Assembly (NCBI GenBank): GCA_035084275.1
Contig: CM068763.1
Coordinates: forward strand, 5,828,001-5,892,000
Reading direction: 5' to 3'
Length of the DNA stretch: 64,000 bases
Origin: Hydrolagus colliei
Lineage: Eukaryota
Of this stretch, positions 1 to 64,000 are shown one piece after another (within the stretch, counting starts at the first letter, position 1; each line of letters begins with the position of its first letter). The position numbers were made by a program, and so were the translations under genes. A model generated the notes under the pieces. It made no database searches and was not told the origin of the DNA. It saw only the letters and a program-made list of their open reading frames with translations.

Positions 1-3000
1 AGAGGAGACTTCAAACAAGTAAGGTAACACAAACATCCTCAAGATAAATGACTCTGTAATCTTGAAGGTTGTCGGGTAGGACACAGGAGCAAACCATTCA
101 GCCCCTCAAGCCTATTCTGTCATTCTACTAGATCATGGCTGATCTGTATCTCAATTCCATTTATCTAGCTGCCTCTGCTCCATATCCCTTTCATTCCCTT
201 AGCTACAAAATCTATCCACCTCAGTCTTGAAAATTTGAATTGATCCAGCATCCACAGCCTCTTGGGGAAGAAAGAGTTCCAGATTTCCACTACCGTTTTC
301 GTGAAAAACTTCTTCCTGATTTCTCTTGCTTTTTTCTCTTTTCAAGTTGTGTAGGCGGATCTTCCACATGCATCTGATGGAACATCACCCCGCATCCAAA
401 CTTGGTTAATAGAATCATATTCTAAATATTAATAAGATTCTTGGTTTCTCAAACTATTTAAAATGTCAAGGGACATTTCTGTATGAAAATTGGCTGCTGC
501 ATTCACCTACAAAATGCAGTCACCACTCTTTACAGTAAATCCCGTGAGACACTTTGTGATGTCCTCCTGATGTGCAAAGCGAATACGTATATCAAATGCA
601 AGCATTAATTATAGGATTTTACCATTTTCATTTTTAATGTTCAGTTTTATTATTAAATTCTGAAGGTCTTTGATCAGGTAAAAACATTTTGTTTCCGGGC
701 TATTAAATTGCTCTTAGCTTTGGAACAAATTGTTTTCAGTCTTAACTTCTGTTGTTAGCTTTCTACAATTTGCTGCAATCCTTCGGAGATTTTAATACCT
801 TCTTAGAATTGATTTTAGTGTTAAAGATTTTGCAGCTTGCAGTAATTGAAGGTTTTATTGAGGGACATCGATATTTTATCTTTTTTCCAGGCTATTATGG
901 ATTTAAACCTCTCTCTCGAAGAGCCTCGGTTTAAAGGCACCTCACTCTGCTTAAATCTAAGGATCAATGATTCGAATCCACAAGCACAATATTTCTGGTG
1001 TTTCTTAGTCTAGGCACACTTGTCATAGAGTTTAATATCATGCAGATGTTTGGAAAATGTCTTAGATTTAGACCTTATTTGGAAGTCAACTCTTGTAATG
1101 CCACTTATGAGCACACGGGACCTCTGGAATTGCTTACCCAAAATAAGCCAAATTGAGTCAATTTGTAATTATACAGCCAGGGTCGGGTATGGGCAGGGTA
1201 GAGTCCCAGAGGTGGAGTCTAGCCTAAGGGAAAGTGAATGTGACCACAGGCACTGTCAAAAGGAAGGTCTTTAGGCACAACCTGAAAATGGGGAGCAAGG
1301 GGCAAAGTGGATGTATAGAGTGAGAGAGTGCTTCAGAATTTCGGGGAGTAGTGGCAATGCATTAAGAGATTTGAAGATGAATGGGAAGATCTTGCAATTG
1401 ATTTGTTTGGTGATAGGGAGCCATTAGATTCCTGAAGTCAGTTTATTCAGGAGAAGATATGAAGGAAGAAAATAAGAATAAGAATAATCCTTGCATTTAA
1501 TATTGCGCTTTTCATATCTGCCAGATGTCTCAAAGTACTTCACAGAATAAACGGTAAAGTGAACTAATTGAATATTTGAGGGAGAAACGCAGCAGCCATG
1601 TGCGCATAGCAGTGTCCCACAAACCGTCGTGGATTGAAATGATTAATTAGGAACAAACAAGAAACATTGAATTTCAATAGCTTGGATTTCTTCAGAAAGC
1701 ATTTGAAAACCTCAATGATTTACTTTAGTGAAAGTGGCTTTACAAATGTAATGTTGTGGTTGTTGTTATTAATAGATGCAATATCTATATTTCTGTGCGA
1801 GTGAGGTTTACAGTCAATTGTTTCACAAGGAGCTGATCTGCCTCCAAGCCTTCACCTTTCCCTATTGTTATGCACCGAGCCTGCACTTCAAACCTTCAGC
1901 ATCCTGAGCATGTGGCAGGTGTCCTCACTGGTGAGGTTTGAGATGAATTATGCATATTATATACCCTGTATTGTGTTTCTCGGCCCCTGCACCATGTTCA
2001 GTAGCTGAGACTTGTCATCTCTCCCTGCCTCTCAGATAATGAAATTCCTGCCCTTTCAGTCTTTGGGAAGCACTGCAAAAAGCTCACAAAGGTAGACACT
2101 TCACTTTATAGTATATTTTGCAAAGCACTTTGAAATCGCTTGCTGACACGATGAGTCACCGTGTGGAATAATAATTACAATTGTTAATAATCCTTACATG
2201 TGGCATGGAGCTGTACACATCAAGAGGACACACCAAAGCTTTGTGGGATATCCTGCAGAGTGCAGTGACTGTGTGTGCTTTTTTGTGGGCGAACATGGCA
2301 GCCAATTTGCATACAGCAAAGTCTCACAAACAGCCATGAAGCGAATGACCAATTTTATTTGGCGAGGCCAAGTATCAGTTTAGACTAAACACAAAATACT
2401 ACAGTTTAGACTGTATGAGTTGAGAGTCCCGATGTGAGGCTTAATCCCACAATTTCTGATTCAGAGGCAACTGTGCTCCCAGCTGTGCCAGGTTGACACC
2501 CATGAAAAGAGCATTGTCATTGATTTGACCAACACTTGGCAATAATTTCCTGTGAAATCTCTTCAAGACATTTATACGTTATTGGCACTGTATCAGGGTG
2601 CCAAACAATGATCTGCTGGAATTGTTACCGTCAACTCTGTGTGGAGTCGCTATCAGCTGTTGAGATTACTTTCAAAAGTCTTTCAGAACTTTGGTTTTGC
2701 ATTATGCACATCCATGGAGGCAGGAGCAGGTTTTTAAATGGAGATTAAATTTAATTAGAATAGAGTGTGGGCAGTCACTTGGAAACTTATATTGTATTTT
2801 TACAAAATATGTACATTTTAATAGATTATCTATGGCTGCTACTTTACGTACCAATATGCTGGAGTATTAAAATTCATTTTGTACTTAGGAACATTATTTG
2901 CAGGAGCCTACAAGTCTTCAGAGAATATGACTCATCTACAAATGTTCTCTAGCATTAGTCAAATTTCTGTTAGCAGAAAATGCAATGACTGCATTTAAGG

Positions 3001-3508
3001 CTCCAATAACATTCAGCTGGCATTATGTGACATCTAGCTATAGACACCAGAATGTAAAATTCCTCTGTTTGAGCCTGTGAGACCATTTTATATTAATTTA
3101 TCCAGTCCAACCCATATATAATTTGAAAATCTCTATTAGATTTCTACATCTTAAGCCTGCGTTTCCAGCAGAATCAATCTCATGTTTTCAAAGTTGGCAT
3201 GCCTTGCAGTCATGGCTAGACTAAACCCCTTATTTCCAAGGTATAAATCCCAGTCCTTGTTGAATTAGCATCTCAGGAGTGGTACTAGATTAAGTGCTCC
3301 ACTTAAGCATTAGCAATCGCGGACTATGTACCCAATTCTGATCACTATACAATAATAATAATCCTTCCATTTGATATAGTGCTTCATCATTATATTGAGA
3401 TAAGCCTCAAAGCGCTTTACAGGATAAATTGTAAAATGGATTCACTGTGGATTTTGTGGGCGAGCGTGGCAGCCAATTGCCACATAGCAGCGTGTCCCAC
3501 AAATAGTA

Positions 3509-4068
3509 CAGGTATTTCTCGTTTAACATGATAATTTGGTTCTTGAAGAGTGCAACTTGAAGCGAAACAACGTTAAGTGAACACATTTTTCCCATAAGAA
3601 TTAATATATAAACTGGACATCTTCTGAACATTTTTGTAAAAGTTTTCTAAAAAAAACACCATTAAACTTGTTCCCTGACTCCCTGCCCAGCTCACTCACT
3701 CACTTCCTGACTGCCTGCCCGGCTCACTCACTTGCTCCCTGCCTGCCTGTCCATCTCCCTCATTCATTGCCGGTCTCACTCGTTGCTGGTGTCATTTGCC
3801 TCCGGCTAGCTGGTCTCACGCGCTGCCACCTGGCTGGTCTCACTCACTGCCAACTTGCCTCACTCTCTTGCTGCCGGCCTGGCTCACTCACAGACTGCCC
3901 GACACTCCCTTGATGGGCAAGCCTAGCACCATCCTGCCCCCTTTCCATCCGTTGGCGAACAACGTAATGGCGAACATCGCAACGTTAAATGAATATATGT
4001 TCCCTATGTATCAGCAACATAATAACGAATGAACGTTAATCAAAGCAACGTTAAGCGGGGTTTACCTG
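3509..4068. mobile_element. Non-autonomous Tc1/mariner (Tigger-like) DNA transposon nested in a SINE
   Basis: Imperfect TIRs: caggtatttctcgtttaac at the left and gttaagcggggtttacctg at the right. TA at the left flank. The flanks rejoin into the SINE consensus (cccacaaa...ggattgagtga). Contains an internal minisatellite at 3670-3910. Confidence 0.7.
3670..3910. repeat. Degenerate ~24-bp minisatellite
   Basis: Repeating units resembling cctggctggtctcactcactgcca. Confidence 0.6.
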
Positions 4069-4289
4069 GATTGAGTGATCTATTTTTTGCGGGTGGGAAG
4101 GGATTATTACCCCTAGAAAGCGATCTGCTAATTGACTAAAATCCAGGTTCCTACCTACTTCTGTGTAAATAAAATAGTGTGGAATAAGAAAATTGCCTAA
4201 CTTTTCACCCCGCCTAGGAATCAAACCCTGGTTCTCTCACTTGCGAGGTGAGCTCACTAGCCACTATGCTCAGGGACTCCATAATTACA

Positions 4290-6170
4290 GCAACAACAAC
4301 GAGAAACTTACATTTGTACAGCATCTACCATGTTAGGAGGCCGTCCCAGGCACTGGACAGTCAATGTTTCAGACCTGAGCTGGGGTCGGGATCGGGGAGG
4401 GTGCAGGGAAAGGAAGGAATTTGGGATGACCGATGGGAATGTCGAAGAGGTGGGTCTCGATGTGGGTCTTGAAGTATAGGGAGGGGGCTAAGGAGGGGGC
4501 GAGGAGGGGGCGAGGAGGGGGCGAGGAGGGGGCGAGGAGGAGACTCTGCGGGATTGAATTCCAGAGGTTAGGCGCAGAGTGCCTGAAGGCTCGCCCACCG
4601 ATGGTGGGGTGGATGGGTCGAGAGACACGGAATGGGCAGGTTGGTAGGGGTTTGGGAGGTTGCAAAGGTAGGGTAGGCTAAGGCCATGGAATGCTTTGAA
4701 TGTGAGGACCAGGATCTTCAATTAAATCCTTTTGGTGGTGGGGAGCCAATGGAGTCAAGCAAGAATGGTAGAGTTGAGGTCATGGAGCTTGATGTGGTAG
4801 AGGACACAGGCTCCAGAGTTCTGGATGATGCCTATGGAGGGAGGAGTTGTGAAGGCCACAAGCAGGGAGTTGGTGTTCTCAAGCCTGGATGTGATGAAGG
4901 CATGAATGATGGTTTCAGCGGCCTGATGGGTGAGGTAGTGACAGAGTTGGGCAATTTTGCAGAGGTGAGGGAAGGCAGAGTGTGTCATAGCTTGGATGTG
5001 GGGTAGGAAAGACAGTTGAGGATCGAACAAGATACCTATATTCTTACTGGCTTGGTGAGGTGAAGTGTATTACCATGGAGGTTGATGCTGCCAGTGTCTG
5101 ATGTGAAGGCGCTGGGGAGAGCCAATCAGGAGGGCCTCGGTCTTGTTGACATTCAACCGTAGAAAGATACCTCTCATCCAGGACTTGATGTCTGACAGGC
5201 AGTCTATCAGGACAACAGTATCCTGGAATCAAGGATGGAGGCAGAAAGATAGAGTTGGGTGTCATCCGCATACATGTGGAAGTTGACACCATATCTGCGG
5301 ATGATATCGCCAAGGAGGAGCATGCAGATATTAAAAAGTAGTGGGCCAAGGACAGAGCCCTGGGGGATGCCACAGGGACAGTGCGGGAGCTGGAAGAGAA
5401 GCCATTGGTGGCGACAAAGTGGAGATGGTGAGAAAGGTAGGAGTTAAACCAGGCGAGGGCAGTTCAATGAAGATTGAGCTGGGAAGAGAGGTGGTGTAGG
5501 AGGAAGGAGTGGTTGACAGTGTCAAATACAGCAGAGAGGTCAAGGAAGACTAGGAGGCAGAGAGAGCCCTGATCATACATGTTTAAAATGTTGTTAGAGA
5601 CTTTGACCAGGGCTGTGGGCAGAATGGAAACAGGATTGTAGGGGTTCAAATAGGGAATGGCAAGAGTGAAAGGAGTGAAACTGGGATGCAATGGTTTGTT
5701 CCAGAGTGAATGGGAGGTTGGAGATGGGGCAGTAGCTGGAGAGTAGGGATGAGTCTAGGGAATGTTTTTTAGGATGGGTGTGATGACTGAAGTTTTTAGA
5801 GGGGTGGGAACAGTGCCAGTGGATAGGGAGAAGTTGATGATGTCAGTTAGGAGGGGGCTAGGAGGTGGAGCTGGGAGATGAGGATAGAGGTGGGGATAGG
5901 GTCGCGGGAGCAGGTGGCGGGTTTCATTTTCTGGATGAGAGCAGAGAGGGCGGAGGGAGGGATAGGGTCAAAGGTTTGTAATGGGGACTGGGTAGGGGTG
6001 GATCCTGGTAATGGGGGTGGGGGGGGGTGGTAGTATTAATGGTAATGGTGGATGGCATGAGTTGGCTGAACGGATCCGCTCAATTTTAGATTTGAGGAAG
6101 TCCAGCATTTCTTCACAGTTGGAATTGGAAGAGAGGGTGGGTAAGGCATGGGAAGGTGGACGTAGGAAGT
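4290..6170 (-). mobile_element. Degenerate L2-clade LINE (RT and C-terminal region)
   Basis: Frameshifted fragments LVFLDLSAVFDTVNH, HAFITSRL, KILVLTFKAFHGL, RAFRHSAPNLWNSIPQSL, and a (TTG)n tail near 4290. Contains an 11-bp tandem repeat at ~4482-4540. Confidence 0.9.
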
Positions 6171-6840
6171 AGTGCAAAGTATAGAGATTTAGGGTCCGGA
6201 CAGGATTGCCCCCCTTCCCCCCACCCCCCCACACACACACAACAACAAAGTTACATTAGAAGGATGCCTTTCACATCGGGAGGATCCAAGGTACACACAC
6301 ACACACATTCACACATACACACAGAGCATCAAATAGCCTCTTAACACTGACCAGCTGGACCAGATGGATGGATAGACACATGTCAGGTATCTGGGGAGCT
6401 GAACCTTGCAGGAGTCAATGCTTGAGAGAAGGTTTGCTGAAGGTTGGCAAACAATCTTCTATCGTGATCTGCTCTGCTTTACAATGGAAAAAGACATGCA
6501 TTTTACAGACAAGTCATTGGATAAAGTTACACTTCAGGCAGAATGATTTAAAGCACTCTACTAATTAGCAGCTAATTCCAGCTCCTCTCAGCCTGCTGTG
6601 CTTGCTAACCAGGTGCCAACAACTCAACAAAATGTACATTGTATAACTATCTTTATACAGTCTATTGTGTTCAGATTTGATAACCTGATCATAGGAAGGA
6701 TGTAAGGACCATAGAGAGGGTGGATACCAAGGATGAGTGGTTTGACCTAGGTACAGAGAGGGAGGAATGCCACCGAGAATTTGAGGGGAGACCTGATAGA
6801 AGTCTTTAAAATAATTAGTTACACTGGTCAGTGAGTCAGT

Positions 6841-7258
6841 GTCATTCATGGCCTTGCCCTCGCCTATCTCTCCGGCCTGCTGTCTACCTATCAGCCCACC
6901 TGTCCCCTCTGCTCAGCAGGCATCGGCCTGCTCGGCGTCCAACACCCAAACTGCCCCACCATTGGTGGCCAGGCTTTCAGCCTCTGCTCTCCCACTGTGG
7001 AACTCCATCCCACAATCCCTTCGCCTCACTTCCTCTCTTTCCTCCTTCAAGGCCGATCTCAAGACCTTCCTCTTCGACCATGCCTTCTGCTCCCCTCCTA
7101 TCTCTTCAACCTCTCCTACTCTCCTTCCCCTTCCACCTACCCCGCCCTTCCCCCCTACCCGCTCGGGTCTCAACCTGACTGATCAGCGCTTCGGGACATC
7201 CTCCCAATGTGAAAGGCGCTCTATAAATGCAATGTTGTTGTTGTTGTTGTTGTTGTTG
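6841..7258 (+). mobile_element. L2 LINE 3' end
   Basis: LWNSIPQSLRLTSSLSSFKADLKTFLF, the shared 3' UTR, and a (TTG)n tail. Confidence 0.88.
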
Positions 7259-8054
7259 CCTAGAGGTTATCAATTTAAGATAGTTAGCAATGGAGCAAAG
7301 GCAAGGTTAGGAGGATTTACACAGATACCATTAAAGATGATGAATGCCTCGCCTGGTGTGGTTGTTGAAGCAGGATATATATTGGCTTTCAAAAGGGAAC
7401 CCGATAAATATCTGAAGAGGAATAACCTTCAGGGGTAGTGGAGAGATTATTACCCCCACAAAGCGATCATGCCAATTGACTAACCAAAAGGTTCCTGTTT
7501 ACTGTAAGGTAAACATACGTGTGGAGTAAGGAAACTTGCCAAAGGTTTTGCCCTGCCCAGGAATCGAACCTGGACCCTCTCCTTTGCAGGGCAATAAGAT
7601 AATCAATACGCTAAAGGACTTCATTGCTAACTGCCAATGGATAGATTTTGTATCTTAAGCACATGGATTGTAATGAAAGTTCCTGTGTAGACTGCTATTC
7701 ATTGCATTTGAAGAATGAAAATAACTCTCATCATGATTATTGTACTTTACTATTGCTTCTCTGTAAATTTACAGTGTGTGCTTTGATTTAGAAAATCCAA
7801 TTATAAGAATTCACCACCGAGAGAATAACTCTTTGGAATATCAGCTATTCGAGGGATATAGTTATCTCCTTGGGCCAACTGATACCTTAAGTTTTCAGCC
7901 CATGCCCAATAACAGGAATAACATAATGCAGCAATAGCATTTGCCAGTTTCTGTGTGGCAAGGTGAATGCTCTCACCTTCAATGATTGGGTGGAGAGTTG
8001 ATTCAATCTCTAAGTGCCAAGTGTCAGCCCGGCTCAGTTGATACAATACAATAT

Positions 8055-8290
8055 AAATTTATATTGCTCCTTTCACAACTGGAAGATGTCCCAAGATTCT
8101 GGACAGTCAAGAGTTTGGACCCGAGCTAGGGGTTGGGATCGGGGATGATGGAGGGAAGGGAGGGTAGAAGGGTGGCCGAAAGCTCGGTCAAAGAGGAGGG
8201 TTTTTGAGACTCACCTTGAAGGATGCAAGAGCGGGAATGAGGCAAAGGAAATGTGGGATAGGGTTTCAGAGGGTGGGAGCCTTAAGGGAG
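8055..8290 (-). mobile_element. L2 3' fragment
   Basis: Reverse complement of the L2 terminal coding region and 3' UTR seen in the other copies. Confidence 0.65.
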
Positions 8291-9689
8291 CCAATAGCCT
8301 TATATCTTTATTTCATCATAAATTTATACCATTTGAATATTAATGCTGACCAATTTCCTCAAATATTATTAAGTCGAATAATCAGTTCAAAGTCCATGAA
8401 ATCACTGGATTTAGCTGGCGTGTGTACTGAGTAAATTGATTCTCTTGTGACTGGGTTCCCATATCAATGACTTGGCCTAGCATCTACGTTTATCTTCTTT
8501 CTTCTACTAATTGGACCATCATCTCGAATGGTAAGTTTGACTTCAAGCATGAGTGAGCAATACAAGCCTATCATTGGGCAAGTTTCCTACTCCGCAGGCC
8601 TGATAATAATACCCCCCAAAACAATAATAAATTGGTCATTTCAATCCACGACTGTGTGGGCCCATATAAATACAGTCAATTCACTTTACAGTATTTCCGT
8701 GCCTTGGAACTTCTCCTGACATGAAAGGCGTTCTATAAATGTAATTTTATTGTTGTTGTTAAAGCACTTTGAGACATCTAGAAAAAGGTGCTATATCAAA
8801 TGTAAGGATTATTATTAATATTCCTTTTATATCCTATTTGTTTACTCCAGAGTCAACAGGATGTTGGTCACGTCAGGATTTGGAACTGACATAGTGGAGG
8901 AGGGCTGCAATGCTGGAGGTGCCGTCCCTTGGATGAGATGTTAAACCAAGGTCCTTTCTGCCTGTTCAGGTGGACATTAAAGATCCTGTGGCAAGATTCG
9001 AAAAGAGAAAGTAGTTTATACCTTGGTCTTAATTGGTCACTCACTTCACGGCTGTTTTGTGCGACATTGTTGTGCCCAAATTGACTGCCCGCTTACCAAT
9101 AAATGCATATTCACTCTACTTCACTGTGAATCAGTCGGGTATATTCTATTGACAGAAATGGCACTGTACCAAATGCATTGCTAGAATTACTATTATTATT
9201 TTTTAATTCTAGTTATTTATTTATTATTTATTATTAGTATTTCAGTACAGACGAGAGCAAGTGTCACTAGGGTTCCAAATGTTTTATTCAATGATTAGTG
9301 TAAAACATCCCATTACACATGCACTTAGTTCTCTCAGCCCTGCTAAATAGGAAAAGCTGGGTGACAAATAAGTGCTGTTTCAATTTAATCCATTCACAGG
9401 GCGACATCATAATTATTGGATTGTTCCGACAGTCAATCCCAGTGCGAATACCTAATCAAGGAATATTTTCCCTTAAGGCTACAGAGATTACATACTCCTG
9501 GAGACTATTAAAGACGAGGGTAATTCACTATTCTTTATTAAGAATGAAATCGGGGACATTTAGTACATACATTTCCCCCTTGCTCTGGTCTCAGTTTCCT
9601 GCTTAATTTAATTGCCACCCTGAACTTCCTCAAATATGTCTCCGTTCCAGGCTGGCAAAGCAGGTAATGTACCCCAGCATTTCGTCAAA

Positions 9690-10050
9690 CAAAACAACAC
9701 CAACAACTTGTATTTATATAGCACCCCTCACTCAGGGTAGTGTCCCAGAGCGCTTGACAAATGGCGGAGAACAATACCAAGCCTGGGGATGTGACCAAGT
9801 ACATCCCTCAAACCAAGTTGAAAAGGAAGGTCTTCAGGTGCGACCTGAATATGGGGAAGCAGTGGGCAGGGCAGAGGAAGTGAGAGAGAGTGTTTCCGAG
9901 TTTCAGGATATAGTGGCTAAAGGTACAGCCACAAGCAGGAGGCCGGAGCCAGTTGGGCAGAGGCAACGCGTAATGGGTTTGGAAGTTGACAGGTTGGAGG
10001 GCAAGAGAGATGCAAGGGCATGGAGGCATTTCAAGATACTGATCTTGAAG
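9690..10050 (-). mobile_element. Old L2 3' fragment
   Basis: FRSHLKTFLF motif, (CAA)n tail on the plus strand, and an FKI motif remnant. Confidence 0.7.
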
Positions 10051-10260
10051 TCTAAAATTCCACCTCGTCTTGGTCTCAAGAGAATATTTCATTGGAAAAT
10101 TTAAGGTTGCGTTGAATTACGGGTTTCCAAAGAACCAAATGGTTTCCCCGTTCAGACTTAAGAATTTTCTCCAATTCCACATGCTCTTAATGTTTAACAC
10201 AGGCTGAGATTAGGTGGAATTTCAGCAAAAATCCCCATGACCTAGAATCTTTTGCAAAGG

Positions 10261-10461
10261 NNNNNNNNNNNNNNNNNNNNNNNNNNNNNNNNNNNNNNNN
10301 NNNNNNNNNNNNNNNNNNNNNNNNNNNNNNNNNNNNNNNNNNNNNNNNNNNNNNNNNNNNNNNNNNNNNNNNNNNNNNNNNNNNNNNNNNNNNNNNNNNN
10401 NNNNNNNNNNNNNNNNNNNNNNNNNNNNNNNNNNNNNNNNNNNNNNNNNNNNNNNNNNNNN
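10261..10461. other. Assembly gap
   Basis: Run of N. Confidence 0.99.
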
Positions 10462-12059
10462 CTTTCCAAGAGACAGCAGAGACAGCAAAGACACAATGGG
10501 TCGAATGGCCTCATTCTATGCTACAGATTTTTATTGTACAGTGGATCTGTGTGGCTTGGGTCCACACCAAGCACTAGCTTTACCCACTGAACCAGCCAGA
10601 GAGCTTGGGGTGATGGTGTTATCTGTCAAACACACACTCGCTGATCTGAACAACCTGTGTCCTGGCAGATAACAGAAGTCTGTATCAGTAAACTGCACGG
10701 ACAGTTTGGCATCAATGTTAGTCTTGACCGTGTAACTTTCTAAAAGCATAAAGGCAGGATAAATTACAGGGATAGATGGACAGACATGTAGTAAACAGCC
10801 TTAGCTCCCAAATCTTATTAAACAAGGCTCGTCCTCCAGTGGTTTGGATCACCCTTTGCAGGGCAAATTGGAGCTTAGGTTTAGCTTAGGTCTGGTTAGA
10901 TCAAAAGTTATTTTTTACTGATCTGTCTGTTGGATTGAATGTTCACTCTCCAAGTGCTAAATTCTTTCTATATTTATAAATCAATTCTTTGTTCAAATAA
11001 TTCCGGCAATTCCCTGGCAGGACAAAACCTTTGGCAGGTTGCCTTACTCCACACACCTCTGTTTACACCTCCAGTGTTCTCCTGACCTCTGGCGCTCTGT
11101 AAGTGTAATTTTGTTCTTGTTTGTTGTTTACCTAGCAGGAAGTAGGAACTCAGGTTGTTAGCCAATTGGCGGATCGGTTTCCGGTAGGCAATAATCCCTT
11201 CAAATGATTTTATTTTTAAATATGTTCACTCAATTCACGACTATTTGTGCAACGCTGCTGTGTGCAATTGGCTGCTGGGTTTCGCCCATAAAATACACAG
11301 TATACCCTATGAAGCACTTTGAGACATTTCGATGACGTGATCAGATGCTATACCAAATGCAAGGACATTTATTGTTATTATTATATAGAACAACCGACAA
11401 TGAGACACACGGGAGCTGAGCAAGAGAAGACTGTGGGCACCGCACACACACACAGCAGATGTCACCGAGACATGCCAGCTACAGATAAGAGTGAATTATA
11501 CTTCTCTGATATTTGCGCATCCCAAACTTTCCATCAGTTCATTTATTCAGTAATTTGATGCTGTGAGTGGCACACCAGTGGGAGCTTGTCCCTGATCACT
11601 GACCCTCTCACTAGATTTGATTCAGAGCTTTTCATAACTGTCAGAGAGACAGCATCATCAGACCATCTGTCGGACTGCTCCGAGGAGATTAACACTTGTT
11701 TTTTTATTATTATGTTTTTGGAATTTAAGTAGACGCTCGCATCTCGCAGTCCTTGATGGATCAGCCTCTAGGTGTCACCCAGACACGGGTGGTGTCCCAA
11801 AAGCGGCATGGCTGACACTGACACCAACGGTTGAAGATTTCACCTCAAAACGAAAAGCTGCTGGGTTATTGAACCTGAGCCCTCAGAGCAAAGGGAAAGG
11901 GCAGGTGTTGTAATCTGGTGATTAAAAGGCTCCTGCTGTCTGACGTTTGGTAGAAGGGCTTAGAAATCCCACCAGATCTCCATCGCTATAGAGCTCGCTG
12001 TGCCCGCTGTGCCCAGTATGCTTACGTCTCCGCCTGATCCAATACAGAGAAAGTGGGAA

Positions 12060-12380
12060 TAATAATAATCCTTGCATGTGATACAGTGCTTTATCGTGTC
12101 TCCAAACACTTCACAACATATACTGTAAATTGAATTCACTGTATATTTGGTGGGCGAAATGTGGCAGCCAATTGCAGCGTCCCTCAAACAGTCGTGGATT
12201 GAGTGACCAATTTTTTTTAAAAGGGATTATTAAACCCGGAAAAGCAATTCACCAATTGATTAACAACCGGGTTCCTATTTACTGCCAGGTAAACAGAGCA
12301 GTGTGGAGTAAGAAAACTGGGAATTGAACCCAGGTCCTCTTACTTGCTACAGGACTAACCACCATACTTCAGGACCCTAC
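12060..12380 (-). mobile_element. tRNA-derived SINE with Deu-like core
   Basis: Reverse complement of the family seen at 37113-37430 (core caattggctgcc...tgtgaag..tttg, tail atgcaaggattattat). Confidence 0.7.
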
Positions 12381-13449
12381 AACTTTTAGTCGACATATTC
12401 CAGGCTGTGTTTTCAATGCTAATGAACACATTTATCAAGAAATTGCCCCCCACCACCCATCATATCAGGGATGTCGGGTAAATTATTTATTTCCCCCCGA
12501 TAGTGCAATAGAAGATACACAGATTAGTGCGCAGACAGGTGCTTGCCAATAAAATGCAGTCACTATACTTTATAGTAAATTAAATGATATTAAATCATTA
12601 TGATTTATTATTAAATGGAGAATAGGAGAGACCAGCAATAACAGAGCGAGATGGAATGAGAGAAAGAGAGACAGAATTTTGGGGGAGTCAGCCATGTGTC
12701 TGACATATGTGAAATCCTCGTTAGCCAGCCGGCCGGCAGGCAGAAAGACAATGTTTGTTAACAATTCAAGGCATTATTTGCCAGCCTTGAAGTTACAAAT
12801 GAAAGTACAAAGGACACCTCATAAAGATGATTTCCCCAGAAAGTTACCTTTCCATGGCAACAATGGGGCAGGATCAGCACGCTTGACGATCCGAGACCTT
12901 CAGTCAGAGAAGGGACTTCAGAATATTCATATTCCTTCACATGAAATCACACCTGATGGGTATGAGGTGAAGGAAACCTTCAAACATAGAACTAGTAGCG
13001 AGAGGGAGAGAGAGAAAGCGCACGCGAGAGAGAGAGAGAGAGAGAAAGAATCAACACTGTGTAAATCCATTAAGAGTTTTTAATTCCAATTAAGAATGCA
13101 GATAGTCAATGTGGGGCTTCTGGTATTCCAGATACCAGCCATCGGCAGGTACCGGCTGCGGCCCGAGGGGAACAACAGATAAACCAATATTTATAGCTAT
13201 TGCTGACTCCCAGGACAAGATGTGTAAATCCAGGATAAGGAAGGCAAAGCTGATTATACGGCCTGCCTCGTAAGAGTCTTATAGCTCTGATAAAGCTTGG
13301 ACAAAAGAAAACATTCACTCCCGAGGCATTCGCTTCTCCTGCCAGATTCTTTCCATGTGCTTGTGTATGGGAAACAGAGGCTTTCTCACAACTCTGACAT
13401 GAAGAATGGCACAAATGGAGCAATTTGCTCCCATTTCATTTCTTGGGCT

Positions 13450-13770
13450 AATTGTGGAAGTGTATTAGTTAGCGCGCTCACCTCGCAAGCGAGAGGACCT
13501 GGATTTGTTTCCATGGCAGGGTGAAACCTTAGGCAAGTTTTCTTACTCGACACACCACTGTTTACCTTGCAGTAAGTAGGGACCTGGTTGTTGGTTGATT
13601 GGCGGATCGCTATCTGGGGGGATAATAAATGCTGTGCGCATTTGGCTGATGCATTCCACGCACAAATTACGGAGTCAATCCACTTTACAAATACATTCTG
13701 TGAGGCGCATTGAGATGTCTCAATGATGTGGAAAGGTACTGTATCAAATGCAAGGATTATTATTCTTAAT
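13450..13770 (+). mobile_element. tRNA-derived SINE with Deu-like core
   Basis: tRNA-like head (gttagcgcgctcacctcgcaagcgagaggacctgg), core, and atcaaatgcaaggattattatt tail. Confidence 0.72.
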
Positions 13771-14084
13771 TAACACAGGAATGAGTCTACCAATGCTGTA
13801 AACATTATCTCTGCCGTTTATAATAGCAATAATCTATAGCTCCTACAACAGTGAAACATCTCAAAGCTGATCATTGCAGGGTAGTGACTGTGTATTTGCG
13901 GGCAAACATTGCAATTAATTTTGCATAAAGAAAGGTCTACAGAAACAGCCGTGATGTGAATGATCAATTTTAGCATCCAACCAAACAGGCAGACTGTCAG
14001 TTGGACAGATCATCCTAAACCCCATCTCTGCCAATGTAGTGCTCTCTCTACCAGTACTGTGTTGGATTATAAAAAAGATTAGAA

Positions 14085-14350
14085 ATAGGAGCATGAAAGG
14101 GGAAGTGAGGACGATTATTTGTCACTCAGAGGGTTATCAATGTATGGAATGAATTGCCACGGGTGATTGTTGGACCAAAGGTACTGTAATTGGAGCATTT
14201 AAAAGGGAATTAGACAGGCACGGGATATTGGAGAGGACACGGGAAGAGCAGGGAATTAGGATTAAGACAGATGGCTTCATAGGGGAAGCAAACACCAATA
14301 CTAATCCTGTAAGTCAAATGGCCTCCTGCTCTGCTGTAGATTTCCATGGT
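14085..14350 (+). mobile_element. CR1 LINE 3' fragment
   Basis: cactcagagggtt..tggaatg..ttgcc, tttaaaagggaattaga and aaatggcctcct match the CR1 3' end at 36600-36878. Confidence 0.65.
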
Positions 14351-17300
14351 TCAGTGAGTCAGTGGACGTGACATGACTTGTGGTGATGAATTCTAAACCC
14401 CTGCCAAGCTGATGGAACAACTTGCTTTTGGCCTCTCATGATTGTGCCACACACAAATCTGGGACTGTGTTGTTAAATTTAGCTAAATTTCATTACTCCA
14501 TAGCACACACACACCTCTGTTTACCAAGCAGTAAGTAGGAACCTGGTTGTTAATCAATTGGCAGATCGCTTTCCGGAGGTAATAATCCCTCTTAAAACAA
14601 ATAATAATTTGGTCACTCAATCCACAACTGTTTGTGGGAAACAGCTGGGTGCAATTCGTTGCCGCATTTTGCATACAAAATGTGCAGTCACTACACTTCA
14701 CTGTATATTCTGCAAAGCACTCAACTGCCATATCAAATGTAAGGATTATTATTATTATTACTGCTAGATAAACATTGGTTCATGTGGAGTAAGGAAACTT
14801 GCCCAAGATTTCGCCCCAACAGCATCCTCTCAGTTTCAGCTGAGTTTAATATTCGGTCATCGCCATCCCCCCCTTCCCACCAATCCTTAACACTCGCACA
14901 AGACTTACTTTTCAAAATAGGTGATGTGATGTGAGTGAAGAACACCTGCAGGCAAACAGATAAAGCAGAAACTCACAACAAAGAAGAAAAAATGTCCATG
15001 GGGGAAACCCTGGTTAATTACACGGGAGAGGAATTAACTGACTGCAATCTATTAAAACCAGACGACCCACCACCCAGTAGAGAAGAGAGTTTTTTAATCA
15101 ATTACCTAACTCCCTGGTGCCTCTTTCCTAAAGATAATTCATTGCCTGGAATAGAGAAAGCCAGAAATAGTGTAGAGTGTGACAGCTGTTCACCAGACTG
15201 TCAGGTGAATGCTGAACAGATAAAGCGCAGCACAGGAGATAACAGTTTTCTTCCTATTTCATTTCTTTATGTGCCTCCAGTACCTCATAGTGCTTTTCCA
15301 GTGAGTACATTTGGATAAGATGTTAAAATCAAATTCCTGTCTGCCTGTTCAGGTGGGAGTTAAAAATCCAATTTTTAACTCCCACCTGATCCAACTCAGC
15401 AAGAGAAGGGAGTTTCTCCTCGTGTCCTGAACAACAATATCCCCCATTAAAGTGAATCATTTACTTCTGTGGCTGTTTTGGGGATAACTGAGCCCAAATT
15501 GATTGCTGTTACGCATTAAAATTTCTTGCATTCGATTTAGCACCTTTCCTGTCAGATGTCTCAAATCACTACGCAGGATATACTGTAAAATATAGTTATT
15601 GAAGGTTTTTCCCCTCAATTTCATTTGGAGGATTGTTGAACAAGAGCAAGGCAGAAACGCCCTTCTCTTTTTGAATAGTACCATGGGATCTTCAAGGTCC
15701 ATCTGAATAGTCAAGGCTAGATGTTGTTTTAACATCTCATCTGAAGCAGGAGTTGATGATTCTGTGATTCTAGCTCTGACCTCCTCAACTTCTCTCTGAA
15801 ACTCACTGAGCCACTGTGAAATCTTAGCACCCACTCAGCTTTCCTTTCCCTCTCACAATTTGTCTTGGACAAAGACTTTTAAGAGCATAAGAATTTGCTG
15901 GCGAAACAAGACTGAGGTCCGTCTAGTTACGAGGTCCTCCCGACGTGAAAGGAGCTATACAAATGCAATATTTGTTGTTGTTACAGCACATTCTGTGAAG
16001 CGCTTTGAGACATCTAGAAGATGTGAAAAAGCGCTATATCAAATGCAAGAATTAATACTATTATTATTGTTGTTGTTCACCTTCCACCATCCTGGCAATT
16101 GCTTGAATCGAAGTTGTTGTTGTTGTTATTGACATTTTATGTTCCAAACTATATACTGTCTCCTGAGATATTATTTTCTAGCAGAAATCTATCGACAGTA
16201 CAGAACTATGGTGTTGGAAGCAGAAAATTAAATTACATTTTCTGCTTCCCCCACTCTCTGGGGGAATATGTTCCATAGGTTTACAACTCACTCACTGAAA
16301 TAGTGTTTCTGTAAATTTGTCCTTCACTTTACCATCACTATCTCACCGTCCCTCACCCTAAATGTTACTGAAACCGTCGACCACACCTTTGTCGCCTCCG
16401 AGCTCGCTTCATGAACCTCAGCTCATCCAAACCTCTGCCATCCGCTTTGAATCAAGCCACCTGCCCCAACCAGTCCATGCCGGTGTTTATACTCCATTCA
16501 AGTCTCCATCCCTCCTCATCCCTTCCCGCATCCCCCTCTCTTCTCTTTTCCCTCATGTTTACATACAATCTTTCTCTTAAACATATGCGTTTGTTTTGAA
16601 GATGGAAGAGCTTGAGTGTCTGAAGATTACCTTTCTTTCCTCAGGTTAACGTGAGGCAGTACACTTTGAAGGTTTTCCCTGAAAGTGCACAGAAACTTCT
16701 CCCACTTCGAGTTTGCTCCTCAAACCTATTGAGACTGAAATTGTGCTTTTCACCAGCAACTTTGTTAAAAATCACAGGGAAAAAAACACACAATCCCAAT
16801 GGCATGAGACAGTTTGCATTCAATGTTTTGCTTTGAGGCTGTTTCAGAAAGAATAGATAGACCAGAAAGCATAATAGCAGCTACAAAACAGCCATTTCTA
16901 ATGAAAGAGTTGCGGCAATCATAATAATCCTTGTATTGCCTATTACACTTCATCACTTCATCGAGACATCTCAAAGCGCTTCACAGGATCAAATGGGTGG
17001 CAGCCAATTTGCCCACATCAATGTCCCATAAATAGCAATGATCAATTGAATGATAATTTTTTTTTATCTACACCTTGTGAATTTACTGTGATTCTGTATC
17101 CTGACCCCAAATCTGTGTTTGGATTTGCAAACTCTTAATCCTACTGTCTCTTTGAGCTGTTGGTTTATAGGATTAGAGGTTAGCTCATTATGCATTTTTC
17201 ATTCCATAATGTGCCTTAATGTTTCGGGTGTAATTAATCAAGTTCTCTCTGGCCGTGGTATATATATATAGCAACGTGTTTGTTTCCGAAAAATCCCAGG

Positions 17301-18059
17301 TGCAGAAACTCCCCGCTGCTCACGTTTGTGCAGCGTGTTGAGGTGCGTCTTGGGATGTCCTCCTGACGTGAAAGGTGCTAAACAAGTGTAATTTTGTTGT
17401 GCTGTTGTTGTTGTTAGTCTTGCACTGACCCATAGTCCCTGACAAATGAGGGCATGTGTCAGGGATATATTCCCTGAAAGGAATATATCCTTGACTGTTG
17501 GGAAATTGTCTCATCCGCTCCCTAAACCGAGGCCCAGTCTATCCTTGAGGCAGATCCATGACGCGGTATTAAATGAAGGATTATTATTATCATTATTATT
17601 ATTAAATACCAGGTAAATTGGAGTTAGAACCCAGAGTTCCAGTCTGCCAGCTCAGCAGCCCTAAAAGCCAATTTTAATTCAGGTTTGCAATGTGAAGAGC
17701 CTGATCCATCGACCATATTTTTTTTGGGGTACAAGGGTGTGGGAGAGGGGGAGAGGTCCATCCCAAAGTTATGAAAAAGAGGAGGTTTTAATAATAAATA
17801 ATAATAATTGCATTTGATATTGCATCTTACCACAATGTGGAAATGTCTCGAACAGCCTCACAAGATTGACAGTACAGTACAATACTTTGCACTGTACATG
17901 TATATGGCTCTTTCTCCTTAGTATCTTCCTCCTCAACCTCTTCCTCTTTTGCTGTTTCCTTCAGAAATGTTGATGTCTTCACAACCAGAAATATATCAGA
18001 GTAAAGACCAAATCTTTCAAACAACTTGTTCAGCACCTTGGGACATGCTCTCAACATGA

Positions 18060-18290
18060 AACAACAAAACAACAACAAAATTACACTTATAGAGCGCCTT
18101 TCACATCGGGATGACGTCCCAAGGCGCTGAACAGACAGGTCGGGACCCGAGCAAGGGAGAGGGGCAGGGTATGGGGGAGGGGAGGGAAAGAGTTGGGAGG
18201 ACAGCAGAAGGCACAGTTGAAGAGGAGTGTCTTGAGACCGGCCTTGAAGGAGGCGCGGGAGGGAGCGAGGCAAAGGGATTGTGGGAAAGG
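18060..18290 (-). mobile_element. L2 3' fragment
   Basis: Reverse complement of the L2 terminus and 3' UTR with a (CAA)n tail. Confidence 0.75.
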
Positions 18291-19069
18291 CGCTCTAGAA
18301 ATGTAATTTTGTTGTTGTTGTTATGCCTTTGGAATAATCAACCCAAATTATACAGTCAATCCATTTTACAGTGTATCCTGTGAACCACTTTGTAACATCT
18401 CAATGACGTGTTAATGCGTTATATCAAATGTAAGGATTATTATTTTATTATTATCTTGCAAGCCTGTGCATAAAATCTCATGCTTCATTACATCTGGTAT
18501 CGCCTTTCTTTTCCAATTTTTGAGCTTACAAATGAAGACGACAAATTTAATAGAAACGCAACATAGTGTAATGCATTGTCATGTAAATTAGTTTAAATTA
18601 TATGAGTTGAGATTTGTGTTGGGTGAATGACATGATACAATTGATGTATTTTAAATGAACTTGTCATAACCACTGTAGCTCCTTGTCTTTCTTCCTCTGT
18701 AGGGATGTGCAACATCTTCCATCAACAGCTGTTCAGGGAGGTTTGGGGTCAGGCTACAGAATCACAGAAATCACAGCACAGAAGGAGGCCATTCAGCCCA
18801 TCAGCCCTGATGATATTTCCTCCAATGCCAATTTTTTGCTCTTCACTCATTGTGCCTGTGCTGGTGCCAACTCTCCCATTAACCCTCATTATCCTGGCCA
18901 ACAAATCCAATTTAAAGCATATTGCCATATTTATATTTCAGAGTCCTGTAGATTAGTGTATATAGCCTCTCACAAGCAAGTGGACCTGGGTTCAATTCCT
19001 GAGGGTGAAACATTAGTCAAGTTTTCTCACTCCACATGCGTCTGTTTACCTAGCAGTAAGCAGCCTCCT

Positions 19070-19445
19070 CACCCTTGTTTTTCAAATCCCTCCACTCTTC
19101 TGCACACCCTACCTCTCTGACCTCCTCTCTCCTCAAACCAGCTCCCATTGCCTTCGCTCCACTCCGTATGGCCTCCTCCATGTCCCCCGAATCCTCTGCT
19201 CCACCCTCGGTGGCTGTGCCTCACCACTATGCCCCGAGGCTCTGGAATTCCCTCCCTCACTACCTTCGCCTCACCCCCTCTCTTCTCAGCTTCAGGTCCC
19301 AGCTGAAGACTTTTCTCTTCGACCGTGCCTTTGGTCACCTTTCTACCCCTGCCCCTGGCTTGGTCCCTGGATCCGCTATTGTGAAGTGCTCTCAGAGGCC
19401 ATCCAGCGTGGAGAGCGCTATATAAATTGAAGTTGTTGTTGTTGT
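19070..19445 (+). mobile_element. L2 3' fragment, directly upstream of the truncated pseudogene
   Basis: APRLWNSLPHYLRLTPSLLSFRSQLKTFLFDRAF and a (TTG)n tail. Confidence 0.82.
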
Positions 19446-19528
19446 AGCAAGTAAGAAATTGGCTGATTAGTGGACTCCTTTTCCAGTGGCATCGTTTTTA
19501 TAGGCAAATTGTTGTTTTTGTTTCTTAG

Positions 19529-22500
19529 GCTCGGGGAACATCAGGAAGAGCTGGTTCCAAAACAGGAGGAGGAACATGTAGACATAGACCTCCTAGATAC
19601 CGTGAGTGAGGGCAGGCTGGCAAATCACTGTGTAATTGACAGGTTGAGGGAGCGGGTGGATTACAGAGCAGCATAGAGAGTGGCGACCAGTAACATCACA
19701 GTCACGTCCAGCGCAGCAACAAGTCCTACCCGTACAGTCCCTGCCACCTGATGCCTCACTTTCAGGAGTCTGGATAACAATTATAATAATCCTTCCATTT
19801 GAAACATTGCTTTATTACGTTATTCAGACTTCTCAAACCTATTCTCCAGTGATACTGTAAACTCTTTCCCCAAATAACCTCAAATAACCTCAGTCAGGTG
19901 TCATTGAGCTGCTGACTGGGAGTGGGGAGATGTCTAAGATCTGAGATAAAATTCACACAAACAGGAGGTGTGAGTACAATCTCTAGATAATTCCCAGCGA
20001 AAGCACACAGCAAACGTGTCTCTCTCACCCTCCTGCAGTGGAGAAGACATCCCAAGTCTCTGGATAGTTAAGGATAGTTAGAATCAAGACAGTTAGTCTG
20101 CAAACATTAATAGCTGCTTTGTATTTCAGGATAAAGAACTCTCTAACCCTCTTGAGGCCAAACGAGGCTCAAGACAACCATCAAGCCAATCCGGTGAGTG
20201 TCAGATCCAGAAACTCAATGAGTTACAGTGTGGCCGGGTTTGGACACTTGTCATTCTCCAGCTGAACCATGCAATGTCTTCAGGCAGACATGTCCGCCAA
20301 CACACAGCTGGCAGTTTCTGTCTCTTATCCAGGTCAACGGCATATCCGTGGAGATGGATGAGGCGAGCAACGAATAAGGTTTTTCGTATGATTCCGCTCT
20401 ACACAAACTCCCCCCAAATTCCATTGCATCGGACACTATCTTTCTGCCTTCACAGTTCTTTGTGAAACAAGTCATTAAAGCAATTCCTTCGGTCACCCTA
20501 CTCAAACACTGCCCTTCCCCCAGCTGCTCGGATCTTGTGTGAAGCTCTTTGAGACTTGAGTCTGTTGTGCGCGGTGTTTATGAGGGCACGTTGTTGTTGT
20601 TTGTTAGGCTAAGCACAAAACAGCTGATAACGGGGGAGAACAAAGTGATAGAGGTGGACATCCCGGAGACAGTGATTGACAGCAGGCCGGTGAGTTGCTG
20701 TTTTTGTCTAATGACACAGGGTAGCAGGGGTATTACATAGCAGCTTACACAGTGGTGATCGCCAACATACACAACAGTATCACGTCAGCATCTGTACATT
20801 CCCAGTCACTTGTCACCTCGCTGTCATAAGTCTGCATCATAATCCTTGTCTTTGATACAATCATGTTTTTGGAACATCTCAAAGCGCTTCACAGGATATA
20901 CTGTAAAGTATAGTGACTATTCTATTGGGAGAAGTGCGGCAGCCAATTTAGGCACAGTGATGTCCCACAAATAGGCAGTGCCTCGGGACTTCCTACTGAA
21001 GTGAAAAGTGCTTTACAAATGTAATTTTCTTGTTATTGGAGTGAGTGACCAATTGTATCTGGGACGTTGTTTGCCAAGGCATCAGGAGAGAAAAATTCCC
21101 TTCTATTTTCAAATTGTACCACAAGATTTATAACGTCAGTTGAAAAGGCAGATGGGAGCTCGGATTAGCATCTCTTCTAGAGAATGCAGCGCCTCCGACA
21201 ATGCAGCACTCAAGTCCCCAGCACTGCACTGATGTGTCAGTTTAAACTCTCTGATTCTAAGTCCTGATGTGGGGCTTCAACCCACAACTTTCTGACAGAT
21301 GCGTGAATCCTTCCACTAAGCCAGGCTGTTAGTGAGTAGCTGAATCTTTCACTTTGTCTTGAGGAAGAACAACAAAAAGAGGAGGAAATCAGGTAATGTA
21401 AAAATGTTTGTGACCCCAGGAGATATGCAGGAGGTGCATGGAGCTCTAGACTGTTTTGAAGCTGATTTTCAGTGACACTGTCTAATCTCTAGCAATTTCT
21501 GTCTCCACAGACATCAGTAGAAGACAGAAGGGAGGAACTCTCCAGGGGTAAGCAAAAGTCTCTGTCCGTTTCACAGTGGGTGTGATCCCCACTCAGTGGC
21601 TCCTCACCCAGTGGGGCAGGGGGTGTCTCTGCCCATCAGCTCAGGGGCTGGAGACTGTACCTGGGAACAGGAATTGCGGCTTCAGATCCCAGCGGATCCC
21701 CTCAGCTTGTCACCCTTTCCAGGGAAGTTGAACCAGCAGCATGTCTGAGAAGGTGGCATCCTGGAGGAGAAAGGGTCTTGTGTTTGCTGAGCTGCCCGGT
21801 CCAAAGGCCTGATCTCACTCCACGTTTCATTCCCCCCTCACTTCCCCCCTCCCCCACCTACACCCCCACCACACCGGAGCCTCATCTCTCATTTTGCTCC
21901 TTAACCTTGTATCCTGCTCGTATCCGAGCGAGACGTTTACGTTTGCAGAACAGTTGGTCTGGCAGGAAGGGCTTGTGTGTGGGAGGGTCATTGTCGACAA
22001 GTCTTTTTGTTTTCCCCCCAGGAGAAGAAGCAGCAGCAGCAAAGGAGAATAAGAAGAGGAAAAGATACAGTGATGCTTTCTCATGATACTCTCTGAGTGA
22101 ATCTCTCTCTCAATCTCTCTTTGACCAGGCCTTCCGCTGCCCTCCTAACTCTCCCCCCTTTCCTACTCTCCTTCCCCTGCCCCTACACCGACCCTTCCGC
22201 CCCCTGCTCGGGTCCCGACCTAACTGTTCAGCGCCTTGGGACGTCCTCCCGACGTGAAAGGCGCTCTAAAAATGTTGTCAGTGACACTCTCTTGGTGACG
22301 CTCTCAGTCGCACACTGAGGCTTATGATGGTGAAGGGCAGAGTTGGCACAGGCTTCAGCCAACATTTATTTACTGAGAAACAAAAACAGAAGTTGCTGGG
22401 AAAACCCAGCAGGTCAAGCAGCATGTATTTTGTGTTTTATTTATTTACTCAGGATCACTGTTGGTTGCTCTCGGTTACCAGGAAGACTGTTGGAGCCCAG

Positions 22501-22726
22501 GGATCGTGGACGTATTGAGGAAATGGCTGGAGCTGTGAGGGGGTTTTGTTCGATGGGAGTCAGAAAGTTTGGGGTGAAATAGGTTGAATGGGCTTGTTAA
22601 TGGACACCTCCCAGTTAATAACCAGCTGTTTCCTGTTTGTACCTCGGACTTATTGATGTTTCCTGTCATACCCACAGGAAATGCTGCTGGTGTTGATTTC
22701 CCTGGAGGAAAAAGGCTGAGGATTGA
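19529..22726 (+). pseudogene. Inverted, 5'-truncated pseudogene of the repeat-protein family, tail-to-tail with copy 1
   Basis: Homologous exons: 19529-19601; 20130-20193 (64 nt, frameshift); 20333-20373 (donor gt>at); 20608-20689; 21364-21392 (29 nt vs 45, frameshift); 21511-21547; 22022-22064 (donor gt>at); 22678-22726 (premature TGA at 22694-22696 inside the CCWCC motif). Confidence 0.8.
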
Positions 22727-24051
22727 AGGCAACAGACAATCCTCTCCTCTCCTCTGGCTGGATCGTGGCTCATCTGATCCTCTTCTCTGTGGATTATATT
22801 ATCGTTGTTATGATTATTATTATCATTCTTATTCATTTTGTTCAATTTTGGTTATGATTTGGTCCCATTTTTACACCTCAAACTCCCCTGAACAGCGGCT
22901 CAGTCCGGCTGCCTGACCTCACTTCCTGACACCCTTTTCATACACGCCAGGGTCAGGTAAGTGTATTTGCATCCTTCAGCTTGATTGTGCTCCCCGCCCT
23001 GTCTGTCTCAGGAACCTAAGCCAAACCCCCCTCATCCCCTCACTCACCCATCCCCTCCCACTTTCCTGTCTCCAATAGCCGTAGATTGAAAACAGTCGTG
23101 GATTGAAATGAGCAATTTTTATTATTGTGTTTTTTTTTGAACGGAATATTATTAGGCGTGTGGAGTAAAGAAACTTGCCCAAGGTTTCGCCCGGATCTGC
23201 TTGGATTTGAACACAGGTTTCACACTTTTAAGACCACAATAATAAGAACTGGTCATTTTCAATTCATGACTGTTTGTGGGACGCTGCTGTGCGCAATTGG
23301 CTGCCGCGTTTAGCCCACAAATATACAGTCAATTAACTTTACAGTATATTCTGTGAAGCGCTTTGAGAAATTGATAAGATCTGAAAAGCGCTATATGAAA
23401 TGCAAGGATAATTATAATAATAATAATAATTATTATTATTATTATAAGGCGAGTGCTGTAACCACTGAGCTACGGTGATATGATGGCCCCCGCGCCTGGA
23501 GCAGCAGGAACTTGTCCTCACCGGTCGCTCACTACTACACGTTGGTTTGGCCGTTGCCTCGGCTTCTCTGGCTCCTTTGTACAGAATGGAGACTTGAAGT
23601 TTCTCACCCCCCAGGGCCCACCCACAGACTATTTCCCCCGGCTTTGGTCGACAATAAACTTCGACCCTCGCTCACTGCTCTCAGTTCCCGCTCGCTCAGT
23701 TTACCCGGGTTTCTCAAGATCTTGCCGGTCACTCAGATCAGGCTTGTTCCACACCTGATGGGACTGAGACCCTCACTGACATATCTAATACATTCTGAGA
23801 TCAACCTGACACCTCAATGTGCCCAACTTCTGGCTTAACAACCTGAGATTGGTTTCTCACCGAGTCGTGGCTGGAGTTCACCCAGACCAAGGTTGTTCCC
23901 CAAGTTCAGAGTCTGGTCACAGATTACCGTCGCTGTTTAATGAGACCAGACTGGAACCTGCGCCCCTCCTCGCTCCGTTCACTCCCCGCAACCACCCAAC
24001 CAGGCGCCACAGTGAAGAGCCCATTCAGAGTTTGTCTCAAAAAAGTTAAGG

Positions 24052-24057
24052 TTTATT
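24052..24057 (-). terminator. Putative polyadenylation signal (AATAAA) of copy 1
   Basis: Minus-strand AATAAA ~290 nt after the stop codon, at the end of an AT-rich putative 3' UTR. The same site is present in copies 2 (~41269) and 3 (~57086). Confidence 0.55.
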
Positions 24058-24348
24058 ATTAATTATACTTTTTACAACAAAATGATAATGTAATGATAAT
24101 ATAATATTTGTAATAATGTGAATACATGCAATAATAATATGAAAAGTACAAAATTGTGGAATGAAAATAGTAATAAGAAACATAAAACTTAACACTCAAT
24201 ATTAATAATGCAAACTGTAGAAATGTAACTTAATGGAAACTTAACAACAATAACGATAATAATAATATAATAATAAGATGGTCCTCCAAAGATAGGAGCA
24301 GAGGAGCCACAGTCCAGCGAGAGGAGAGGAGAGGATTGTCTGTTGCCC

Positions 24349-27300
24349 TCAATCCTCAGCCCTTTTCCTCCAAGGAAAACAGCACCAGCAGCATTTTCTG
24401 TGGGTTTGAGAGGAAACATCAATGAGTCCCAGGTACAACAGGAAACAGCTGGACATTAACAGGGAGGTGTCGATTAACAAGTCCATTCAACCTATTTCAC
24501 CCCAAATATCTCCCCCTCACAGCACCAGCCGTTTCCTCAATAAGCCTCAGTGTGCAACTGAGAAAGCATCACCATGAGAGTGTCACTGTACCTTTTCTTC
24601 TTCTTCACTTTCTTTTCAGCTGCTGCTGCTCCTGGTGGGAAAGTAAAAAGACTTGTTGACAATGGGCCTCCCACACGCGAGCCATTCCCGCCAGACCAAC
24701 TGTTCTGCAAACCTAAAGGTCTCACTCGGCTACGAGCAGGATTCGAGGATTAGGATCAAAATGATTAAGAGACGAGGCTCGAGTAGAGGAGAGAATGAAA
24801 CGCGGAGTGAGATCAGGCCTTTGGACCGGGCAGCTCAGCAAACACAAAACCCTTTCTCCTCCAGGATGCCACCTTCTCAGACATGCTGCTGGTTCAACTT
24901 CCCTGGAAAGGGTGACAAGCTGAGGGGATCCGCTGGGATCTGAAGCCACAATTCCTGTTCCCAGGTACAGTCTCCAGCCCCTGAGCTGATGGGCAGAGAC
25001 ACCCCCTGCCCCACTGGGTGAGGAGCCACTGAGTGGGGATCACACCCACTGTGAAACGGCCAGAGACTTTTGCTTACCCCTGGAGAGTTCCTCCCTTCTG
25101 TCTTCTACTGATGTCTGTGGAGACAGAAATTGCTAGAGATTAGACAGTGTCATTGAAAATCAGCTTCAAAACAGTCTAGAGCTCCGTGCACCTCCTGCAT
25201 ATCTCCTGGGATCATATCATTTTTTACATTACCTGATCACTCTGTCTCTCCTGTACTTCCTCCTTCGACTGTTCTTCCTAAAGACAAAGTGAAAGCTTCA
25301 GCCACTCGCTCACAGCCTGGCTTAGTGGTACCATTCAGGCACCTGTCACAAAGTTGTGGTTTGAAGCCTTTGATTGTACCAAAGGCAAGGATTATTATGG
25401 TAATCATTATTATCCAGACTTATGACAGCGAGGTGACAAGTGACCGGCAATGTACAGGTGATGACGTGATACTGTCGTGTATGTTAGCGAGCACCACTGT
25501 GTAAGCTGCTATGTAAAACCCCCGCTACCCCGTGCCCTTAGACAAAAACAGTAACTCACTGGCCTGCCGTCAAGCATTGTCTCCGGGACATCCACATGAA
25601 CCTCCTCGTTCTCCCCCGTCAACAGCTCTTCCAGCTTTGTGCTAAGTCTAACAAACAACAATTTTCCCTTAAAAACAATTCTGCTCAGAAACAACCGACT
25701 CGGGTTTCAAGGCACTTCACACAGTTATTGGGAGCTCCGAGCAGCCGGGGGAAGGGCAGGGTTTGAGTAGGGCAACTGAAGGAACTGCTAAAATGACTTG
25801 TTTCTCAAAGAACTGTGAAGGCAGAAAGATAGTGTGCAAAGCAAAGGAATTTGGGGGGAGTTTGCGTAGAGCGGGGACATAGGAAAACCCTTACTTGCTG
25901 CTCGCCTTGTGTGTCTCCAGGGAGATGCTGTTGAGCTGGAGAAGAGACAGAAAGGAAAGGATTAACTGCCGGCTACGCCCTGGAGGACATGTCTGTCTAA
26001 AGACATTGCATGGTTCAGCTGGAGAATATCAAGCATCCAAAGCACCGGTGAAGAGTTTTGAGAAGTCTGAATAACATAATAAAGCAATGTTTCAAATGGG
26101 AGGATTATTATAATTATTATCCAGACTCCTGAAAGCGAGGCGTCAGGTGGTGGGACTTGTTGCTGCGCTGGACGAGACTGTGATGTTACCGGTCGCCACC
26201 ATCTATGCTGCTCTGTAAACCACCCGCTCCCACGACCTGTCAATTACACAGTGACTTGCCAGCCTGCCCTCACTCACGGTATCGTGGAGGTCCATGTCTA
26301 CATGTTCCTCCTCCTGCTCTGGAACCAGCTCTTCCTGATGTTCCTCCAGCCTAAGAAACAACAATAACAATTCGCCTGTGAAAACGATGTCACTCACATT
26401 GTGCTCAGGTCTCAAAGACCTTCACTTACATTCCAGGAGCTATCATCAGCTGGGCAAAGGGCAGGTTTTGCGCAACATTGCCAGGTTCCGCAACTATCTT
26501 ACCCCCCGCGCTGCCGAAACACTTGTGCATGCTTACATCACCTCACGGCTGGATTATGGAAATTCTCTCCTAGTCGGCCTCCCCAATTCCTCCATTCATA
26601 GGCTGCAGGCCATCCAAAACTCTGCAGCCCGTGTACTATCCCGCACCAGCCTCCGTGACCACATAACCCCCACCCTCGCCCGTCTCCACTGGCTCCCCAT
26701 CCTCCAGAGGATCAAGTTTAAGATCCTCGTCCTCACCTACAAGGCCTTACACGGCCTTGCCCCATCCTACCTAACCGATCTACTCTCCCCCTACACGCCC
26801 ACCCGGACCCTCCGTTCAACAGGACTTGGCCTGCTCCAAACCCCCCGCCCGAACCGCCCCACCATCGGAGGCCGGGCCTTCAGTTTCTCCGCTCCCACCT
26901 TATGGAATGCCATCCCTCAATCCCTCCGTTTCGCCTCTTCACTTTCCTCTTTCAAGGCCGATTTGAAGACTTTCCTCTTCGATCGTGCCTTTTGTTCTAC
27001 CCCGAACTCCTTTACCTCCCCTTCGTGTTTCACCCCTTCCCAAACACTCCCCTCCCAGCTCGGGTCACACGCCTCTTGTTCAGCGCCTTGGGACGTCCTC
27101 CCGACGTGAAAGGCGCTCTATAAATGTAATTTGTTGTTGTTGTTGTTGTTTGAGGATAGTGAACAAAGGAATGGCCAAAGTCATTAGATTCTAAGAGAAC
27201 TTTGAAAGAGAAGGTCCAAGGCAGAGGGATTTTGTGCAAAGTGGGAAGATAGAAAAAACCTTACGTGCTCCTTGTCTCATCCCTCTCCTCAGCAAAGCTG

Positions 27301-30300
27301 TTGACCTGGAAAAGAGACAGAAAAGAAAAGGATTAGCTGCCGGTAAGGCACTGGTGGACATGTCTGTCTGAAGACATTGCAGGATTGGGCTGGAGAATGT
27401 CAAGCATCCAAACCCGGCTGCGCTGTAACTCCATGAGTCTCTGGGTCTGACACTCACCAGGTTGGCTTGAGGCTCCTCCTTAGCCTCAGTTGGCCTCTCC
27501 AACTCCTGGTCAGTTGTAGGGAGTTCTTTTTCCTGAAAAGATAGCAGCTGTTAGTGTTTGCAGACTAACTGTCTTCACTCTAACTATCCTTAACTATCCA
27601 GAGACTTGGGATGTCTTCTCCACTGCAGCAGGGTGAGAGAGACACGTTTGCTGTGGGCTTTCGCTGGAAATTTTCTAGAGATTGTACTCACACCTACTGT
27701 TTGTGTGAATATCGTCCTGGATCATATATATCTCCACACTCCCATTCAGGAGCTCAATGAGACCTGACTGAGGTTTAAAATTGAGGAAAGAATTTACAGT
27801 ATCACTGTTGAAGAGGTTTGAGAAAGCTGAATAACATAATAAAGCAATGTTTTAAAAAATGGAAGGATTATTATAATTATTATCCAGACCCCTGAAAGTG
27901 AGGTGCCAGGTGGCAGGGACTGTACGGTGGGACTTGTTGCTGTGCTGGACGTGACTGTGATGTTACCGGTCGCCACCATCTGTGCTGCTCTGTAAACCAC
28001 CCGCTCCCTCAGCCTGTCAATTACACAGTGACTTGCCAGTCCTGGCCTCACTCACGGTATCTATGAGGTCCACATCTACGTGTTCCTCCTCCTGTTTTGG
28101 AACCAGCTCGTTCTGATGTTCCCCGAGCCTAAGAAACAACAACAATTTGACTATAAAAACGATGTCACTAACATTGGACTCAGGTCTCAAAGAGCTTCAC
28201 ACAGATTACGGGAGCTACGAGCAGTCGGGCAAAGATTTGAGGATAGTGAACAAAGGAAAGGCCAAAGTCATTAGATTATGAGAGAACTTTGAAAGAGAAG
28301 GTCCAAGGCAGAGGGATTTTGTGCAGTGGGGAGATAGAAAAAACCTTACGTGCTCCTCGCCTCATCCCTCTCCTCAGTAAAGTTGATGACCTGGAAAAGA
28401 GACAGAAAAGAAAATGATTAGCTGCCGGTAAGTCACTGGTAGACATGTCTGTCTGAAGACATTGCAGGATTCGATTGGAGAATGTCAAGCATCCAAACCC
28501 AGCTGCGCTGTAACTCCATGAGTCTCTGGGTCTGACACTCACCAGGTTGGCTTCAGGTTCCTCCTTAGCCTCAGTTGGCCTCTTCAACTCCTGGTCAGTT
28601 GTAGGGAGTTCTTCATCCTGAAATGCAAAGCAGCTGTTAGTGTTTGCAGACTAACTGTCTTCACTCTAACTATCCTTAACTATCCAGAGACTTGGGATTG
28701 TCTTCTCCACTGCAGCAGGGTGAGAGAGACACGTTTGCTGTGGGCTTTCGCTGGGAATTTTCTAGAGATTGTACTCACACCTCCTGTTTGTGTGAATATC
28801 GTCTTGGATCATATATATCTCCACACTCCCATTCAGGAGCTCAATGACACCTGACTGAGGTTTAAAATTGGGGAAAGAATTTACAGTATCACTGGTGAAG
28901 AGGTTTGAGAAGGCTGAATAACATAATAAAGCAATGTTTTAATAAATGGAAGGATTATTATAATTATTATCCAGACTCCTGAAAGTGAGGTGTCAGGTGG
29001 CAGGGACTGTTCGGTGGGACTTGTTGCTGCGCTGGACGTGACTGTGATGTTACTGGTCGCCACCATCTATGCTGCTCTGTAATCTACCCGCTCCCTCAGC
29101 CTGTCAATCACACAGTGACTTGCCAGTCCTGGCCTCACTCACGGTATCTATGAGGTCCACATCTATGTGTTCCTCCTCCTGTTTTGGAACCAGCTCGTCC
29201 TGATGTTCCCCGAACCTAAGAAACAACAACAATTTTCCTATAAAAACGATGCCACTAACATTGGACTCAGGTCTCAAAGAGCTTCACAGATTCCGGGAGA
29301 TACGAGCAGTCGGGCAAAGATTTGAGGATAGTGAACAAAGGAACGGCCAAAGTCATTAGATTCTGAGAGAACTTTGAAAGAGAAGGTCCAAGGCAGAGGG
29401 ATTTTGTACAAAGTGGGGAGATAGAAAAAACCTTACATGCTCCTCGCTTCATCCCTCTCCACTGCAAAGCTAATGACCTGGAAAAGAGACAGAAAGGAGA
29501 GGATTAGCTGCTGGCAAGGCACTGGTGGACATGTCTGTCTGAAGATATTGCAGGATTGGCCTGGAGAATGTCAAATCTTCAAACCCAGCCACGTTGTGAC
29601 CTGGTGTGTCTAGGTATGACACTCACCACTTCGGCTTGATGCTGGTCTTGATCCTCTTGTGGCATTGCCAATTCAAGGTGAAGAGGAGAAGAGTGTTCTT
29701 CATCCTAAAACACAAAGCAACTGTTATTGTAAGCGGACTTGGTGTCTTGAATCTAACTATCCATAACTGTCCAGAGCATCTCTAAAGCAGCAGAGAGTGT
29801 CTAGTTTGCTGAGCGGTTTCTGTGTGTTTTAGCTGGAAATCAACTGGAAAGTGTAATCCCCTTTTTTTGTGGGACATTGATCAGCCAATGTATCAAATGC
29901 AAACATGACTATTACTTTTATTATTATTATTATTATTATTATTTGTATTGGCTGATTGGAGGGCTTCAAAAGTAGGGATCCCGTGCACCTTTTTAGCATT
30001 ACTGCTTGCTGAGAAAGAAATGGATTGTAATTCAGCCTGGCTCCCAGTCACACATGGTCAGGATCACAGCGATCCTTGCCCACCAGACCACAACAACATC
30101 AAATGATATTTTTGTAGAGCATTTCCTGTCTGGAGGACATCACAATACACGAAAGACAGTGAGCTTCCTATGGGAAATAGTTTACAGTAACTCCGGAGAA
30201 GCACTTTGAGAAATCGGAAAGACATGATAAGTGTATCAAATGGAAGGATTCTAGTTCAAATAATTACTATCCAGACTCCCAATATCAAGATGACAGATGA

Positions 30301-32563
30301 CAGGGATTGTACGAGTGGTACGTGGTGCTGCGCTGGATGTGACTGTTACCAGCGAACACCATCTATACTGCTCTGTAAAATGCCTACTCCCGCGGCCCAT
30401 CAGTTACACAACCACTCGCCCGCCTGCCCTCACTCACGGTCTCTGTGACATCAATCACTTGTGTGACCTCCTTCTCCGGCACCTGGTCTTCCTCTTCCAC
30501 GTTATTCCTGAGCCTAACAAACAACAACAACATAAACACTGCGGCTCTATTGCACTCACGTTCCAAAGAGCTTCACACAGACACCGAGAGTTCGGAGCAG
30601 CCGGGAGACGGGCAGGGTTTGAGGATAGCAAGCAAAGGAACAGCCAAATTGACGAGTTTCTGAGCGAACGTTAAAGGCAGAAAGAGCAGGTCAGAGGCAG
30701 AGGGGTTTGGGGGGAGTTTGTGGAGTGTGGGGACAAAGCAAAAACCTTACTTCTTCCTCGCCTCATCCCTCTCCGCGGCAATGGTCTTGACCTGGAACAG
30801 AGACAGAAGGGAAAGGATCAGCTGCTGGCAAACACACAGCTGCCGTATTTGTCTAAAGACATTGCAGGATTGGGCTGGAAAATGTCAAAGCTACAAACCC
30901 AGCTGCCCTGTAACTCGGTGAGTCTCTGTCTGACACTCACCACTTTGACCTGCTGTTCAAGGGCCTCTTGCGCCATCACCAGCTGCAAGTCGAGCGGCGA
31001 AGAGATGCCTTTTTCCTGAAACACAAAGCAGCTGTTAGTGCGTGTGGACTCAGCACCTTGATGCTAATGATCCTTAACTATTGAGAGCTTTGGGATGTCC
31101 CATCCACTGTAAGGGAATGAGAGGATCTAGTTTCCGGTATTGTTTCTGTGTGTTTTTCCTGGAGATTCACTGGGGATTGTCCTCCCTCCTCCTCCTCCTG
31201 TAGCCTCTCAGATCAGGGAAAACTCCACACTCCCGAGACATTCTTCTGGGTATCCCACTCAGGAACTCAATGCCACCTGAGACACACTTGCCAGCCTCCC
31301 ACTGACTGGGATGGTAGCTGTCAGTGTCCAGCAGTGCATTTGGATCAGGAATTGCCATGTGCTGGATGCCGGAGGGGGAGTCCCAAGTAAAGCTGGGGCT
31401 TATGTATGTGTTCCATTGGCTAGTTCAGTGACCGATGTGGACCCATGTCTCCCAATGACTGTCTCTCATTCACTCCTTGGATGTTTGTGGGACACTGCTG
31501 TACGCAACCGGACGACGTGATCAGCCACTGAACCAAATACAAGGATTATTGTTGTTACCTGGTTGGAGGGGGGGGATAACAAAAATTCCCAGCACCGTGC
31601 AATCATTATTTCTTCTTCCTGAGGAGAAAATAATGGATTGTCATTCAGCCTGGCTCCCAGTCAGGTGGTCAGACACATGGCCCTCCTCACCCAGCAGACC
31701 ACAGCAACAATAAATTACATGACTTTCAAACGCACAAAAGACAGTGAGAATAATTTGGGAAATAGTTTACAGTATCCCTGCTGAAGCGCTTTGAGATGCC
31801 TGAATGACCTGATGAGGCGCTGCATCAAATGGAAGGATTAATATTGTAAGAATTATGATCCATACTCCCCACAGGGAGGAAGGAGATAGGTGAAAGGGAT
31901 TGTACAAATGAGATGTGTTGCTGCGCTGGACGTGACTGGGATGTTACCGGTCACCACTGTCTACGCTATTCTGTAAATTGCCAGCTCCCTCGGTCCGTCA
32001 TTTACACAGTGACTTGCCCGCCTGCTCACTCACGGTCAGTGGGAATGTCATTCGTTGAGATGCTTGTTCCTCCCCTCCTTTTTCAGCATTCTGTTGCCTA
32101 ACAAACAACAACAAATTGCCATGATAAACAAAGATGTTAATATTGGTTTCAAATAACTACACAGATACCGGGAGCACCGAGCAAGGGATGGCTACGGTTT
32201 GAGGAATAAGTGATTAGTTTCTGTGGAGTGTCTAAAGGTAGAAACATAGAGTTTGAGAAAAAGGGATTTGAGTTTGCGGAGTTGTTTCAAAACCTTTACC
32301 TGCTCTTCTCCTCCCTCTCCGCTTCGATGCTCTTGACCTGCAGCAAAGACACAAAGGAGAGGATTAGCTGCTTGCAAGGCCCTGGCGACAATTTCTGCCT
32401 GAAGACATCGCAGGATTGGGCAGGAGAATGTCGAGTCTCCAAACCCGGCTGAGCTGTAACTCACTGAGTCTCTAGGTCTGAAACTCACCAGGTTCGCTTG
32501 GCGCTCCTCTTCCTCCTGAGCCCATGCAAGCGCCAGGTCAAGATTGTCCAGATGCTGTTCTTC
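24349..32563 (-). CDS. Multi-exon gene, copy 1: acidic tandem-repeat protein (>=412 aa, N-terminus unresolved) with C-terminal polybasic/Cys-rich tail
   Basis: Hand-spliced exons in transcription order: 32489-32563, 32300-32337, 32034-32097, 30941-31015, 30751-30791, 30438-30513, 29627-29704, 29437-29477, 29143-29215, 28543-28617, 28350-28390, 28056-28128, 27458-27532, 27265-27305, 26278-26350, 25895-25935, 25560-25647, 25233-25277, 25078-25114, 24592-24631, 24349-24397. All have AG acceptors (several with a CTAAC branch point and pyrimidine tract) and all internal junctions have GT donors (mostly gtgagt/gtaagg). The 1239 nt form one frame: EEQHLDNLDLALAWAQEEEERQANLVKSIEAEREEKSR...DEELPTTDQELKRPTEAKEEPEANLVINFTEERDEARSTLGEHQNELVPKQEEEHVDVDLIDT...TSVEDRREELSRGAAAAEKKVKKKKRKCCWCCFPWRKRAED*. 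Confidence 0.85.
26473..27149 (+). mobile_element. Young 5'-truncated L2 insertion in an intron of copy 1, antisense to the gene
   Basis: Open C-terminal frame LHWLPILQRIKFKILVLTYKALHGLAPSYL and (TTG)n tail. Empty site in copy 2 at ~43685. Confidence 0.93.
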
Positions 32564-33869
32564 CTGAAATACGAAGCTGCTGTTAGTGTGTACGGACTCC
32601 ATGTCTTAACTCAAAGCTGTTCCTCTGCTCAGTGGGCACCGGCCAACTTTGTGTCGCCTGCCCTGCTCTTTATTGATTCAAACCCGCAGCTCAGCCATGG
32701 TTGAAATGGATTGTCTTGAGAAGGGACATGAAGAAGGCAAGACCGTGGGTAAAATGGAGGGATTGTGGGTCAAAACTCCACAATGTGGGGGCAGAGATCT
32801 CAATGCTCGAGAGCTAAGGGTAGGGCAGCAAATACTTTGAACCTGATGTCCACCGAACGGAGGAAGCAGACAGACTGATTTGGGACTAAGACATCAGAGG
32901 AGCAAGAACATGGAAAGCTTTGAAGCTTGGAATGAAGTATTGAATGAGCAGCAGTGAAGACGGGCAAGGATGTGAGGGATCGGTTTGCGGAGCTTGGCAA
33001 CGAATGGGACATGAGCTGCAGAGTTATGAATAATCTGCAGTTTCTAGAGGGAGAGTTGTGAAGTCAAGTGAGCAGGAAGTTGGCAAAGTCAAACATGTCT
33101 CCTGTATGGTGTTTGTGGGAAACCTCTGTGTGCAACTGATTGCCATATTTCGCCCGAAAATACACCGTCACTACACTTCACAGTATATCCTTGACAATGT
33201 GATTGGTGATATTTCAAATTATATTACCTCATTGGATGCATCCGGGAATTTCTCCAAATGCTCCCTCAACGATAGTTTTTCCTGAGAAAGAAATGGATTG
33301 TCATTTAGACTGAATCCACCCCAGTCAGACGGTCAGGCACACGGCCCTCCTCATCCAGCAGACAGTGACAATACTGTGGGAAATGGTTTTAATATTGATT
33401 TTTCCTGATTCTGACCCAGACTCTAATGTCATTCAACAGATCACTGGCCTTGGACATTCCCAGACTGACGGGCTGTGTACATGGGCAGTGAGAGTGCGAG
33501 ATCTCCTGAACTGTGTCTGGGTGTTGGGGTGTGAATATTGACTTATTGACTGGACACTGTACACCCTGCCGCACCCCTTGCTGTGTGTTGGAGGAGCCTC
33601 TCAGATCAGGGAGATCTCCACACTCCCCGGCCACTGTCCTGTGCGTCACAGTCAGGGGCTGAATAACAACTATTTAAATTTGCCGCCATATGTCCCAGAA
33701 TGTGTGTCAGGCCCAGGACATCCTGTGATGGGACTGTCAATAACCTCTCATCTCTTTCCCCCTCCCAAGCCCCGCCCATGCACTCACTTTGGGACGTGGT
33801 TTCTCCTCCTTTGCCTGTGAGCGCTCTGACATGCTGTCTGGCTTGGAAGGCCCAAAGTAAATAGGAGGC

Positions 33870-33992
33870 TTTGTTGTTGTTGTTTTTGTAGCAGTAGTAG
33901 TAGTTGTAGTTGATGTTGTAGTTGATGTTGTAGTTGTTGTAGTTGTTGTAGTTGTTGTAGTTGTTGTTGATGTTGTAGTTGTTGTTGTTGTC
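33870..33992. repeat. Compound (GTT/GTA/GAT)n microsatellite
   Basis: Seen directly; shorter allele at ~50027-50117 in copy 2. Confidence 0.9.
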
Positions 33993-34109
33993 GTCAGTTC
34001 TCTGGCCTCCAGGTTTGTAAGGCTGAAGAGAGATTATAATAATAATGATAATAATCCTGGCTGCTTCCTGTTTCTTCTATTCTTGATGTTGTGCAGTCAC
34101 TGCTTTTAC

Positions 34110-34310
34110 CTGATGATCCCACCCTCTCTTCAGCCCCAACGGACAATCAGATGATTCCCCACAAACCCATCGCCGGGTCTGACATCACAATCCCCCCCCT
34201 GTGATACCCTGGGGTGTCAGCCTGGAGACATCATCGTCTGACCCCACCCACATCAACAGCCAATAGACAGCTCTGCCATCACAATACCCCGTTAACATGT
34301 GACTCACAGA
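34110..34310 (-). promoter_or_regulatory. Candidate promoter and non-coding first exon of copy 1
   Basis: Minus-strand donor CAG|gtaaaa at 34110. Upstream lie TGACATCA (CRE-like, ~34180), CCAAT (~34261) and TGACTCA (AP-1, ~34300). Also present in copy 2 (~50235-50435). Motif inference only. Confidence 0.3.
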
Positions 34311-35570
34311 GGAGAAAATGTCCCCACATTTTTGTAACATTTCAACCTGACAGCAACAAAAACACATTACATTTGTATAGCGCCTTTCATGTCAGGGGGA
34401 CATTGCAAAACATCAAAGCAGCCCACACACAAGCAAACTTCAACCCAAATAAATCTATTTTTAAATCATTTCTGGCTTTTGAACAAAAATATAGAAACAG
34501 GAATTGGCCAGTCAGCCCCTCCAGCCTGTTGCGCCATTCTTTCAGATTGTGGATGATCTGCACCTCACGTCCAATTAATCCTCCAACCCCATCCATCCTT
34601 CCCATATCCCTTAATACATTGACCTTACAGATAGGTATCTATCTCTGTCTCAAAGTTGTGAATAGATCCACAGCCTTTCACAGCAGAGGTCCAGCTTTCC
34701 ATTAAACGTTGAGTGGTAAACCACATCCTGTTATCATTCCTAAATAGTGCAGCCCTAATTATAAGATGACCCGCTCCCTTTGTTCTAGATTCCTGCACCA
34801 GAGGAAATAGTGTTTGTAACTACCTTATCAATACATCTATAATATTTTGTTTCGATCCTTATCAAATGCCTTCTGAAAGTCCATGAAGCGACATCCATAG
34901 ACACTCTCTTATCCACTATTGTAATGACCAACTCAAAAAAATCCAACCAGACTAGCCAGATACAACCTCCCCTTCACAAACCCATGCTGACTCTTTGACA
35001 AGCTCATACCTCTCCAATTGTTGTGCCATTGTGTGTGAAAATAGATTTAACTATTTTTCAAATAGTGATGACAGCAGTTAAGACCTCCTTTCTCGCTCTC
35101 CCGTCTTAACTGAAGGGGAAACAGACAACGTTTCCCCACAAACCCATCGCCGGGTCTGACATCACAATCCCCCCCCTGTGATACCCTGGGGTGTCAGCCT
35201 GGAGACATCATCGTCTGACCCCACCCACATCAACAGCCAATAGACAGCTCTGCCATCACAATACCCCGTTAACATGTGACTCACAGAGGAGAAAATGTTC
35301 CCACATTTTTGTAGCATTTCAAACTGTCAGCAACAAAAACACATTACATTTGTACAGCACCTTTCATGTCAGGAGGACATTACAAATCATCAACTCCTCC
35401 TAATTTCATTCTTGAATGGCCCAGCCCTAATTATAAGATGACGACCCCTGGTTCTAGATTCCCCCACCAGAGGAAATAGTGTTTGTAACCACCTTATCAA
35501 AACATCTATAATCTTTTGTGTCGATCCTTATCAAATATCTTCTGAAAGTTCATATAAACAACATCCATAG

Positions 35571-36878
35571 GCTAATAAAGGACAGTCAACATGGATTTGT
35601 TAAATGCAAATCATGCCTTACAAATCTGATAGAATTTTTTGATGAGGTAACGGAATGGGTGGATAATGGTAGCGCAGTTGATGTAGTTTACATGGACTTT
35701 CAAAAGGCATTTGACAAAGTGCCACATGAGAGACTTATTATGAAATTAAAGGCCCATGGCGTAAAAGGGACAGTGGCAGCGTGGATCCACAACTGGCTGC
35801 GAGACAGAAAGCAGAGAGTTGTAGTGAGCGGCTGTTTTTCAGATTGGAGGGAAGTGAGCAGTGGTGTGCCACAGGGATCAGTTTGGGGACCATTGCTGTT
35901 TGTAATCTACATCAATGATCTGGACTTGGGTGTACAGAGTACAGTTTCCAAGTTTGCAGATGACACTAAGTTAGGGAGAATAGTAAATAGTGAGGAGGAT
36001 AGTAGCCATCTGCAAGAGGATTTCGACAAATTGGTAAAGTGGGCAGACACATGGCAGATGAAGTTTAATGCAGAGAAGTGTGAGGTGATGCATTTTGGGA
36101 GAAGAAATGAAGGGAGGTAATATAGGCTAGATAGTACAATTTTAAATGGTGTGAATGAACAGAGAGACCTGGGGATTTGTGTTAGTGACTCGTTGAAGCT
36201 GGCAGGACAGGTAGACAAGGCTGTTAAGAAGGCATATGGGATACTAGGCTTTATAAATAGGGGTATAGAGTACAAAAGTCAGGAAGTGCTGACTAACCTC
36301 TATAGGACTTTGGTGAGGCCTCAGCTGGAATACTGTGTTCAATTCTGGTCACCACACTACAGAAAGGATGTGAAGGCATTGGAAAGGGTACAATGAAGAT
36401 TTAATAGGATGGTGCCAGGATTGAGGGACTTCAGCTATGAGGAGAGGCTAGATAGGCTTGGGTTATTCTCTCTGGAGCAGAGAAGATTGAGGGGAGACCT
36501 AATAGAGGTTTATAAGATCATGAGGGGTTTCGACAGGGCAAATAGAGAAAAACTATTTCCACTCGTGGGTGAATCTGTGACTCGTGGTCACTGATTTAAA
36601 ATAGTTTCAAGGCGAAGTAGAGGGGAGCTGAGGAGAATTTTTTTCACTCAGCGAGTTGTTCAAATCTGGAATGCATTGCCTGAAAAGGTGGTGGAGGCTG
36701 ATTCGATAACAACTTTTAAAAGGGAATTCAATCTTTATTTAGGGAGAACAGGTCTATTAGGCTATGGGGAGCGGGCAGGGCAGTGGGATTGAATCGCTCT
36801 TTTCAAAGAGCCGGCACAGACTAGATGAGCCGAATGGCCTCCTTTTGTGCCGTAAAATTCTATGAATCTATGAATCTA
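35571..36878 (+). mobile_element. 5'-truncated CR1 LINE with an RT domain interrupted by a few stops
   Basis: QHGF..SCLTNL, VDVVYMDFQKAFDKVPH, GVPQGS, KFADDTKL, and a short ctatgaat tandem tail. Absent at the homologous site in copy 2 (~50718). Confidence 0.95.
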
Positions 36879-37112
36879 CACTATTATCCACTAATTCAGT
36901 GACTACCTCAAAAAAATCAAACTGAATTAGTTAGACACAATCTACACTTCTCAAACCTAACTCTTTCACAAGCTCATACCTCTCCAAGTGTTCACTAATG
37001 TTTTGACGGGTGATGGATAACCCCGTTGAGATGTGACTCACAGAGGAGAAAATGTACCCACATTTTCTAATATTTCAATAACAGTTAAAACTGACAGTAA
37101 CAATATTAACGT

Positions 37113-37430
37113 GGAGTCCTGTAGCTCAGTGGTTAGAGCACTCACCATTTAATTGAGAGACCTGGATTCAATTCCAGGCAGGGCGAAACCTTATTAGGCG
37201 TGTGGAGTAAGTTTCGTTACTCCACACGCCTAATAATAATCTCTAAAAAAGCAATAATAAATTGGTCATTTGAATCGACTGTTTGTGAGACACTGCTGTG
37301 TGCAATTGGCTGTCGCGTTTGGCCACATAAATACAGTAAAATCACGTTATAGTATATTCTGTGAAGCACTTTGAGACGTCTAGAAGACGTGAAAAGCACT
37401 ATATCACATGCTAGCATTATTATTATTAAA
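37113..37430 (+). mobile_element. tRNA-derived SINE with Deu-like core; representative of many copies in the window
   Basis: A box tagctcagtgg, B box ggattcaattcc, core ctgtttgtg..gctgtgtgcaattggctg, L2-like 3' end. Paralog at ~50953-51270. Confidence 0.82.
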
Positions 37431-37914
37431 TGTTTATAGCACCTTTCACATTGGGAGGACGTCGCAAATCGTAATGGATATCTCAAAGCTGCTCCATACA
37501 ATCAAGGCTGCACACTCCAGAGAAATCTGTTCTTAAGGCTTTTGAATAAAAACACAGAAACAGGAGTTGGTCATTCAGCTCCTCGAGCGTGTTCCTCCAT
37601 TCTATAAGATTTTGGCTGATCTGTTAGCTTTAGTCCAATTACAGTATCCAGTTATAATTTGTATCTCGGTGGAGTCCTGTAACTCTTTACAAGCGAGAGA
37701 CCTGTGTTCAAATCCAGGCAGAATGAAACTTTGGGCAAGTTACCTTTCTGCACAAGCCTAATAGTAATACCTCCTAAAAATTAAATGAATTAATTGAATA
37801 CTACATAAATCATTACTAGTTTATAAATCATAATTAATAAATAAAATCAAAATAAGTATGATTTAAAAAAAATCCACAACTGTTTGTGTGACACTGCTGT
37901 GCACAATTGGCTGC

Positions 37915-38540
37915 TGCACGCGTACATCACCTCACAGCTGGACTACGGAAACTCTCTCCTCGTTGGCCTCCCCAGCTCCTCCATTCACAGGCTGCAGGTC
38001 ATCCAAAACTCTGCAGCCCGTGTATTATCCCGCTCCCGCCTCCGTGTCCACATAACCCCCACCCTCGCCCGTCTCCACTGGCTCCCCATCCTCCAGAGGA
38101 TCGAGTTCAAGATCCTTGTCCTCGTTTTCAAAGCCTTACAGGGCCTCGCCCCGCCCTATCTATCCGATTTACTTTCCCCCTATAAGGCCACCTGGACCCT
38201 CCGTTCAGCAGGACTTGGCCTGCTCCAAGCCCCCCGCCCAAACCGCCCCACCATCGGAGTCCGGGCCTTCAGCTTCTCCGCTCCCACCCTATGGAATTCC
38301 ATCCCCCAATCCCTCCGCCTTGTTTCTTCTCTTTCCTCTTTCAAGGCCGGTTTGAAGACTTTCCTTTTCGACCGTGCCTTTTGTTCCCCACCTAACTTTT
38401 CGACCTCCCCCACGTTTTTCACCCCCTCCCGAACACTCCCCTCCCAGCTCAGGTCACACGCCTCCTGTGCAGGGCCTTGGGATGTCATCCCGACGTGAAA
38501 GTCGCTCTATAAGTCTAATTTGTTGTTGTTGTTGTTGTTG
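37915..38540 (+). mobile_element. 5'-truncated L2 nested in a SINE
   Basis: HAYITSQLDYGNSLL...LKTFLFDRAF and (TTG)n tail. SINE core continues on both sides. Confidence 0.9.
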
Positions 38541-38763
38541 CTGTGTTTTGCTCACATATATACAGTCAATTCATTTTACAATATATTCTGTGAAGTGCTT
38601 TGAGATGCCTAGAAGGCATGAAAGCACTATGTCAAATGCAAGGATTATCATTGGTAGAAGTGGTAGTAGTATTATCCTACACACTTACCACATATCCCGT
38701 AATACCCTGACCCAATATATTGGTCAGAGTTTTAAGGCTGTGGAGAGAAAGCGGGCCAGTGGG

Positions 38764-40099
38764 CCCACTTTTGTCTCGACCAGGGGGGGGGGGGGGGGGG
38801 GGTGCGTGCGCCTCCCCCCAAATTATAAAAGGTCCACATTTTCCGGGGTAGAGAATTGTATTTTTTATCAAATATAAATACCAAGTAAAGTAAATTTATT
38901 GAGCATTTGTTTAACAATCAGTTCTTCGAAACTATGTATAAATTATAAACACACACCTTTGAATGTTTTAGTATTAATATAAAATTATCGAGTCGCACAC
39001 CAGAATCGGCGTCTCCCCCAAACATACCGCGTCGATAGACCAGTCCATGACGCGGCGAGTCTGTGACTCGTGACTGGATAAACATTGGCGCCAAGACTCA
39101 AATCCATCCTCGTTTGGAAATCATCCCGTAAACAGCCACAAGGGGCAGCACCACTACTGGAGTTAAATCATCTTTTCATCTGATCACCGTAAGTAAACAT
39201 TGCTCAAGTGTTGAGAGGTGTGACTGTAACGCTAGCAAACAATGACAACATATTTACAAGCTTCTGAGAAATTAAAGCTTTTGAGAACCCAACAAGAAAG
39301 TTATATGTGTCTGGACGGGAATGCCTATCTTTAAAAAAGATACTCATGGACGTAGGCCTAGGCTTTAGCGCCTATTCCACGTGGTGTGTCAATCGGAAAT
39401 CATCCCGTATACAGTCACTACATAAAAAGGTAGCACCACTTTGTGGAAGCTGAAATCGTATTTTAATCTGATAAATGTCAGTAAAAATGACTTAAGTTTT
39501 GATAGGCGTGTTTCTGAAATATCATGTTTCTTGTTTTGTCTGGATTATCACATTTGATTTATATTATTAAAGATGTATTCCTGTCATTAAAAATTGCTTT
39601 TAGAGACGTCCACTGGCGTGCAAAAAACATATGACCGCAAAAATAAACACCTACAGCTACTTTATTTCACATTCAGTTTTGTACCCTGAGTGAAACAACA
39701 TCAATGTCGCACGAATTTGGCATAAAAATAGTTTCACCGTCAGCTGAACTCGGGCATTGACAACCACACTTCTCCACTGATCCCTTCTCCCCACGCAGCC
39801 TGACAACTCCCGCCCGCCAATACCCCAATCGCGCTCCAGAGTAGCGAGTATTCGACTTTCCCAAACAATTTAGACTCGGACTACCGGGGAAAATAAAAAC
39901 ACTGAATAAATAATGATGCTCTTAAACACCAGGGGCGTGAAACATTTACCTTCATATTGGATCTTCTGAACCGATTAAATAAGAAATCAAACTGTGTAAA
40001 ATGTCGGAGCCTCGGGGGCGGCCCGCAAGCCCCCGGCCATTGTTGGTCCCATCACTAGCCATCCGCACCCCCCCATTAAACATCCTGAGTACGGCCCTG
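38764..40099 (-). mobile_element. Probable non-autonomous hAT-like DNA transposon at the duplication junction
   Basis: Right end reads CAGGGCCGTACTCAGG on the minus strand (hAT-like terminus). GC-rich subterminal regions, CpG-containing AT-rich interior, no long ORF. No matching TIR found at the left end. Confidence 0.5.
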
Positions 40100-41570
40100 A
40101 TTTGGTCCCATTTTTACACCTCAAACTCCCCTAAACAGCGGCTCAGTCCGGCTGCCTGACCTCACTTCCTGACACCCTTTTCATACACGCCAGGGTCAGG
40201 TAAGTGTATTTGCATCCTTCAGCTTGATTGTGCTCCCCGCCCTGTCTGTCTCAGGAACCTAAGCCAAACCCCCCTCATCCCCTCACCCATCCCCTCCCCT
40301 CCCACTTTCCTGTCTCCAATAGCCGTAGATTGAAAACAGTCGTGGATTGAAATGAGCAATTTTTATTATTGTGGGTTTTTTTGCACGGAATATTATTAGG
40401 CGTGTGGAGTAAAGAAACTTGCCCAGGGTTTCGCCCGGATCTGCTTGGATTTGAACACAGGTTTCACACTTTTAAGACCACAATAATAAAAACTGGTCAT
40501 TTTCAATTCATGACTGTTTGTGGGACGCTGCTGTGCGCAATTGGCTGCCGCGTTTAGCCCACAAATATACAGTCAATTAACTTTACAGTATATTCTGTGA
40601 AGCGCTTTGAGAAATTGATAAGATCTGAAAAGCGCTATATCAAATGCAAGGATAATTATAATAATAATAATTATAACCACTGAGCTACGGTGATATGATG
40701 GCCCCCGCGCCTGGAGCAACAGGAACTTGTCCTCACCGGTCGCTCCTACTGCACGTTGGTTTGGCCGTTGCCTCGGCTTCTCTGGCTCCTTTGTACAGAA
40801 TGGAGACAGAATGGAGTTTCTCACCCCCCAGGGCCCACCCACAGACTATTTCCCCCGGCTTTTGTCGACAATAAACTTCGACCCTCGCTCACTGCTCTCA
40901 GTTCCCGCTCGCTCAGTTTACCCGGGTTTCTCAAGATCTTGCCGGTCACTCAGATCAGGCTTGTTCCACACCTGATGGGACTGAGACCCTCACTGACATA
41001 TCTAATACATTCTGAGATCAACCTGACACCTCAATGTGCCCAACTTCTGGCTTAACAACCTGAGATTGGTTTCTCACCGAGTCGTGGCTGGAGTTCACCC
41101 AGACCAAGGTTGTTCCCCAAGTTCAGAGTCTGGTCACAGATTACCGTCGCTGTTTAATGAGGCCAGACTGGAACCCGCGCCCCTCCTCGCTCCGTTCACT
41201 CCCCGCAACCACCCAACCAGGCGCCACAGTGAAGAGCCCATTCAGAGTTTGTCTCAAAAAAGTTAAGGTTTATTATTAATTATACTTTTTACAACAAAAT
41301 GATAATGTAATGATAATATAATATTTGTAATAATGTGAATACATGCAATAATAATATGAAAAGTACAAAATTGTGGAATGAAAATAGTAATAAGAAACAT
41401 AAAACTTAACACTCAATATTAATAATGCAAACTGTAGAAATGTAACTTAATGGAAACTTAACAACAATAACGATAATAATAATATAATAATAAGATGGTC
41501 CTCCAAAGATAGGAGCAGAGGAGCCACAGTCCAGCGAGAGGAGAGGAGAGGAGAGGATTGTCTGTTGCCC

Positions 41571-44500
41571 TCAATCCTCAGCCCTTTTCCTCCAATGAAA
41601 ACAGCACCAGCAGCATTTTCTGTGGGTATGAGAGGAAACATCAATGAGTCCCAGGTAGAACAGGAAACAGCTGGACATTAACAGGGAGGTGTCGATTAAC
41701 AAGTCCATTCAACCTATTTCACCCCAAATATCTCCCCCTCACAGCACCAGCCGTTTCCTCAATAAGCCTCAGTGTGCAACTGAGAAAGCATCACCATGAG
41801 AGTGTCACTGTACCTTTTCTTCTTCTTCACTTTCTTTTCAGCTGCTGCTGCTCCTGGTGGGAAAGTAAAAAGACTTGTTGACAATGACCCTCCCACACGC
41901 GAGCCATTCCCGCCAGACCAACTGTTCTGCAAACCTAAAGGTCTCACTCGGCTACAAGCAGGATTCGAGGATTAGGAGCAAAATGATTGAGAGACGAGGC
42001 TCGAGTGGAGGAGGGAATGAAACGCGGAGTGAGATCAGGCCTTTGGACCGGGCAGCTCAGCAAACACAAGACCCTTTCTCCTCCAGGATGCCACCTTCTC
42101 AGACATGCTGCTGGTTCAACTTCCCTGGAAAGGGTGACAAGCTGAGGGGATCCGCTGGGATCTGAAGCCACAATTCCTGTTCCCAGGTACAGTCTCCAGC
42201 CCCTGAGCTGATGGGCAGAGACACCCCCTGCCCCACTGGGTGAGGAGCCACTGAGTGGGGATCACACCCACTGTGAAACGGACAGAGACTTTTGCTTACC
42301 CCTGGAGAGTTCCTCCCTTTTGTCTTCTACTGATGTCTGTGGAGACAGAAATTGCTAGAGATTAGACAGTGTCATTGAAAATCAGCTTCAAAACAGTCTA
42401 GAGCTCCGTGCACCTCCTGCATATCTCCTGGGATCATATCATTTTTTACATTACCTGATCACTCTGGCTCTCCTGTACTTCCTCCTTCGACTGTTCTTCC
42501 TAAAGACAAAGTGAAAGCTTCAGCCACTCGCTCACAGCCTGGCTTAGTGGTACCATTCAGGCACCTGTCACAAAGTTGTGGTTTGAAGCCTTTGATTGTA
42601 CCAAAGGCAAGGATTATTATGGTAATCATTATTATCCAGACTTATGGCAGCGAGGTGACAAGTGACCGGCAATGTACAGGTGATGACATGATACTGTCGT
42701 GTATGTTAGCGAGCACCACTGTGTAAGCTGCTATGTAAAATCCCCGCTACCCCGTGCCCTTAGACAAAAACAGTAACTCACTGGCCTGCCGTCAATCACT
42801 GTCTCTAGGACATCCACGTGAACCTCTTCGTTCTCCCCCATCAACAGCTCTTCCAGCTTTGTGCTAAGTCGAACAAACAACAATTTTCCCTTAAAAACAA
42901 TTCTGCTCAGAAACAACCGACTCGGGTTTCAAGGCACTTCACACAGTTATTGGGAGCTCCGAGCAGCCGGGGGAATGGCAGGGTTTGAGTAGGGCAACTG
43001 AAGGAACTGCTAAAATGACTTGTTTCTCAAAGAACAGTGAAGGCAGAAAGATAGTGTGCGAAGCAAAGGAATTTGGGGGGAGTTTGCGTAGAGCGGGGAC
43101 ATAGGAAAACCCTTACTTGCTGCTCGCCTTGTGTGTCTCCAGGGAGATGCTGTTGAGCTGGAGAAGAGACAGAAAGGAAAGGATTAACTGCCGGCTACGC
43201 CCTGGAGGACATCTCTGTCTAAAGACATTGCATGGTTCAGCTGGAGAATATCAAGCATCCAAAGCACCGGTGAAGAGTTTTGAGAAGTCTGAATAACATA
43301 ATAAAGCAATGTTTCAAATGGAAGGATTATTATAATTATTATCCAGACTCCTGAAAGCGAGGCGTCAGGTGGTGGGACTTGTTGCTGCGCTGGACGAGAC
43401 TGTGATGTTACCGGTCACCACCATCTATGCTGCTCTGTAAACCACCTGCTCCCTCAACCTGTCAATTACACAGTGACTTGCCAGCCTGCCCTCACTCACG
43501 GTATCGTGGAGGTCCACATCTAAATGTTCTTCCTGCTCTGGAACCAGCTCGTCCTGATGTTCCCCGAGCCTAAGAAACAACAACAACAATTTGCCTATGA
43601 AAAATATGTCACTCACATTGTACTCAGGTCTCAAAGACCTTCACATACATTCCAGGAGCTATCAGCTGCTGGGCAAAGGGCAGGGTTTGAGGACAGTGAA
43701 CAAAGGAACGGCCAAAGTCATTAGATTCTGAGAGAACTTTGAAAGAGAAGGTGCAAGGCAGAGGGATTTTGTGCAAAGTGGGGAGATAGAAAAAACCTTA
43801 CGTGCTCCTCGCCTCATCCCTCTCCTCAGTAAAGCTGATGACCTGGAAAAGAGACAGAAAAGAAAAGGATTAGCTGCCGGTAAGGCACTGGTGGACATGT
43901 CTGTCTGAAGACATTGCAGGATTGGGCTGGAGAATGTCAAGCATCCAAACCCGGCTGCGCTGTAACTCGATGAGTCTCTGGGTCTGACACTCACCAGGTT
44001 GGCTTGAGGCTCCCCCTTAGCCTCGGTTGGCCTCACCAACTGGTCAATTGTTGGGTGTTCTTTATCCTGAAATACAAAGAAGCTGTCAGTGTTTGCAGAC
44101 TAACTGTCTTCACTCTAACTATCCTTAACTATCCAGAGACTTGGGATGTCTTCTCCAATGCAGCAGGGTGAGAGAGACACGTTTGCTGTGTGCGTTTGCT
44201 GGGAATTATCCAGAGATTGCACTCACAACTCCTGTTTGTGTGAATATCGTCTTCGACCATATATCTCTCCACACTCCCAGTCAGGAGCTCAACGAGACCT
44301 GACTGAGGTTTAAAATTTGGGAAAGTATTTACAGTATCACTGGTGAAGAGGTTTGAGAAGTCTGAATAGCGTAATAGAGCAATGTTTCAAATGGAAGGAT
44401 TATAATTATTATCCAGACTCCTGAAAGTGAGGCGTCAGGTGGCAGGGACTGTACGGTGGGACTTGTTGCTGCGCTGGACGTGACTGTGATGTTACCGGTC

Positions 44501-47500
44501 GCCACCATCTATGTGGCTCTGTAAACCACCCGCTCCCTCAGCCTGTCAATTACACAGTGACTTGCCAGCCTGCCCTCACTCACGGTATCTAGGAGGTCCA
44601 CATCTAAATGTTCTTCCTGCTCTGGAACCAGATCGTACTCAGTTGGCCTCTTCAACTCCTGGTCAGTTGTAGGGAGTTCTTTATCCTGAAATGCAAAGCA
44701 GCTGTTAGTGTTTGCAGACTAACTGTCTTCACTCTAACTATCCTTAACTATCCAGAGACTTGGGATTGCCTTCTCCACTGCAGCAGGGTGAGAGAGACAC
44801 GTTTGCTGTGGGCTTTCGCTGGGAATTTTCTAGAGATTGTACTCACACCTCCTGTTTGTGTGAATATCGTCTTGGATCATATATATCTCCACACTCCCAT
44901 TCAGGAGCTCAATGACACCTGACTGAGGTTTAAAATTGGGGAAAGAATTTACAGTATCATTGGTGAAGAGGTTTGAGAAGGCTGAATAACGTAATAAAGC
45001 AATGTTTTAATAAATGGAAGGATTATTATAATTATTATCCAGACTCCTGAAAGTGAGGTGTCAGGTCGCAGGGACTGTACGGTGGGACTTGTTGCTACGC
45101 TGGACGTGACTGTGATGTTACTGGTCGCCACCATCTATGCTGCTCTGTAAACCACCCACTCCCTCAGCCTGTCAATCACACAGTGACTTGCCAGTCCTGG
45201 CCTCACTCACGGTATCTATGAGGTCCACATCTATGTGTTCCTCCTCCTGTTTTGGAACCAGCTCGTCCTGATGTTCCCCGAACCTAAGAAACAACAACAA
45301 TTTTCCTATCAAAACGATGCCACTAACATTGGACTCAGGTCTCAAAGAGCTTCACACAGATTACGGGAGATACGAGCAGTCGGGCAAAGATTTGAGGATA
45401 GTGAACAAAGGAACGGCCAAAGTCATTAGATTCTGAGAGAACTTTGAAAGAGAAGGTCCAAGGCAGAGGGATTTTGTACAAAGTGGGGAGATAGAAAAAA
45501 CCTTACATGCTCCTCGCTTCATCCCTCTCCACCGCAAAGCTAATGACCTGGAAAAGAGACAGAAAGGAGAGAATTAGCTGCTGGCAAGGCACTGGTGGAC
45601 ATGTCTGTCTGAAGATATTGCAGGATTGGCCTGGAGAATGTCAAATCTTCAAACCCAGCCACGTTGTGACCTGGTGTGTCTAGGTATGACACTCACCACT
45701 TCGGCTTGATGCTGGTCTTGAGCCTCTTGTGGCATTGCCAATTCAAGGTGAAGAGGAGAAGAGTGTTCTTCATCCTAAAACACAAAGCAACTGTTATTGT
45801 AAGCGGACTTGGTGTCTTGAATCTATCTATCCATAACTGTCCAGAGCATCTCTAAAGCAGCAGAGAGTGTCTAGTTTGCTGAGCGGTTCCTGTGTGTTTT
45901 AGCTGGAAATCAACTGGAAAGTGTAATCCCCTTTTTTGTGGGACATTGCTGTGCACAGCTGCCTGCAAAGTTTCATCCACGAAATACACTTTATAGTAAC
46001 TCCAATGAAGAGCTGTGAGACGTCTGGGATAACATGATCAGCCAATGTATCAAATGCAAACATGACTATTACTTTTATTATTATTATTATTTGTATTGGC
46101 TGATTGGAGGGCTTCAAAAGTAGGGATCCCGTGCACCTTTTTAGCATTACTGCTTGCTGAGAAAGAAATGGATTGTAATTCAGCCTGGCTCCCAGTCACA
46201 CATGGTCAGGATCACAGCGATCCTTGCCCACCAGACCACAACAACAACATCAAATGATATTTTTGTAGAGCATTTCCTGTCTGGAGGACATCACAATACA
46301 CGAAAGACAGTGAGCTTCCTATGGGAAATAGTTTACAGTAACTCCGGAGAAGCACTTTGAGAAATTGGAAAGACATGATAAGTGCATCAAATGGAAGGAT
46401 TCTAGTTCAAATAATTACTATCCAGACTCCCAATATCAAGATGACAGGGATTGTACGAGTGGTACGTGGTGCTGCGCTGGATGTGACTGTTACCAGCGAA
46501 CACCATCTATACTGCTCTGTAAAATGCCTACTCCCGCGGCCCATCAGTTACACAGCCACTCGCCCGCCTGCCCTCACTCACGGTCTCTGTGACATCAATC
46601 ACTTGTGTGACCTCCTTCTCCGGCACCTGGTCTTCCTCTTCCACGTTATTCCTGAGCCTAACAAACAACAACAACATAAACACTGCGGCTCTATTGCACT
46701 CACGTTCCAAAGGGCTTCACACAGACACCGAGAGTTCCGAGCAGCCGGGAGACGGGTAGGGTTTGAGGATAGCAAGCAAAGGAACAGCCAAATTGATGAG
46801 TTTCTGAGCGAACGTTAAAGGCAGAAAGAGCAGGTCAGAGGCAGAGGGGTTTGGGGGGAGTTTGTGGAGTGTGGGGACAAAGCAAAAACCTTACTTCTTC
46901 CTCGCCTCATCCCTCTCCGCGGTAATGGTCTTGATCTGGAACAGAGACAGAAGGGAAAGGATCAGCTGCTGGCAAACACACAGCTGCCGTATTTGTCTAA
47001 AGACATTGCAGGATTGGGCTGGAAAATGTCAAAGCTACAAACCCAGCTGCCCTGTAACTTGGTGAGTCTCTGTCTGACACTCAACACTTTGGCCTGCTGT
47101 TCAAGGGCCTCTTGCGCCATCACCAGCTGCAAGTCGAGCGGCGAAGAGATGCCTTTTTCCTGAAACACAAAGCAGCTGTTAGTGCGTGTGGACTCAGCAT
47201 CTTGATGCTAATGATCCTTAACTATTGAGAGCTTTGGGATGTCCCATCCACTGTAGGGGAATGAGAGGATCTAGTTTCCTGTATTGTTTATGTGTGTTTT
47301 TCCTGGAGATTCACTGGGGATTGTCCTCCCTCCTCCTCCTCCTGTAGCCTCTCAGATCAGGGAAAACTCCACACTCCCGAGACATTGTTCTGGGTATCCC
47401 AGTCAGGAACTCAATGCCACCTGACACACACTTGCCAGCCTCCCACTGACTGGGATGGTAGCTGTCAGTGTCGAGTAGTGCATTTGGATCAGGAATTGGC

Positions 47501-48706
47501 ATGTGCTGGATGCCGAAGGTGGAGTCCCAAGTAAAGCTGGGGCTTATGTATGTGTTCCATTGGCTAGTTCAGTGACCGATGTGGACCCATGTCTCCCAAT
47601 GACTGTCTCTCATTCACTCCTTGGCTGTTTGTGGGCATTGCTGTACGCAACCGGACGACGTGATCAGCCACTGAACCAAATACAAGGATTATTGTTGTTA
47701 CCTGGTTGGAGGGGGAGGATAACAAAAATTCCCAGCACCGTGCAATCATTATTTCTTCTTCCTGAGGAGAAAAAAATGGATTGTCATTCAGCCTGGCTCC
47801 CAGTCAGGTGGTCAGACACATGGCCCTCTTCACCCAGCAGACCACAGCAACAATAAATTACATGACTTTCAAATGCACAAAAGACAGTGAGAATAATTTG
47901 GGAAATAGTTTACAGTATCCCTGCTGAAGCGCTTTTAGATGCCTGAATGACCTGATGAGGCGCTGCATCAAATGGAAGGATTAATATTATTAGAATTATT
48001 ATCCACACTCCCCACAGCGAGGAAAGAGATAGGTGAAAGGGATTGTACAAATGAGATGTGTTGCTGCGCTGGACGTGACTGGGATGTTACCGGTCACCAC
48101 TGTCTACGCTATTCTGTAAATTGCCAGCTCCCTCGGTCCGTCATTTACACAGTGACTTGCCCGCCTGCTCACTCACGGTCAGTGGGAATGTCATTCGTTG
48201 AGATGCTTGTTCCTCCCCTCCTTTTTCAGCATTCTGTTGCCTAACAAACAACAACAAATTGCCATGATAAACAAAGATGTTAATATTGGTTTCAAATAAC
48301 TACACAGATACCGGGAGCACCGAGTAAGGGATGGCTACGGTTTGAGGAATAAGTGATTAGTTTCTGTGGAGTGTCTAAAGGTAGAAACATAGAGTTTGAG
48401 AAAAAGGGATTTGAGTTTGCGGAGTTGTTTCAAAACCTTTACCTGCTCTTCTCCTCCCTCTCCGCTTCGATGCTCTTGACCTGCAGCAAAGACACAAAGG
48501 AGAGGATTAGCTGCTTGCAAGGCCCTGGCGACAATTTCTCCCTGAAGACATCGCAGGATTGGGCAGGAGAATGTCGAGTCTCCAAACCCGGCTGAGCTGT
48601 AACTCACTGAGTCTCTAGGTCTGAAACTCACCAGGTTCGCTTGGCGCTCCTCTTCCTCCTGAGCCCATGCAAGCGCCAGGTCAAGATTGTCCAGATGCTG
48701 TTCTTC
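41571..48706 (-). CDS. Multi-exon gene, copy 2 of the repeat-protein family (two splice-site changes; possibly an altered isoform or an early pseudogene)
   Basis: Exons 48632-48706, 48443-48480, 48177-48240, 47085-47159 (donor GT>TT at 47084), 46895-46935, 46582-46657, 45697-45774, 45507-45547, 45211-45283, 44584-44685 (fused exon), 43995-44066, 43802-43842, 43500-43569, 43117-43157, 42782-42863 (shifted acceptor), 42455-42499, 42300-42336, 41814-41853, 41571-41619. All exon-length changes versus copy 1 are multiples of 3. Ends KCCWCCFHWRKRAED*. Confidence 0.72.
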
Positions 48707-51700
48707 CTGAAATACGAAGCTGCTGTTAGTGTGTACGGACTCCATGTCTTAACTCAAAGCTGTTCCTCTGCTCAGTGGGCACCGGCCAACTTTGTGTCGC
48801 CTGCCCTGCTCTTTATTGATTCGAACCCGCAGCTCAGCCATGGTTGAAATGGATTGTCTTGAGAAGGGACATGAAGAAGGCAAGACCGTGGGTAAAATGG
48901 AGGGATTGTGGGTCAAAACTCCACAATGTGGGGGCAGAGATCTGAATGCTCGAGAGCTAAGGTTAGGGCAGCAAATACTTTGAACCTGATGTCCACCGAA
49001 CGGAGGAAGCAGACAGACTGATTTGGGACTAAGACATCAGAGGAGCAAGACCATGGAAAGCTTTGAAGCTTGGAATGAAGTATTGAATGAGCAGCAGTGA
49101 AGACAGGCAAGGATGTGAGGGATCGGTTTGCGGAGCTTGGCAACGAATGGGACATGAGCTGCAGAGTTATGAATAATCTGCAGTTTCCAGAGGGAGAGTT
49201 GTGAAGTCAAGTGAGCAGGAAGTTGGCAAAGTCAAACATGTCTCCTGTATGGTGTTTGTGGGAAACCTCTGTGTGCAACTGATTGCCATATTTCGCCCGA
49301 AAATACACCGTCACTACACTTCACAGTATATCCTTGACATGTCTTGACAATGTGATTGGTGATATTTCAAATTATATTACCTCATTGGATGCATCCGGGA
49401 ATTTCTCCAAATGCTCCCTCAACGATAGTTTTTCCTGAGAAAGAAATGGATTGTCATTTAGACTGAATCCACCCCAGTCAGACGGTCAGGCACACGGCCC
49501 TCCTCATCCAGCAGACAGTGACAATACTGTGGGAAATGGTTTTAATATTGATTTTTCCTGATTCTGACCCAGACTCTAATGTCATTCAACAGATCACTGG
49601 CCTTGGACATTCCCAGACTGACGGGCTGTGTACATGGGCAGTGAGAGTGCGAGATCTCCTGAACTGTGTCTGGGTGTTGGGGTGTGAATATTGACTTATT
49701 GACTGGACACTGTGTACACCCTGCCGCACCCCTTGCTGTGTGTTGGAGGAGCCTCTCAGATCAGGGAGATCTCCACACTCCCCGGCCACTGTCCTGTGCG
49801 TCACAGTCAGGGGCTGAATAACAACTATTTAAATTTGCCGCCTTGTGTCCCAGAATGTGTGTCAGGCCCAGGACATCCTGTGATGGGACTGTCAATAACC
49901 TCTCATCTCTTTCCCCCTCCCAAGCCCCGCCCATGCACTCACTTTGGGACGTGGTTTCTCCTCCTTTGCCTGTGAGCGCTCTGACATGCTGTCTGGCTTG
50001 GAAGGCCCAAAGTAAATAGGAGGCTTTGTTGTTGTTGTTTTTGTAGCAGTAGTAGTCGTTGTAGTTGATGTTGTAGTTGTTGTAGTAGTTGTTGATGTTG
50101 TAGTTGTTGTTGTTGTCGTCAGTTCTCTGGCCTCCAGGTTTGTAAGGCTGAAGAGAGATTATAATAATAATGATAATAATCCTGGCTGCTTCCTGTTTCT
50201 TCTATTCTTGATGTTGTGCAGTCACTGCTTTTACCTGATGATCCCACCCTCTCTTCAGCCCCAACGGACAATCAGATGATTCCCCACAAACCCATCGCCG
50301 GGTCTGACATCACAATCCCCCCCCTGTGATACCCTGGGGTGTCAGCCTGGAGACATCATCGTCTGACCCCACCCACATCAACAGCCAATAGACAGCTCTG
50401 CCATCACAATACCCCGTTAACATGTGACTCACAGAGGAGAAAATGATCCCACATTTTTGCAGCATTTCAAACTGTCAGCAACAAAAACACATTACATTTG
50501 TACAGCACCTTTCATGTCAGGAGGACATTACAAATCATCAACTCCTCCTAATTTCATTCCTGAATGGCCCAGCCCTAATTATAAGATGACGACCCCTGGT
50601 TCTAGATTCCCTCACCAGTGGAAATAGTGTTTGTAACCACCTTATCAAAACATCTATAATCTTTTGTGTCGATCCTTGTCAAATATCTTCTGAAAGTTCA
50701 TATAAACAACATCCATCGACACTATTATCCACTAATTCAGTGACCACCTCAAAAAAATCTAACTGAATTAGTTAGACACAATCTACACTTCTCAAACCTA
50801 ACTCTTTCACAAGCTCATACCTCTCCAAGTGTTCACTAATGTTTTGACGGGTGATGGATAACCCCGTTGAGCTGTGACTCACAGAGGAGAAAATGTACCC
50901 ACATTTTCTAATATTTCAATAACAGTTAAAACTGACAGCAACAATATTAACGTGGAGTCCTGTAGCTCAGTGGTTAGAGCACTCACCATTTAATTGAGAG
51001 ACCTGGGTTCAATTCCAGGCAGGGCGAAACCTTATTAGGCGTGTGGAGTAAGTTTTGTTGCTCCACACGCCTAATAATAATCTCTAAAAAAGCAATAATA
51101 AATTGGTCATTTCAATCGACTGTTTGTGAGACACTGCTGTGTGCAATTGGCTGTCGCGTTTGGCCACATAAATACAGTAAAATCACGTTATAGTATATTC
51201 TGTGAAGCACTTTGAGACGTCTAGAAGACGTGAAAAGCACTATATCACATGCTAGCATTATTATTATTACATTTTTATAGCACCTTTCACATTGGGAGGA
51301 CGTCGCAAATCGTAATGGATATTTCAAAGCTGCTCCATACAATCAAGGCCGCGCACTCCAGAGAAATCTGTTCTTAAGGCTTTTGAATAAAAACACAGAA
51401 ACAGGAGTTGGTCATTCAGCTCTTCGAGCGTGTTCCTCCATTCTATAAGATTTAGGCTGATCTGTTAGCTTCAGTCCAATTACAGTATCCAGTTATAATT
51501 TGTATCTTGGTGGAGTCCTGTAACTCGGTGCTTAGAGGAATCGCTTTACAAGCGAGAGACCTGTGTTCAAATCCAGGCAGAATGAAACTTTGGGCAAGTT
51601 TCCGTTCTGCCCAAACCTAATAGTAATACCTCCTAAAAATTAAATGAATTAATTGAATACTACATAAATCATTACTAGTTTATAAATCATAATTAATAAA

Positions 51701-51774
51701 TAAAATCTAAATAAATATGATTTTTTAAAAATCCACAACTGTTTGTGTGACACTGCTGTGTACAATTGGCTGCT

Positions 51775-52395
51775 GCACGCGTACATCACCTCACAGCTGG
51801 ACTATGGAAACTCTCTCCTCGTTGGCCTCCCCAGCTCCTCCATTCACAGGCTGCAGGCCATCCAAAACTCTGCAGCCCGTGTACTATCCCGCACCCGCCT
51901 CCGTGTCCACATAACCCCCACCCTCGCCCGTCTCCACTGGCTCCCCATCCTCCAGAGGATCGAGTTCAAGATCCTTGTCCTCGTTTTCAAAGCCTTACAG
52001 GGCCTCGCACCGCCCTATCTGTCCGATTTACTTTCCCCCTATAAGGCCACCTGGACCCTCCGTTCAGCAGGACTTGGTTTGCTCCAAGCCCCCCGCCCAA
52101 ACCACCCCACCATCGGAGTCCGGGCCTTCAGCTTCTCCGCTCCCACCCTATGGAATTCCATCCCCCAATCCCTCCGCCTTGTTTCTTCCCTTTCCTCTTT
52201 CAAGGCCGGTTTGAAGACTTTCCTTTTCGACCGTGCCTTTTGTTCCCCACCTAACTTTTCGACCTCCCCCACGTTTTTCACCCCCTCCCGAACACTCCCC
52301 TCCCAGCTCAGGTCACACGCCTCCTGTGCAGGGCCTTGGGATGTCCTCCCGACGTGAAAGTCGCTCTATAAGTCTAATTTTTGTTGTTGTTGTTG
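51775..52395 (+). mobile_element. L2 fragment duplicated with the segment (paralog of 37915-38540)
   Basis: Nearly identical 204-aa ORF. Confidence 0.9.
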
Positions 52396-53152
52396 CTGTG
52401 TTTTGCTCAGATATATACAGTCAATTCATTTTACAATATATTCTGTGAAGTGCTTTGAGATGCCTAGAAGGCATGAAAGCACTATGTCAAATGCAAGGAT
52501 TATCATTGGTAGAAGTGGTAGTAGTATTATCCTACACACTTACCACATATCCCGTAATACCCTGACCCAATATATTGGTCAGAGTTTTAAGGCTGTGGAG
52601 AGAAAGCGGGCCAGTGGGATTGAGTTTGATTGCTCTTTTTGCCTTTCTCCTTTTTGGATTGCGCCTTTCACATTGGGGGGATGTCCAAGCTGGTGAAAAA
52701 GAGTTTGGGGACCGATGGGCCTTGCGATGAAAGCGGGTGATTGGCTAGTCACGGTGGCTGTTGTTGGACAGCCAATGGCATCTGCTATGGTGGGCACAAG
52801 AGAATTTGTAGACTGGAGCGGAGGGAGACTGTAGACGGTCGAGCAGTTAGCTGAGTCAGATAGGAGAGAACAGGGATGGAAGGATTTGGGGGAAGCAGCT
52901 CGGGTCAGTGGCGTACATTGTAAGTGTGGACCCTGAGACCAGGAGCAGATTGGTTGGGGTTCAGTGTGGCATTGTTAGCCGGCCGTTGAGGAAGACCATG
53001 GGGTGAGACAGACAGAGAGACAGACACTCATGAGCTCTGCAGAGGGCGGCCTCGGGCCCTTCCATCATTCAGGTTTCGCTCTACTGGGTCCAGCCTCCTC
53101 CTCGCCCGCCCAACCCTCCGCTATCAGCAGTTGTGTTTTCACAACTGCAAAG

Positions 53153-54600
53153 TCACATTCCCCTCCCACTTGTTCGGCCTCGGTCATTTTGAAGCGTATT
53201 GAGACGCTTGAGGACATGAAACCTGGTATGGGAGAGTACACGAACTACAGAATTCTGAATGATCTGCAGCCTGTGAAGAGAGGAGCTGGGGAGGCCGAAA
53301 AGAACAGAGTTCCCATAGTCGAGCCTGGCAGTTTTAAAGGTGTGGATGAGAGCTTTGGCGGCGTGGGGGATGAGGTAGTGGCGGAGTCTGGCAATATTAC
53401 GGTGGTGATGGAAGGCTGTGCCGATCATTGAGCGGATGTGGGGGAGGAAGGATAGTTCGGGGTCGAAACAGATGTCCAGATTCCTGATTGGCTTCGAGAG
53501 GTAGAGAGAGCAGCCTTGAACGCTGATGTTGTCAGCGCCTGAGGTGCAGAGGCGCTGACGTGAGCCAATCAGGAGGGCTTCCGTCTTGTTGACATTGAGT
53601 TGCAGGAAATTTGCCCTCATCCAGGACTCAATGTCCGACAGACATGCAGTCAGAACGCCAGTGTTCCTGGAATTGAGGGTTGAAGCGAATAGGTAAAGTT
53701 GGGTGTCATCTGCATACATGTGGAAATTTACCACATGTATGCGGATGATGTCGCCCAGGGTGAGAGTGAAGAGGGTGTAGAGCAGGGGGCCAAGGACAGA
53801 GCCCTGGGGAGCACCGCATGTGACTGTGCGGGGGCTGGAGGAGAAGCCATTGGAAGAGATCAAGTGAAGGCAGTGGGAGAGATAGGACCGGAACCATTCG
53901 AGTACAGAACCTTGCAGGTTGAGGAGGGAGGAGAGGCGGTGGAGGACGATAGCATGGTCCACGGTATTGAAGGCAGCGTGTAGGTCGAGGAGGATGTGGG
54001 GGCAGAGAAAACTCTGGTCACAGATGGTCAGGATGTCGTTTGCGATCTTGACCAGGGCAGTTTCCGTGCTGTGGGATGCATGGAAACCCGAATGGAGGGG
54101 TTCAAGCAGTGTGTGTTTTGTGAGGAAAGAGCGGAGCTGGGAGGCAACCACTCTTTCAAGGCCCTTATAAAGGTAGGGGAGGTTGGAGATGGGCCGGTAG
54201 CTTGTTAGCTGCGACTCATCGAAGGAAGGCTTTTTTAGGATGGGGTGATGGTGGCGGTTTTGAAGGCAGTGGGAATGGTCCCAGATGAGAGGGACAGGTT
54301 GCTCGTGTCGGTGTTTAGTGGGGCTAGAAGGTGGAGCTGGGTGTTGAGGAGAGGGGTGGGGATGGGATCAAGGTAGCAGGTGGTGAGCTTCATTGAGAGG
54401 ATGGTCTCAATGATGGAGGATGGGGAGATGAGGTCAAAGGTGTGGAGTGAGGGTGGATGGATTGGAGATGGGGTGTGGTGGGGCGGTGGGGAGGCGGTGG
54501 AAGTTGGGTTGACGGTGATCACAGAGAGGATTCCCTCGATTTTGGTCACAAGGAAATCCAGCATCTAATCGCAGCAGGAGTTCTAGGAGAGGATCTGCGA
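53153..54600 (-). mobile_element. L2 LINE RT region
   Basis: 332-aa ORF with [44 protein letters not shown], plus an upstream frameshifted fragment. Confidence 0.93.
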
Positions 54601-55486
54601 GGCGAGGTGGGGTGGACAGAGGAGATGGTTGGTGGTGGCAACAGCCGAACCAACATACGTGCGGTGGTGAGCGACTGGCGAGGACAAGTTTCTGCTGCTC
54701 CAGGCACGAGGACTGTCACATCAATCTCCCCTGAACAACGGCTCAGTCTGATTGCCTGACCTCACTTCCTGATGCCCTTTTCATACACGCCAGGCTCAGG
54801 TAAGTGTATTTACATCCTTCTGCTTGCTTGTGTTCCCTGCCCTGTCTGTCTCAGAAACCTAAGCCACATCCCTCCCAATCACCCCTCATCCCCCCCTTCA
54901 CCCACCCTCTACCACTATCCTGTCTCCTGTAGCCCACGGGCTGAGGCTGCCACACTGATCTGTAACTCCCGGTCTCTGCAAGTGCGTTTTGTCTGTTGCC
55001 CCAATCTAAATCGCTCCCCAACCAAAATGTTCCTCCGATCACTGCCTGTCACCTGCCTACCTGTCCGACCTCCTGTCCGACCGTAGTTTGTGAGGAACGA
55101 GTGAAGGAGTGAGAGGTGGCTACTCTCGGACAGCCAGCGCCTGGATCCACGATGGGCCCGGTGGAGGATGCCCAGACTGGAGAAGAGGGAAGTGGTGATG
55201 CGTCGTGGAGATTGACAAGGTGGGAGCAGTGGGAGATAAGGACAGAGTGAGAGTAGGGGATAGAAGGGGGTGGGAGGAGAGACATTTAGATTGGAGGTGG
55301 AGGCTCGGGTCGAGGCGGCAGCCAAACGCGCACACAGTCTACTGACAGTAAGGTAACAGGTGACAGGGAGTGTACTGATGGGATGCAGTGCTGCCCTTTA
55401 CGTTACCAGTTACCAACATCTACACTGCCCTGTAAAAGACCAACTCCCTCGGCCTTTCAGTGACTCGACCGCCTGCCCTCACTTAC

Positions 55487-56058
55487 TGCCTCGATGATGT
55501 CCACTTTTATGACTTCTTCCACCACTGGTACCAAAGATTCCTCGATGTTCTTAACAAAGAACAAGAACAATTTGCTATTATGAATGATTTTGTTCACATT
55601 GGACTCGGGTCTGAAAGATTTTAACATATAAAACGGGAGCTCCGAGCAGCTGGTGGATCGGCAGGTTTTGAGGATGGCGTCCAAAAAATAGCCAAAGTGA
55701 TTAGTTTCTGAGTGAACTTTGAAGGCAGAAAGAGAAGGTCCGAGGCGAGAGGATTTGGTGTGTGTTTGTGGAGAGTGGGGACACAGCAAAAGCCTTTCTT
55801 GATAGTCGCCTCTTCCCTCTCGGCGTCGATGTTGACCTGGAAAAGAGACAGAAGGGAGAAGATTAGCTGCCAGCAAGGACCCATGTCTGTCTAAAGACAT
55901 TGCAGGATTGGGCTGGAGGATGTCAAGTCTCCAAACTTGGCTGCACTGTAACTCTATGAGTCTCTGGGTCTGACAGTCACCAGGTTGGCTTGAGGCTCCT
56001 CCTTAGCCTCTTGTGGTATCACCATCTCCAGTTCGAGAGGGGAAGGGAGTCCATTGTC
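55487..56058 (-). pseudogene. Divergent relic three-exon cassette of the same family
   Basis: Exon a 55981-56058 (DNGLPSPLELEMVIPQEAKEEPQANL). Exon b 55799-55836 (VNIDAEREEATI) has its donor changed to gaaagg. Exon c ends at 55487 and has a degenerate acceptor. Intron sequences are homologous to the other cassettes. Confidence 0.7.
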
Positions 56059-57383
56059 CTGAACTGCAAAGGAGCTGTTAGTTCGTGTGGAATTAGTGCC
56101 TTGATTCTAACTATCCTTAACGATCCAGAGCCTTGGGATGTCCTCTCCACTGAGAGGGAGTCAGAGGGTCAAGTTTGCTGTGCTGTTTCTGTGTGTATTT
56201 TGGCTGGAAATTCATTGGAGTTTGCATCCTCTTCCAGTGTGTATAGGAGGAGCCTCTCAAATCAAGGACATCTCCACACTCCCCCCAGTCATGGTCCTGG
56301 CATCTCAGTCAGGAGCTCATTGCCACTTGACACAAACTTGCCAGCCTCCCACTGACTAGGATGGTACCTGTCAGCCACACGGACACACAGCCCTCCTCAC
56401 CCAACAGACCACAATAGCAATAAATTACATTTGTATATCGGCTTTCATGTCGGGAAGACTTCCAAACGCACAAAACACCAACGTTCTTCAACGCTGGCAG
56501 TACGAAACAAAGAGATTTGGGGGCATTTGCAGAATTAATGGACATTGCAAAACTTTTACCTCCTCCTCCGCCCTATCGGCTGTGACAACTGCAGCAGAGA
56601 CACAAAGTGAAGGATTAGCTGATGGCAAAGCCCTGGTGACCATATCTGTCTGTCTGAAGACCTCGCAGGATTGGGCTGGAGAATGTTAAGTCTGTAAACT
56701 TGGCTGTGTGGTACCCTCGCTCCTCGTGTCCAGATTGCTCAGTTTACCTGGGTTTCTTGAGGCCTCATCAAGTACTGACTCGCCACTGAGACAGATCACT
56801 CAGACCAGGGTTGTTACACACCTGATGAGGCTGGGAACCTCACTGAGATCAGTTGTTCTTTACTCAGAGACATCTAGTACCTCCTGAGACCAACAGTACA
56901 TCTAGTATATCTTACTGTGACCAACATGTGGGTTAACAGTGAGATTGGCTTCTCACTGAGTCATGTTTAATGAGTCCAGACTGTAACCCGCGCACCCCTT
57001 CTCGCTCCATTCACTCCCCGTGACCACCCAACCAGGCACCACAATGACGAGCCCATTCACAGAGTTTGTCTCAAAAAAGTTAAGGTTTATTATTTCTTAT
57101 ACCTTTTGCAACAAAATGCTAAATATAATGATAATGTAATTGTAATAACGTTAATACATGTAACAATATTATGTAAAGTACAAAATTGTGGAATATATTG
57201 CAATGAAAATGGTAATAAGAAACATAAAACTGAACACTCAATATAATGCAAACTGTAGAAATGTAACTAAATGGAAACTTAACAACAATAACGATAATAA
57301 TAATATAATAAGATGGTCCTCCAAAGATAGGAGCAGAGGAGCCACAGTCCACGCAGAGGAGAGGAGAGGATTGTCTGTTGCCC

Positions 57384-60300
57384 TCAATCCTCAGCCCTTT
57401 TCCTCCAAGGAAAACAGCACCAGCAGCATTTTCTGTGGGTATGAGAGGAAACATCAATGAGTCCCAGGTACAACAGGAAACAGCTGGACATTAACAGGGA
57501 GGTGTCGATTAACAAGCCCATTCAACCTATTTCACCCCAAATATCTCCCCCTCACAGCACCAGCCGTTTCCTCAATAAGCCTCAATGTGCAACTGAGAAA
57601 GCATCACCATGAGAGTGTCACTGTACCTTTTCTTCTTCTTCACTTTCTTTTCAGCTGCTGCTGCTGCTCCTGGTGGGAAAGTAAAAAGACTTGTTGACAA
57701 TGACCCTCCCACACGCGAGCCATTCCCGCCAGACCAACTGTTCTGCAAACCTAAAGGTCTCACTCGGCTACGAGCAGGATTCGAGGATTAGGATCAAAAT
57801 GATTGAGAGACGAGGCTCGAGTAGAGGAGAGAATGAAACGCGGAGTGAGATCAGGCCTTTGGACCGGGCAGCTCAGCAAACACAAGACCCTTTCTCCTCC
57901 AGGATGCCACCTTCTCAGACATGCTGCTGGTTCAACTTCCCTGGAAAGGGTGACAAGCTGAGGGGATCCGCTGGGATCTGAAGCCGCAATTCCTGTTCCC
58001 AGGTACAATCTCCAGCCCCTGAGCTGATGGGCAGAGACACCCCCTGCCCCACTGGGTGAGGAGCCACTGAGTAGGGATCACACCCACTGTGAAACGGACA
58101 GAGACTTTTGCTTACCCCTGGAGAGTTCCTCCCTTCTGTCTTCTACTGATGTCTGTGGAGACAGAAATTGCTAGAGATTAGACAGTGTCATTGAAAATCA
58201 GCTTCAAAACAGTCTAGAGCTCCGTGCACCTCCTGCATATCTCCTGGGATCATATCATTTTTTACATTACCTGATCACTCTGGCTCCCCTGCGTTTCCTC
58301 CTTCGACTGTTCTTCCTAAAGACAAAGTGAAAGCTTCAGCCACTCGCTCACAGCCTGGCTTAGTGGTACCATTCAGGCACCTGTCACAAAGTTGTGGTTT
58401 GAAGCCTTTGATTGTACCAAAGGCAAGGATTATTATGGTAATCATTATTATCCAGACTTATGACAGCGAGGTGACAAGTGACCGGCAATGTACAGGTGAT
58501 GACGTGATACTGTCGTGTATGTTAGCGAGCACCACTGTGTAAGCTGCTATGTAAAACCCCCACTACCCCGTGCCCTTAGACAAAAACAGTAACTCACTGG
58601 CCTGCCGTCAAGCATTGTCTCCGGGACATCCACATGAACCTCCTCGTTCTCCCCCGTCAACAGCTCTTCCAGCTTTGTGCTAAGTCGAACAAACAACAAT
58701 TTTCCCTTAAAAACAATTCTGCTCAGAAACAACAGACTCGGGTTTCAAGGCACTTCACACAGTTATTGGGAGCTCCGAGCAGCCGGGGGAATGGCAGGGT
58801 TTGAGTAGGGCAACTGAAGGAACTGCTAAAACGACTTGTTTCTCAAAGAACAGTGAAGGCAGAAAGATAGTGTGCGAAGCAAAGGAATTTGGGGGGAGTT
58901 TGCGTAGAGCGGGGACATAGGAAAACCCTTACTTGCTGCTCGCCTTGTGTGTCTCCAGGGAGATGCTGTTGAGCTGGAGAAGAGACAGAAAGGAAAGGAT
59001 TAACTGCCGGCTACGCCCTCGAGGACATCTCTGTCTAAAGACATTGCATGGTTCAGCTGGAGAATATCAAGCATCCAAAGCACCGGTGAAGAGTTTTGAG
59101 AAGTCTGAATAACATAATAAAGCAATGTTTCAAATGGAAGGATTTTTATAATTATTATCCAGACTCCTGAAAGCGAGGCGTCAGGTGGTGGGACTTGTTG
59201 CTGCGCTGGACGAGACTGTGATGTTACCGGTCACCACCATCTATGCTGCTCTGTAAACCACCCGCTCCCTCAACCTGTCAATTACACAGTGACTTGCCAG
59301 CCTGCCCTCACTCACGGTATCATGGAGGTCCACATCTAAATGTTCTTCCTGCTCTGGAACCAGCTCGTCCTGATGTTCCCCGAGCCTAAGAAACAACAAC
59401 AACAATTTGCCTATGAAAAAGATGTCACTCACATTGTACTCAGGTCTCAAAGACCTTCACTTACATTCCAGGAGCTATCATCAGCTGGGCAAAGGGCAGG
59501 GTTTGAGCAACATTGCCAGGCTCCGCAACTATCTTACCCCCCGCGCTGCAGAAACACTTGTGCATCACATCACCTCACGGCTGGATTACGGAAATTCTCT
59601 CCTAGTCGGCCTCCCCAGCTCCTCCATTCATAGGCTGCAGGCCATCCAAAACTCTGCAGCCCGTGTACTATCCCGCACCAGCCTCCGTGACCACATAACT
59701 CCCACCCTCGCCCGTCTTCACTGGCTCCCCATCCTCCAGAGGATCCTATAAGATCCTCGTCCTCACCTACAAGGCCTTACACGGCCTTGCCCCATCCTAC
59801 CTAACCGATCTACTCTCACCCAACACGCCCACCCGGACCCTCCGTTCCACATGACTTGGCCTGCTCCAAGGCCCCCGCCCGAACCGCCCCACCATTGGAG
59901 GCCGGGCCTTCAGTTTCTCCGCTCCCACCTTATGGAATGCCATCCCTCAATCCCTCCATTTCGCCTCTTCCTTTTCCTCTTTCAAGGCCGATTTGAAGAC
60001 TTTCCTCTTCGATCGTGCCTTTTGTTCCTCCCCGAACTCTTTTACCTCCCCTTCGTGTTTCACCCCTTCCCAAACACTCCCCTCCCAGCTCGGGTCACAC
60101 GCCTCTTGCTCAGCGCCTTGGGACGTCCTCCCGACGTGAAAGGCGCTCTATAAATGTAAATTGTTGTTGTTGTTGTTGTTTGAGGATACTGAACAAAGGA
60201 ATGGCCAAAGTCATTAGATTGTAAGAGAACTTTGAAACAGAAGGTCCAAGGCAGAGGGATTTTGTGCAAAGTGGGAAGATAGAAAAAACCTTACGTGCTC

Positions 60301-63300
60301 CTTGTCTCATCCCTCTCCTCAGCAAAGCTGTTGACCTGGAAAAGAGACAGAAAAGAAAAGGATTAGCTGCCCGTAAGGCACTGGTGGACATGTCTGTCTG
60401 AAGACATTGCAGGATTGGGCTGGAGAATGTCAAGCATCCAAACCCGGCTGCGCTGTAACTCCATGAGTCTCTGGGTCTGACACTCACCAGGTTGGCTTGA
60501 GGCTCCTCCTTAGCCTCAGTTGGCCTCTCCAACTCCTGGTCAGTTGTAGGGAGTTCTTTATCCTGAAATACAAAGCAGCTATTAATGTTTGCAGACTAAC
60601 TGTCTTCACTCTAACTATCCTTAACTAACCAGAGACTTGGGATGTCTTCTCCACTGCAGCAGGGTGAGAGAGACACGTTTGCTGTGGGCTTTCGCTGGAA
60701 ATATTCTAGAGATTGTACTCACACCTACTGTTTGTGTGAATATCGTCTTGGATCATATATATCTCCACACTCCCAGTCAGGAGCTCAATGAGACCTGACT
60801 GAGGTTTAAAATTGGGGAAAGAATTTACAGTATCACTGTTGAAGAGGTTTGAGAAAGCTGAATAACATAATAAAGCAATGTTTTAAAAAATTGGAAGGAT
60901 TATTATAATTATTATCCAGACCCCTGAAAGTGAGGTGTCAGGTGGCAGGGACTGTACGGTGGGACTTGTTGCTGTGCTGGACGTGACTGTGATGTTACCG
61001 GTCGCCACCATCTATGCTGCTCTGTAAACCACCCGCTCCCTCAGCCTGTCAATTACAGTGACTTGCCAGTCCTGGCCTCACTCACGGTATCTATGAGGTC
61101 CACATCTACGTGTTCCTCCTCCAGTTTTGGAACCAGCTCGTCCTGATGTTCCCCGAGCCTAAGAAACAACAACAATTTGCCTATAAAAACGATGGCACTA
61201 ACATTGGACTCAGGTCTCAAAGAGCTTCACACAGATTACGGGAGATACGAGCAGTTGGGCAAAGATTTGAGGATAGTGAACAAAGGAACGGCCAAAGTCA
61301 TTAGATTCTGAGAGAACTTTGATAGAGAAGGTCCAAGGCAGAGGGATTTTGTGCAGTGGGGAGATAGAAAAAACCTTACGTGCTCCTGGCCTCATCCCTC
61401 TCCTCAGTAAAGCTGATGACCTGGAAAAGAGACAGAAAAGAAAAGGATTAGCTGCCGGTAAGGCACTGGTGGACATGTCTGTCTGAAGACATTGCAGGAT
61501 TGGGCTGGAGAATGTCAAGCATCCAAACCCAGCTGCGCTGTAACTCGATGAGTCTCTGGGTCTGACACTCACCAGGTTGGCTTCAGGCTCCTCCTTAGCC
61601 TCAGTTGGCCTCTTCAACTCCTGGTCAGTTGTAGGGAGTTCTTTATCCTGAAATGCAAAGCAGCTGTTAGTGTTTGCAGACTAACTGTCTTCACTCTAAC
61701 TATCCTTAACTATCCAGAGACTTGGGATTGTCTTCTCCACTGCAGCAGGGTGAGAGAGACACGTTTGCTGTGGGCTTTCGCTGGGAGTTTTCTAGAGATT
61801 GTACTCACACCTCTTGTTTGTGTGAATATCGTCTTGGATCATATATATCTCCACACTCCCATTCAGGAGCTCAATGACACCTGACTGAGGTTTAAAATTG
61901 GGGAAAGAATTTACAGTATCACTGGTGAAGAGGTTTGAGAAGGCTGAATAACATAATAAAGCAATGTTTTAATAAATGGAAGGATTATTATAATTATTAT
62001 CCAGACTCCTGAAAGTGAGGTGTCAGGTGGCAGGGACTGTACGGTGGGACTTGTTGCTGCGCTGGACGTGACTGTGATGTTACTGGTCGCCACCATCTAT
62101 GCTGCTCTGTAAACTACCCGCTCCCTCAGCCTGTCAATCACACAGTGACTTGCCAGTCCTGGCCTCACTCACGGTATCTATGAGGTCCACATCTATGTGT
62201 TCCTCCTCCTGTTTTGGAACCAGCTCGTCCTGATGTTCCCCGAACCTAAGAAACAACAACAATTTGCCTATAAAAACGATGCCACTAACATTGGACTCAG
62301 GTCTCAAAGAGCTTCACACAGATTACGGGAGATATGAGCAGTCGGGCAAAGATTTGAGGATAGTGAACAAAGGAATGGGCAAAGTCATTAGATTCTGAGA
62401 GAACTTTGATAGAGAAGGTCCAAGGCAGAGGGATTTTGTGCAATGTGGGGAGATAGAAAAAACCTTACGTGCTCCTCGCCTCATCCCTCTCCTCAGTAAA
62501 GCTAATGACCTGGAAAAGAGACAGAAAGGAGAGGATTAGCTGCTGGCAAGGCACTGGTGGACATGTCTGCCTGAAGATATTGCAGGATTGGCCTGGAGAA
62601 TGTCAAATCTTCAAACCCAGCCACGTTGTGACCTGGTGTGTCTAGTATGACACTCACCACTTCGGCTTGATGCTGGTCTTGAGCCTCTTGTGGCATTGCC
62701 AATTCAAGGTGAAGAGGAGAAGAGTGTTCTTCATCCTAAAACACAAAGCAACTGTTATTGTAAGTGGACTTGGTGTCTTGAATCTAACTATCCATAACTG
62801 TCCAGAGCATCTCTAAAGCAGCAGAGAGTGTCTAGTTTGCTGAGCGGTTTCTGTGTGTTTTAGCTGGAAATCAACTGGAAAGTGTAATCCCCTTTTTTGT
62901 GGGACATTGCTGTGCACAGCTGCCTGCAAAGTTTCATCCACAAAATACACTTTATAGTAACTCCATTGAAGAGCTGTGAGATGTCTGGGATAACATGATC
63001 AGCCAATGTATCAAATGCAAACATGACTATTACTTTTATTATTATTATTATTATTATTTGTATTCGCTGATTGGAGGGCTTCAAAAGTAGGGATCCCGTG
63101 CACCTTTTTAGCATTACTGCTTGCTGAGAAAGAAATGGATTGTAATTCAGCCTGGCTCCCAGTCACACATGGTCAGGATCACAGCGATCCTTGCCCACCA
63201 GACCACAACAACAACATCAAATGATATTTTTGTAGAGCATTTCCTGTCTGGAGGACATCACAATACACGAAAGACAGTGAGCTTCCTATGGGAAATAGTT

Positions 63301-63909
63301 TACAGTAACTCCGGAGAAGCACTTTGAGAAATCGGAAAGACATGATAAGTGCATCAAATGGAAGGATTCTAGTTCAAATAATTACTATCCAGACTCCCAA
63401 TATCAAGATGACAGATGACAGGGATTGTACGAGTGGTACGTGGTGCTGCGCTGGATGTGACTGTTACCAGCGAACACCATCTATACTGCTCTGTAAAATG
63501 CCTACTCCCGCGGCCCATCAGTTACACAGCCACTCGCCCGCCTGCCCTCACTCACGGTCTCTGTGACATCAATCACTTGTGTGACCTCCTTCTCCGGCAC
63601 CTGGTCTTCCTCTTCCAAGTTATTCCTGAGCCTAACAAACAACAACAACATAAACACTGCGGCTCTATTGCACTCACGTTCCAAAGGGCTTCACACAGAC
63701 ACCGAGAGTTCCGAGCAGCCGGGAGACGGGTAGGGTTTGAGGATAGCAAGCAAAGGAACAGCCAAATTGATGAGTTTCTGAGCGAACGTTAAAGGCAGAA
63801 AGAGCAGGTCAGAGGCAGAGGGGTTTGGGGGGAGTTTGTGGAGTGTGGGGACAAAGCAAAAACCTTACTTCTTCCTCGCCTCATCCCTCTCCGCGGCAAT
63901 GGTCTTGAT
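57384..63909 (-). CDS. Multi-exon gene, copy 3 of the repeat-protein family (5' part lies beyond the window end)
   Basis: Exons 63869-63909, 63556-63631, 62658-62735, 62469-62509, 62173-62245, 61573-61647, 61380-61420, 61086-61158, 60488-60562, 60295-60335, 59316-59385, 58933-58973, 58598-58679 (shifted acceptor), 58271-58315, 58116-58152, 57627-57669 (one extra Ala codon), 57384-57432. Exon lengths preserve the frame. Ends KCCWCCFPWRKRAED*. Confidence 0.78.
59508..60177 (+). mobile_element. L2 insertion in an intron of copy 3, same site as 26473
   Basis: Same breakpoints as in copy 1. Apparent target-site duplication gtttgag on both sides. Confidence 0.9.
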
Positions 63910-64000
63910 CTGGAACAGAGACAGAAGGGAAAGGATCAGCTGCTGGCAAACACACAGCTGCCGTATTTGTCTAAAGACATTGCAGGATTGGGCTGGAAAA

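Follow-up and report, generated by a model that had tools for sequence, protein, structure and literature searches.

An unannotated, recently duplicated and expanding gene family, as judged from its sequence, occupies much of the window (the whole stretch of 64,000 nucleotides that was analysed), and its predicted product is an acidic repeat protein that ends in a short C-terminal tail, where a polybasic patch is followed by a CCWCC cysteine cluster. By analogy with known lipid-anchored proteins, this tail is probably a membrane anchor: the basic and aromatic residues would dock on acidic membranes, the cysteines would be S-acylated and the disordered acidic arm would lie in the cytosol. The anchor type itself is already known, being textbook matter, and a specialist would find little surprising in the tail by itself; here it is predicted on an unannotated, expanding gene family, for which no relatives were found with exon-sized queries. 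The tail represents the only functional clue to this multi-copy, fast-rearranging vertebrate gene family, and predicts a cytosolic membrane location for its products.

The tail was initially assigned to the last two exons of the copy referred to here as copy 1. The coordinates are exact, and the spliced frame, across a junction predicted from splice signals, reproduces the proposed tail. The features at the 3' end of copy 1 are as follows:

24631-24592, minus strand: exon H, 40 nt, phase 1 in and phase 2 out, encoding an Ala linker and the lysine run (polybasic patch and NLS pattern)
24398..24591, minus strand: last intron, 194 nt, GT-AG, with a modest donor (AAG/GTACAG)
24397-24349, minus strand: terminal coding exon T, with the CCWCC cluster, Phe/Trp, a second basic patch and the TGA stop; acceptor CACAG, phase 2
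24052..24057, minus strand: predicted polyadenylation signal, the first AATAAA past the stop, giving a 3' UTR of about 290 nt

Exons H and T join in phase 2 and in frame, and the phases of exons G, H and T match exactly in the copy 1 model. The occurrence of the CCxCC tail in three copies is above chance expectation: among the 2606 stop-terminated 16-mers in the six frames of the window, CCxCC is present in four, three of which are the gene copies and the fourth a (TGT)n microsatellite.

With a rough matrix, both sites of the last intron score low (1.2 for the H donor, 2.3 for the T acceptor). An in-frame alternative acceptor at 24448 (minus strand) outscores the modelled T acceptor by the same rough matrix, and its use would separate the lysine run from the unchanged cysteine cluster by 17 additional residues, partly hydrophobic; acceptors 24448 and 24397 both yield an identical cysteine frame. 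Retention of the last intron is predicted to leave a basic, Cys-free C-terminal end, and the frame of exon T is altered if exon H or G is skipped. The contigs of run X1 over 23950-26450 span introns, and none of their seven listed joints matches a modelled intron; as intron-containing contigs from a run of unspecified kind, they neither support nor contradict the modelled splicing. Among the 402 contigs, 63 are alike at 99% or more, 89 at 95-99%, 177 at 90-95% and 73 under 90%, a spread that hints at further paralogues, while depth gives no copy number. One of these contigs, with 28 letters on its shorter side, skips 157 bases at 24463-24621, which include most of exon H, and corresponds either to a paralogue lacking the basic run or to an alignment artefact. 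Indels in exon H, among copies and X1 contigs, amount to 3 nt in total.

The full copy 1 model consists of 24 coding exons on the minus strand, from the ATG at 33832 to 24349, and encodes 465 amino acids. Upstream of exons H and T it comprises:

33788..34022, minus strand: exon holding the predicted start codon, an ATG at 33832 with A at -3; an (ACA/ACT)n microsatellite, open as a Thr run, lies before this ATG
33228..33281, minus strand: exon D1
25560..32563, minus strand: the acidic arm, made of six A-B-C three-exon modules and exon D2, with phases 0-0, 0-2 and 2-0; the sixth module is without A
25078..25277, minus strand: linker exons F (25277-25233) and G (25114-25078)

In all 24 modelled exons the AG acceptors and GT donors are where expected and the phases are consistent. 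The frame is open over 465 codons, with 16 and 28 stops in the other two frames, and none of 2000 base shuffles was open, a test that is optimistic because an open frame was partly a criterion in choosing the exons. Moreover, the length differences between paralogous exons are all multiples of 3, and dN/dS between modules ranges from 0.18 to 0.75, below 1 in each of the ten pairs (which are not independent). These in-frame length changes and dN/dS values support a real coding gene, in which exon D2 and the 5' end are modelled with the least certainty. At the 5' end, the microsatellite (33833-34022 in copy 1 and 49988-50147 in copy 2, minus strand) reads, in the frame of the start ATG, as a run of Thr and varies in length from copy to copy. 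No upstream leader exon that is ATG-led, hydrophobic and in the right phase was found in copies 1 and 2 (donors scoring at least 3, about 3.5 kb and 1.2 kb scanned). A degenerate D-type exon that has lost its donor lies at 30008-29916 (minus strand). Furthermore, a duplicated 260-bp block (34155-34416, 35132-35393 and 50280-50541) carries TGAGTCA, ATTGG and GGGTGGGG motifs, which we take to be promoter-like; within it, an AG...GT stretch of 39 nt resembles the D exons, has an ATG in frame and could be an alternative first coding exon.

From a biochemical perspective, the 465-residue protein is acidic (pI 4.5, 21% Glu, 1.7% Gly) and built of low-complexity repeats, with a net charge of -77 over the 437 residues of the body and of +8 in the tail. 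Four of its five cysteines are within the CCWCC cluster (residues 452-456), and the rest of the protein is nearly free of Cys and aromatic residues. The most basic 20-residue window (+11, from residue 443) contains the cysteine cluster, and the most membrane-interfacial 8-mer, which starts at 452, overlaps it on the Wimley-White interfacial scale. The maximum 19-residue hydropathy is 0.54, with no transmembrane or signal segment in the 465-aa model, and the body lies in the disordered region of the charge-hydropathy plot. The tail is not a CaaX box, as already stated in the initial annotation, since the last four residues are RAED in all three copies, and myristoylation is excluded by Ser as residue 2. 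The basic run is also a classical NLS pattern, K[KR]x[KR], with four overlapping matches in residues 443-451, a feature absent from that earlier reading.

If the tail is an anchor, the newly made soluble protein would use its two basic patches and Trp/Phe to dock on anionic membranes, at the Golgi (PI4P) or at the plasma membrane (PS/PIP2), and a zDHHC enzyme would then S-acylate some of the four cysteines, trapping the protein on the cytosolic face of post-Golgi or plasma membranes. The negatively charged repeat arm would be repelled from the bilayer and could serve as a spacer or a repeated binding scaffold, its length differing among copies by gain or loss of whole modules. Given the four NLS-pattern matches in the lysine run, the unacylated form should be nuclear, and the anchor model too predicts that a Cys>Ser mutant would go to the nucleus, as for R7BP, CK1G3 and PLSCR1. 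The original proposal of an S-palmitoylated polybasic anchor is partly supported by the anatomy of the tail and by published palmitoylated tails of like layout, and loses the support drawn from the three copies; the long acidic arm tethered by its C-terminus agrees, at the level of prediction, with the charge of the body, with the +11 window of the tail and with the failure to find a transmembrane segment or a leader. The suggested targeting to the inner leaflet of the plasma membrane is instead too specific, given that CK1-gamma, with such a tail, is on post-Golgi puncta.

With its many LINE fragments, the window has the character of vertebrate genomic DNA, and its repeat types give the impression of a cartilaginous fish. 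Self-comparison of the window reveals three minus-strand copies of one gene region, together with an inverted partial copy and a degenerate fragment. Besides copy 1, these are:

41571..49987, minus strand: copy 2, 432-aa model, tail exons at 41853-41814 and 41619-41571
57384..64000, minus strand: copy 3, which runs off the window end, with the frame open through 17 exons and tail exons at 57669-57627 and 57432-57384
19485..22833, plus strand: inverted partial pseudogene, with the H and T equivalents at 22022-22064 and 22678-22726 and a repeat insertion in the last intron
55335..56706, minus strand: degenerate module fragment between copies 2 and 3, from self-comparison

The tail of copy 2 differs from that of copy 1 by a single substitution, Pro>His, and the tail of copy 3 is identical, with one extra Ala codon upstream of it. 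The conservation claimed for the three copies is thus factually right, but it carries no weight as support. Intron divergence from copy 1 is 1.36% for copy 2 and 1.44% for copy 3, and the changes expected in the 89-nt tail are 1.2 and 1.3, against 1 and 0 seen (probability of so few 0.66 and 0.28); since zero to one substitution is expected neutrally at about 1.4% intron divergence, three-copy conservation is no evidence of selection. Furthermore, the odd-one-out copy changes along the alignment of the three copies, a mosaic look that suggests exchange between copies, which are therefore not independent. It was also correctly noted that a stop breaks the tail only in the pseudogene, where TGA replaces the fourth Cys and, in addition, the donors of the B and H equivalents are changed from GT to AT. 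The pseudogene, which is older, keeps a basic run, made of other residues, and over G-H-T the comparison with it gives a pN of 0.079 and a pS of 0.232 (small counts, 7.7 and 5.3 changes); as to selection, this comparison appears slightly more useful than that of the three copies.

Other differences among the copies were observed. Of the 88 bases of exon C6 (25560-25647 and 42782-42869), 7 differ between copy 1 and copy 2, compared with 1.4% in introns, and in the 3' UTR of copy 3, 19 of 279 positions differ. In copy 2, a chimeric exon (44685-44584, minus strand; 102 nt, phase 0-0, in frame) joins, through a deletion, the 5' half of A4 to the 3' half of C, and the A2 donor is mutated from GT to TT (47084, minus strand). 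The C6 acceptor is changed from AG to CG in copies 2 and 3 (42869/58685, minus strand), with an in-frame AG 6 nt downstream. Both the deletion-fused exon and the lost C6 acceptor are rescued in frame; nevertheless, the mutated splice sites of copies 2 and 3 may point to partial decay of the family. Copies 1 and 3 share a LINE fragment in their B5-C5 intron (26471-27150 and 59507-60180) that copy 2 lacks, tRNA-like Rfam matches at paralogous positions (37115-37186 and 50956-51027, plus strand) are probably SINE heads, and an assembly gap of about 200 N is found at 10262-10461.

Relatives were searched for with exon-sized or exon-plus-intron queries rather than with the spliced protein, and for this reason a no-homologue result is weak evidence. 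In protein searches, no relative emerged from the 1616 candidates of the A-exon profile, from the five of the tail profile or from the single candidate of the first-coding-exon 40-mer, while a 26-position A profile gave no matches against 1.84 billion representatives and the A profile none in the PDB. Pfam returned no matches for 15 of 16 exon peptides (20-45 aa, too short for sensitivity), only sub-cut-off low-complexity matches for the sixteenth, and no families for the two tail peptides at E up to 5. In the ESM Atlas, the tail query gave no usable match and the exon C6 query gave unnamed short clusters at 0.90 or less. A degenerate DNA pattern for the tail had no viral matches, and its four metagenome matches were discarded as shadow-frame reads of other long ORFs, on contigs that are rich in GC and gave no blastn match with the window. 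The likeness of the tail to IGFBP1 (two PDB matches sharing CWC) is not significant at E 0.17-0.22, and a thyroglobulin-type CWCV likeness was rejected at E 0.17. Exon A1 has a UIM/MIU-like look, for which Pfam gave no support. In a literature search for a described family of this sort, none was apparent by title among the papers listed, and one may still be in print.

The main rival explanation, which is possible albeit unlikely, is that of a nuclear acidic protein, in which the lysine run would be an importin-alpha NLS, the body a chaperone of histones or other basic proteins and the cysteines unacylated, a layout like that of the nuclear acidic chaperones prothymosin and nucleoplasmin. The four K[KR]x[KR] patterns at 443-451, the disordered body of net charge -77 and the basic, Cys-free end left by last-intron retention are all compatible with it, and the polybasic stretch of R7BP is described as an NLS in the available part of that study (PMC2048962). 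However, this explanation does not account for the CCWCC and Phe/Trp that directly follow the basic run, given that the protein has almost no other Cys or aromatics and that, as described for R7BP, CK1G3 and PLSCR1, it is the unacylated form that is nuclear (PMC2171691, PMC9254030, PMC10371867). A tail not made as modelled, owing to another last exon, to intron retention or to young copies being silent or decaying, is rather improbable: the matching phases of G, H and T, the Cys frame shared by acceptors 24448 and 24397, the downstream AATAAA, pN below pS in the comparison with the pseudogene and the 3 nt of exon H indels have to be set against the modest splice scores of the last intron, the mutated A2 donor (copy 2) and C6 acceptor (copies 2 and 3), the nearby pseudogene and fragment, and the frame shift of exon T upon skipping of H or G.

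In structural proteins of the skin, sperm or egg-case type, a cysteine-containing end can provide cross-links. It is quite improbable that the cysteines of the tail similarly form disulphides at the cross-linking end of a structural protein, or bind metal in a small Zn site, even if four Cys fall in five residues and the repeated Glu/Gln-rich body is like structural proteins in composition only. In fact, the CCxCC spacing is that of known acylation motifs, as the available texts describe them (PMC3974213, PMC10371867), the upstream scan of copies 1 and 2 found no signal peptide and the sole PDB likeness, the CWC of IGFBP1, is non-significant (E 0.17-0.22). Very improbable indeed is a secreted or luminal mucin-like protein, with a coding Thr run, an unseen upstream signal-peptide exon and a tail that is not cytosolic. 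In copies 1 and 2 the Thr run contains no stop and shares the frame of the ATG, and there is a weak Pfam Mucin match (E 0.014, below cut-off), but the run belongs to a class of trinucleotide microsatellites that is common across the window, and no upstream donor scoring at least 3 gives an ATG-led hydrophobic leader in phase in either copy.

The membrane anchor remains the preferred reading. A broader proposal, advanced tentatively and unlikely to hold in full, is that an expanding, lineage-restricted family has built a paralemmin-like acidic arm independently from a three-exon module, and that the tail is an acylation-switched NLS which distributes the protein between the roles of membrane spacer or scaffold and nuclear acidic chaperone. 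The palmitoylated form would then be held on membranes as an adjustable charged spacer or multivalent scaffold, while depalmitoylation or retention of the last intron would send the protein to the nucleus as an acidic chaperone. If true, this would be a convergent R7BP-type switch placed on acidic disordered arms that naturally form a length series.

The comparison of the tail with published systems is made on text descriptions, in the available parts of the papers cited. Adjacent cysteines by a C-terminal basic stretch, with neither a transmembrane segment nor a CaaX box, are found here as in CK1-gamma and R7BP-type anchors. In CK1G3, three C-terminal Cys beside a basic stretch are needed for localization to post-Golgi puncta, the protein being nucleocytoplasmic without them, and the authors' model involves basic docking on PI4P followed by palmitoylation (PMC9254030). 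The two share a Cys cluster and a basic stretch in the last ~20 residues and the lack of a transmembrane segment; CK1-gamma, however, is a kinase with three Cys and the basic stretch downstream, whereas here four Cys have basic residues on both sides and follow a disordered acidic arm, with low-complexity repeats in place of a kinase domain (no Pfam match among the exons scanned). In R7BP, a polybasic stretch precedes two palmitoylated Cys (PMC2171691) and allows shuttling to the nucleus (PMC2048962). The same order of C-terminal polybasic stretch and adjacent cysteines is seen here, and here too the polybasic stretch is an NLS pattern; unlike in R7BP, where an R9AP-like central domain binds RGS7-Gbeta5, neither such a domain nor such a partner is evident, as compared by description.

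Paralemmin is reported, in the available text, as an acidic, Glu-rich, hydrophilic protein (pI 4.7-4.9) with few Cys and aromatic residues, which ends in a CaaX box and is prenylated (PMC2148134). The acidic, Glu-rich, hydrophilic body (pI 4.5 here) and the basic cluster before a C-terminal Cys cluster are common to both; in contrast to paralemmin and other prenylated anchors, the present protein lacks a CaaX box, ends with RAED nine residues past the last Cys and is built of repeated exon triplets. For the paralemmin domain itself, the Pfam scan covered 16 exon peptides of 20-45 aa, a length that limits sensitivity, and 15 of them gave no match. In PLSCR1, CCCPCC holds the protein on membranes, and without these Cys it is cytosolic and nuclear (PMC10371867). 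The CCxCC spacing is like that of the CCPCC motifs of PLSCR1 and PI4KII-alpha (PMC10371867, PMC3974213), which are, however, internal, in folded enzymes or barrels, as far as the available descriptions go. The yeast CYSPD proteins are soluble and held on membranes only by a palmitoylated C-terminal Cys cluster (PMC10840359), the same putative sole membrane hold proposed here; CYSTM/CYSPD proteins are described as 60-150 aa long and Pro/Gly-rich (PMC10840359), whereas this one has 465 aa and its tail peptides have no Pfam match to a CYSTM domain. Finally, as regards the arm, the Olduvai domain of NBPF is an exon doublet, with no lipid-anchor tail described in the available part of the source, while the module here is a triplet, and 10 A/C exon peptides are without Pfam match. 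The likeness to NBPF/Olduvai is architectural, with no sequence match: in both, disordered domains encoded by multi-copy genes grow through tandem modules of several exons (bioRxiv 10.1101/2021.07.06.450945).

Follow-up and report, generated by a model that had tools for sequence, protein, structure and literature searches.

Organization of the locus

The window (the whole stretch of DNA analysed, 64,000 nucleotides) contains a gene that is repeated in tandem as a whole, with the copies A, B and C and the decayed copies D and E. Copy A consists of 24 exons on the minus strand (33832-24352), which form an open frame of 465 aa across 23 introns with canonical splice dinucleotides in 46 of 46 cases. 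Its features, from 5' to 3', are:

33833..34023, minus: upstream part of the probable first exon, (ACA/ACT)n tract (5'UTR or N-terminal extension)
33788..33832, minus: first coding segment, probable, with ATG at 33832 and A at -3; donor in phase 0; position of the 5' end not certain
33228..33281, minus: exon d0, 54 nt, phase 0-0
32489..32563, minus: exon a1, 75 nt, phase 0-0
32300..32337, minus: exon b1, 38 nt, phase 0-2
32034..32097, minus: exon c1, 64 nt, phase 2-0
31559..31618, minus: exon d1, 60 nt, phase 0-0
30941..31015, minus: exon a2, 75 nt
30751..30791, minus: exon b2, 41 nt
30438..30513, minus: exon c2, 76 nt
29950..30008, minus: d2 remnant, ends approximate; acceptor preserved; A, B and C have all lost the donor
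29627..29704, minus: exon a3, old type, 78 nt
29437..29477, minus: exon b3, 41 nt
29143..29215, minus: exon c3, young type, 73 nt
28543..28617, minus: exon a4, 75 nt
28350..28390, minus: exon b4, 41 nt
28056..28128, minus: exon c4, 73 nt
27458..27532, minus: exon a5, 75 nt
27265..27305, minus: exon b5, 41 nt
about 26470..27120, plus: LINE 3' fragment in the intron b5-c5, shared by copies A and C and lacking in B
26278..26350, minus: exon c5, 73 nt
25895..25935, minus: exon b6, 41 nt; preceded by the deletion of exon a6 (junction near 26042)
25560..25647, minus: exon c6, 88 nt
25233..25277, minus: exon e, 45 nt, phase 0-0
25078..25114, minus: exon f, 37 nt, phase 0-1
24592..24631, minus: exon g, 40 nt, phase 1-2; Ala run, then Lys run
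24349..24397, minus: exon h, the final coding exon, with the CCWCC motif, basic residues and the stop

The first coding segment of copy B is identical in sequence to that of copy A. The donor of c6 lies 18 nt past the ancestral position, and exon c6 of B and C contains an in-frame AG 6 nt inside. Downstream of exon h, AATAAA is found at 24057, and a poly(A) signal exists in all three copies. The LINE fragment is presumably of L2 type. Concerning possible homology of e with d and of f with b, e scored equally against b exons in a shuffle test, and f was unremarkable.

The further copies are:

41569..49987, minus: copy B, with a2 donor GT>TT and a fused a4/c exon, without LINE insert
57382..63909, minus: copy C, cut by the window end; frame open from b2 to the stop, layout as in A
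19485..22833, plus: copy D, inverted 3' part, decayed
54700..56700, minus: copy E, an old fragment with exons b, a, b and c, of which one lacks its donor

The fused exon of copy B (44685-44584, 102 nt) is in frame, and with a2 skipped the protein would measure about 407 aa, versus 465 aa in A, the fusion and the lost donor both contributing to the shortening. The largest length change, that of the fusion, is a deletion within exons a and c that preserves the frame, phase symmetry not being involved. Copy D has lost two donors and exhibits an a exon of 64 nt, an e exon of 29 nt and a stop within the Cys motif, whereas in copy E the 3' exons were looked for and not found. It is possible that the assembly has joined allelic haplotypes and that these account for some of the copies. 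Among the 122 frames in 1-19450, no synteny anchor was found, and there were five weak Pfam matches; the sole one at cut-off, a TB domain, was rejected as a TG microsatellite.

The repeated unit

The preliminary description had placed a repeat built of three-exon cassettes at 25560..32563, and both ends are exact, with a1 starting at 32563 and c6 ending at 25560 on the minus strand. Its exon lengths and phases likewise agree with ours: exons a measure 75, 75, 78, 75 and 75 nt (phase 0-0), exons b 38, 41, 41, 41, 41 and 41 nt (phase 0-2), and exons c 64, 76, 73, 73, 73 and 88 nt (phase 2-0), all bounded by AG..GT; complete units comprise 59, 64, 64, 63 and 63 aa, within the 59-64 aa given, and the introns, regarded as homologous, can indeed be aligned from cassette to cassette. 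Of the six cassettes counted, however, only five are complete, whereas the sixth consists of b6 and c6 alone, its deleted exon a6 still being found in the inverted copy D. The division into three young (26278-29704) and three old cassettes has to be amended for cassette 3, which is not uniformly young but an old/young chimera (a3 differs by 33-36% from a4 and a5, c3 by only 4% from c4). Exons a, b and c had been recognised correctly, but a fourth repeated exon, d (phase 0-0), was omitted; it is situated at 33281-33228, at 31618-31559 and, as a donor-less remnant, near 30008-29950. TRF is blind to the unit, the period of which is above the limit of 500 of this program.

That the repeat grew as a multi-exon unit of symmetric phase was duplicated is borne out, the phase running from 0 to 0 in all five complete units and also in b6+c6. 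The further suggestion, that parts of the unit can be gained or lost without frameshift, holds over evolutionary time, although the loss of b+c alone was not seen: a6 is deleted, d is missing by deletion in units 4-6 and has a dead donor in unit 3, and the symmetric exon a2 has lost its donor in copy B. Unit content differs between the paralogues (A and C versus B versus D), and six cassette positions are common to the three near-intact copies. Judging from these paralogues, the accordion is at work over evolutionary time.

Recombination and selection

As the distribution of differences indicates, the units are recombinant mosaics. In copy C, b3 differs by 2.4% from B5 and by 12.2% from its own orthologue, and c5 by 1.4% from B5 and by 11.4% from A5; incompatible site pairs amount to 83 of 903, with a clustering that was matched by 5 of 5000 permutations.

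The reading frame is, on the evidence of the sequences, under selection. Exon indels are divisible by 3 in 8 of 8 cases, versus 3 of 26 in introns (Fisher 9e-6), and splice flanks evolve at a rate of 0.50, versus 0.91 in intron cores. Canonical sites number 118 of 121 over A, B and C, a pooled count that overstates the evidence, as the three copies are 1-4% apart and non-independent; all three exceptions are frame-neutral. Together, the open frame, the canonical splice sites, the indels in multiples of three and the slow splice flanks argue that the observation is not due to chance. Changes in splice flanks number 12 on E versus 2 on A2. Omega ranges from 0.44 to 0.60 and lies below 1 in all three sets; over 11 units it is 0.585 (2dlnL 7.0 against omega 1), and in the young set of 5 units the difference from 1 is not significant (2dlnL 1.8), such that the departure from 1 is weak, the underlying tree model moreover being broken by recombination. 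The C-terminal tail is not invariant, since 9 of the 40 sites of exon g differ between A and D and exon h of copy B exhibits a P>H exchange.

The predicted protein and the search for relatives

The predicted protein is acidic (pI 4.48, net charge -69), is classed as disordered by its position relative to the charge-hydropathy line and possesses no transmembrane segment, the highest 19-residue hydropathy being 0.54. Its C-terminus is basic, with 11 K/R within the last 25 residues, and four of the five Cys are situated at residues 452-456. A Cys cluster next to basic residues, combined with the lack of a transmembrane segment, is what the sequence of an S-acylated peripheral protein would exhibit, and the protein is most likely a palmitoylated, membrane-tethered spacer. 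Palmitoylation is proposed by analogy with SNAP25/23, equally soluble proteins in which basic residues adjoin four cysteines and in which the basic residues beside the cluster precede palmitoylation (PMC5362264). Unlike in SNAP25, the cluster is terminal here and not central, and no SNARE motif was found by Pfam with exon-sized queries.

All homology queries were exon-sized, such that a distant family may have been missed. Pfam, queried with 12 exons, gave no match at E<=5, the power being low for queries of 20-29 aa. The mixed-exon alignment search yielded 3409 candidates, none at E<=10, the tail read-through search one candidate, which was not accepted, and a 28-position profile had no match among 1.84 billion representatives; the atlas search gave no usable match, twice. 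In the PDB nothing relevant was found, with 0, 1 unrelated and 0 sequences at E<=10 for profiles built from a exons, c exons and a mixture of exons (short queries). A host gene for snoRNA or microRNA was rejected, known RNA families in the introns being absent at gathering score (four chance-level matches, E 1.5-4.6). Exon a1 resembles, in our estimation, UIM/MIU ubiquitin-binding repeats; these were dismissed, as the UIM profile matched none of five a exons and the pattern is lost in a4 and a5. The c exons may resemble calpastatin; with the short queries neither Pfam nor the PDB profiles gave a relevant match, and the calpastatin-like letters are absent from the old units. Acidic SCPP genes possess a signal peptide and introns exclusively of phase 0; such a gene was rejected, given introns of phases 1 and 2 and no in-frame signal peptide. 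A literature search found no description of the gene family, which is apparently undescribed and unnamed.

Proposed mechanism and alternatives

As the best explanation, with a probability of roughly 60% for the whole, we propose that copy A is a functional, lineage-restricted vertebrate gene, the host probably being a cartilaginous fish, grown by duplication at two scales and encoding a membrane-held acidic disordered chain. A unit d-a-b-c (phases 0-0, 0-0, 0-2, 2-0) was duplicated together with its introns, the most recent expansion being that of a three-exon derivative without d, about 1.09 kb long, and the whole gene was later duplicated as blocks of 16-17 kb. Homologous units continue to exchange, fuse and delete modules through unequal crossing-over and gene conversion, and selection preserves splice sites and frame, residues only loosely; module turnover and this loose selection lead to paralogues of different length (465 versus about 407 aa). 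These steps are documented by the sequences themselves. The protein would be a cytosolic chain, tethered by a basic patch at its C-terminus and by S-acylation at the cysteines of CCWCC, in which the repeats might serve as charged spacer or low-affinity scaffold, their exact length being tolerated and not finely tuned.

A possible though doubtful alternative is an active accordion, in which regulated splicing would leave out cassettes, a alone or b+c, or these would differ from one individual to another, with length selected as in titin PEVK. The exon phases permit skipping, all lesions in the near-intact copies are frame-neutral, and the exons are small and purine-rich (64% versus 48% in introns); however, A, B and C retain the same six positions, and the deletion that shortened B lies within exons, the frame having been preserved either through a 1-in-3 chance or through selection. 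No tandem exon duplication would survive without phase symmetry, which thus does not show tuning. Unlikely is the combined claim that in this orphan family short introns, about 2.5-fold below neutral divergence, act as recombination handles by which acidic modules are shuffled among cassettes and among gene copies, and that a polyanionic spacer with a lipid anchor has its length set by symmetric-exon splicing, this length being a selected, tunable trait at the DNA and RNA level. Diversifying selection on residues, as in an arms-race gene, would make the exons fast: their rate is 1.51 versus 0.91 in introns, A and D differ at 58 of 353 exon versus 133 of 1408 intron sites (p 4e-4), and polarised changes exhibit an excess on the intact branch (exons 16:7 versus introns 18:26, p 0.04). 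Base composition or CpG is insufficient as a cause, the observed value exceeding expectation in seven of seven pairs. Against such selection, which we regard as quite improbable, stand omega below 1 in every set, a pS of 0.255 above a pN of 0.139 between A and D, and 7 synonymous among 14 changed codons on the intact branch; after merging clustered differences, the exon excess is significant in only one of five pairs. That the cluster consists of non-functional degenerate repeats or pseudogenes is hardly credible: no homologues were found, D and E are dead and B is without one donor, yet in A the frame and 46 splice sites are intact despite exon-site divergence of 35-45% between units, and the indel bias (p 9e-6) would not be expected.

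Concerning the protein, a nuclear location is rather unlikely, with the Lys run as NLS and the acidic chain binding histones or protamines, perhaps in germ cells, like prothymosin or nucleoplasmin. The charge of -69, the basic tail and a tandem, fast-evolving family would suit it, but by itself it leaves the four Cys, together with Trp and Phe, at the extreme end of the protein unaccounted for, and none of the 12 exons had a Pfam match; as a variant, the Cys cluster could switch the protein between membrane and nucleus. Very improbable is a protein that is secreted or resembles mucins, with a Thr stalk at the N-terminus and cross-linking through Cys. The (ACA/ACT)n tract, in frame with ATG 33832, reads as a Thr/Ser run, mainly a Thr run, open over 67 codons in A and 57 in B, and both A-B point differences are silent in this frame; a CAA-type repeat is free of stops in every frame, however, no in-frame start or signal peptide was found, and the leader-like frame upstream contains a TGA in A and B alike and is in the wrong phase.

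Comparison with known systems

The mechanism is established from NBPF/Olduvai, nebulin, titin and spidroins, and the finding therefore leaves theory unchanged. The Olduvai domain comprises about 65 aa and is acidic and disordered; further analogues are the DAZ repeats and LPA KIV-2. The locus constitutes a compact natural experiment, in which intact, lesioned and dead paralogues are adjacent, the surviving lesions are frame-neutral and the individual steps of unit turnover are recorded. Attention is also drawn to a gene family that is apparently unannotated and that short exons hide from standard searches.

NBPF/Olduvai (DUF1220) possesses intron-containing multi-exon units, the number of which varies among duplicated paralogues, and hybrid domains (PMC5556342); the likeness is an analogy only, since units here have three or four exons (NBPF two per domain plus triplet expansion), no DUF1220 or other Pfam match exists in 12 exons, and the gene is not mammalian and bears a basic Cys tail. 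Nebulin, with a four-exon block, and titin, both with segmental duplications, are giant, single-copy and conserved, whereas the present gene is a small, tandemly duplicated orphan. Repeated exon-intron units, alternating homologous introns, clustered paralogues and intergenic conversion are shared with the Argiope spidroins MaSp2/Flag (PMC9779670); those are, however, secreted fibre proteins with introns 94-99.7% alike within a gene, and the units here are far more divergent (3-34% in intron cores). As in the Hessian fly SSSGP genes, tandem and inverted copies exist and non-coding parts are more conserved than coding ones, which is there ascribed partly to short conversion tracts (PMC2955719), but strong positive selection is described there, whereas omega is below 1 here.

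An odd feature of the present genes is that introns are less diverged than exons and that synonymous sites diverge faster than the adjoining introns.

Gene model and repeat unit

The repeated exon set occupies 25560-32563 on the minus strand; its members were located by a splice-site scan and profile searches, and the gene was assembled by coordinates. The repeat-unit gene is real and well supported: copy A, with which we begin, comprises 24 exons, has its putative start at an ATG at 33832, stops near 24351, and is open over 465 codons, all of its splice dinucleotides being canonical (46/46). Three exon types make up the units:

exon a, 75-78 nt, phase 0-0
exon b, 38-41 nt, phase 0-2
exon c, 64-88 nt, phase 2-0

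Complete units encode 59, 64, 64, 63, and 63 aa. Concerning exon lengths, phases, and unit sizes, the preliminary description agrees to the base with the assembled exon coordinates, and the introns it considered homologous do align from unit to unit. Of its six cassettes, however, only five are complete; the sixth persists as b and c, its exon a having been removed by a deletion near 26042 and being retained in an inverted copy of the gene (D). Its group of three young cassettes has to be revised, as unit 3 is a chimera, with a3 33-36% from a4 and a5 and c3 4% from c4. A fourth repeated exon, d (phase 0-0), stands before units 1 and 2; ahead of unit 3 it survives as a donor-less remnant, and units 4-6 have none in front of them. 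From this distribution we infer that the older unit was d-a-b-c, from which the three-exon unit would be derived. The 3' coding exons e and f may be relics of d and b.

Tandem copies

Self-comparison revealed that the whole gene is repeated, in blocks 96-98.5% identical, which makes possible part of the comparison of cassette numbers proposed in the preliminary description.

Copies of the gene
22855-38763, block of copy A
40098-52618, block of copy B
56964-64000, block of copy C, cut by the window end
19485-22833, copy D, inverted 3' part of the gene
about 54700-56700, copy E, an old fragment

A, B, and C are tandem blocks of 16-17 kb, and the cluster runs on beyond the window end. Copy C has the layout of copy A. 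In copy B, intron b5-c5 is free of the LINE insert, the symmetric exon a2 no longer has a donor, and the 562 nt of unit 4 have collapsed into a single 102-nt in-frame a/c exon; the predicted product of copy B is about 407 aa. Across A, B, and C, 118/121 splice dinucleotides are canonical; besides the a2 donor of B, the two exceptions are the c6 acceptors of B and C, each with an in-frame AG 6 nt further on. In copy D, two donors are dead, the lengths of two exons shift the frame, and a stop interrupts the Cys motif; copy E has lost one donor, and a search for the 3' exons of E found none. Since all these copies are related by descent, counts taken across them are not independent. The 3' coding exon f is identical in A and D (25078-25114 and 21511-21547; 0/37 differences), whereas adjacent exons differ by 22-27%; gene conversion over this tract, or constraint on a motif within it, may be the reason.

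Unit turnover and selection

In copy C, b3 is 2.4% from B5 versus 12.2% from A3, and c5 is 1.4% from B5 versus 11.4% from A5; despite this B5-like c5, copy C has b5 and the LINE in common with A. The fused exon of copy B terminates in a unit-5-type c. Among 43 informative sites, 83/903 pairs are incompatible, and local incompatibility was 0.040 versus 0.092, reached in 5/5000 permutations. Judged from these sequences, the units are mosaics, which is explained by unequal crossing-over and conversion, from unit to unit and from copy to copy. The accordion proposed earlier is thus shown on the evolutionary time scale; exon skipping and allelic variation are putative further forms of it, and the six positions are unchanged in A, B, and C.

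In 13 intact units, exon indels are multiples of three in 8/8 cases and intron indels in 3/26 (p 9e-6); the decayed copies D and E are a weak control for indels, since 5/6 of their exon indels are too. Rates over 11 units were 0.50 in splice flanks, 0.91 in intron cores, and 1.51 in exons (98, 511, and 189 columns). Omega was 0.60 (5 units; 2dlnL 1.8 against omega 1), 0.44 (8 units, b+c; 2dlnL 4.4), and 0.585 (11 units; 2dlnL 7.0), values that are approximate because the units recombine. On these alignments, frame and splicing are conserved, residues only loosely.

Exons more diverged than introns

Over 24350-32563, the exons differ from those of copies B, C, and D more than the intervening introns do, synonymous sites included; between A and D, the differences are 58/353 in exons versus 133/1408 in introns (p 4e-4). 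Base composition and CpG are insufficient as a cause in 7/7 pairs. Selection on amino acids is rejected, pS (0.255) exceeding pN (0.139) between A and D, and is also disfavoured by the 7/14 codons altered on the intact branch that are silent. Three markers suggest that the introns are slow rather than the exons fast: the LINE insert between A and C (21/587 non-CpG sites versus 59/4563 in native introns, p 2e-4), the far flank between A and B (32/1684 versus 17/2439 in array introns, p 6e-4), and synonymous sites versus introns between A and D (p 4e-5). Against slow introns, the nearer 3' flank shows just 16/1325 differences between A and B, the exon excess in A-C alone is not significant (p 0.24), and merging differences within 3 nt, which is conservative where divergence is high, leaves ratios of 1.2-2.9, significant in 1/5 pairs. 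Furthermore, polarised A6-D counts place the excess in exons of the intact branch (p 0.04), a pattern that intron homogenisation alone does not predict. The likeliest causes of slow introns would be conversion, which introns tolerate, or constraint imposed by the splicing of exons of just 38-41 nt on the sequence around them. Similar exon/intron patterns are described for midge SSSGP genes (PMC2955719) and spidroins (PMC9779670).

Protein product and known systems

The copy A protein is 21% Glu (pI 4.48, net charge -69), with about 394/465 residues supplied by exons a-d, and is predicted to be disordered from charge and hydropathy; no hydrophobic segment was found in its 465 aa. The C-terminal 25 residues contain 11 Lys/Arg, and four Cys in CCWCC. 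Since basic residues beside a Cys cluster resemble SNAP25/23, in which the former make the first membrane contact and palmitoylation follows (PMC5362264), the product would most likely be a cytosolic polyanionic spacer or scaffold tethered to the membrane; the main rival to such a tether is a nuclear role via the Lys run.

NBPF/Olduvai genes (PMC5556342), the nebulin four-exon block (PMC1553488), and the segmental duplications of titin and nebulin (PMC9142044) work alike, but by the tests run the gene belongs to none of these. The mechanism is of a known kind, with one odd evolutionary signature, exon divergence exceeding that of introns. The literature searches turned up no account of the family, and it is apparently unnamed. 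Homologues were not found either, a weak negative as every query was one exon long.

Upstream region and surroundings

In the reading frame of the ATG, the (ACA/ACT)n tract at 33833-34023 (A) and 49988-50150 (B) would encode a Thr run; it is 30 nt shorter in B, with two point differences, both silent in the Thr frame. Neither an in-frame start nor a signal peptide was found upstream of the ATG in this tract. Over about 300 nt, copies A and B show no difference in a promoter-like block (34110-34300; repeats at 35132-35393 and 50280-50541), of which A also carries a local duplication. The block contains a short upstream frame, closed by TGA, and a donor at 34110; its motifs are TGAGTCA, ATTGG, and GC-box-like elements.

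No neighbouring or host gene was recognised in 1-19450, a region with an assembly gap (201 N, 10261-10461). LINE reverse-transcriptase remnants lie at 35512-36873, upstream of A and absent upstream of B, and at 53153-54367; among 120 matches listed for the frame 35515-36120, sharks are the most similar named vertebrates (66%), most turtle entries reaching 59-60%, which suggests a cartilaginous fish as host. The A-B junction has 1.3 kb of its own (38764-40097), with G-rich inverted ends; this segment could be a non-autonomous DNA transposon, which it resembles. Rfam tRNA models match at 37115-37186 and at the orthologous site 50956-51027, and both matches are probably heads of a tRNA-derived SINE.

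What the first reader, a model, noticed from the sequence alone, without database searches (positions are those of the whole stretch)
24349..32563. Hidden small-exon gene encoding an unrecognised acidic repeat protein
Seen: the ~1.1-kb repeats that look like non-coding satellite each carry three short minus-strand exons with canonical splice signals. Twenty-one exons join into a stop-free 412-codon frame. The ORF track cannot show this because no exon exceeds 88 nt. The product is Glu/Asp-rich with a recurring motif V(N/I/K)x(F/I)xxERDEAR. Inference: a largely disordered or coiled-coil, possibly lineage-restricted protein. I cannot assign it to a known family.
Basis: partly seen in the sequence, partly recalled or inferred. 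Interest (0 to 1): 0.92.

Follow-up and report, generated by a model that had tools for sequence, protein, structure and literature searches.

The report
Acidic repeat gene built from exon cassettes
A stretch that looks like a 1.1-kb satellite is most likely a real, tandemly copied gene whose tiny exons encode an acidic repeat protein with a lipid-anchor-like tail, but no RNA data were available to show that it is expressed.

Summary
On the minus strand of 24349-32563 there are 21 short exons of 37-88 nt. All have AG acceptors and GT donors. One phase-consistent frame of 412 codons is stop-free, while the other two phases hold 14 and 28 stops. The repeat is a cassette of three exons (75 + 41 + 73 nt, 63 codons), spaced 1085-1548 nt. 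I add two upstream exons carrying an ATG (33832-33788 and 33281-33228), which gives about 445 codons.

The gene is one of three 97%-alike tandem copies in the window. Two decayed copies carry frameshifts, lost donors and stops. That contrast, and exon indels that are all multiples of three, argue for a gene kept by selection. Amino-acid constraint is weak: dN/dS is about 0.6-0.7, and exons differ more than introns.

No family was found exon by exon (Pfam, PDB, a profile against 1.84 billion proteins). The joined-protein search was left out by rule.

The product is 28% Asp/Glu, has no signal peptide in its first exons, and ends in a polybasic run followed by CCWCC. My best reading is a lipid-anchored polyacidic scaffold. 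The scan's other notes on this stretch concern the same DNA, not other DNA.

The parts
33788..33832 (-). Exon E1, coding part: ATG plus 14 codons (MSERSQAKEEKPRPK), donor GTGAGT. Probable start codon.
   Evidence: No in-frame ATG further upstream within the open stretch.
33228..33281 (-). Exon E2, 54 nt, phase 0-0 (EKLSLREHLEKFPDASNE), AG/GT. Homologous to exon-like X1.
32489..32563 (-). Exon A1, 75 nt (EEQHLDNLDLALAWAQEEEERQANL).
32300..32337 (-). Exon B1, 38 nt (VKSIEAEREEKS plus 2 nt).
32034..32097 (-). Exon C1, 64 nt (1 nt plus QQNAEKGGEEQASQRMTFPLT).
31559..31618 (-). X1: optional exon-like segment, 60 nt, AG/GT, open, phase 0-0. It is the unit-2 homologue of E2. Use unknown.
30941..31015 (-). 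Exon A2, 75 nt.
30751..30791 (-). Exon B2, 41 nt (VKTIAAERDEARK plus 2 nt).
30438..30513 (-). Exon C2, 76 nt.
29627..29704 (-). Exon A3, 78 nt.
29437..29477 (-). Exon B3, 41 nt (VISFAVERDEARS plus 2 nt).
29143..29215 (-). Exon C3, 73 nt.
28543..28617 (-). Exon A4, 75 nt.
28350..28390 (-). Exon B4, 41 nt (VINFTEERDEARS plus 2 nt).
28056..28128 (-). Exon C4, 73 nt (1 nt plus LGEHQNELVPKQEEEHVDVDLIDT).
27458..27532 (-). Exon A5, 75 nt.
27265..27305 (-). Exon B5, 41 nt (VNSFAEERDETRS plus 2 nt).
26466..27147 (.). 682-nt retroelement-tail insertion inside the B5-C5 intron. Present in copies 1 and 3, absent in copy 2.
   Evidence: No Pfam hit for its ORF.
26278..26350 (-). Exon C5, 73 nt.
25895..25935 (-). 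Exon B6, 41 nt (LNSISLETHKASS plus 2 nt). Its A exon was lost in copies 1-3 but is still present, though broken, in copy 0.
25560..25647 (-). Exon C6, 88 nt (1 nt plus LSTKLEELLTGENEEVHVDVPETMLDGRP). A second in-frame AG lies 6 nt downstream.
25233..25277 (-). Tail exon T1, 45 nt (EEQSKEEVQERQSDQ).
25078..25114 (-). Tail exon T2, 37 nt (TSVEDRREELSR plus 1 nt).
24592..24631 (-). Tail exon T3, 40 nt (2 nt plus AAAAEKKVKKKK plus 2 nt): the polybasic run.
24349..24397 (-). Last coding exon T4 (1 nt plus KCCWCCFPWRKRAED plus stop at 24351-24349): the cysteine cluster.
24052..24057 (-). AATAAA about 295 nt after the stop: a possible poly(A) signal in AT-rich DNA, so it may be chance.
   Evidence: Read.
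41571..49987 (-). Gene copy 2, 97% alike. The A2 donor is GT>TT. A 457-nt deletion fuses A4 and C4 into an open 102-nt exon (44685-44584). B4 is absent and the retroelement insertion is absent.
57384..64000 (-). Gene copy 3, 96.7% alike, cut by the window end inside unit 2. All 17 visible exons are open with AG/GT.
19529..22723 (+). Copy 0, inverted and tail-to-tail with copy 1, 80-85% alike: a pseudogene. The A exon is 64 nt, the B donor is GT>AT with a TAA behind it, T1 is 29 nt, the T3 donor is GT>AT, and a TGA lies inside the Cys cluster.
55487..56600 (-). Remnant of an older copy. The A exon is intact (56058-55981), the B donor is GT>GA, and the C-like exon is 63 nt.

Best explanation
This is a real protein-coding gene, one of three near-identical tandem paralogues in the window, with 23 very short exons on the minus strand (33832 down to 24349, about 445 codons).

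How it grew: its middle was built by repeated tandem duplication of a genomic block. That block carries a frame-symmetric set of exons, A (phase 0-0) followed by the B+C pair (together a multiple of 3). The block was ancestrally four exons; E2 and X1 are the fourth type. Each duplication therefore added 63 codons without breaking the frame.

What is shown: the exon anatomy, the single open phase, the copy history, and the decay of two other copies.

What is inferred: the product has no signal peptide or hydrophobic span in its exons and is strongly acidic. It is proline-punctuated and therefore largely disordered. It presents five or six copies of a short conserved motif (V-x-x-F/I-x-x-ERDEAR) plus a hydrophobic-acidic run at the end of each C exon.

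The last two exons encode a polybasic run and then a CCWCC cluster flanked by Trp/Phe and more basic residues, with no CaaX box. I read this as an electrostatic membrane-binding patch that brings the cysteines to a membrane-bound palmitoyl transferase. The protein would then sit on the cytosolic face of a membrane as a lipid-anchored, polyanionic, multivalent scaffold or cation buffer.

I put 'real gene with this exon structure' at about 0.6-0.7. Given a gene, I put 'lipid-anchored scaffold' at about 0.35.
For: Exon signals and frame:
- 22 of 22 introns are GT-AG, with pyrimidine tracts of 0.6-0.95 and CTRAY branch-like sites before A and B exons.
- The coding phase has 0 stops in 437 codons. 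The other phases have 14 and 28 stops, and introns have 4.5% stops per codon.
- Exon lengths vary between units only so that A stays a multiple of 3 and B+C stays a multiple of 3: 75/75/78/75/75, and 102/117/114/114/114/129.

Comparison of copies:
- Small exon indels between gene copies are 3, 3, 3 and 3, 3 nt. Among intron indels, 3 of 15 and 3 of 11 are multiples of three.
- The 457-nt deletion in copy 2 left an open 34-codon chimeric exon.
- Copy 0 is only 15-20% diverged, yet 5 of its 8 recognisable exons carry lesions. The remnant at 55.5-56.6 kb has lost a donor.
- By contrast, copy 1 keeps all 23 exons intact, although its units are 36-46% different in their exons.
- dN/dS is below 1 in all three copy pairs: 0.70, 0.73 and 0.57.

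Product:
- Composition is 124 of 435 residues Asp+Glu, net charge about -70, 20 Pro, and 4 Cys, all in the last exon.
- The polybasic-plus-cysteine logic is established for SNAP25/23 and BK channels (abstracts of PMC5362264 and PMC3256903, seen in the listing).
Against: - There is no RNA evidence. The one run found (X1) covers introns and exons alike with short contigs and shows no joint at any predicted intron.
- No spliced product or relative was found: 0 hits for the A-exon profile in 1.84 billion proteins. Three word-index searches gave only one unspliced genomic ORF.
- Amino-acid constraint is weak, and counts are small. Exons differ more than introns between copies (3.4% against 1.9%, p=0.002) and between units (0.54-0.64 against 0.71-0.76 identity).
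- The three intact copies are so young (2-3%) that their intactness alone proves little.
- Copy 2 has a broken A2 donor.
- The tail could equally be a nuclear localisation signal.
- Palmitoylation, disorder and multivalent binding are inferences. No structure prediction was possible without joining exons.
Confidence: 0.6

Rival explanations
1. A recently dead or never-expressed gene array. The three copies are young duplicates of a gene that has already lost function, and their frames are open only because too little time has passed.
For: Copies differ by only 2-3%. dN/dS of 0.57-0.73 rests on few changes and is not clearly below 1. Exons diverge faster than introns. Copy 2 has a GT>TT donor. 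Two further copies in the window are plainly dead. No RNA or spliced product was found.
Against: All five small exon indels between copies are multiples of three, against 6 of 26 in introns. There are no stops among about 70 exon substitutions in a GAR-rich frame where G>T makes stops. The old internal units keep AG, GT, phase and open frame at 36-46% exon divergence, whereas copy 0 broke 5 of 8 exons at 15-20%.
Confidence: 0.2
2. A non-coding host transcript. On this reading the functional parts are the conserved intron segments, as in tandem small-RNA host arrays, and the exons are spacers.
For: The 150-nt A-B intron and about 120 nt after the C exon are more alike between old units (0.65-0.83) than the interiors of exons A and C (0.39-0.59).
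Against: There was no Rfam match at E<=1 in 19000-35000 on either strand. RNAalifold on 7 intron copies gave an unfavourable covariation term (+1.41) and only 2 of 36 pairs with compensating changes. A single phase is open over 437 codons and lengths preserve multiples of three, which a spacer would not keep. No plus-strand exon recurs from unit to unit.
Confidence: 0.07
3. The gene is real, but the product is nuclear. The K-rich run in the second-to-last exon acts as a classical nuclear localisation signal. The acidic repeats then act as a histone- or basic-protein-binding chaperone, or as a multi-site binder of a nuclear partner.
For: The run of lysines/arginine across the last two exons fits, from memory, a monopartite NLS. 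The acidic composition is typical of nuclear chaperones. C exons end in hydrophobic-acidic runs such as VDVDLIDT, VIDVTET and VDIIEA which, from memory, resemble SUMO-interaction motifs.
Against: Four cysteines packed with Trp/Phe directly after the basic run are not needed for an NLS and are typical of acylation sites. The motif resemblance is recalled, not tested.
Confidence: 0.25

Closest known systems
Intragenic multi-exon block duplications of nebulin (TRI region, eight exons repeated three times) and titin (abstracts of PMC9109913 and PMC9142044, seen in the listing)
   Same: A block of several exons, together frame-neutral, is repeated head to tail inside one gene and lengthens a repeat protein. 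The copies are alike enough to be prone to gain and loss; copy 2 here has lost part of a unit.
   Different: The block here is three tiny exons in about 1.1 kb, not eight exons in about 10 kb. There are five to six copies of very different ages. The protein is acidic and unrelated, and the whole gene is also triplicated.
Polybasic-plus-cysteine-cluster palmitoylation signals (SNAP25/SNAP23, BK channel STREX; abstracts of PMC5362264 and PMC3256903, seen in the listing)
   Same: A run of basic residues lies next to clustered cysteines in a protein with no membrane span. In those proteins, electrostatic binding precedes S-acylation.
   Different: The cluster here sits at the extreme C-terminus of an otherwise acidic protein. 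No acylation has been shown.
Paralemmin and GAP-43/BASP1-type lipid-anchored acidic proteins (recalled, not from a call)
   Same: Hydrophilic, acidic, largely unstructured proteins held on the inner face of membranes by lipidated cysteines beside basic residues.
   Different: No Pfam match to any exon tested. The protein ends in ...AED, not in a CaaX box. The cysteines are C-terminal, unlike GAP-43. The 63-residue repeats have no counterpart.
Calpastatin (recalled, not from a call)
   Same: An acidic, disordered protein made of repeated units, each encoded by several very small exons and each carrying short conserved binding motifs.
   Different: No sequence match was found. The calpastatin motif that I recall (TIPPxYR) is absent from all exons. 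The unit length is 63 residues, not about 140.

Membership tests
Paralemmin family | Match to the Pfam paralemmin domain | tested here: not met
   10 of the 23 exon peptides (all A and C exons of 24 or more residues except C1) were scanned against Pfam at E<=10, with 0 families. B and tail exons are too short for the tool. The joined protein was not scanned, by rule.
Paralemmin family | C-terminal CaaX box with neighbouring cysteines (recalled definition) | tested here: not met
   The last exon ends ...RKRAED followed by the stop. The cysteines lie 8-12 residues from the end.
Polybasic + cysteine-cluster S-acylation signal (functional class) | Clustered cysteines directly beside a run of basic residues in a protein without a membrane span | tested here: met
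   T3 encodes AAAAEKKVKKKK and T4 encodes KCCWCCFPWRKRAED. No hydrophobic span occurs in any exon peptide.
Polybasic + cysteine-cluster S-acylation signal (functional class) | Cysteines actually carry acyl chains, and membrane binding depends on them | not testable with these tools
   Needs acyl-exchange chemistry and localisation of a tagged tail.
Intragenic multi-exon cassette duplication (nebulin TRI / titin type) | The same ordered set of exons with its introns is repeated head to tail inside one gene | tested here: met
   Five full A-B-C units plus one B-C unit are spaced 1085-1548 nt apart, and their introns align at 71-93%.
Intragenic multi-exon cassette duplication (nebulin TRI / titin type) | The block is frame-neutral, so that any copy number keeps the frame | tested here: met
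   A exons are 75 or 78 nt. B+C sums are 102, 117, 114, 114, 114 and 129 nt.
Intragenic multi-exon cassette duplication (nebulin TRI / titin type) | All copies are included in one mature transcript | not testable with these tools
   No RNA run was available.
Tandem small-RNA host-gene array | A known snoRNA or miRNA family, or a conserved fold, in each repeat's intron | tested here: not met
   Rfam at E<=1 gave 0 matches in 19000-35000. RNAalifold on 7 intron copies gave no covariation support.

The most novel reading that the evidence does not exclude
This is a lineage-restricted gene family of cartilaginous fishes, amplified both inside the gene (exon cassettes) and as whole-gene tandem copies. 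It encodes palmitoyl-anchored polyacidic proteins whose exons turn over faster than their own introns. The arrays of short motifs would then be under diversifying selection, as in a conflict with a pathogen or between the sexes, rather than merely drifting.
Probability: 0.15. Interest if true: 0.6.

Novelty: new variant of a known kind. Interest (0 to 1): 0.35.

Why it matters
If expressed, this is a protein family that ORF-based and short-exon-blind annotation would miss altogether. It is also a very clean natural example of a repeat protein growing by duplication of a frame-neutral set of mini-exons, with old, young, chimeric and dead stages side by side in 64 kb. The pattern of introns that are more alike than exons is unusual and could point to diversifying selection or to constrained splicing elements in short introns. 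In itself, though, an orphan acidic repeat protein without expression data is a modest finding.

Tried and rejected
Repeats. Tandem Repeats Finder cannot see the 1.1-kb period because its longest period is 500. The repeat finder and blastn of the region against the window showed the units.

RNA evidence. The look-up of sequencing runs listed one run, X1, with no RNA on record. Read laying on 27001-33000 gave short contigs over introns and exons alike. Its 7 listed joints all had 20-25 letters on the shorter side, and none lay at a predicted intron. So this run neither supports nor refutes splicing.

Family searches, exon by exon:
- Pfam on 10 exon peptides gave 0 families.
- PDB profiles of the A-type and C-type exons gave 0 matches.
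- The A-type exon profile against 1,835,955,588 proteins gave 0 hits at E<=0.001. I chose the A type because held-out units scored 21-29 bits with it, against under 8 bits for the C type and 10-20 bits for the B type.
- The ESM Atlas on the A2 exon gave no usable hit.
- The word-index search with unspliced stop-free stretches around A1 gave one Logan ORF, P0001. It is unspliced and 55/70 identical, with 17/18 in the exon part. The stretches around A4 and C6 gave none. That tool's length window (0.55-1.75 times the query) cannot reach a full-length product of about 445 residues, so these blanks are weak.

Steps left out. Structure prediction, disorder prediction and coiled-coil prediction on the whole protein or on a 63-residue unit were therefore left out.

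Hypotheses rejected:
- Intronic small RNA: no Rfam match and no covariation.
- Antisense gene: rejected.
- Troponin-T-like N-terminus: a recalled 'EEKPRPK' resemblance only; the order of parts and the rest do not fit.
- Calpastatin: the motif I recall is absent.
- SCPP genes: no signal peptide, and the exon phases are mixed.

Papers. Searches for the strings CCWCC and ERDEAR returned only primers and unrelated words. Within that library I found nothing in print on this motif. Supplements were not consulted.

Full report
WHAT IS THERE. A cassette of three exons recurs:
- A: 75 nt (78 in unit 3), phase 0-0.
- B: 41 nt (38 in unit 1), leaving 2 nt over.
- C: 73 nt (64, 76 and 88 in units 1, 2 and 6), taking 1 nt.
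There are five full cassettes. A sixth has lost its A exon. Four tail exons follow, of 45, 37, 40 and 49 nt, and the stop lies at 24351-24349. A-exon starts lie at 32563, 31015, 29704, 28617 and 27532, so the spacing is 1548, 1311, 1087 and 1085 nt. The repeat finder gives the same figures.

With the last C exon starting at 25647 (88 nt), the 21 exons sum to 1239 nt.

All 22 introns of my extended model are GT-AG: 12 GTGAGT, 5 GTAAGG and 5 other GT donors. Pyrimidine tracts are 0.6-0.95, and branch-like CTRAY sites precede A and B exons.

IS IT MORE THAN CHANCE? Yes.
- Counted exon by exon, the coding phase has 0 stops in 437 whole codons. The other two phases have 14 of 423 and 28 of 429. The antisense frames have 3, 21 and 11. 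The introns have 364 of 8102, or 4.5%.
- The left-over letters at the split codons (ag, aa, at, ac, ac, aa, g, ag) cannot begin a stop.
- A like-for-like scan found 17 exon-like segments on the minus strand. It found 6 on the plus strand, at 4 places, none recurring between units.
- The units are not independent. Even so, the old, diverged parts alone give roughly 300 codons without a stop.

1. Two upstream exons fit the same frame. E1 (33832-33788) has an ATG with A at -3, 15 codons and a GTGAGT donor. E2 (33281-33228) is 54 nt with AG/GT. There is no in-frame ATG further upstream in the open stretch, which reads as a threonine run through a CAA-type microsatellite. The model then has 23 exons and 1338 nt, about 445 residues.
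2. E2 has a homologue in unit 2, X1 (31618-31559; 60 nt, AG/GT, open), and a decayed one in unit 3 that lacks a GT. The ancestral unit therefore had four exons.
3. The whole gene is one of three tandem copies. Copy 1 spans 22855-34416. Copy 2 spans 40098-50541 (97%). Copy 3 runs from 56964 to the window end (96.7%).
4. Two decayed copies exist. One is an inverted copy on the plus strand at 19529-22723, tail to tail with copy 1. The other is a remnant at about 55.5-56.6 kb.

GENE OR RELIC? The copies serve as a natural experiment.

Copy 0 is 80-85% like copy 1, and 5 of its 8 recognisable exons are damaged:
- an A exon of 64 nt;
- a B donor changed from GT to AT, with a TAA behind it;
- a T1 of 29 nt instead of 45;
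- a T3 donor changed from GT to AT;
- a TGA inside the cysteine cluster.
The remnant has a GT>GA donor and a C-like exon of 63 nt.

In contrast, copy 1 keeps all 23 exons intact, although its internal units are only 54-64% identical in their exons.

Between the young copies, the small exon indels are 3, 3, 3 (copy 1 against copy 2) and 3, 3 (copy 1 against copy 3). Only 3 of 15 and 3 of 11 intron indels are multiples of three. The three large 'exon indels' listed for copy 3 are the missing 5' part beyond the window end. The 457-nt deletion in copy 2 fused A4 to C4 into an exon that is still open for 34 codons. All 17 exons of copy 3 that lie in the window are open with AG/GT.

Against this, copy 2 has GT>TT at the A2 donor; a GT three bases upstream would keep the frame. 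Protein-level constraint is also weak:
- dN/dS by Nei-Gojobori is 0.70, 0.73 and 0.57 for the three copy pairs, on 19-23 changes each.
- Exon divergence exceeds intron divergence: 42/1239 against 135/7072 (p=0.002), and 28/978 against 108/5541 (p=0.07).

I conclude that the frame and splice signals have been kept by selection over the long history of the units. The amino-acid sequence is only loosely constrained, as is usual for low-complexity acidic linkers.

EXPRESSION. This is the decisive gap. The look-up of sequencing runs returned one run with no RNA on record. Laid on 27001-33000, it covers every bin, introns included, with contigs of a few hundred bases. It shows no joint at any predicted intron. 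It is DNA-like and says nothing on splicing.

WHAT FAMILY?
- Pfam on 10 exon peptides: nothing at E<=10.
- PDB with profiles of the A-type and C-type exons: nothing at E<=1.
- A 26-position profile of 11 A-type exons against 1.84 billion representatives: 0 hits at E<=0.001. A protein with several such repeats should have summed to a clear score. So neither this gene's product nor a close multi-repeat relative is in that library as a spliced protein.
I therefore used natural stop-free unspliced stretches. Around A1 it found one 75-residue Logan ORF, P0001, which reads through the donor like genomic DNA. It is 55/70 identical, with 17/18 in the exon part and 38/52 in the intron part. Around A4 and C6 it found nothing.
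- The Atlas gave no usable hit.
These blanks are weak evidence of novelty. The queries are 25-residue acidic peptides, and the length window of the word-index tool cannot reach a 445-residue product.

THE PRODUCT AND HOW IT MAY WORK. Summed over exons, 124 of 435 residues are Asp or Glu and 54 are Lys or Arg. There are 20 prolines, no tyrosine and 4 cysteines, all in the last exon. Neither E1 nor E2 looks like a signal peptide, and no exon encodes a hydrophobic span.

Each unit carries three recognisable pieces:
- a variable acidic A exon;
- the best-kept piece, the B exon, with V-x-x-[FI]-x-x-ERDEAR exact in B2-B4, one residue off in B5, EREEK in B1 and lost in B6;
- a C exon ending in a hydrophobic-acidic run.
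Prolines inside every unit argue against a long coiled coil. A disordered chain with short helical or linear motifs is more likely (inference).

The tail exons encode an alanine run with a lysine run (T3). T4 then encodes a lysine, CCWCC, FPW and RKRAED. A basic patch beside clustered cysteines is the arrangement by which SNAP25/23 first bind the membrane electrostatically and are then palmitoylated. In the BK channel the same arrangement controls palmitoylation. I saw only the abstracts of PMC5362264 and PMC3256903, in the listing. There is no CaaX box.

My best reading is a cytosolic protein tethered to a membrane by S-acylated cysteines, displaying a polyanionic chain with five or six copies of a binding motif. 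It would be a multivalent scaffold or a local cation buffer. The main functional rival is a nuclear acidic protein whose lysine run is a localisation signal. From memory, the C-exon ends resemble SUMO-interaction motifs, but I did not test that.

AN ODD PATTERN. Between old units, the A-B intron (about 150 nt) and about 120 nt after the C exon are more alike than the exon interiors.
- Mean pairwise identity per 30-nt bin is 0.65-0.83, against 0.53-0.59 for exon A and 0.39-0.44 for exon C.
- The A exon is 0.47-0.68 identical, against 0.75-0.83 for the 120 nt after it.
- Between gene copies there are exon-limited bursts. C6 of copy 2 has 7/82 differences, with flanks at 1/100 and 2/100. T1 of copy 3 has 5/45, with flanks at 0/100 and 0/100.
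I looked for an intronic RNA and found none: no Rfam match and no covariation. Slippage and 3n-indel turnover of GAR-rich coding DNA, diversifying selection on the motif arrays, or splicing elements in short introns could each explain it. This is unresolved.

COMPARISON WITH WHAT IS KNOWN. The growth mechanism is that of the nebulin triplicate region and the titin segmental duplication: blocks of exons repeated inside a gene (abstracts of PMC9109913 and PMC9142044, seen in the listing). Here it is in miniature and at several ages. In type, the protein resembles lipid-anchored acidic proteins such as paralemmin or GAP-43, and the many-mini-exon acidic repeat protein calpastatin (both recalled). 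It meets none of their defining features that I could test.

VERDICT. No family could be assigned, and the function is inferred only from composition and the tail. This is a neat, moderately interesting annotation gap and a good example of repeat growth by exon cassettes.

OTHER NOTES OF THE SCAN. Notes s1-902528, s1-902567 and s1-902659 describe the same DNA and agree with what I measured. Notes from other windows call the genome a chimaera; I did not check that.

Noticed in passing
window 28391-28542 and homologous A-B introns (32338-32488, 30792-30940, 29478-29626, 27306-27457, 55837-55980, 20194-20332): The short intron between exons A and B is more alike between old units (75-83%) than the exons beside it (47-68%). 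There is no Rfam match and no covariation.
   Followed up: partly
window 42782-42862 (C6 of copy 2) and 58271-58315 (T1 of copy 3): Exon-limited bursts of substitutions between gene copies: 7/82 and 5/45, with flanking 100 nt at 0-2 differences. One codon has all three bases changed.
   Followed up: no
window 33871-33991: A CAA/CAACTA-type microsatellite lies directly upstream of the proposed ATG. In the ATG's frame it reads as an open threonine run without an upstream ATG. Copy 2 is 30 nt shorter here.
   Followed up: partly
window 35518-36120 (+) and 53153-54151 (-): ORFs with reverse-transcriptase domains (Pfam RVT_1, E 7e-28 and 9e-21): LINE fragments between the gene copies.
   Followed up: yes
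window 26466-27147, 37915-38539, 51774-52395, 6847-7254: Copies (73-88% alike) of a retroelement 3' tail whose ORF has no Pfam match. One sits in an intron of copies 1 and 3 but not of copy 2, which orders the events.
   Followed up: partly
window 34155-34416 and 35132-35393: A 262-nt direct repeat, 97% alike. The first copy lies at the upstream edge of the duplicated gene block.
   Followed up: no
protein P0001 (Logan contig of 1680 nt, source not shown): An unspliced ORF from another assembly that matches the A1 exon and its intron (55/70). The exon part is better kept (17/18) than the intron part (38/52). It could be a further paralogue or another species.
   Followed up: partly
window 47084-47085: Copy 2 has TT instead of GT at the donor of exon A2. 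A GT three bases upstream would keep the frame.
   Followed up: partly
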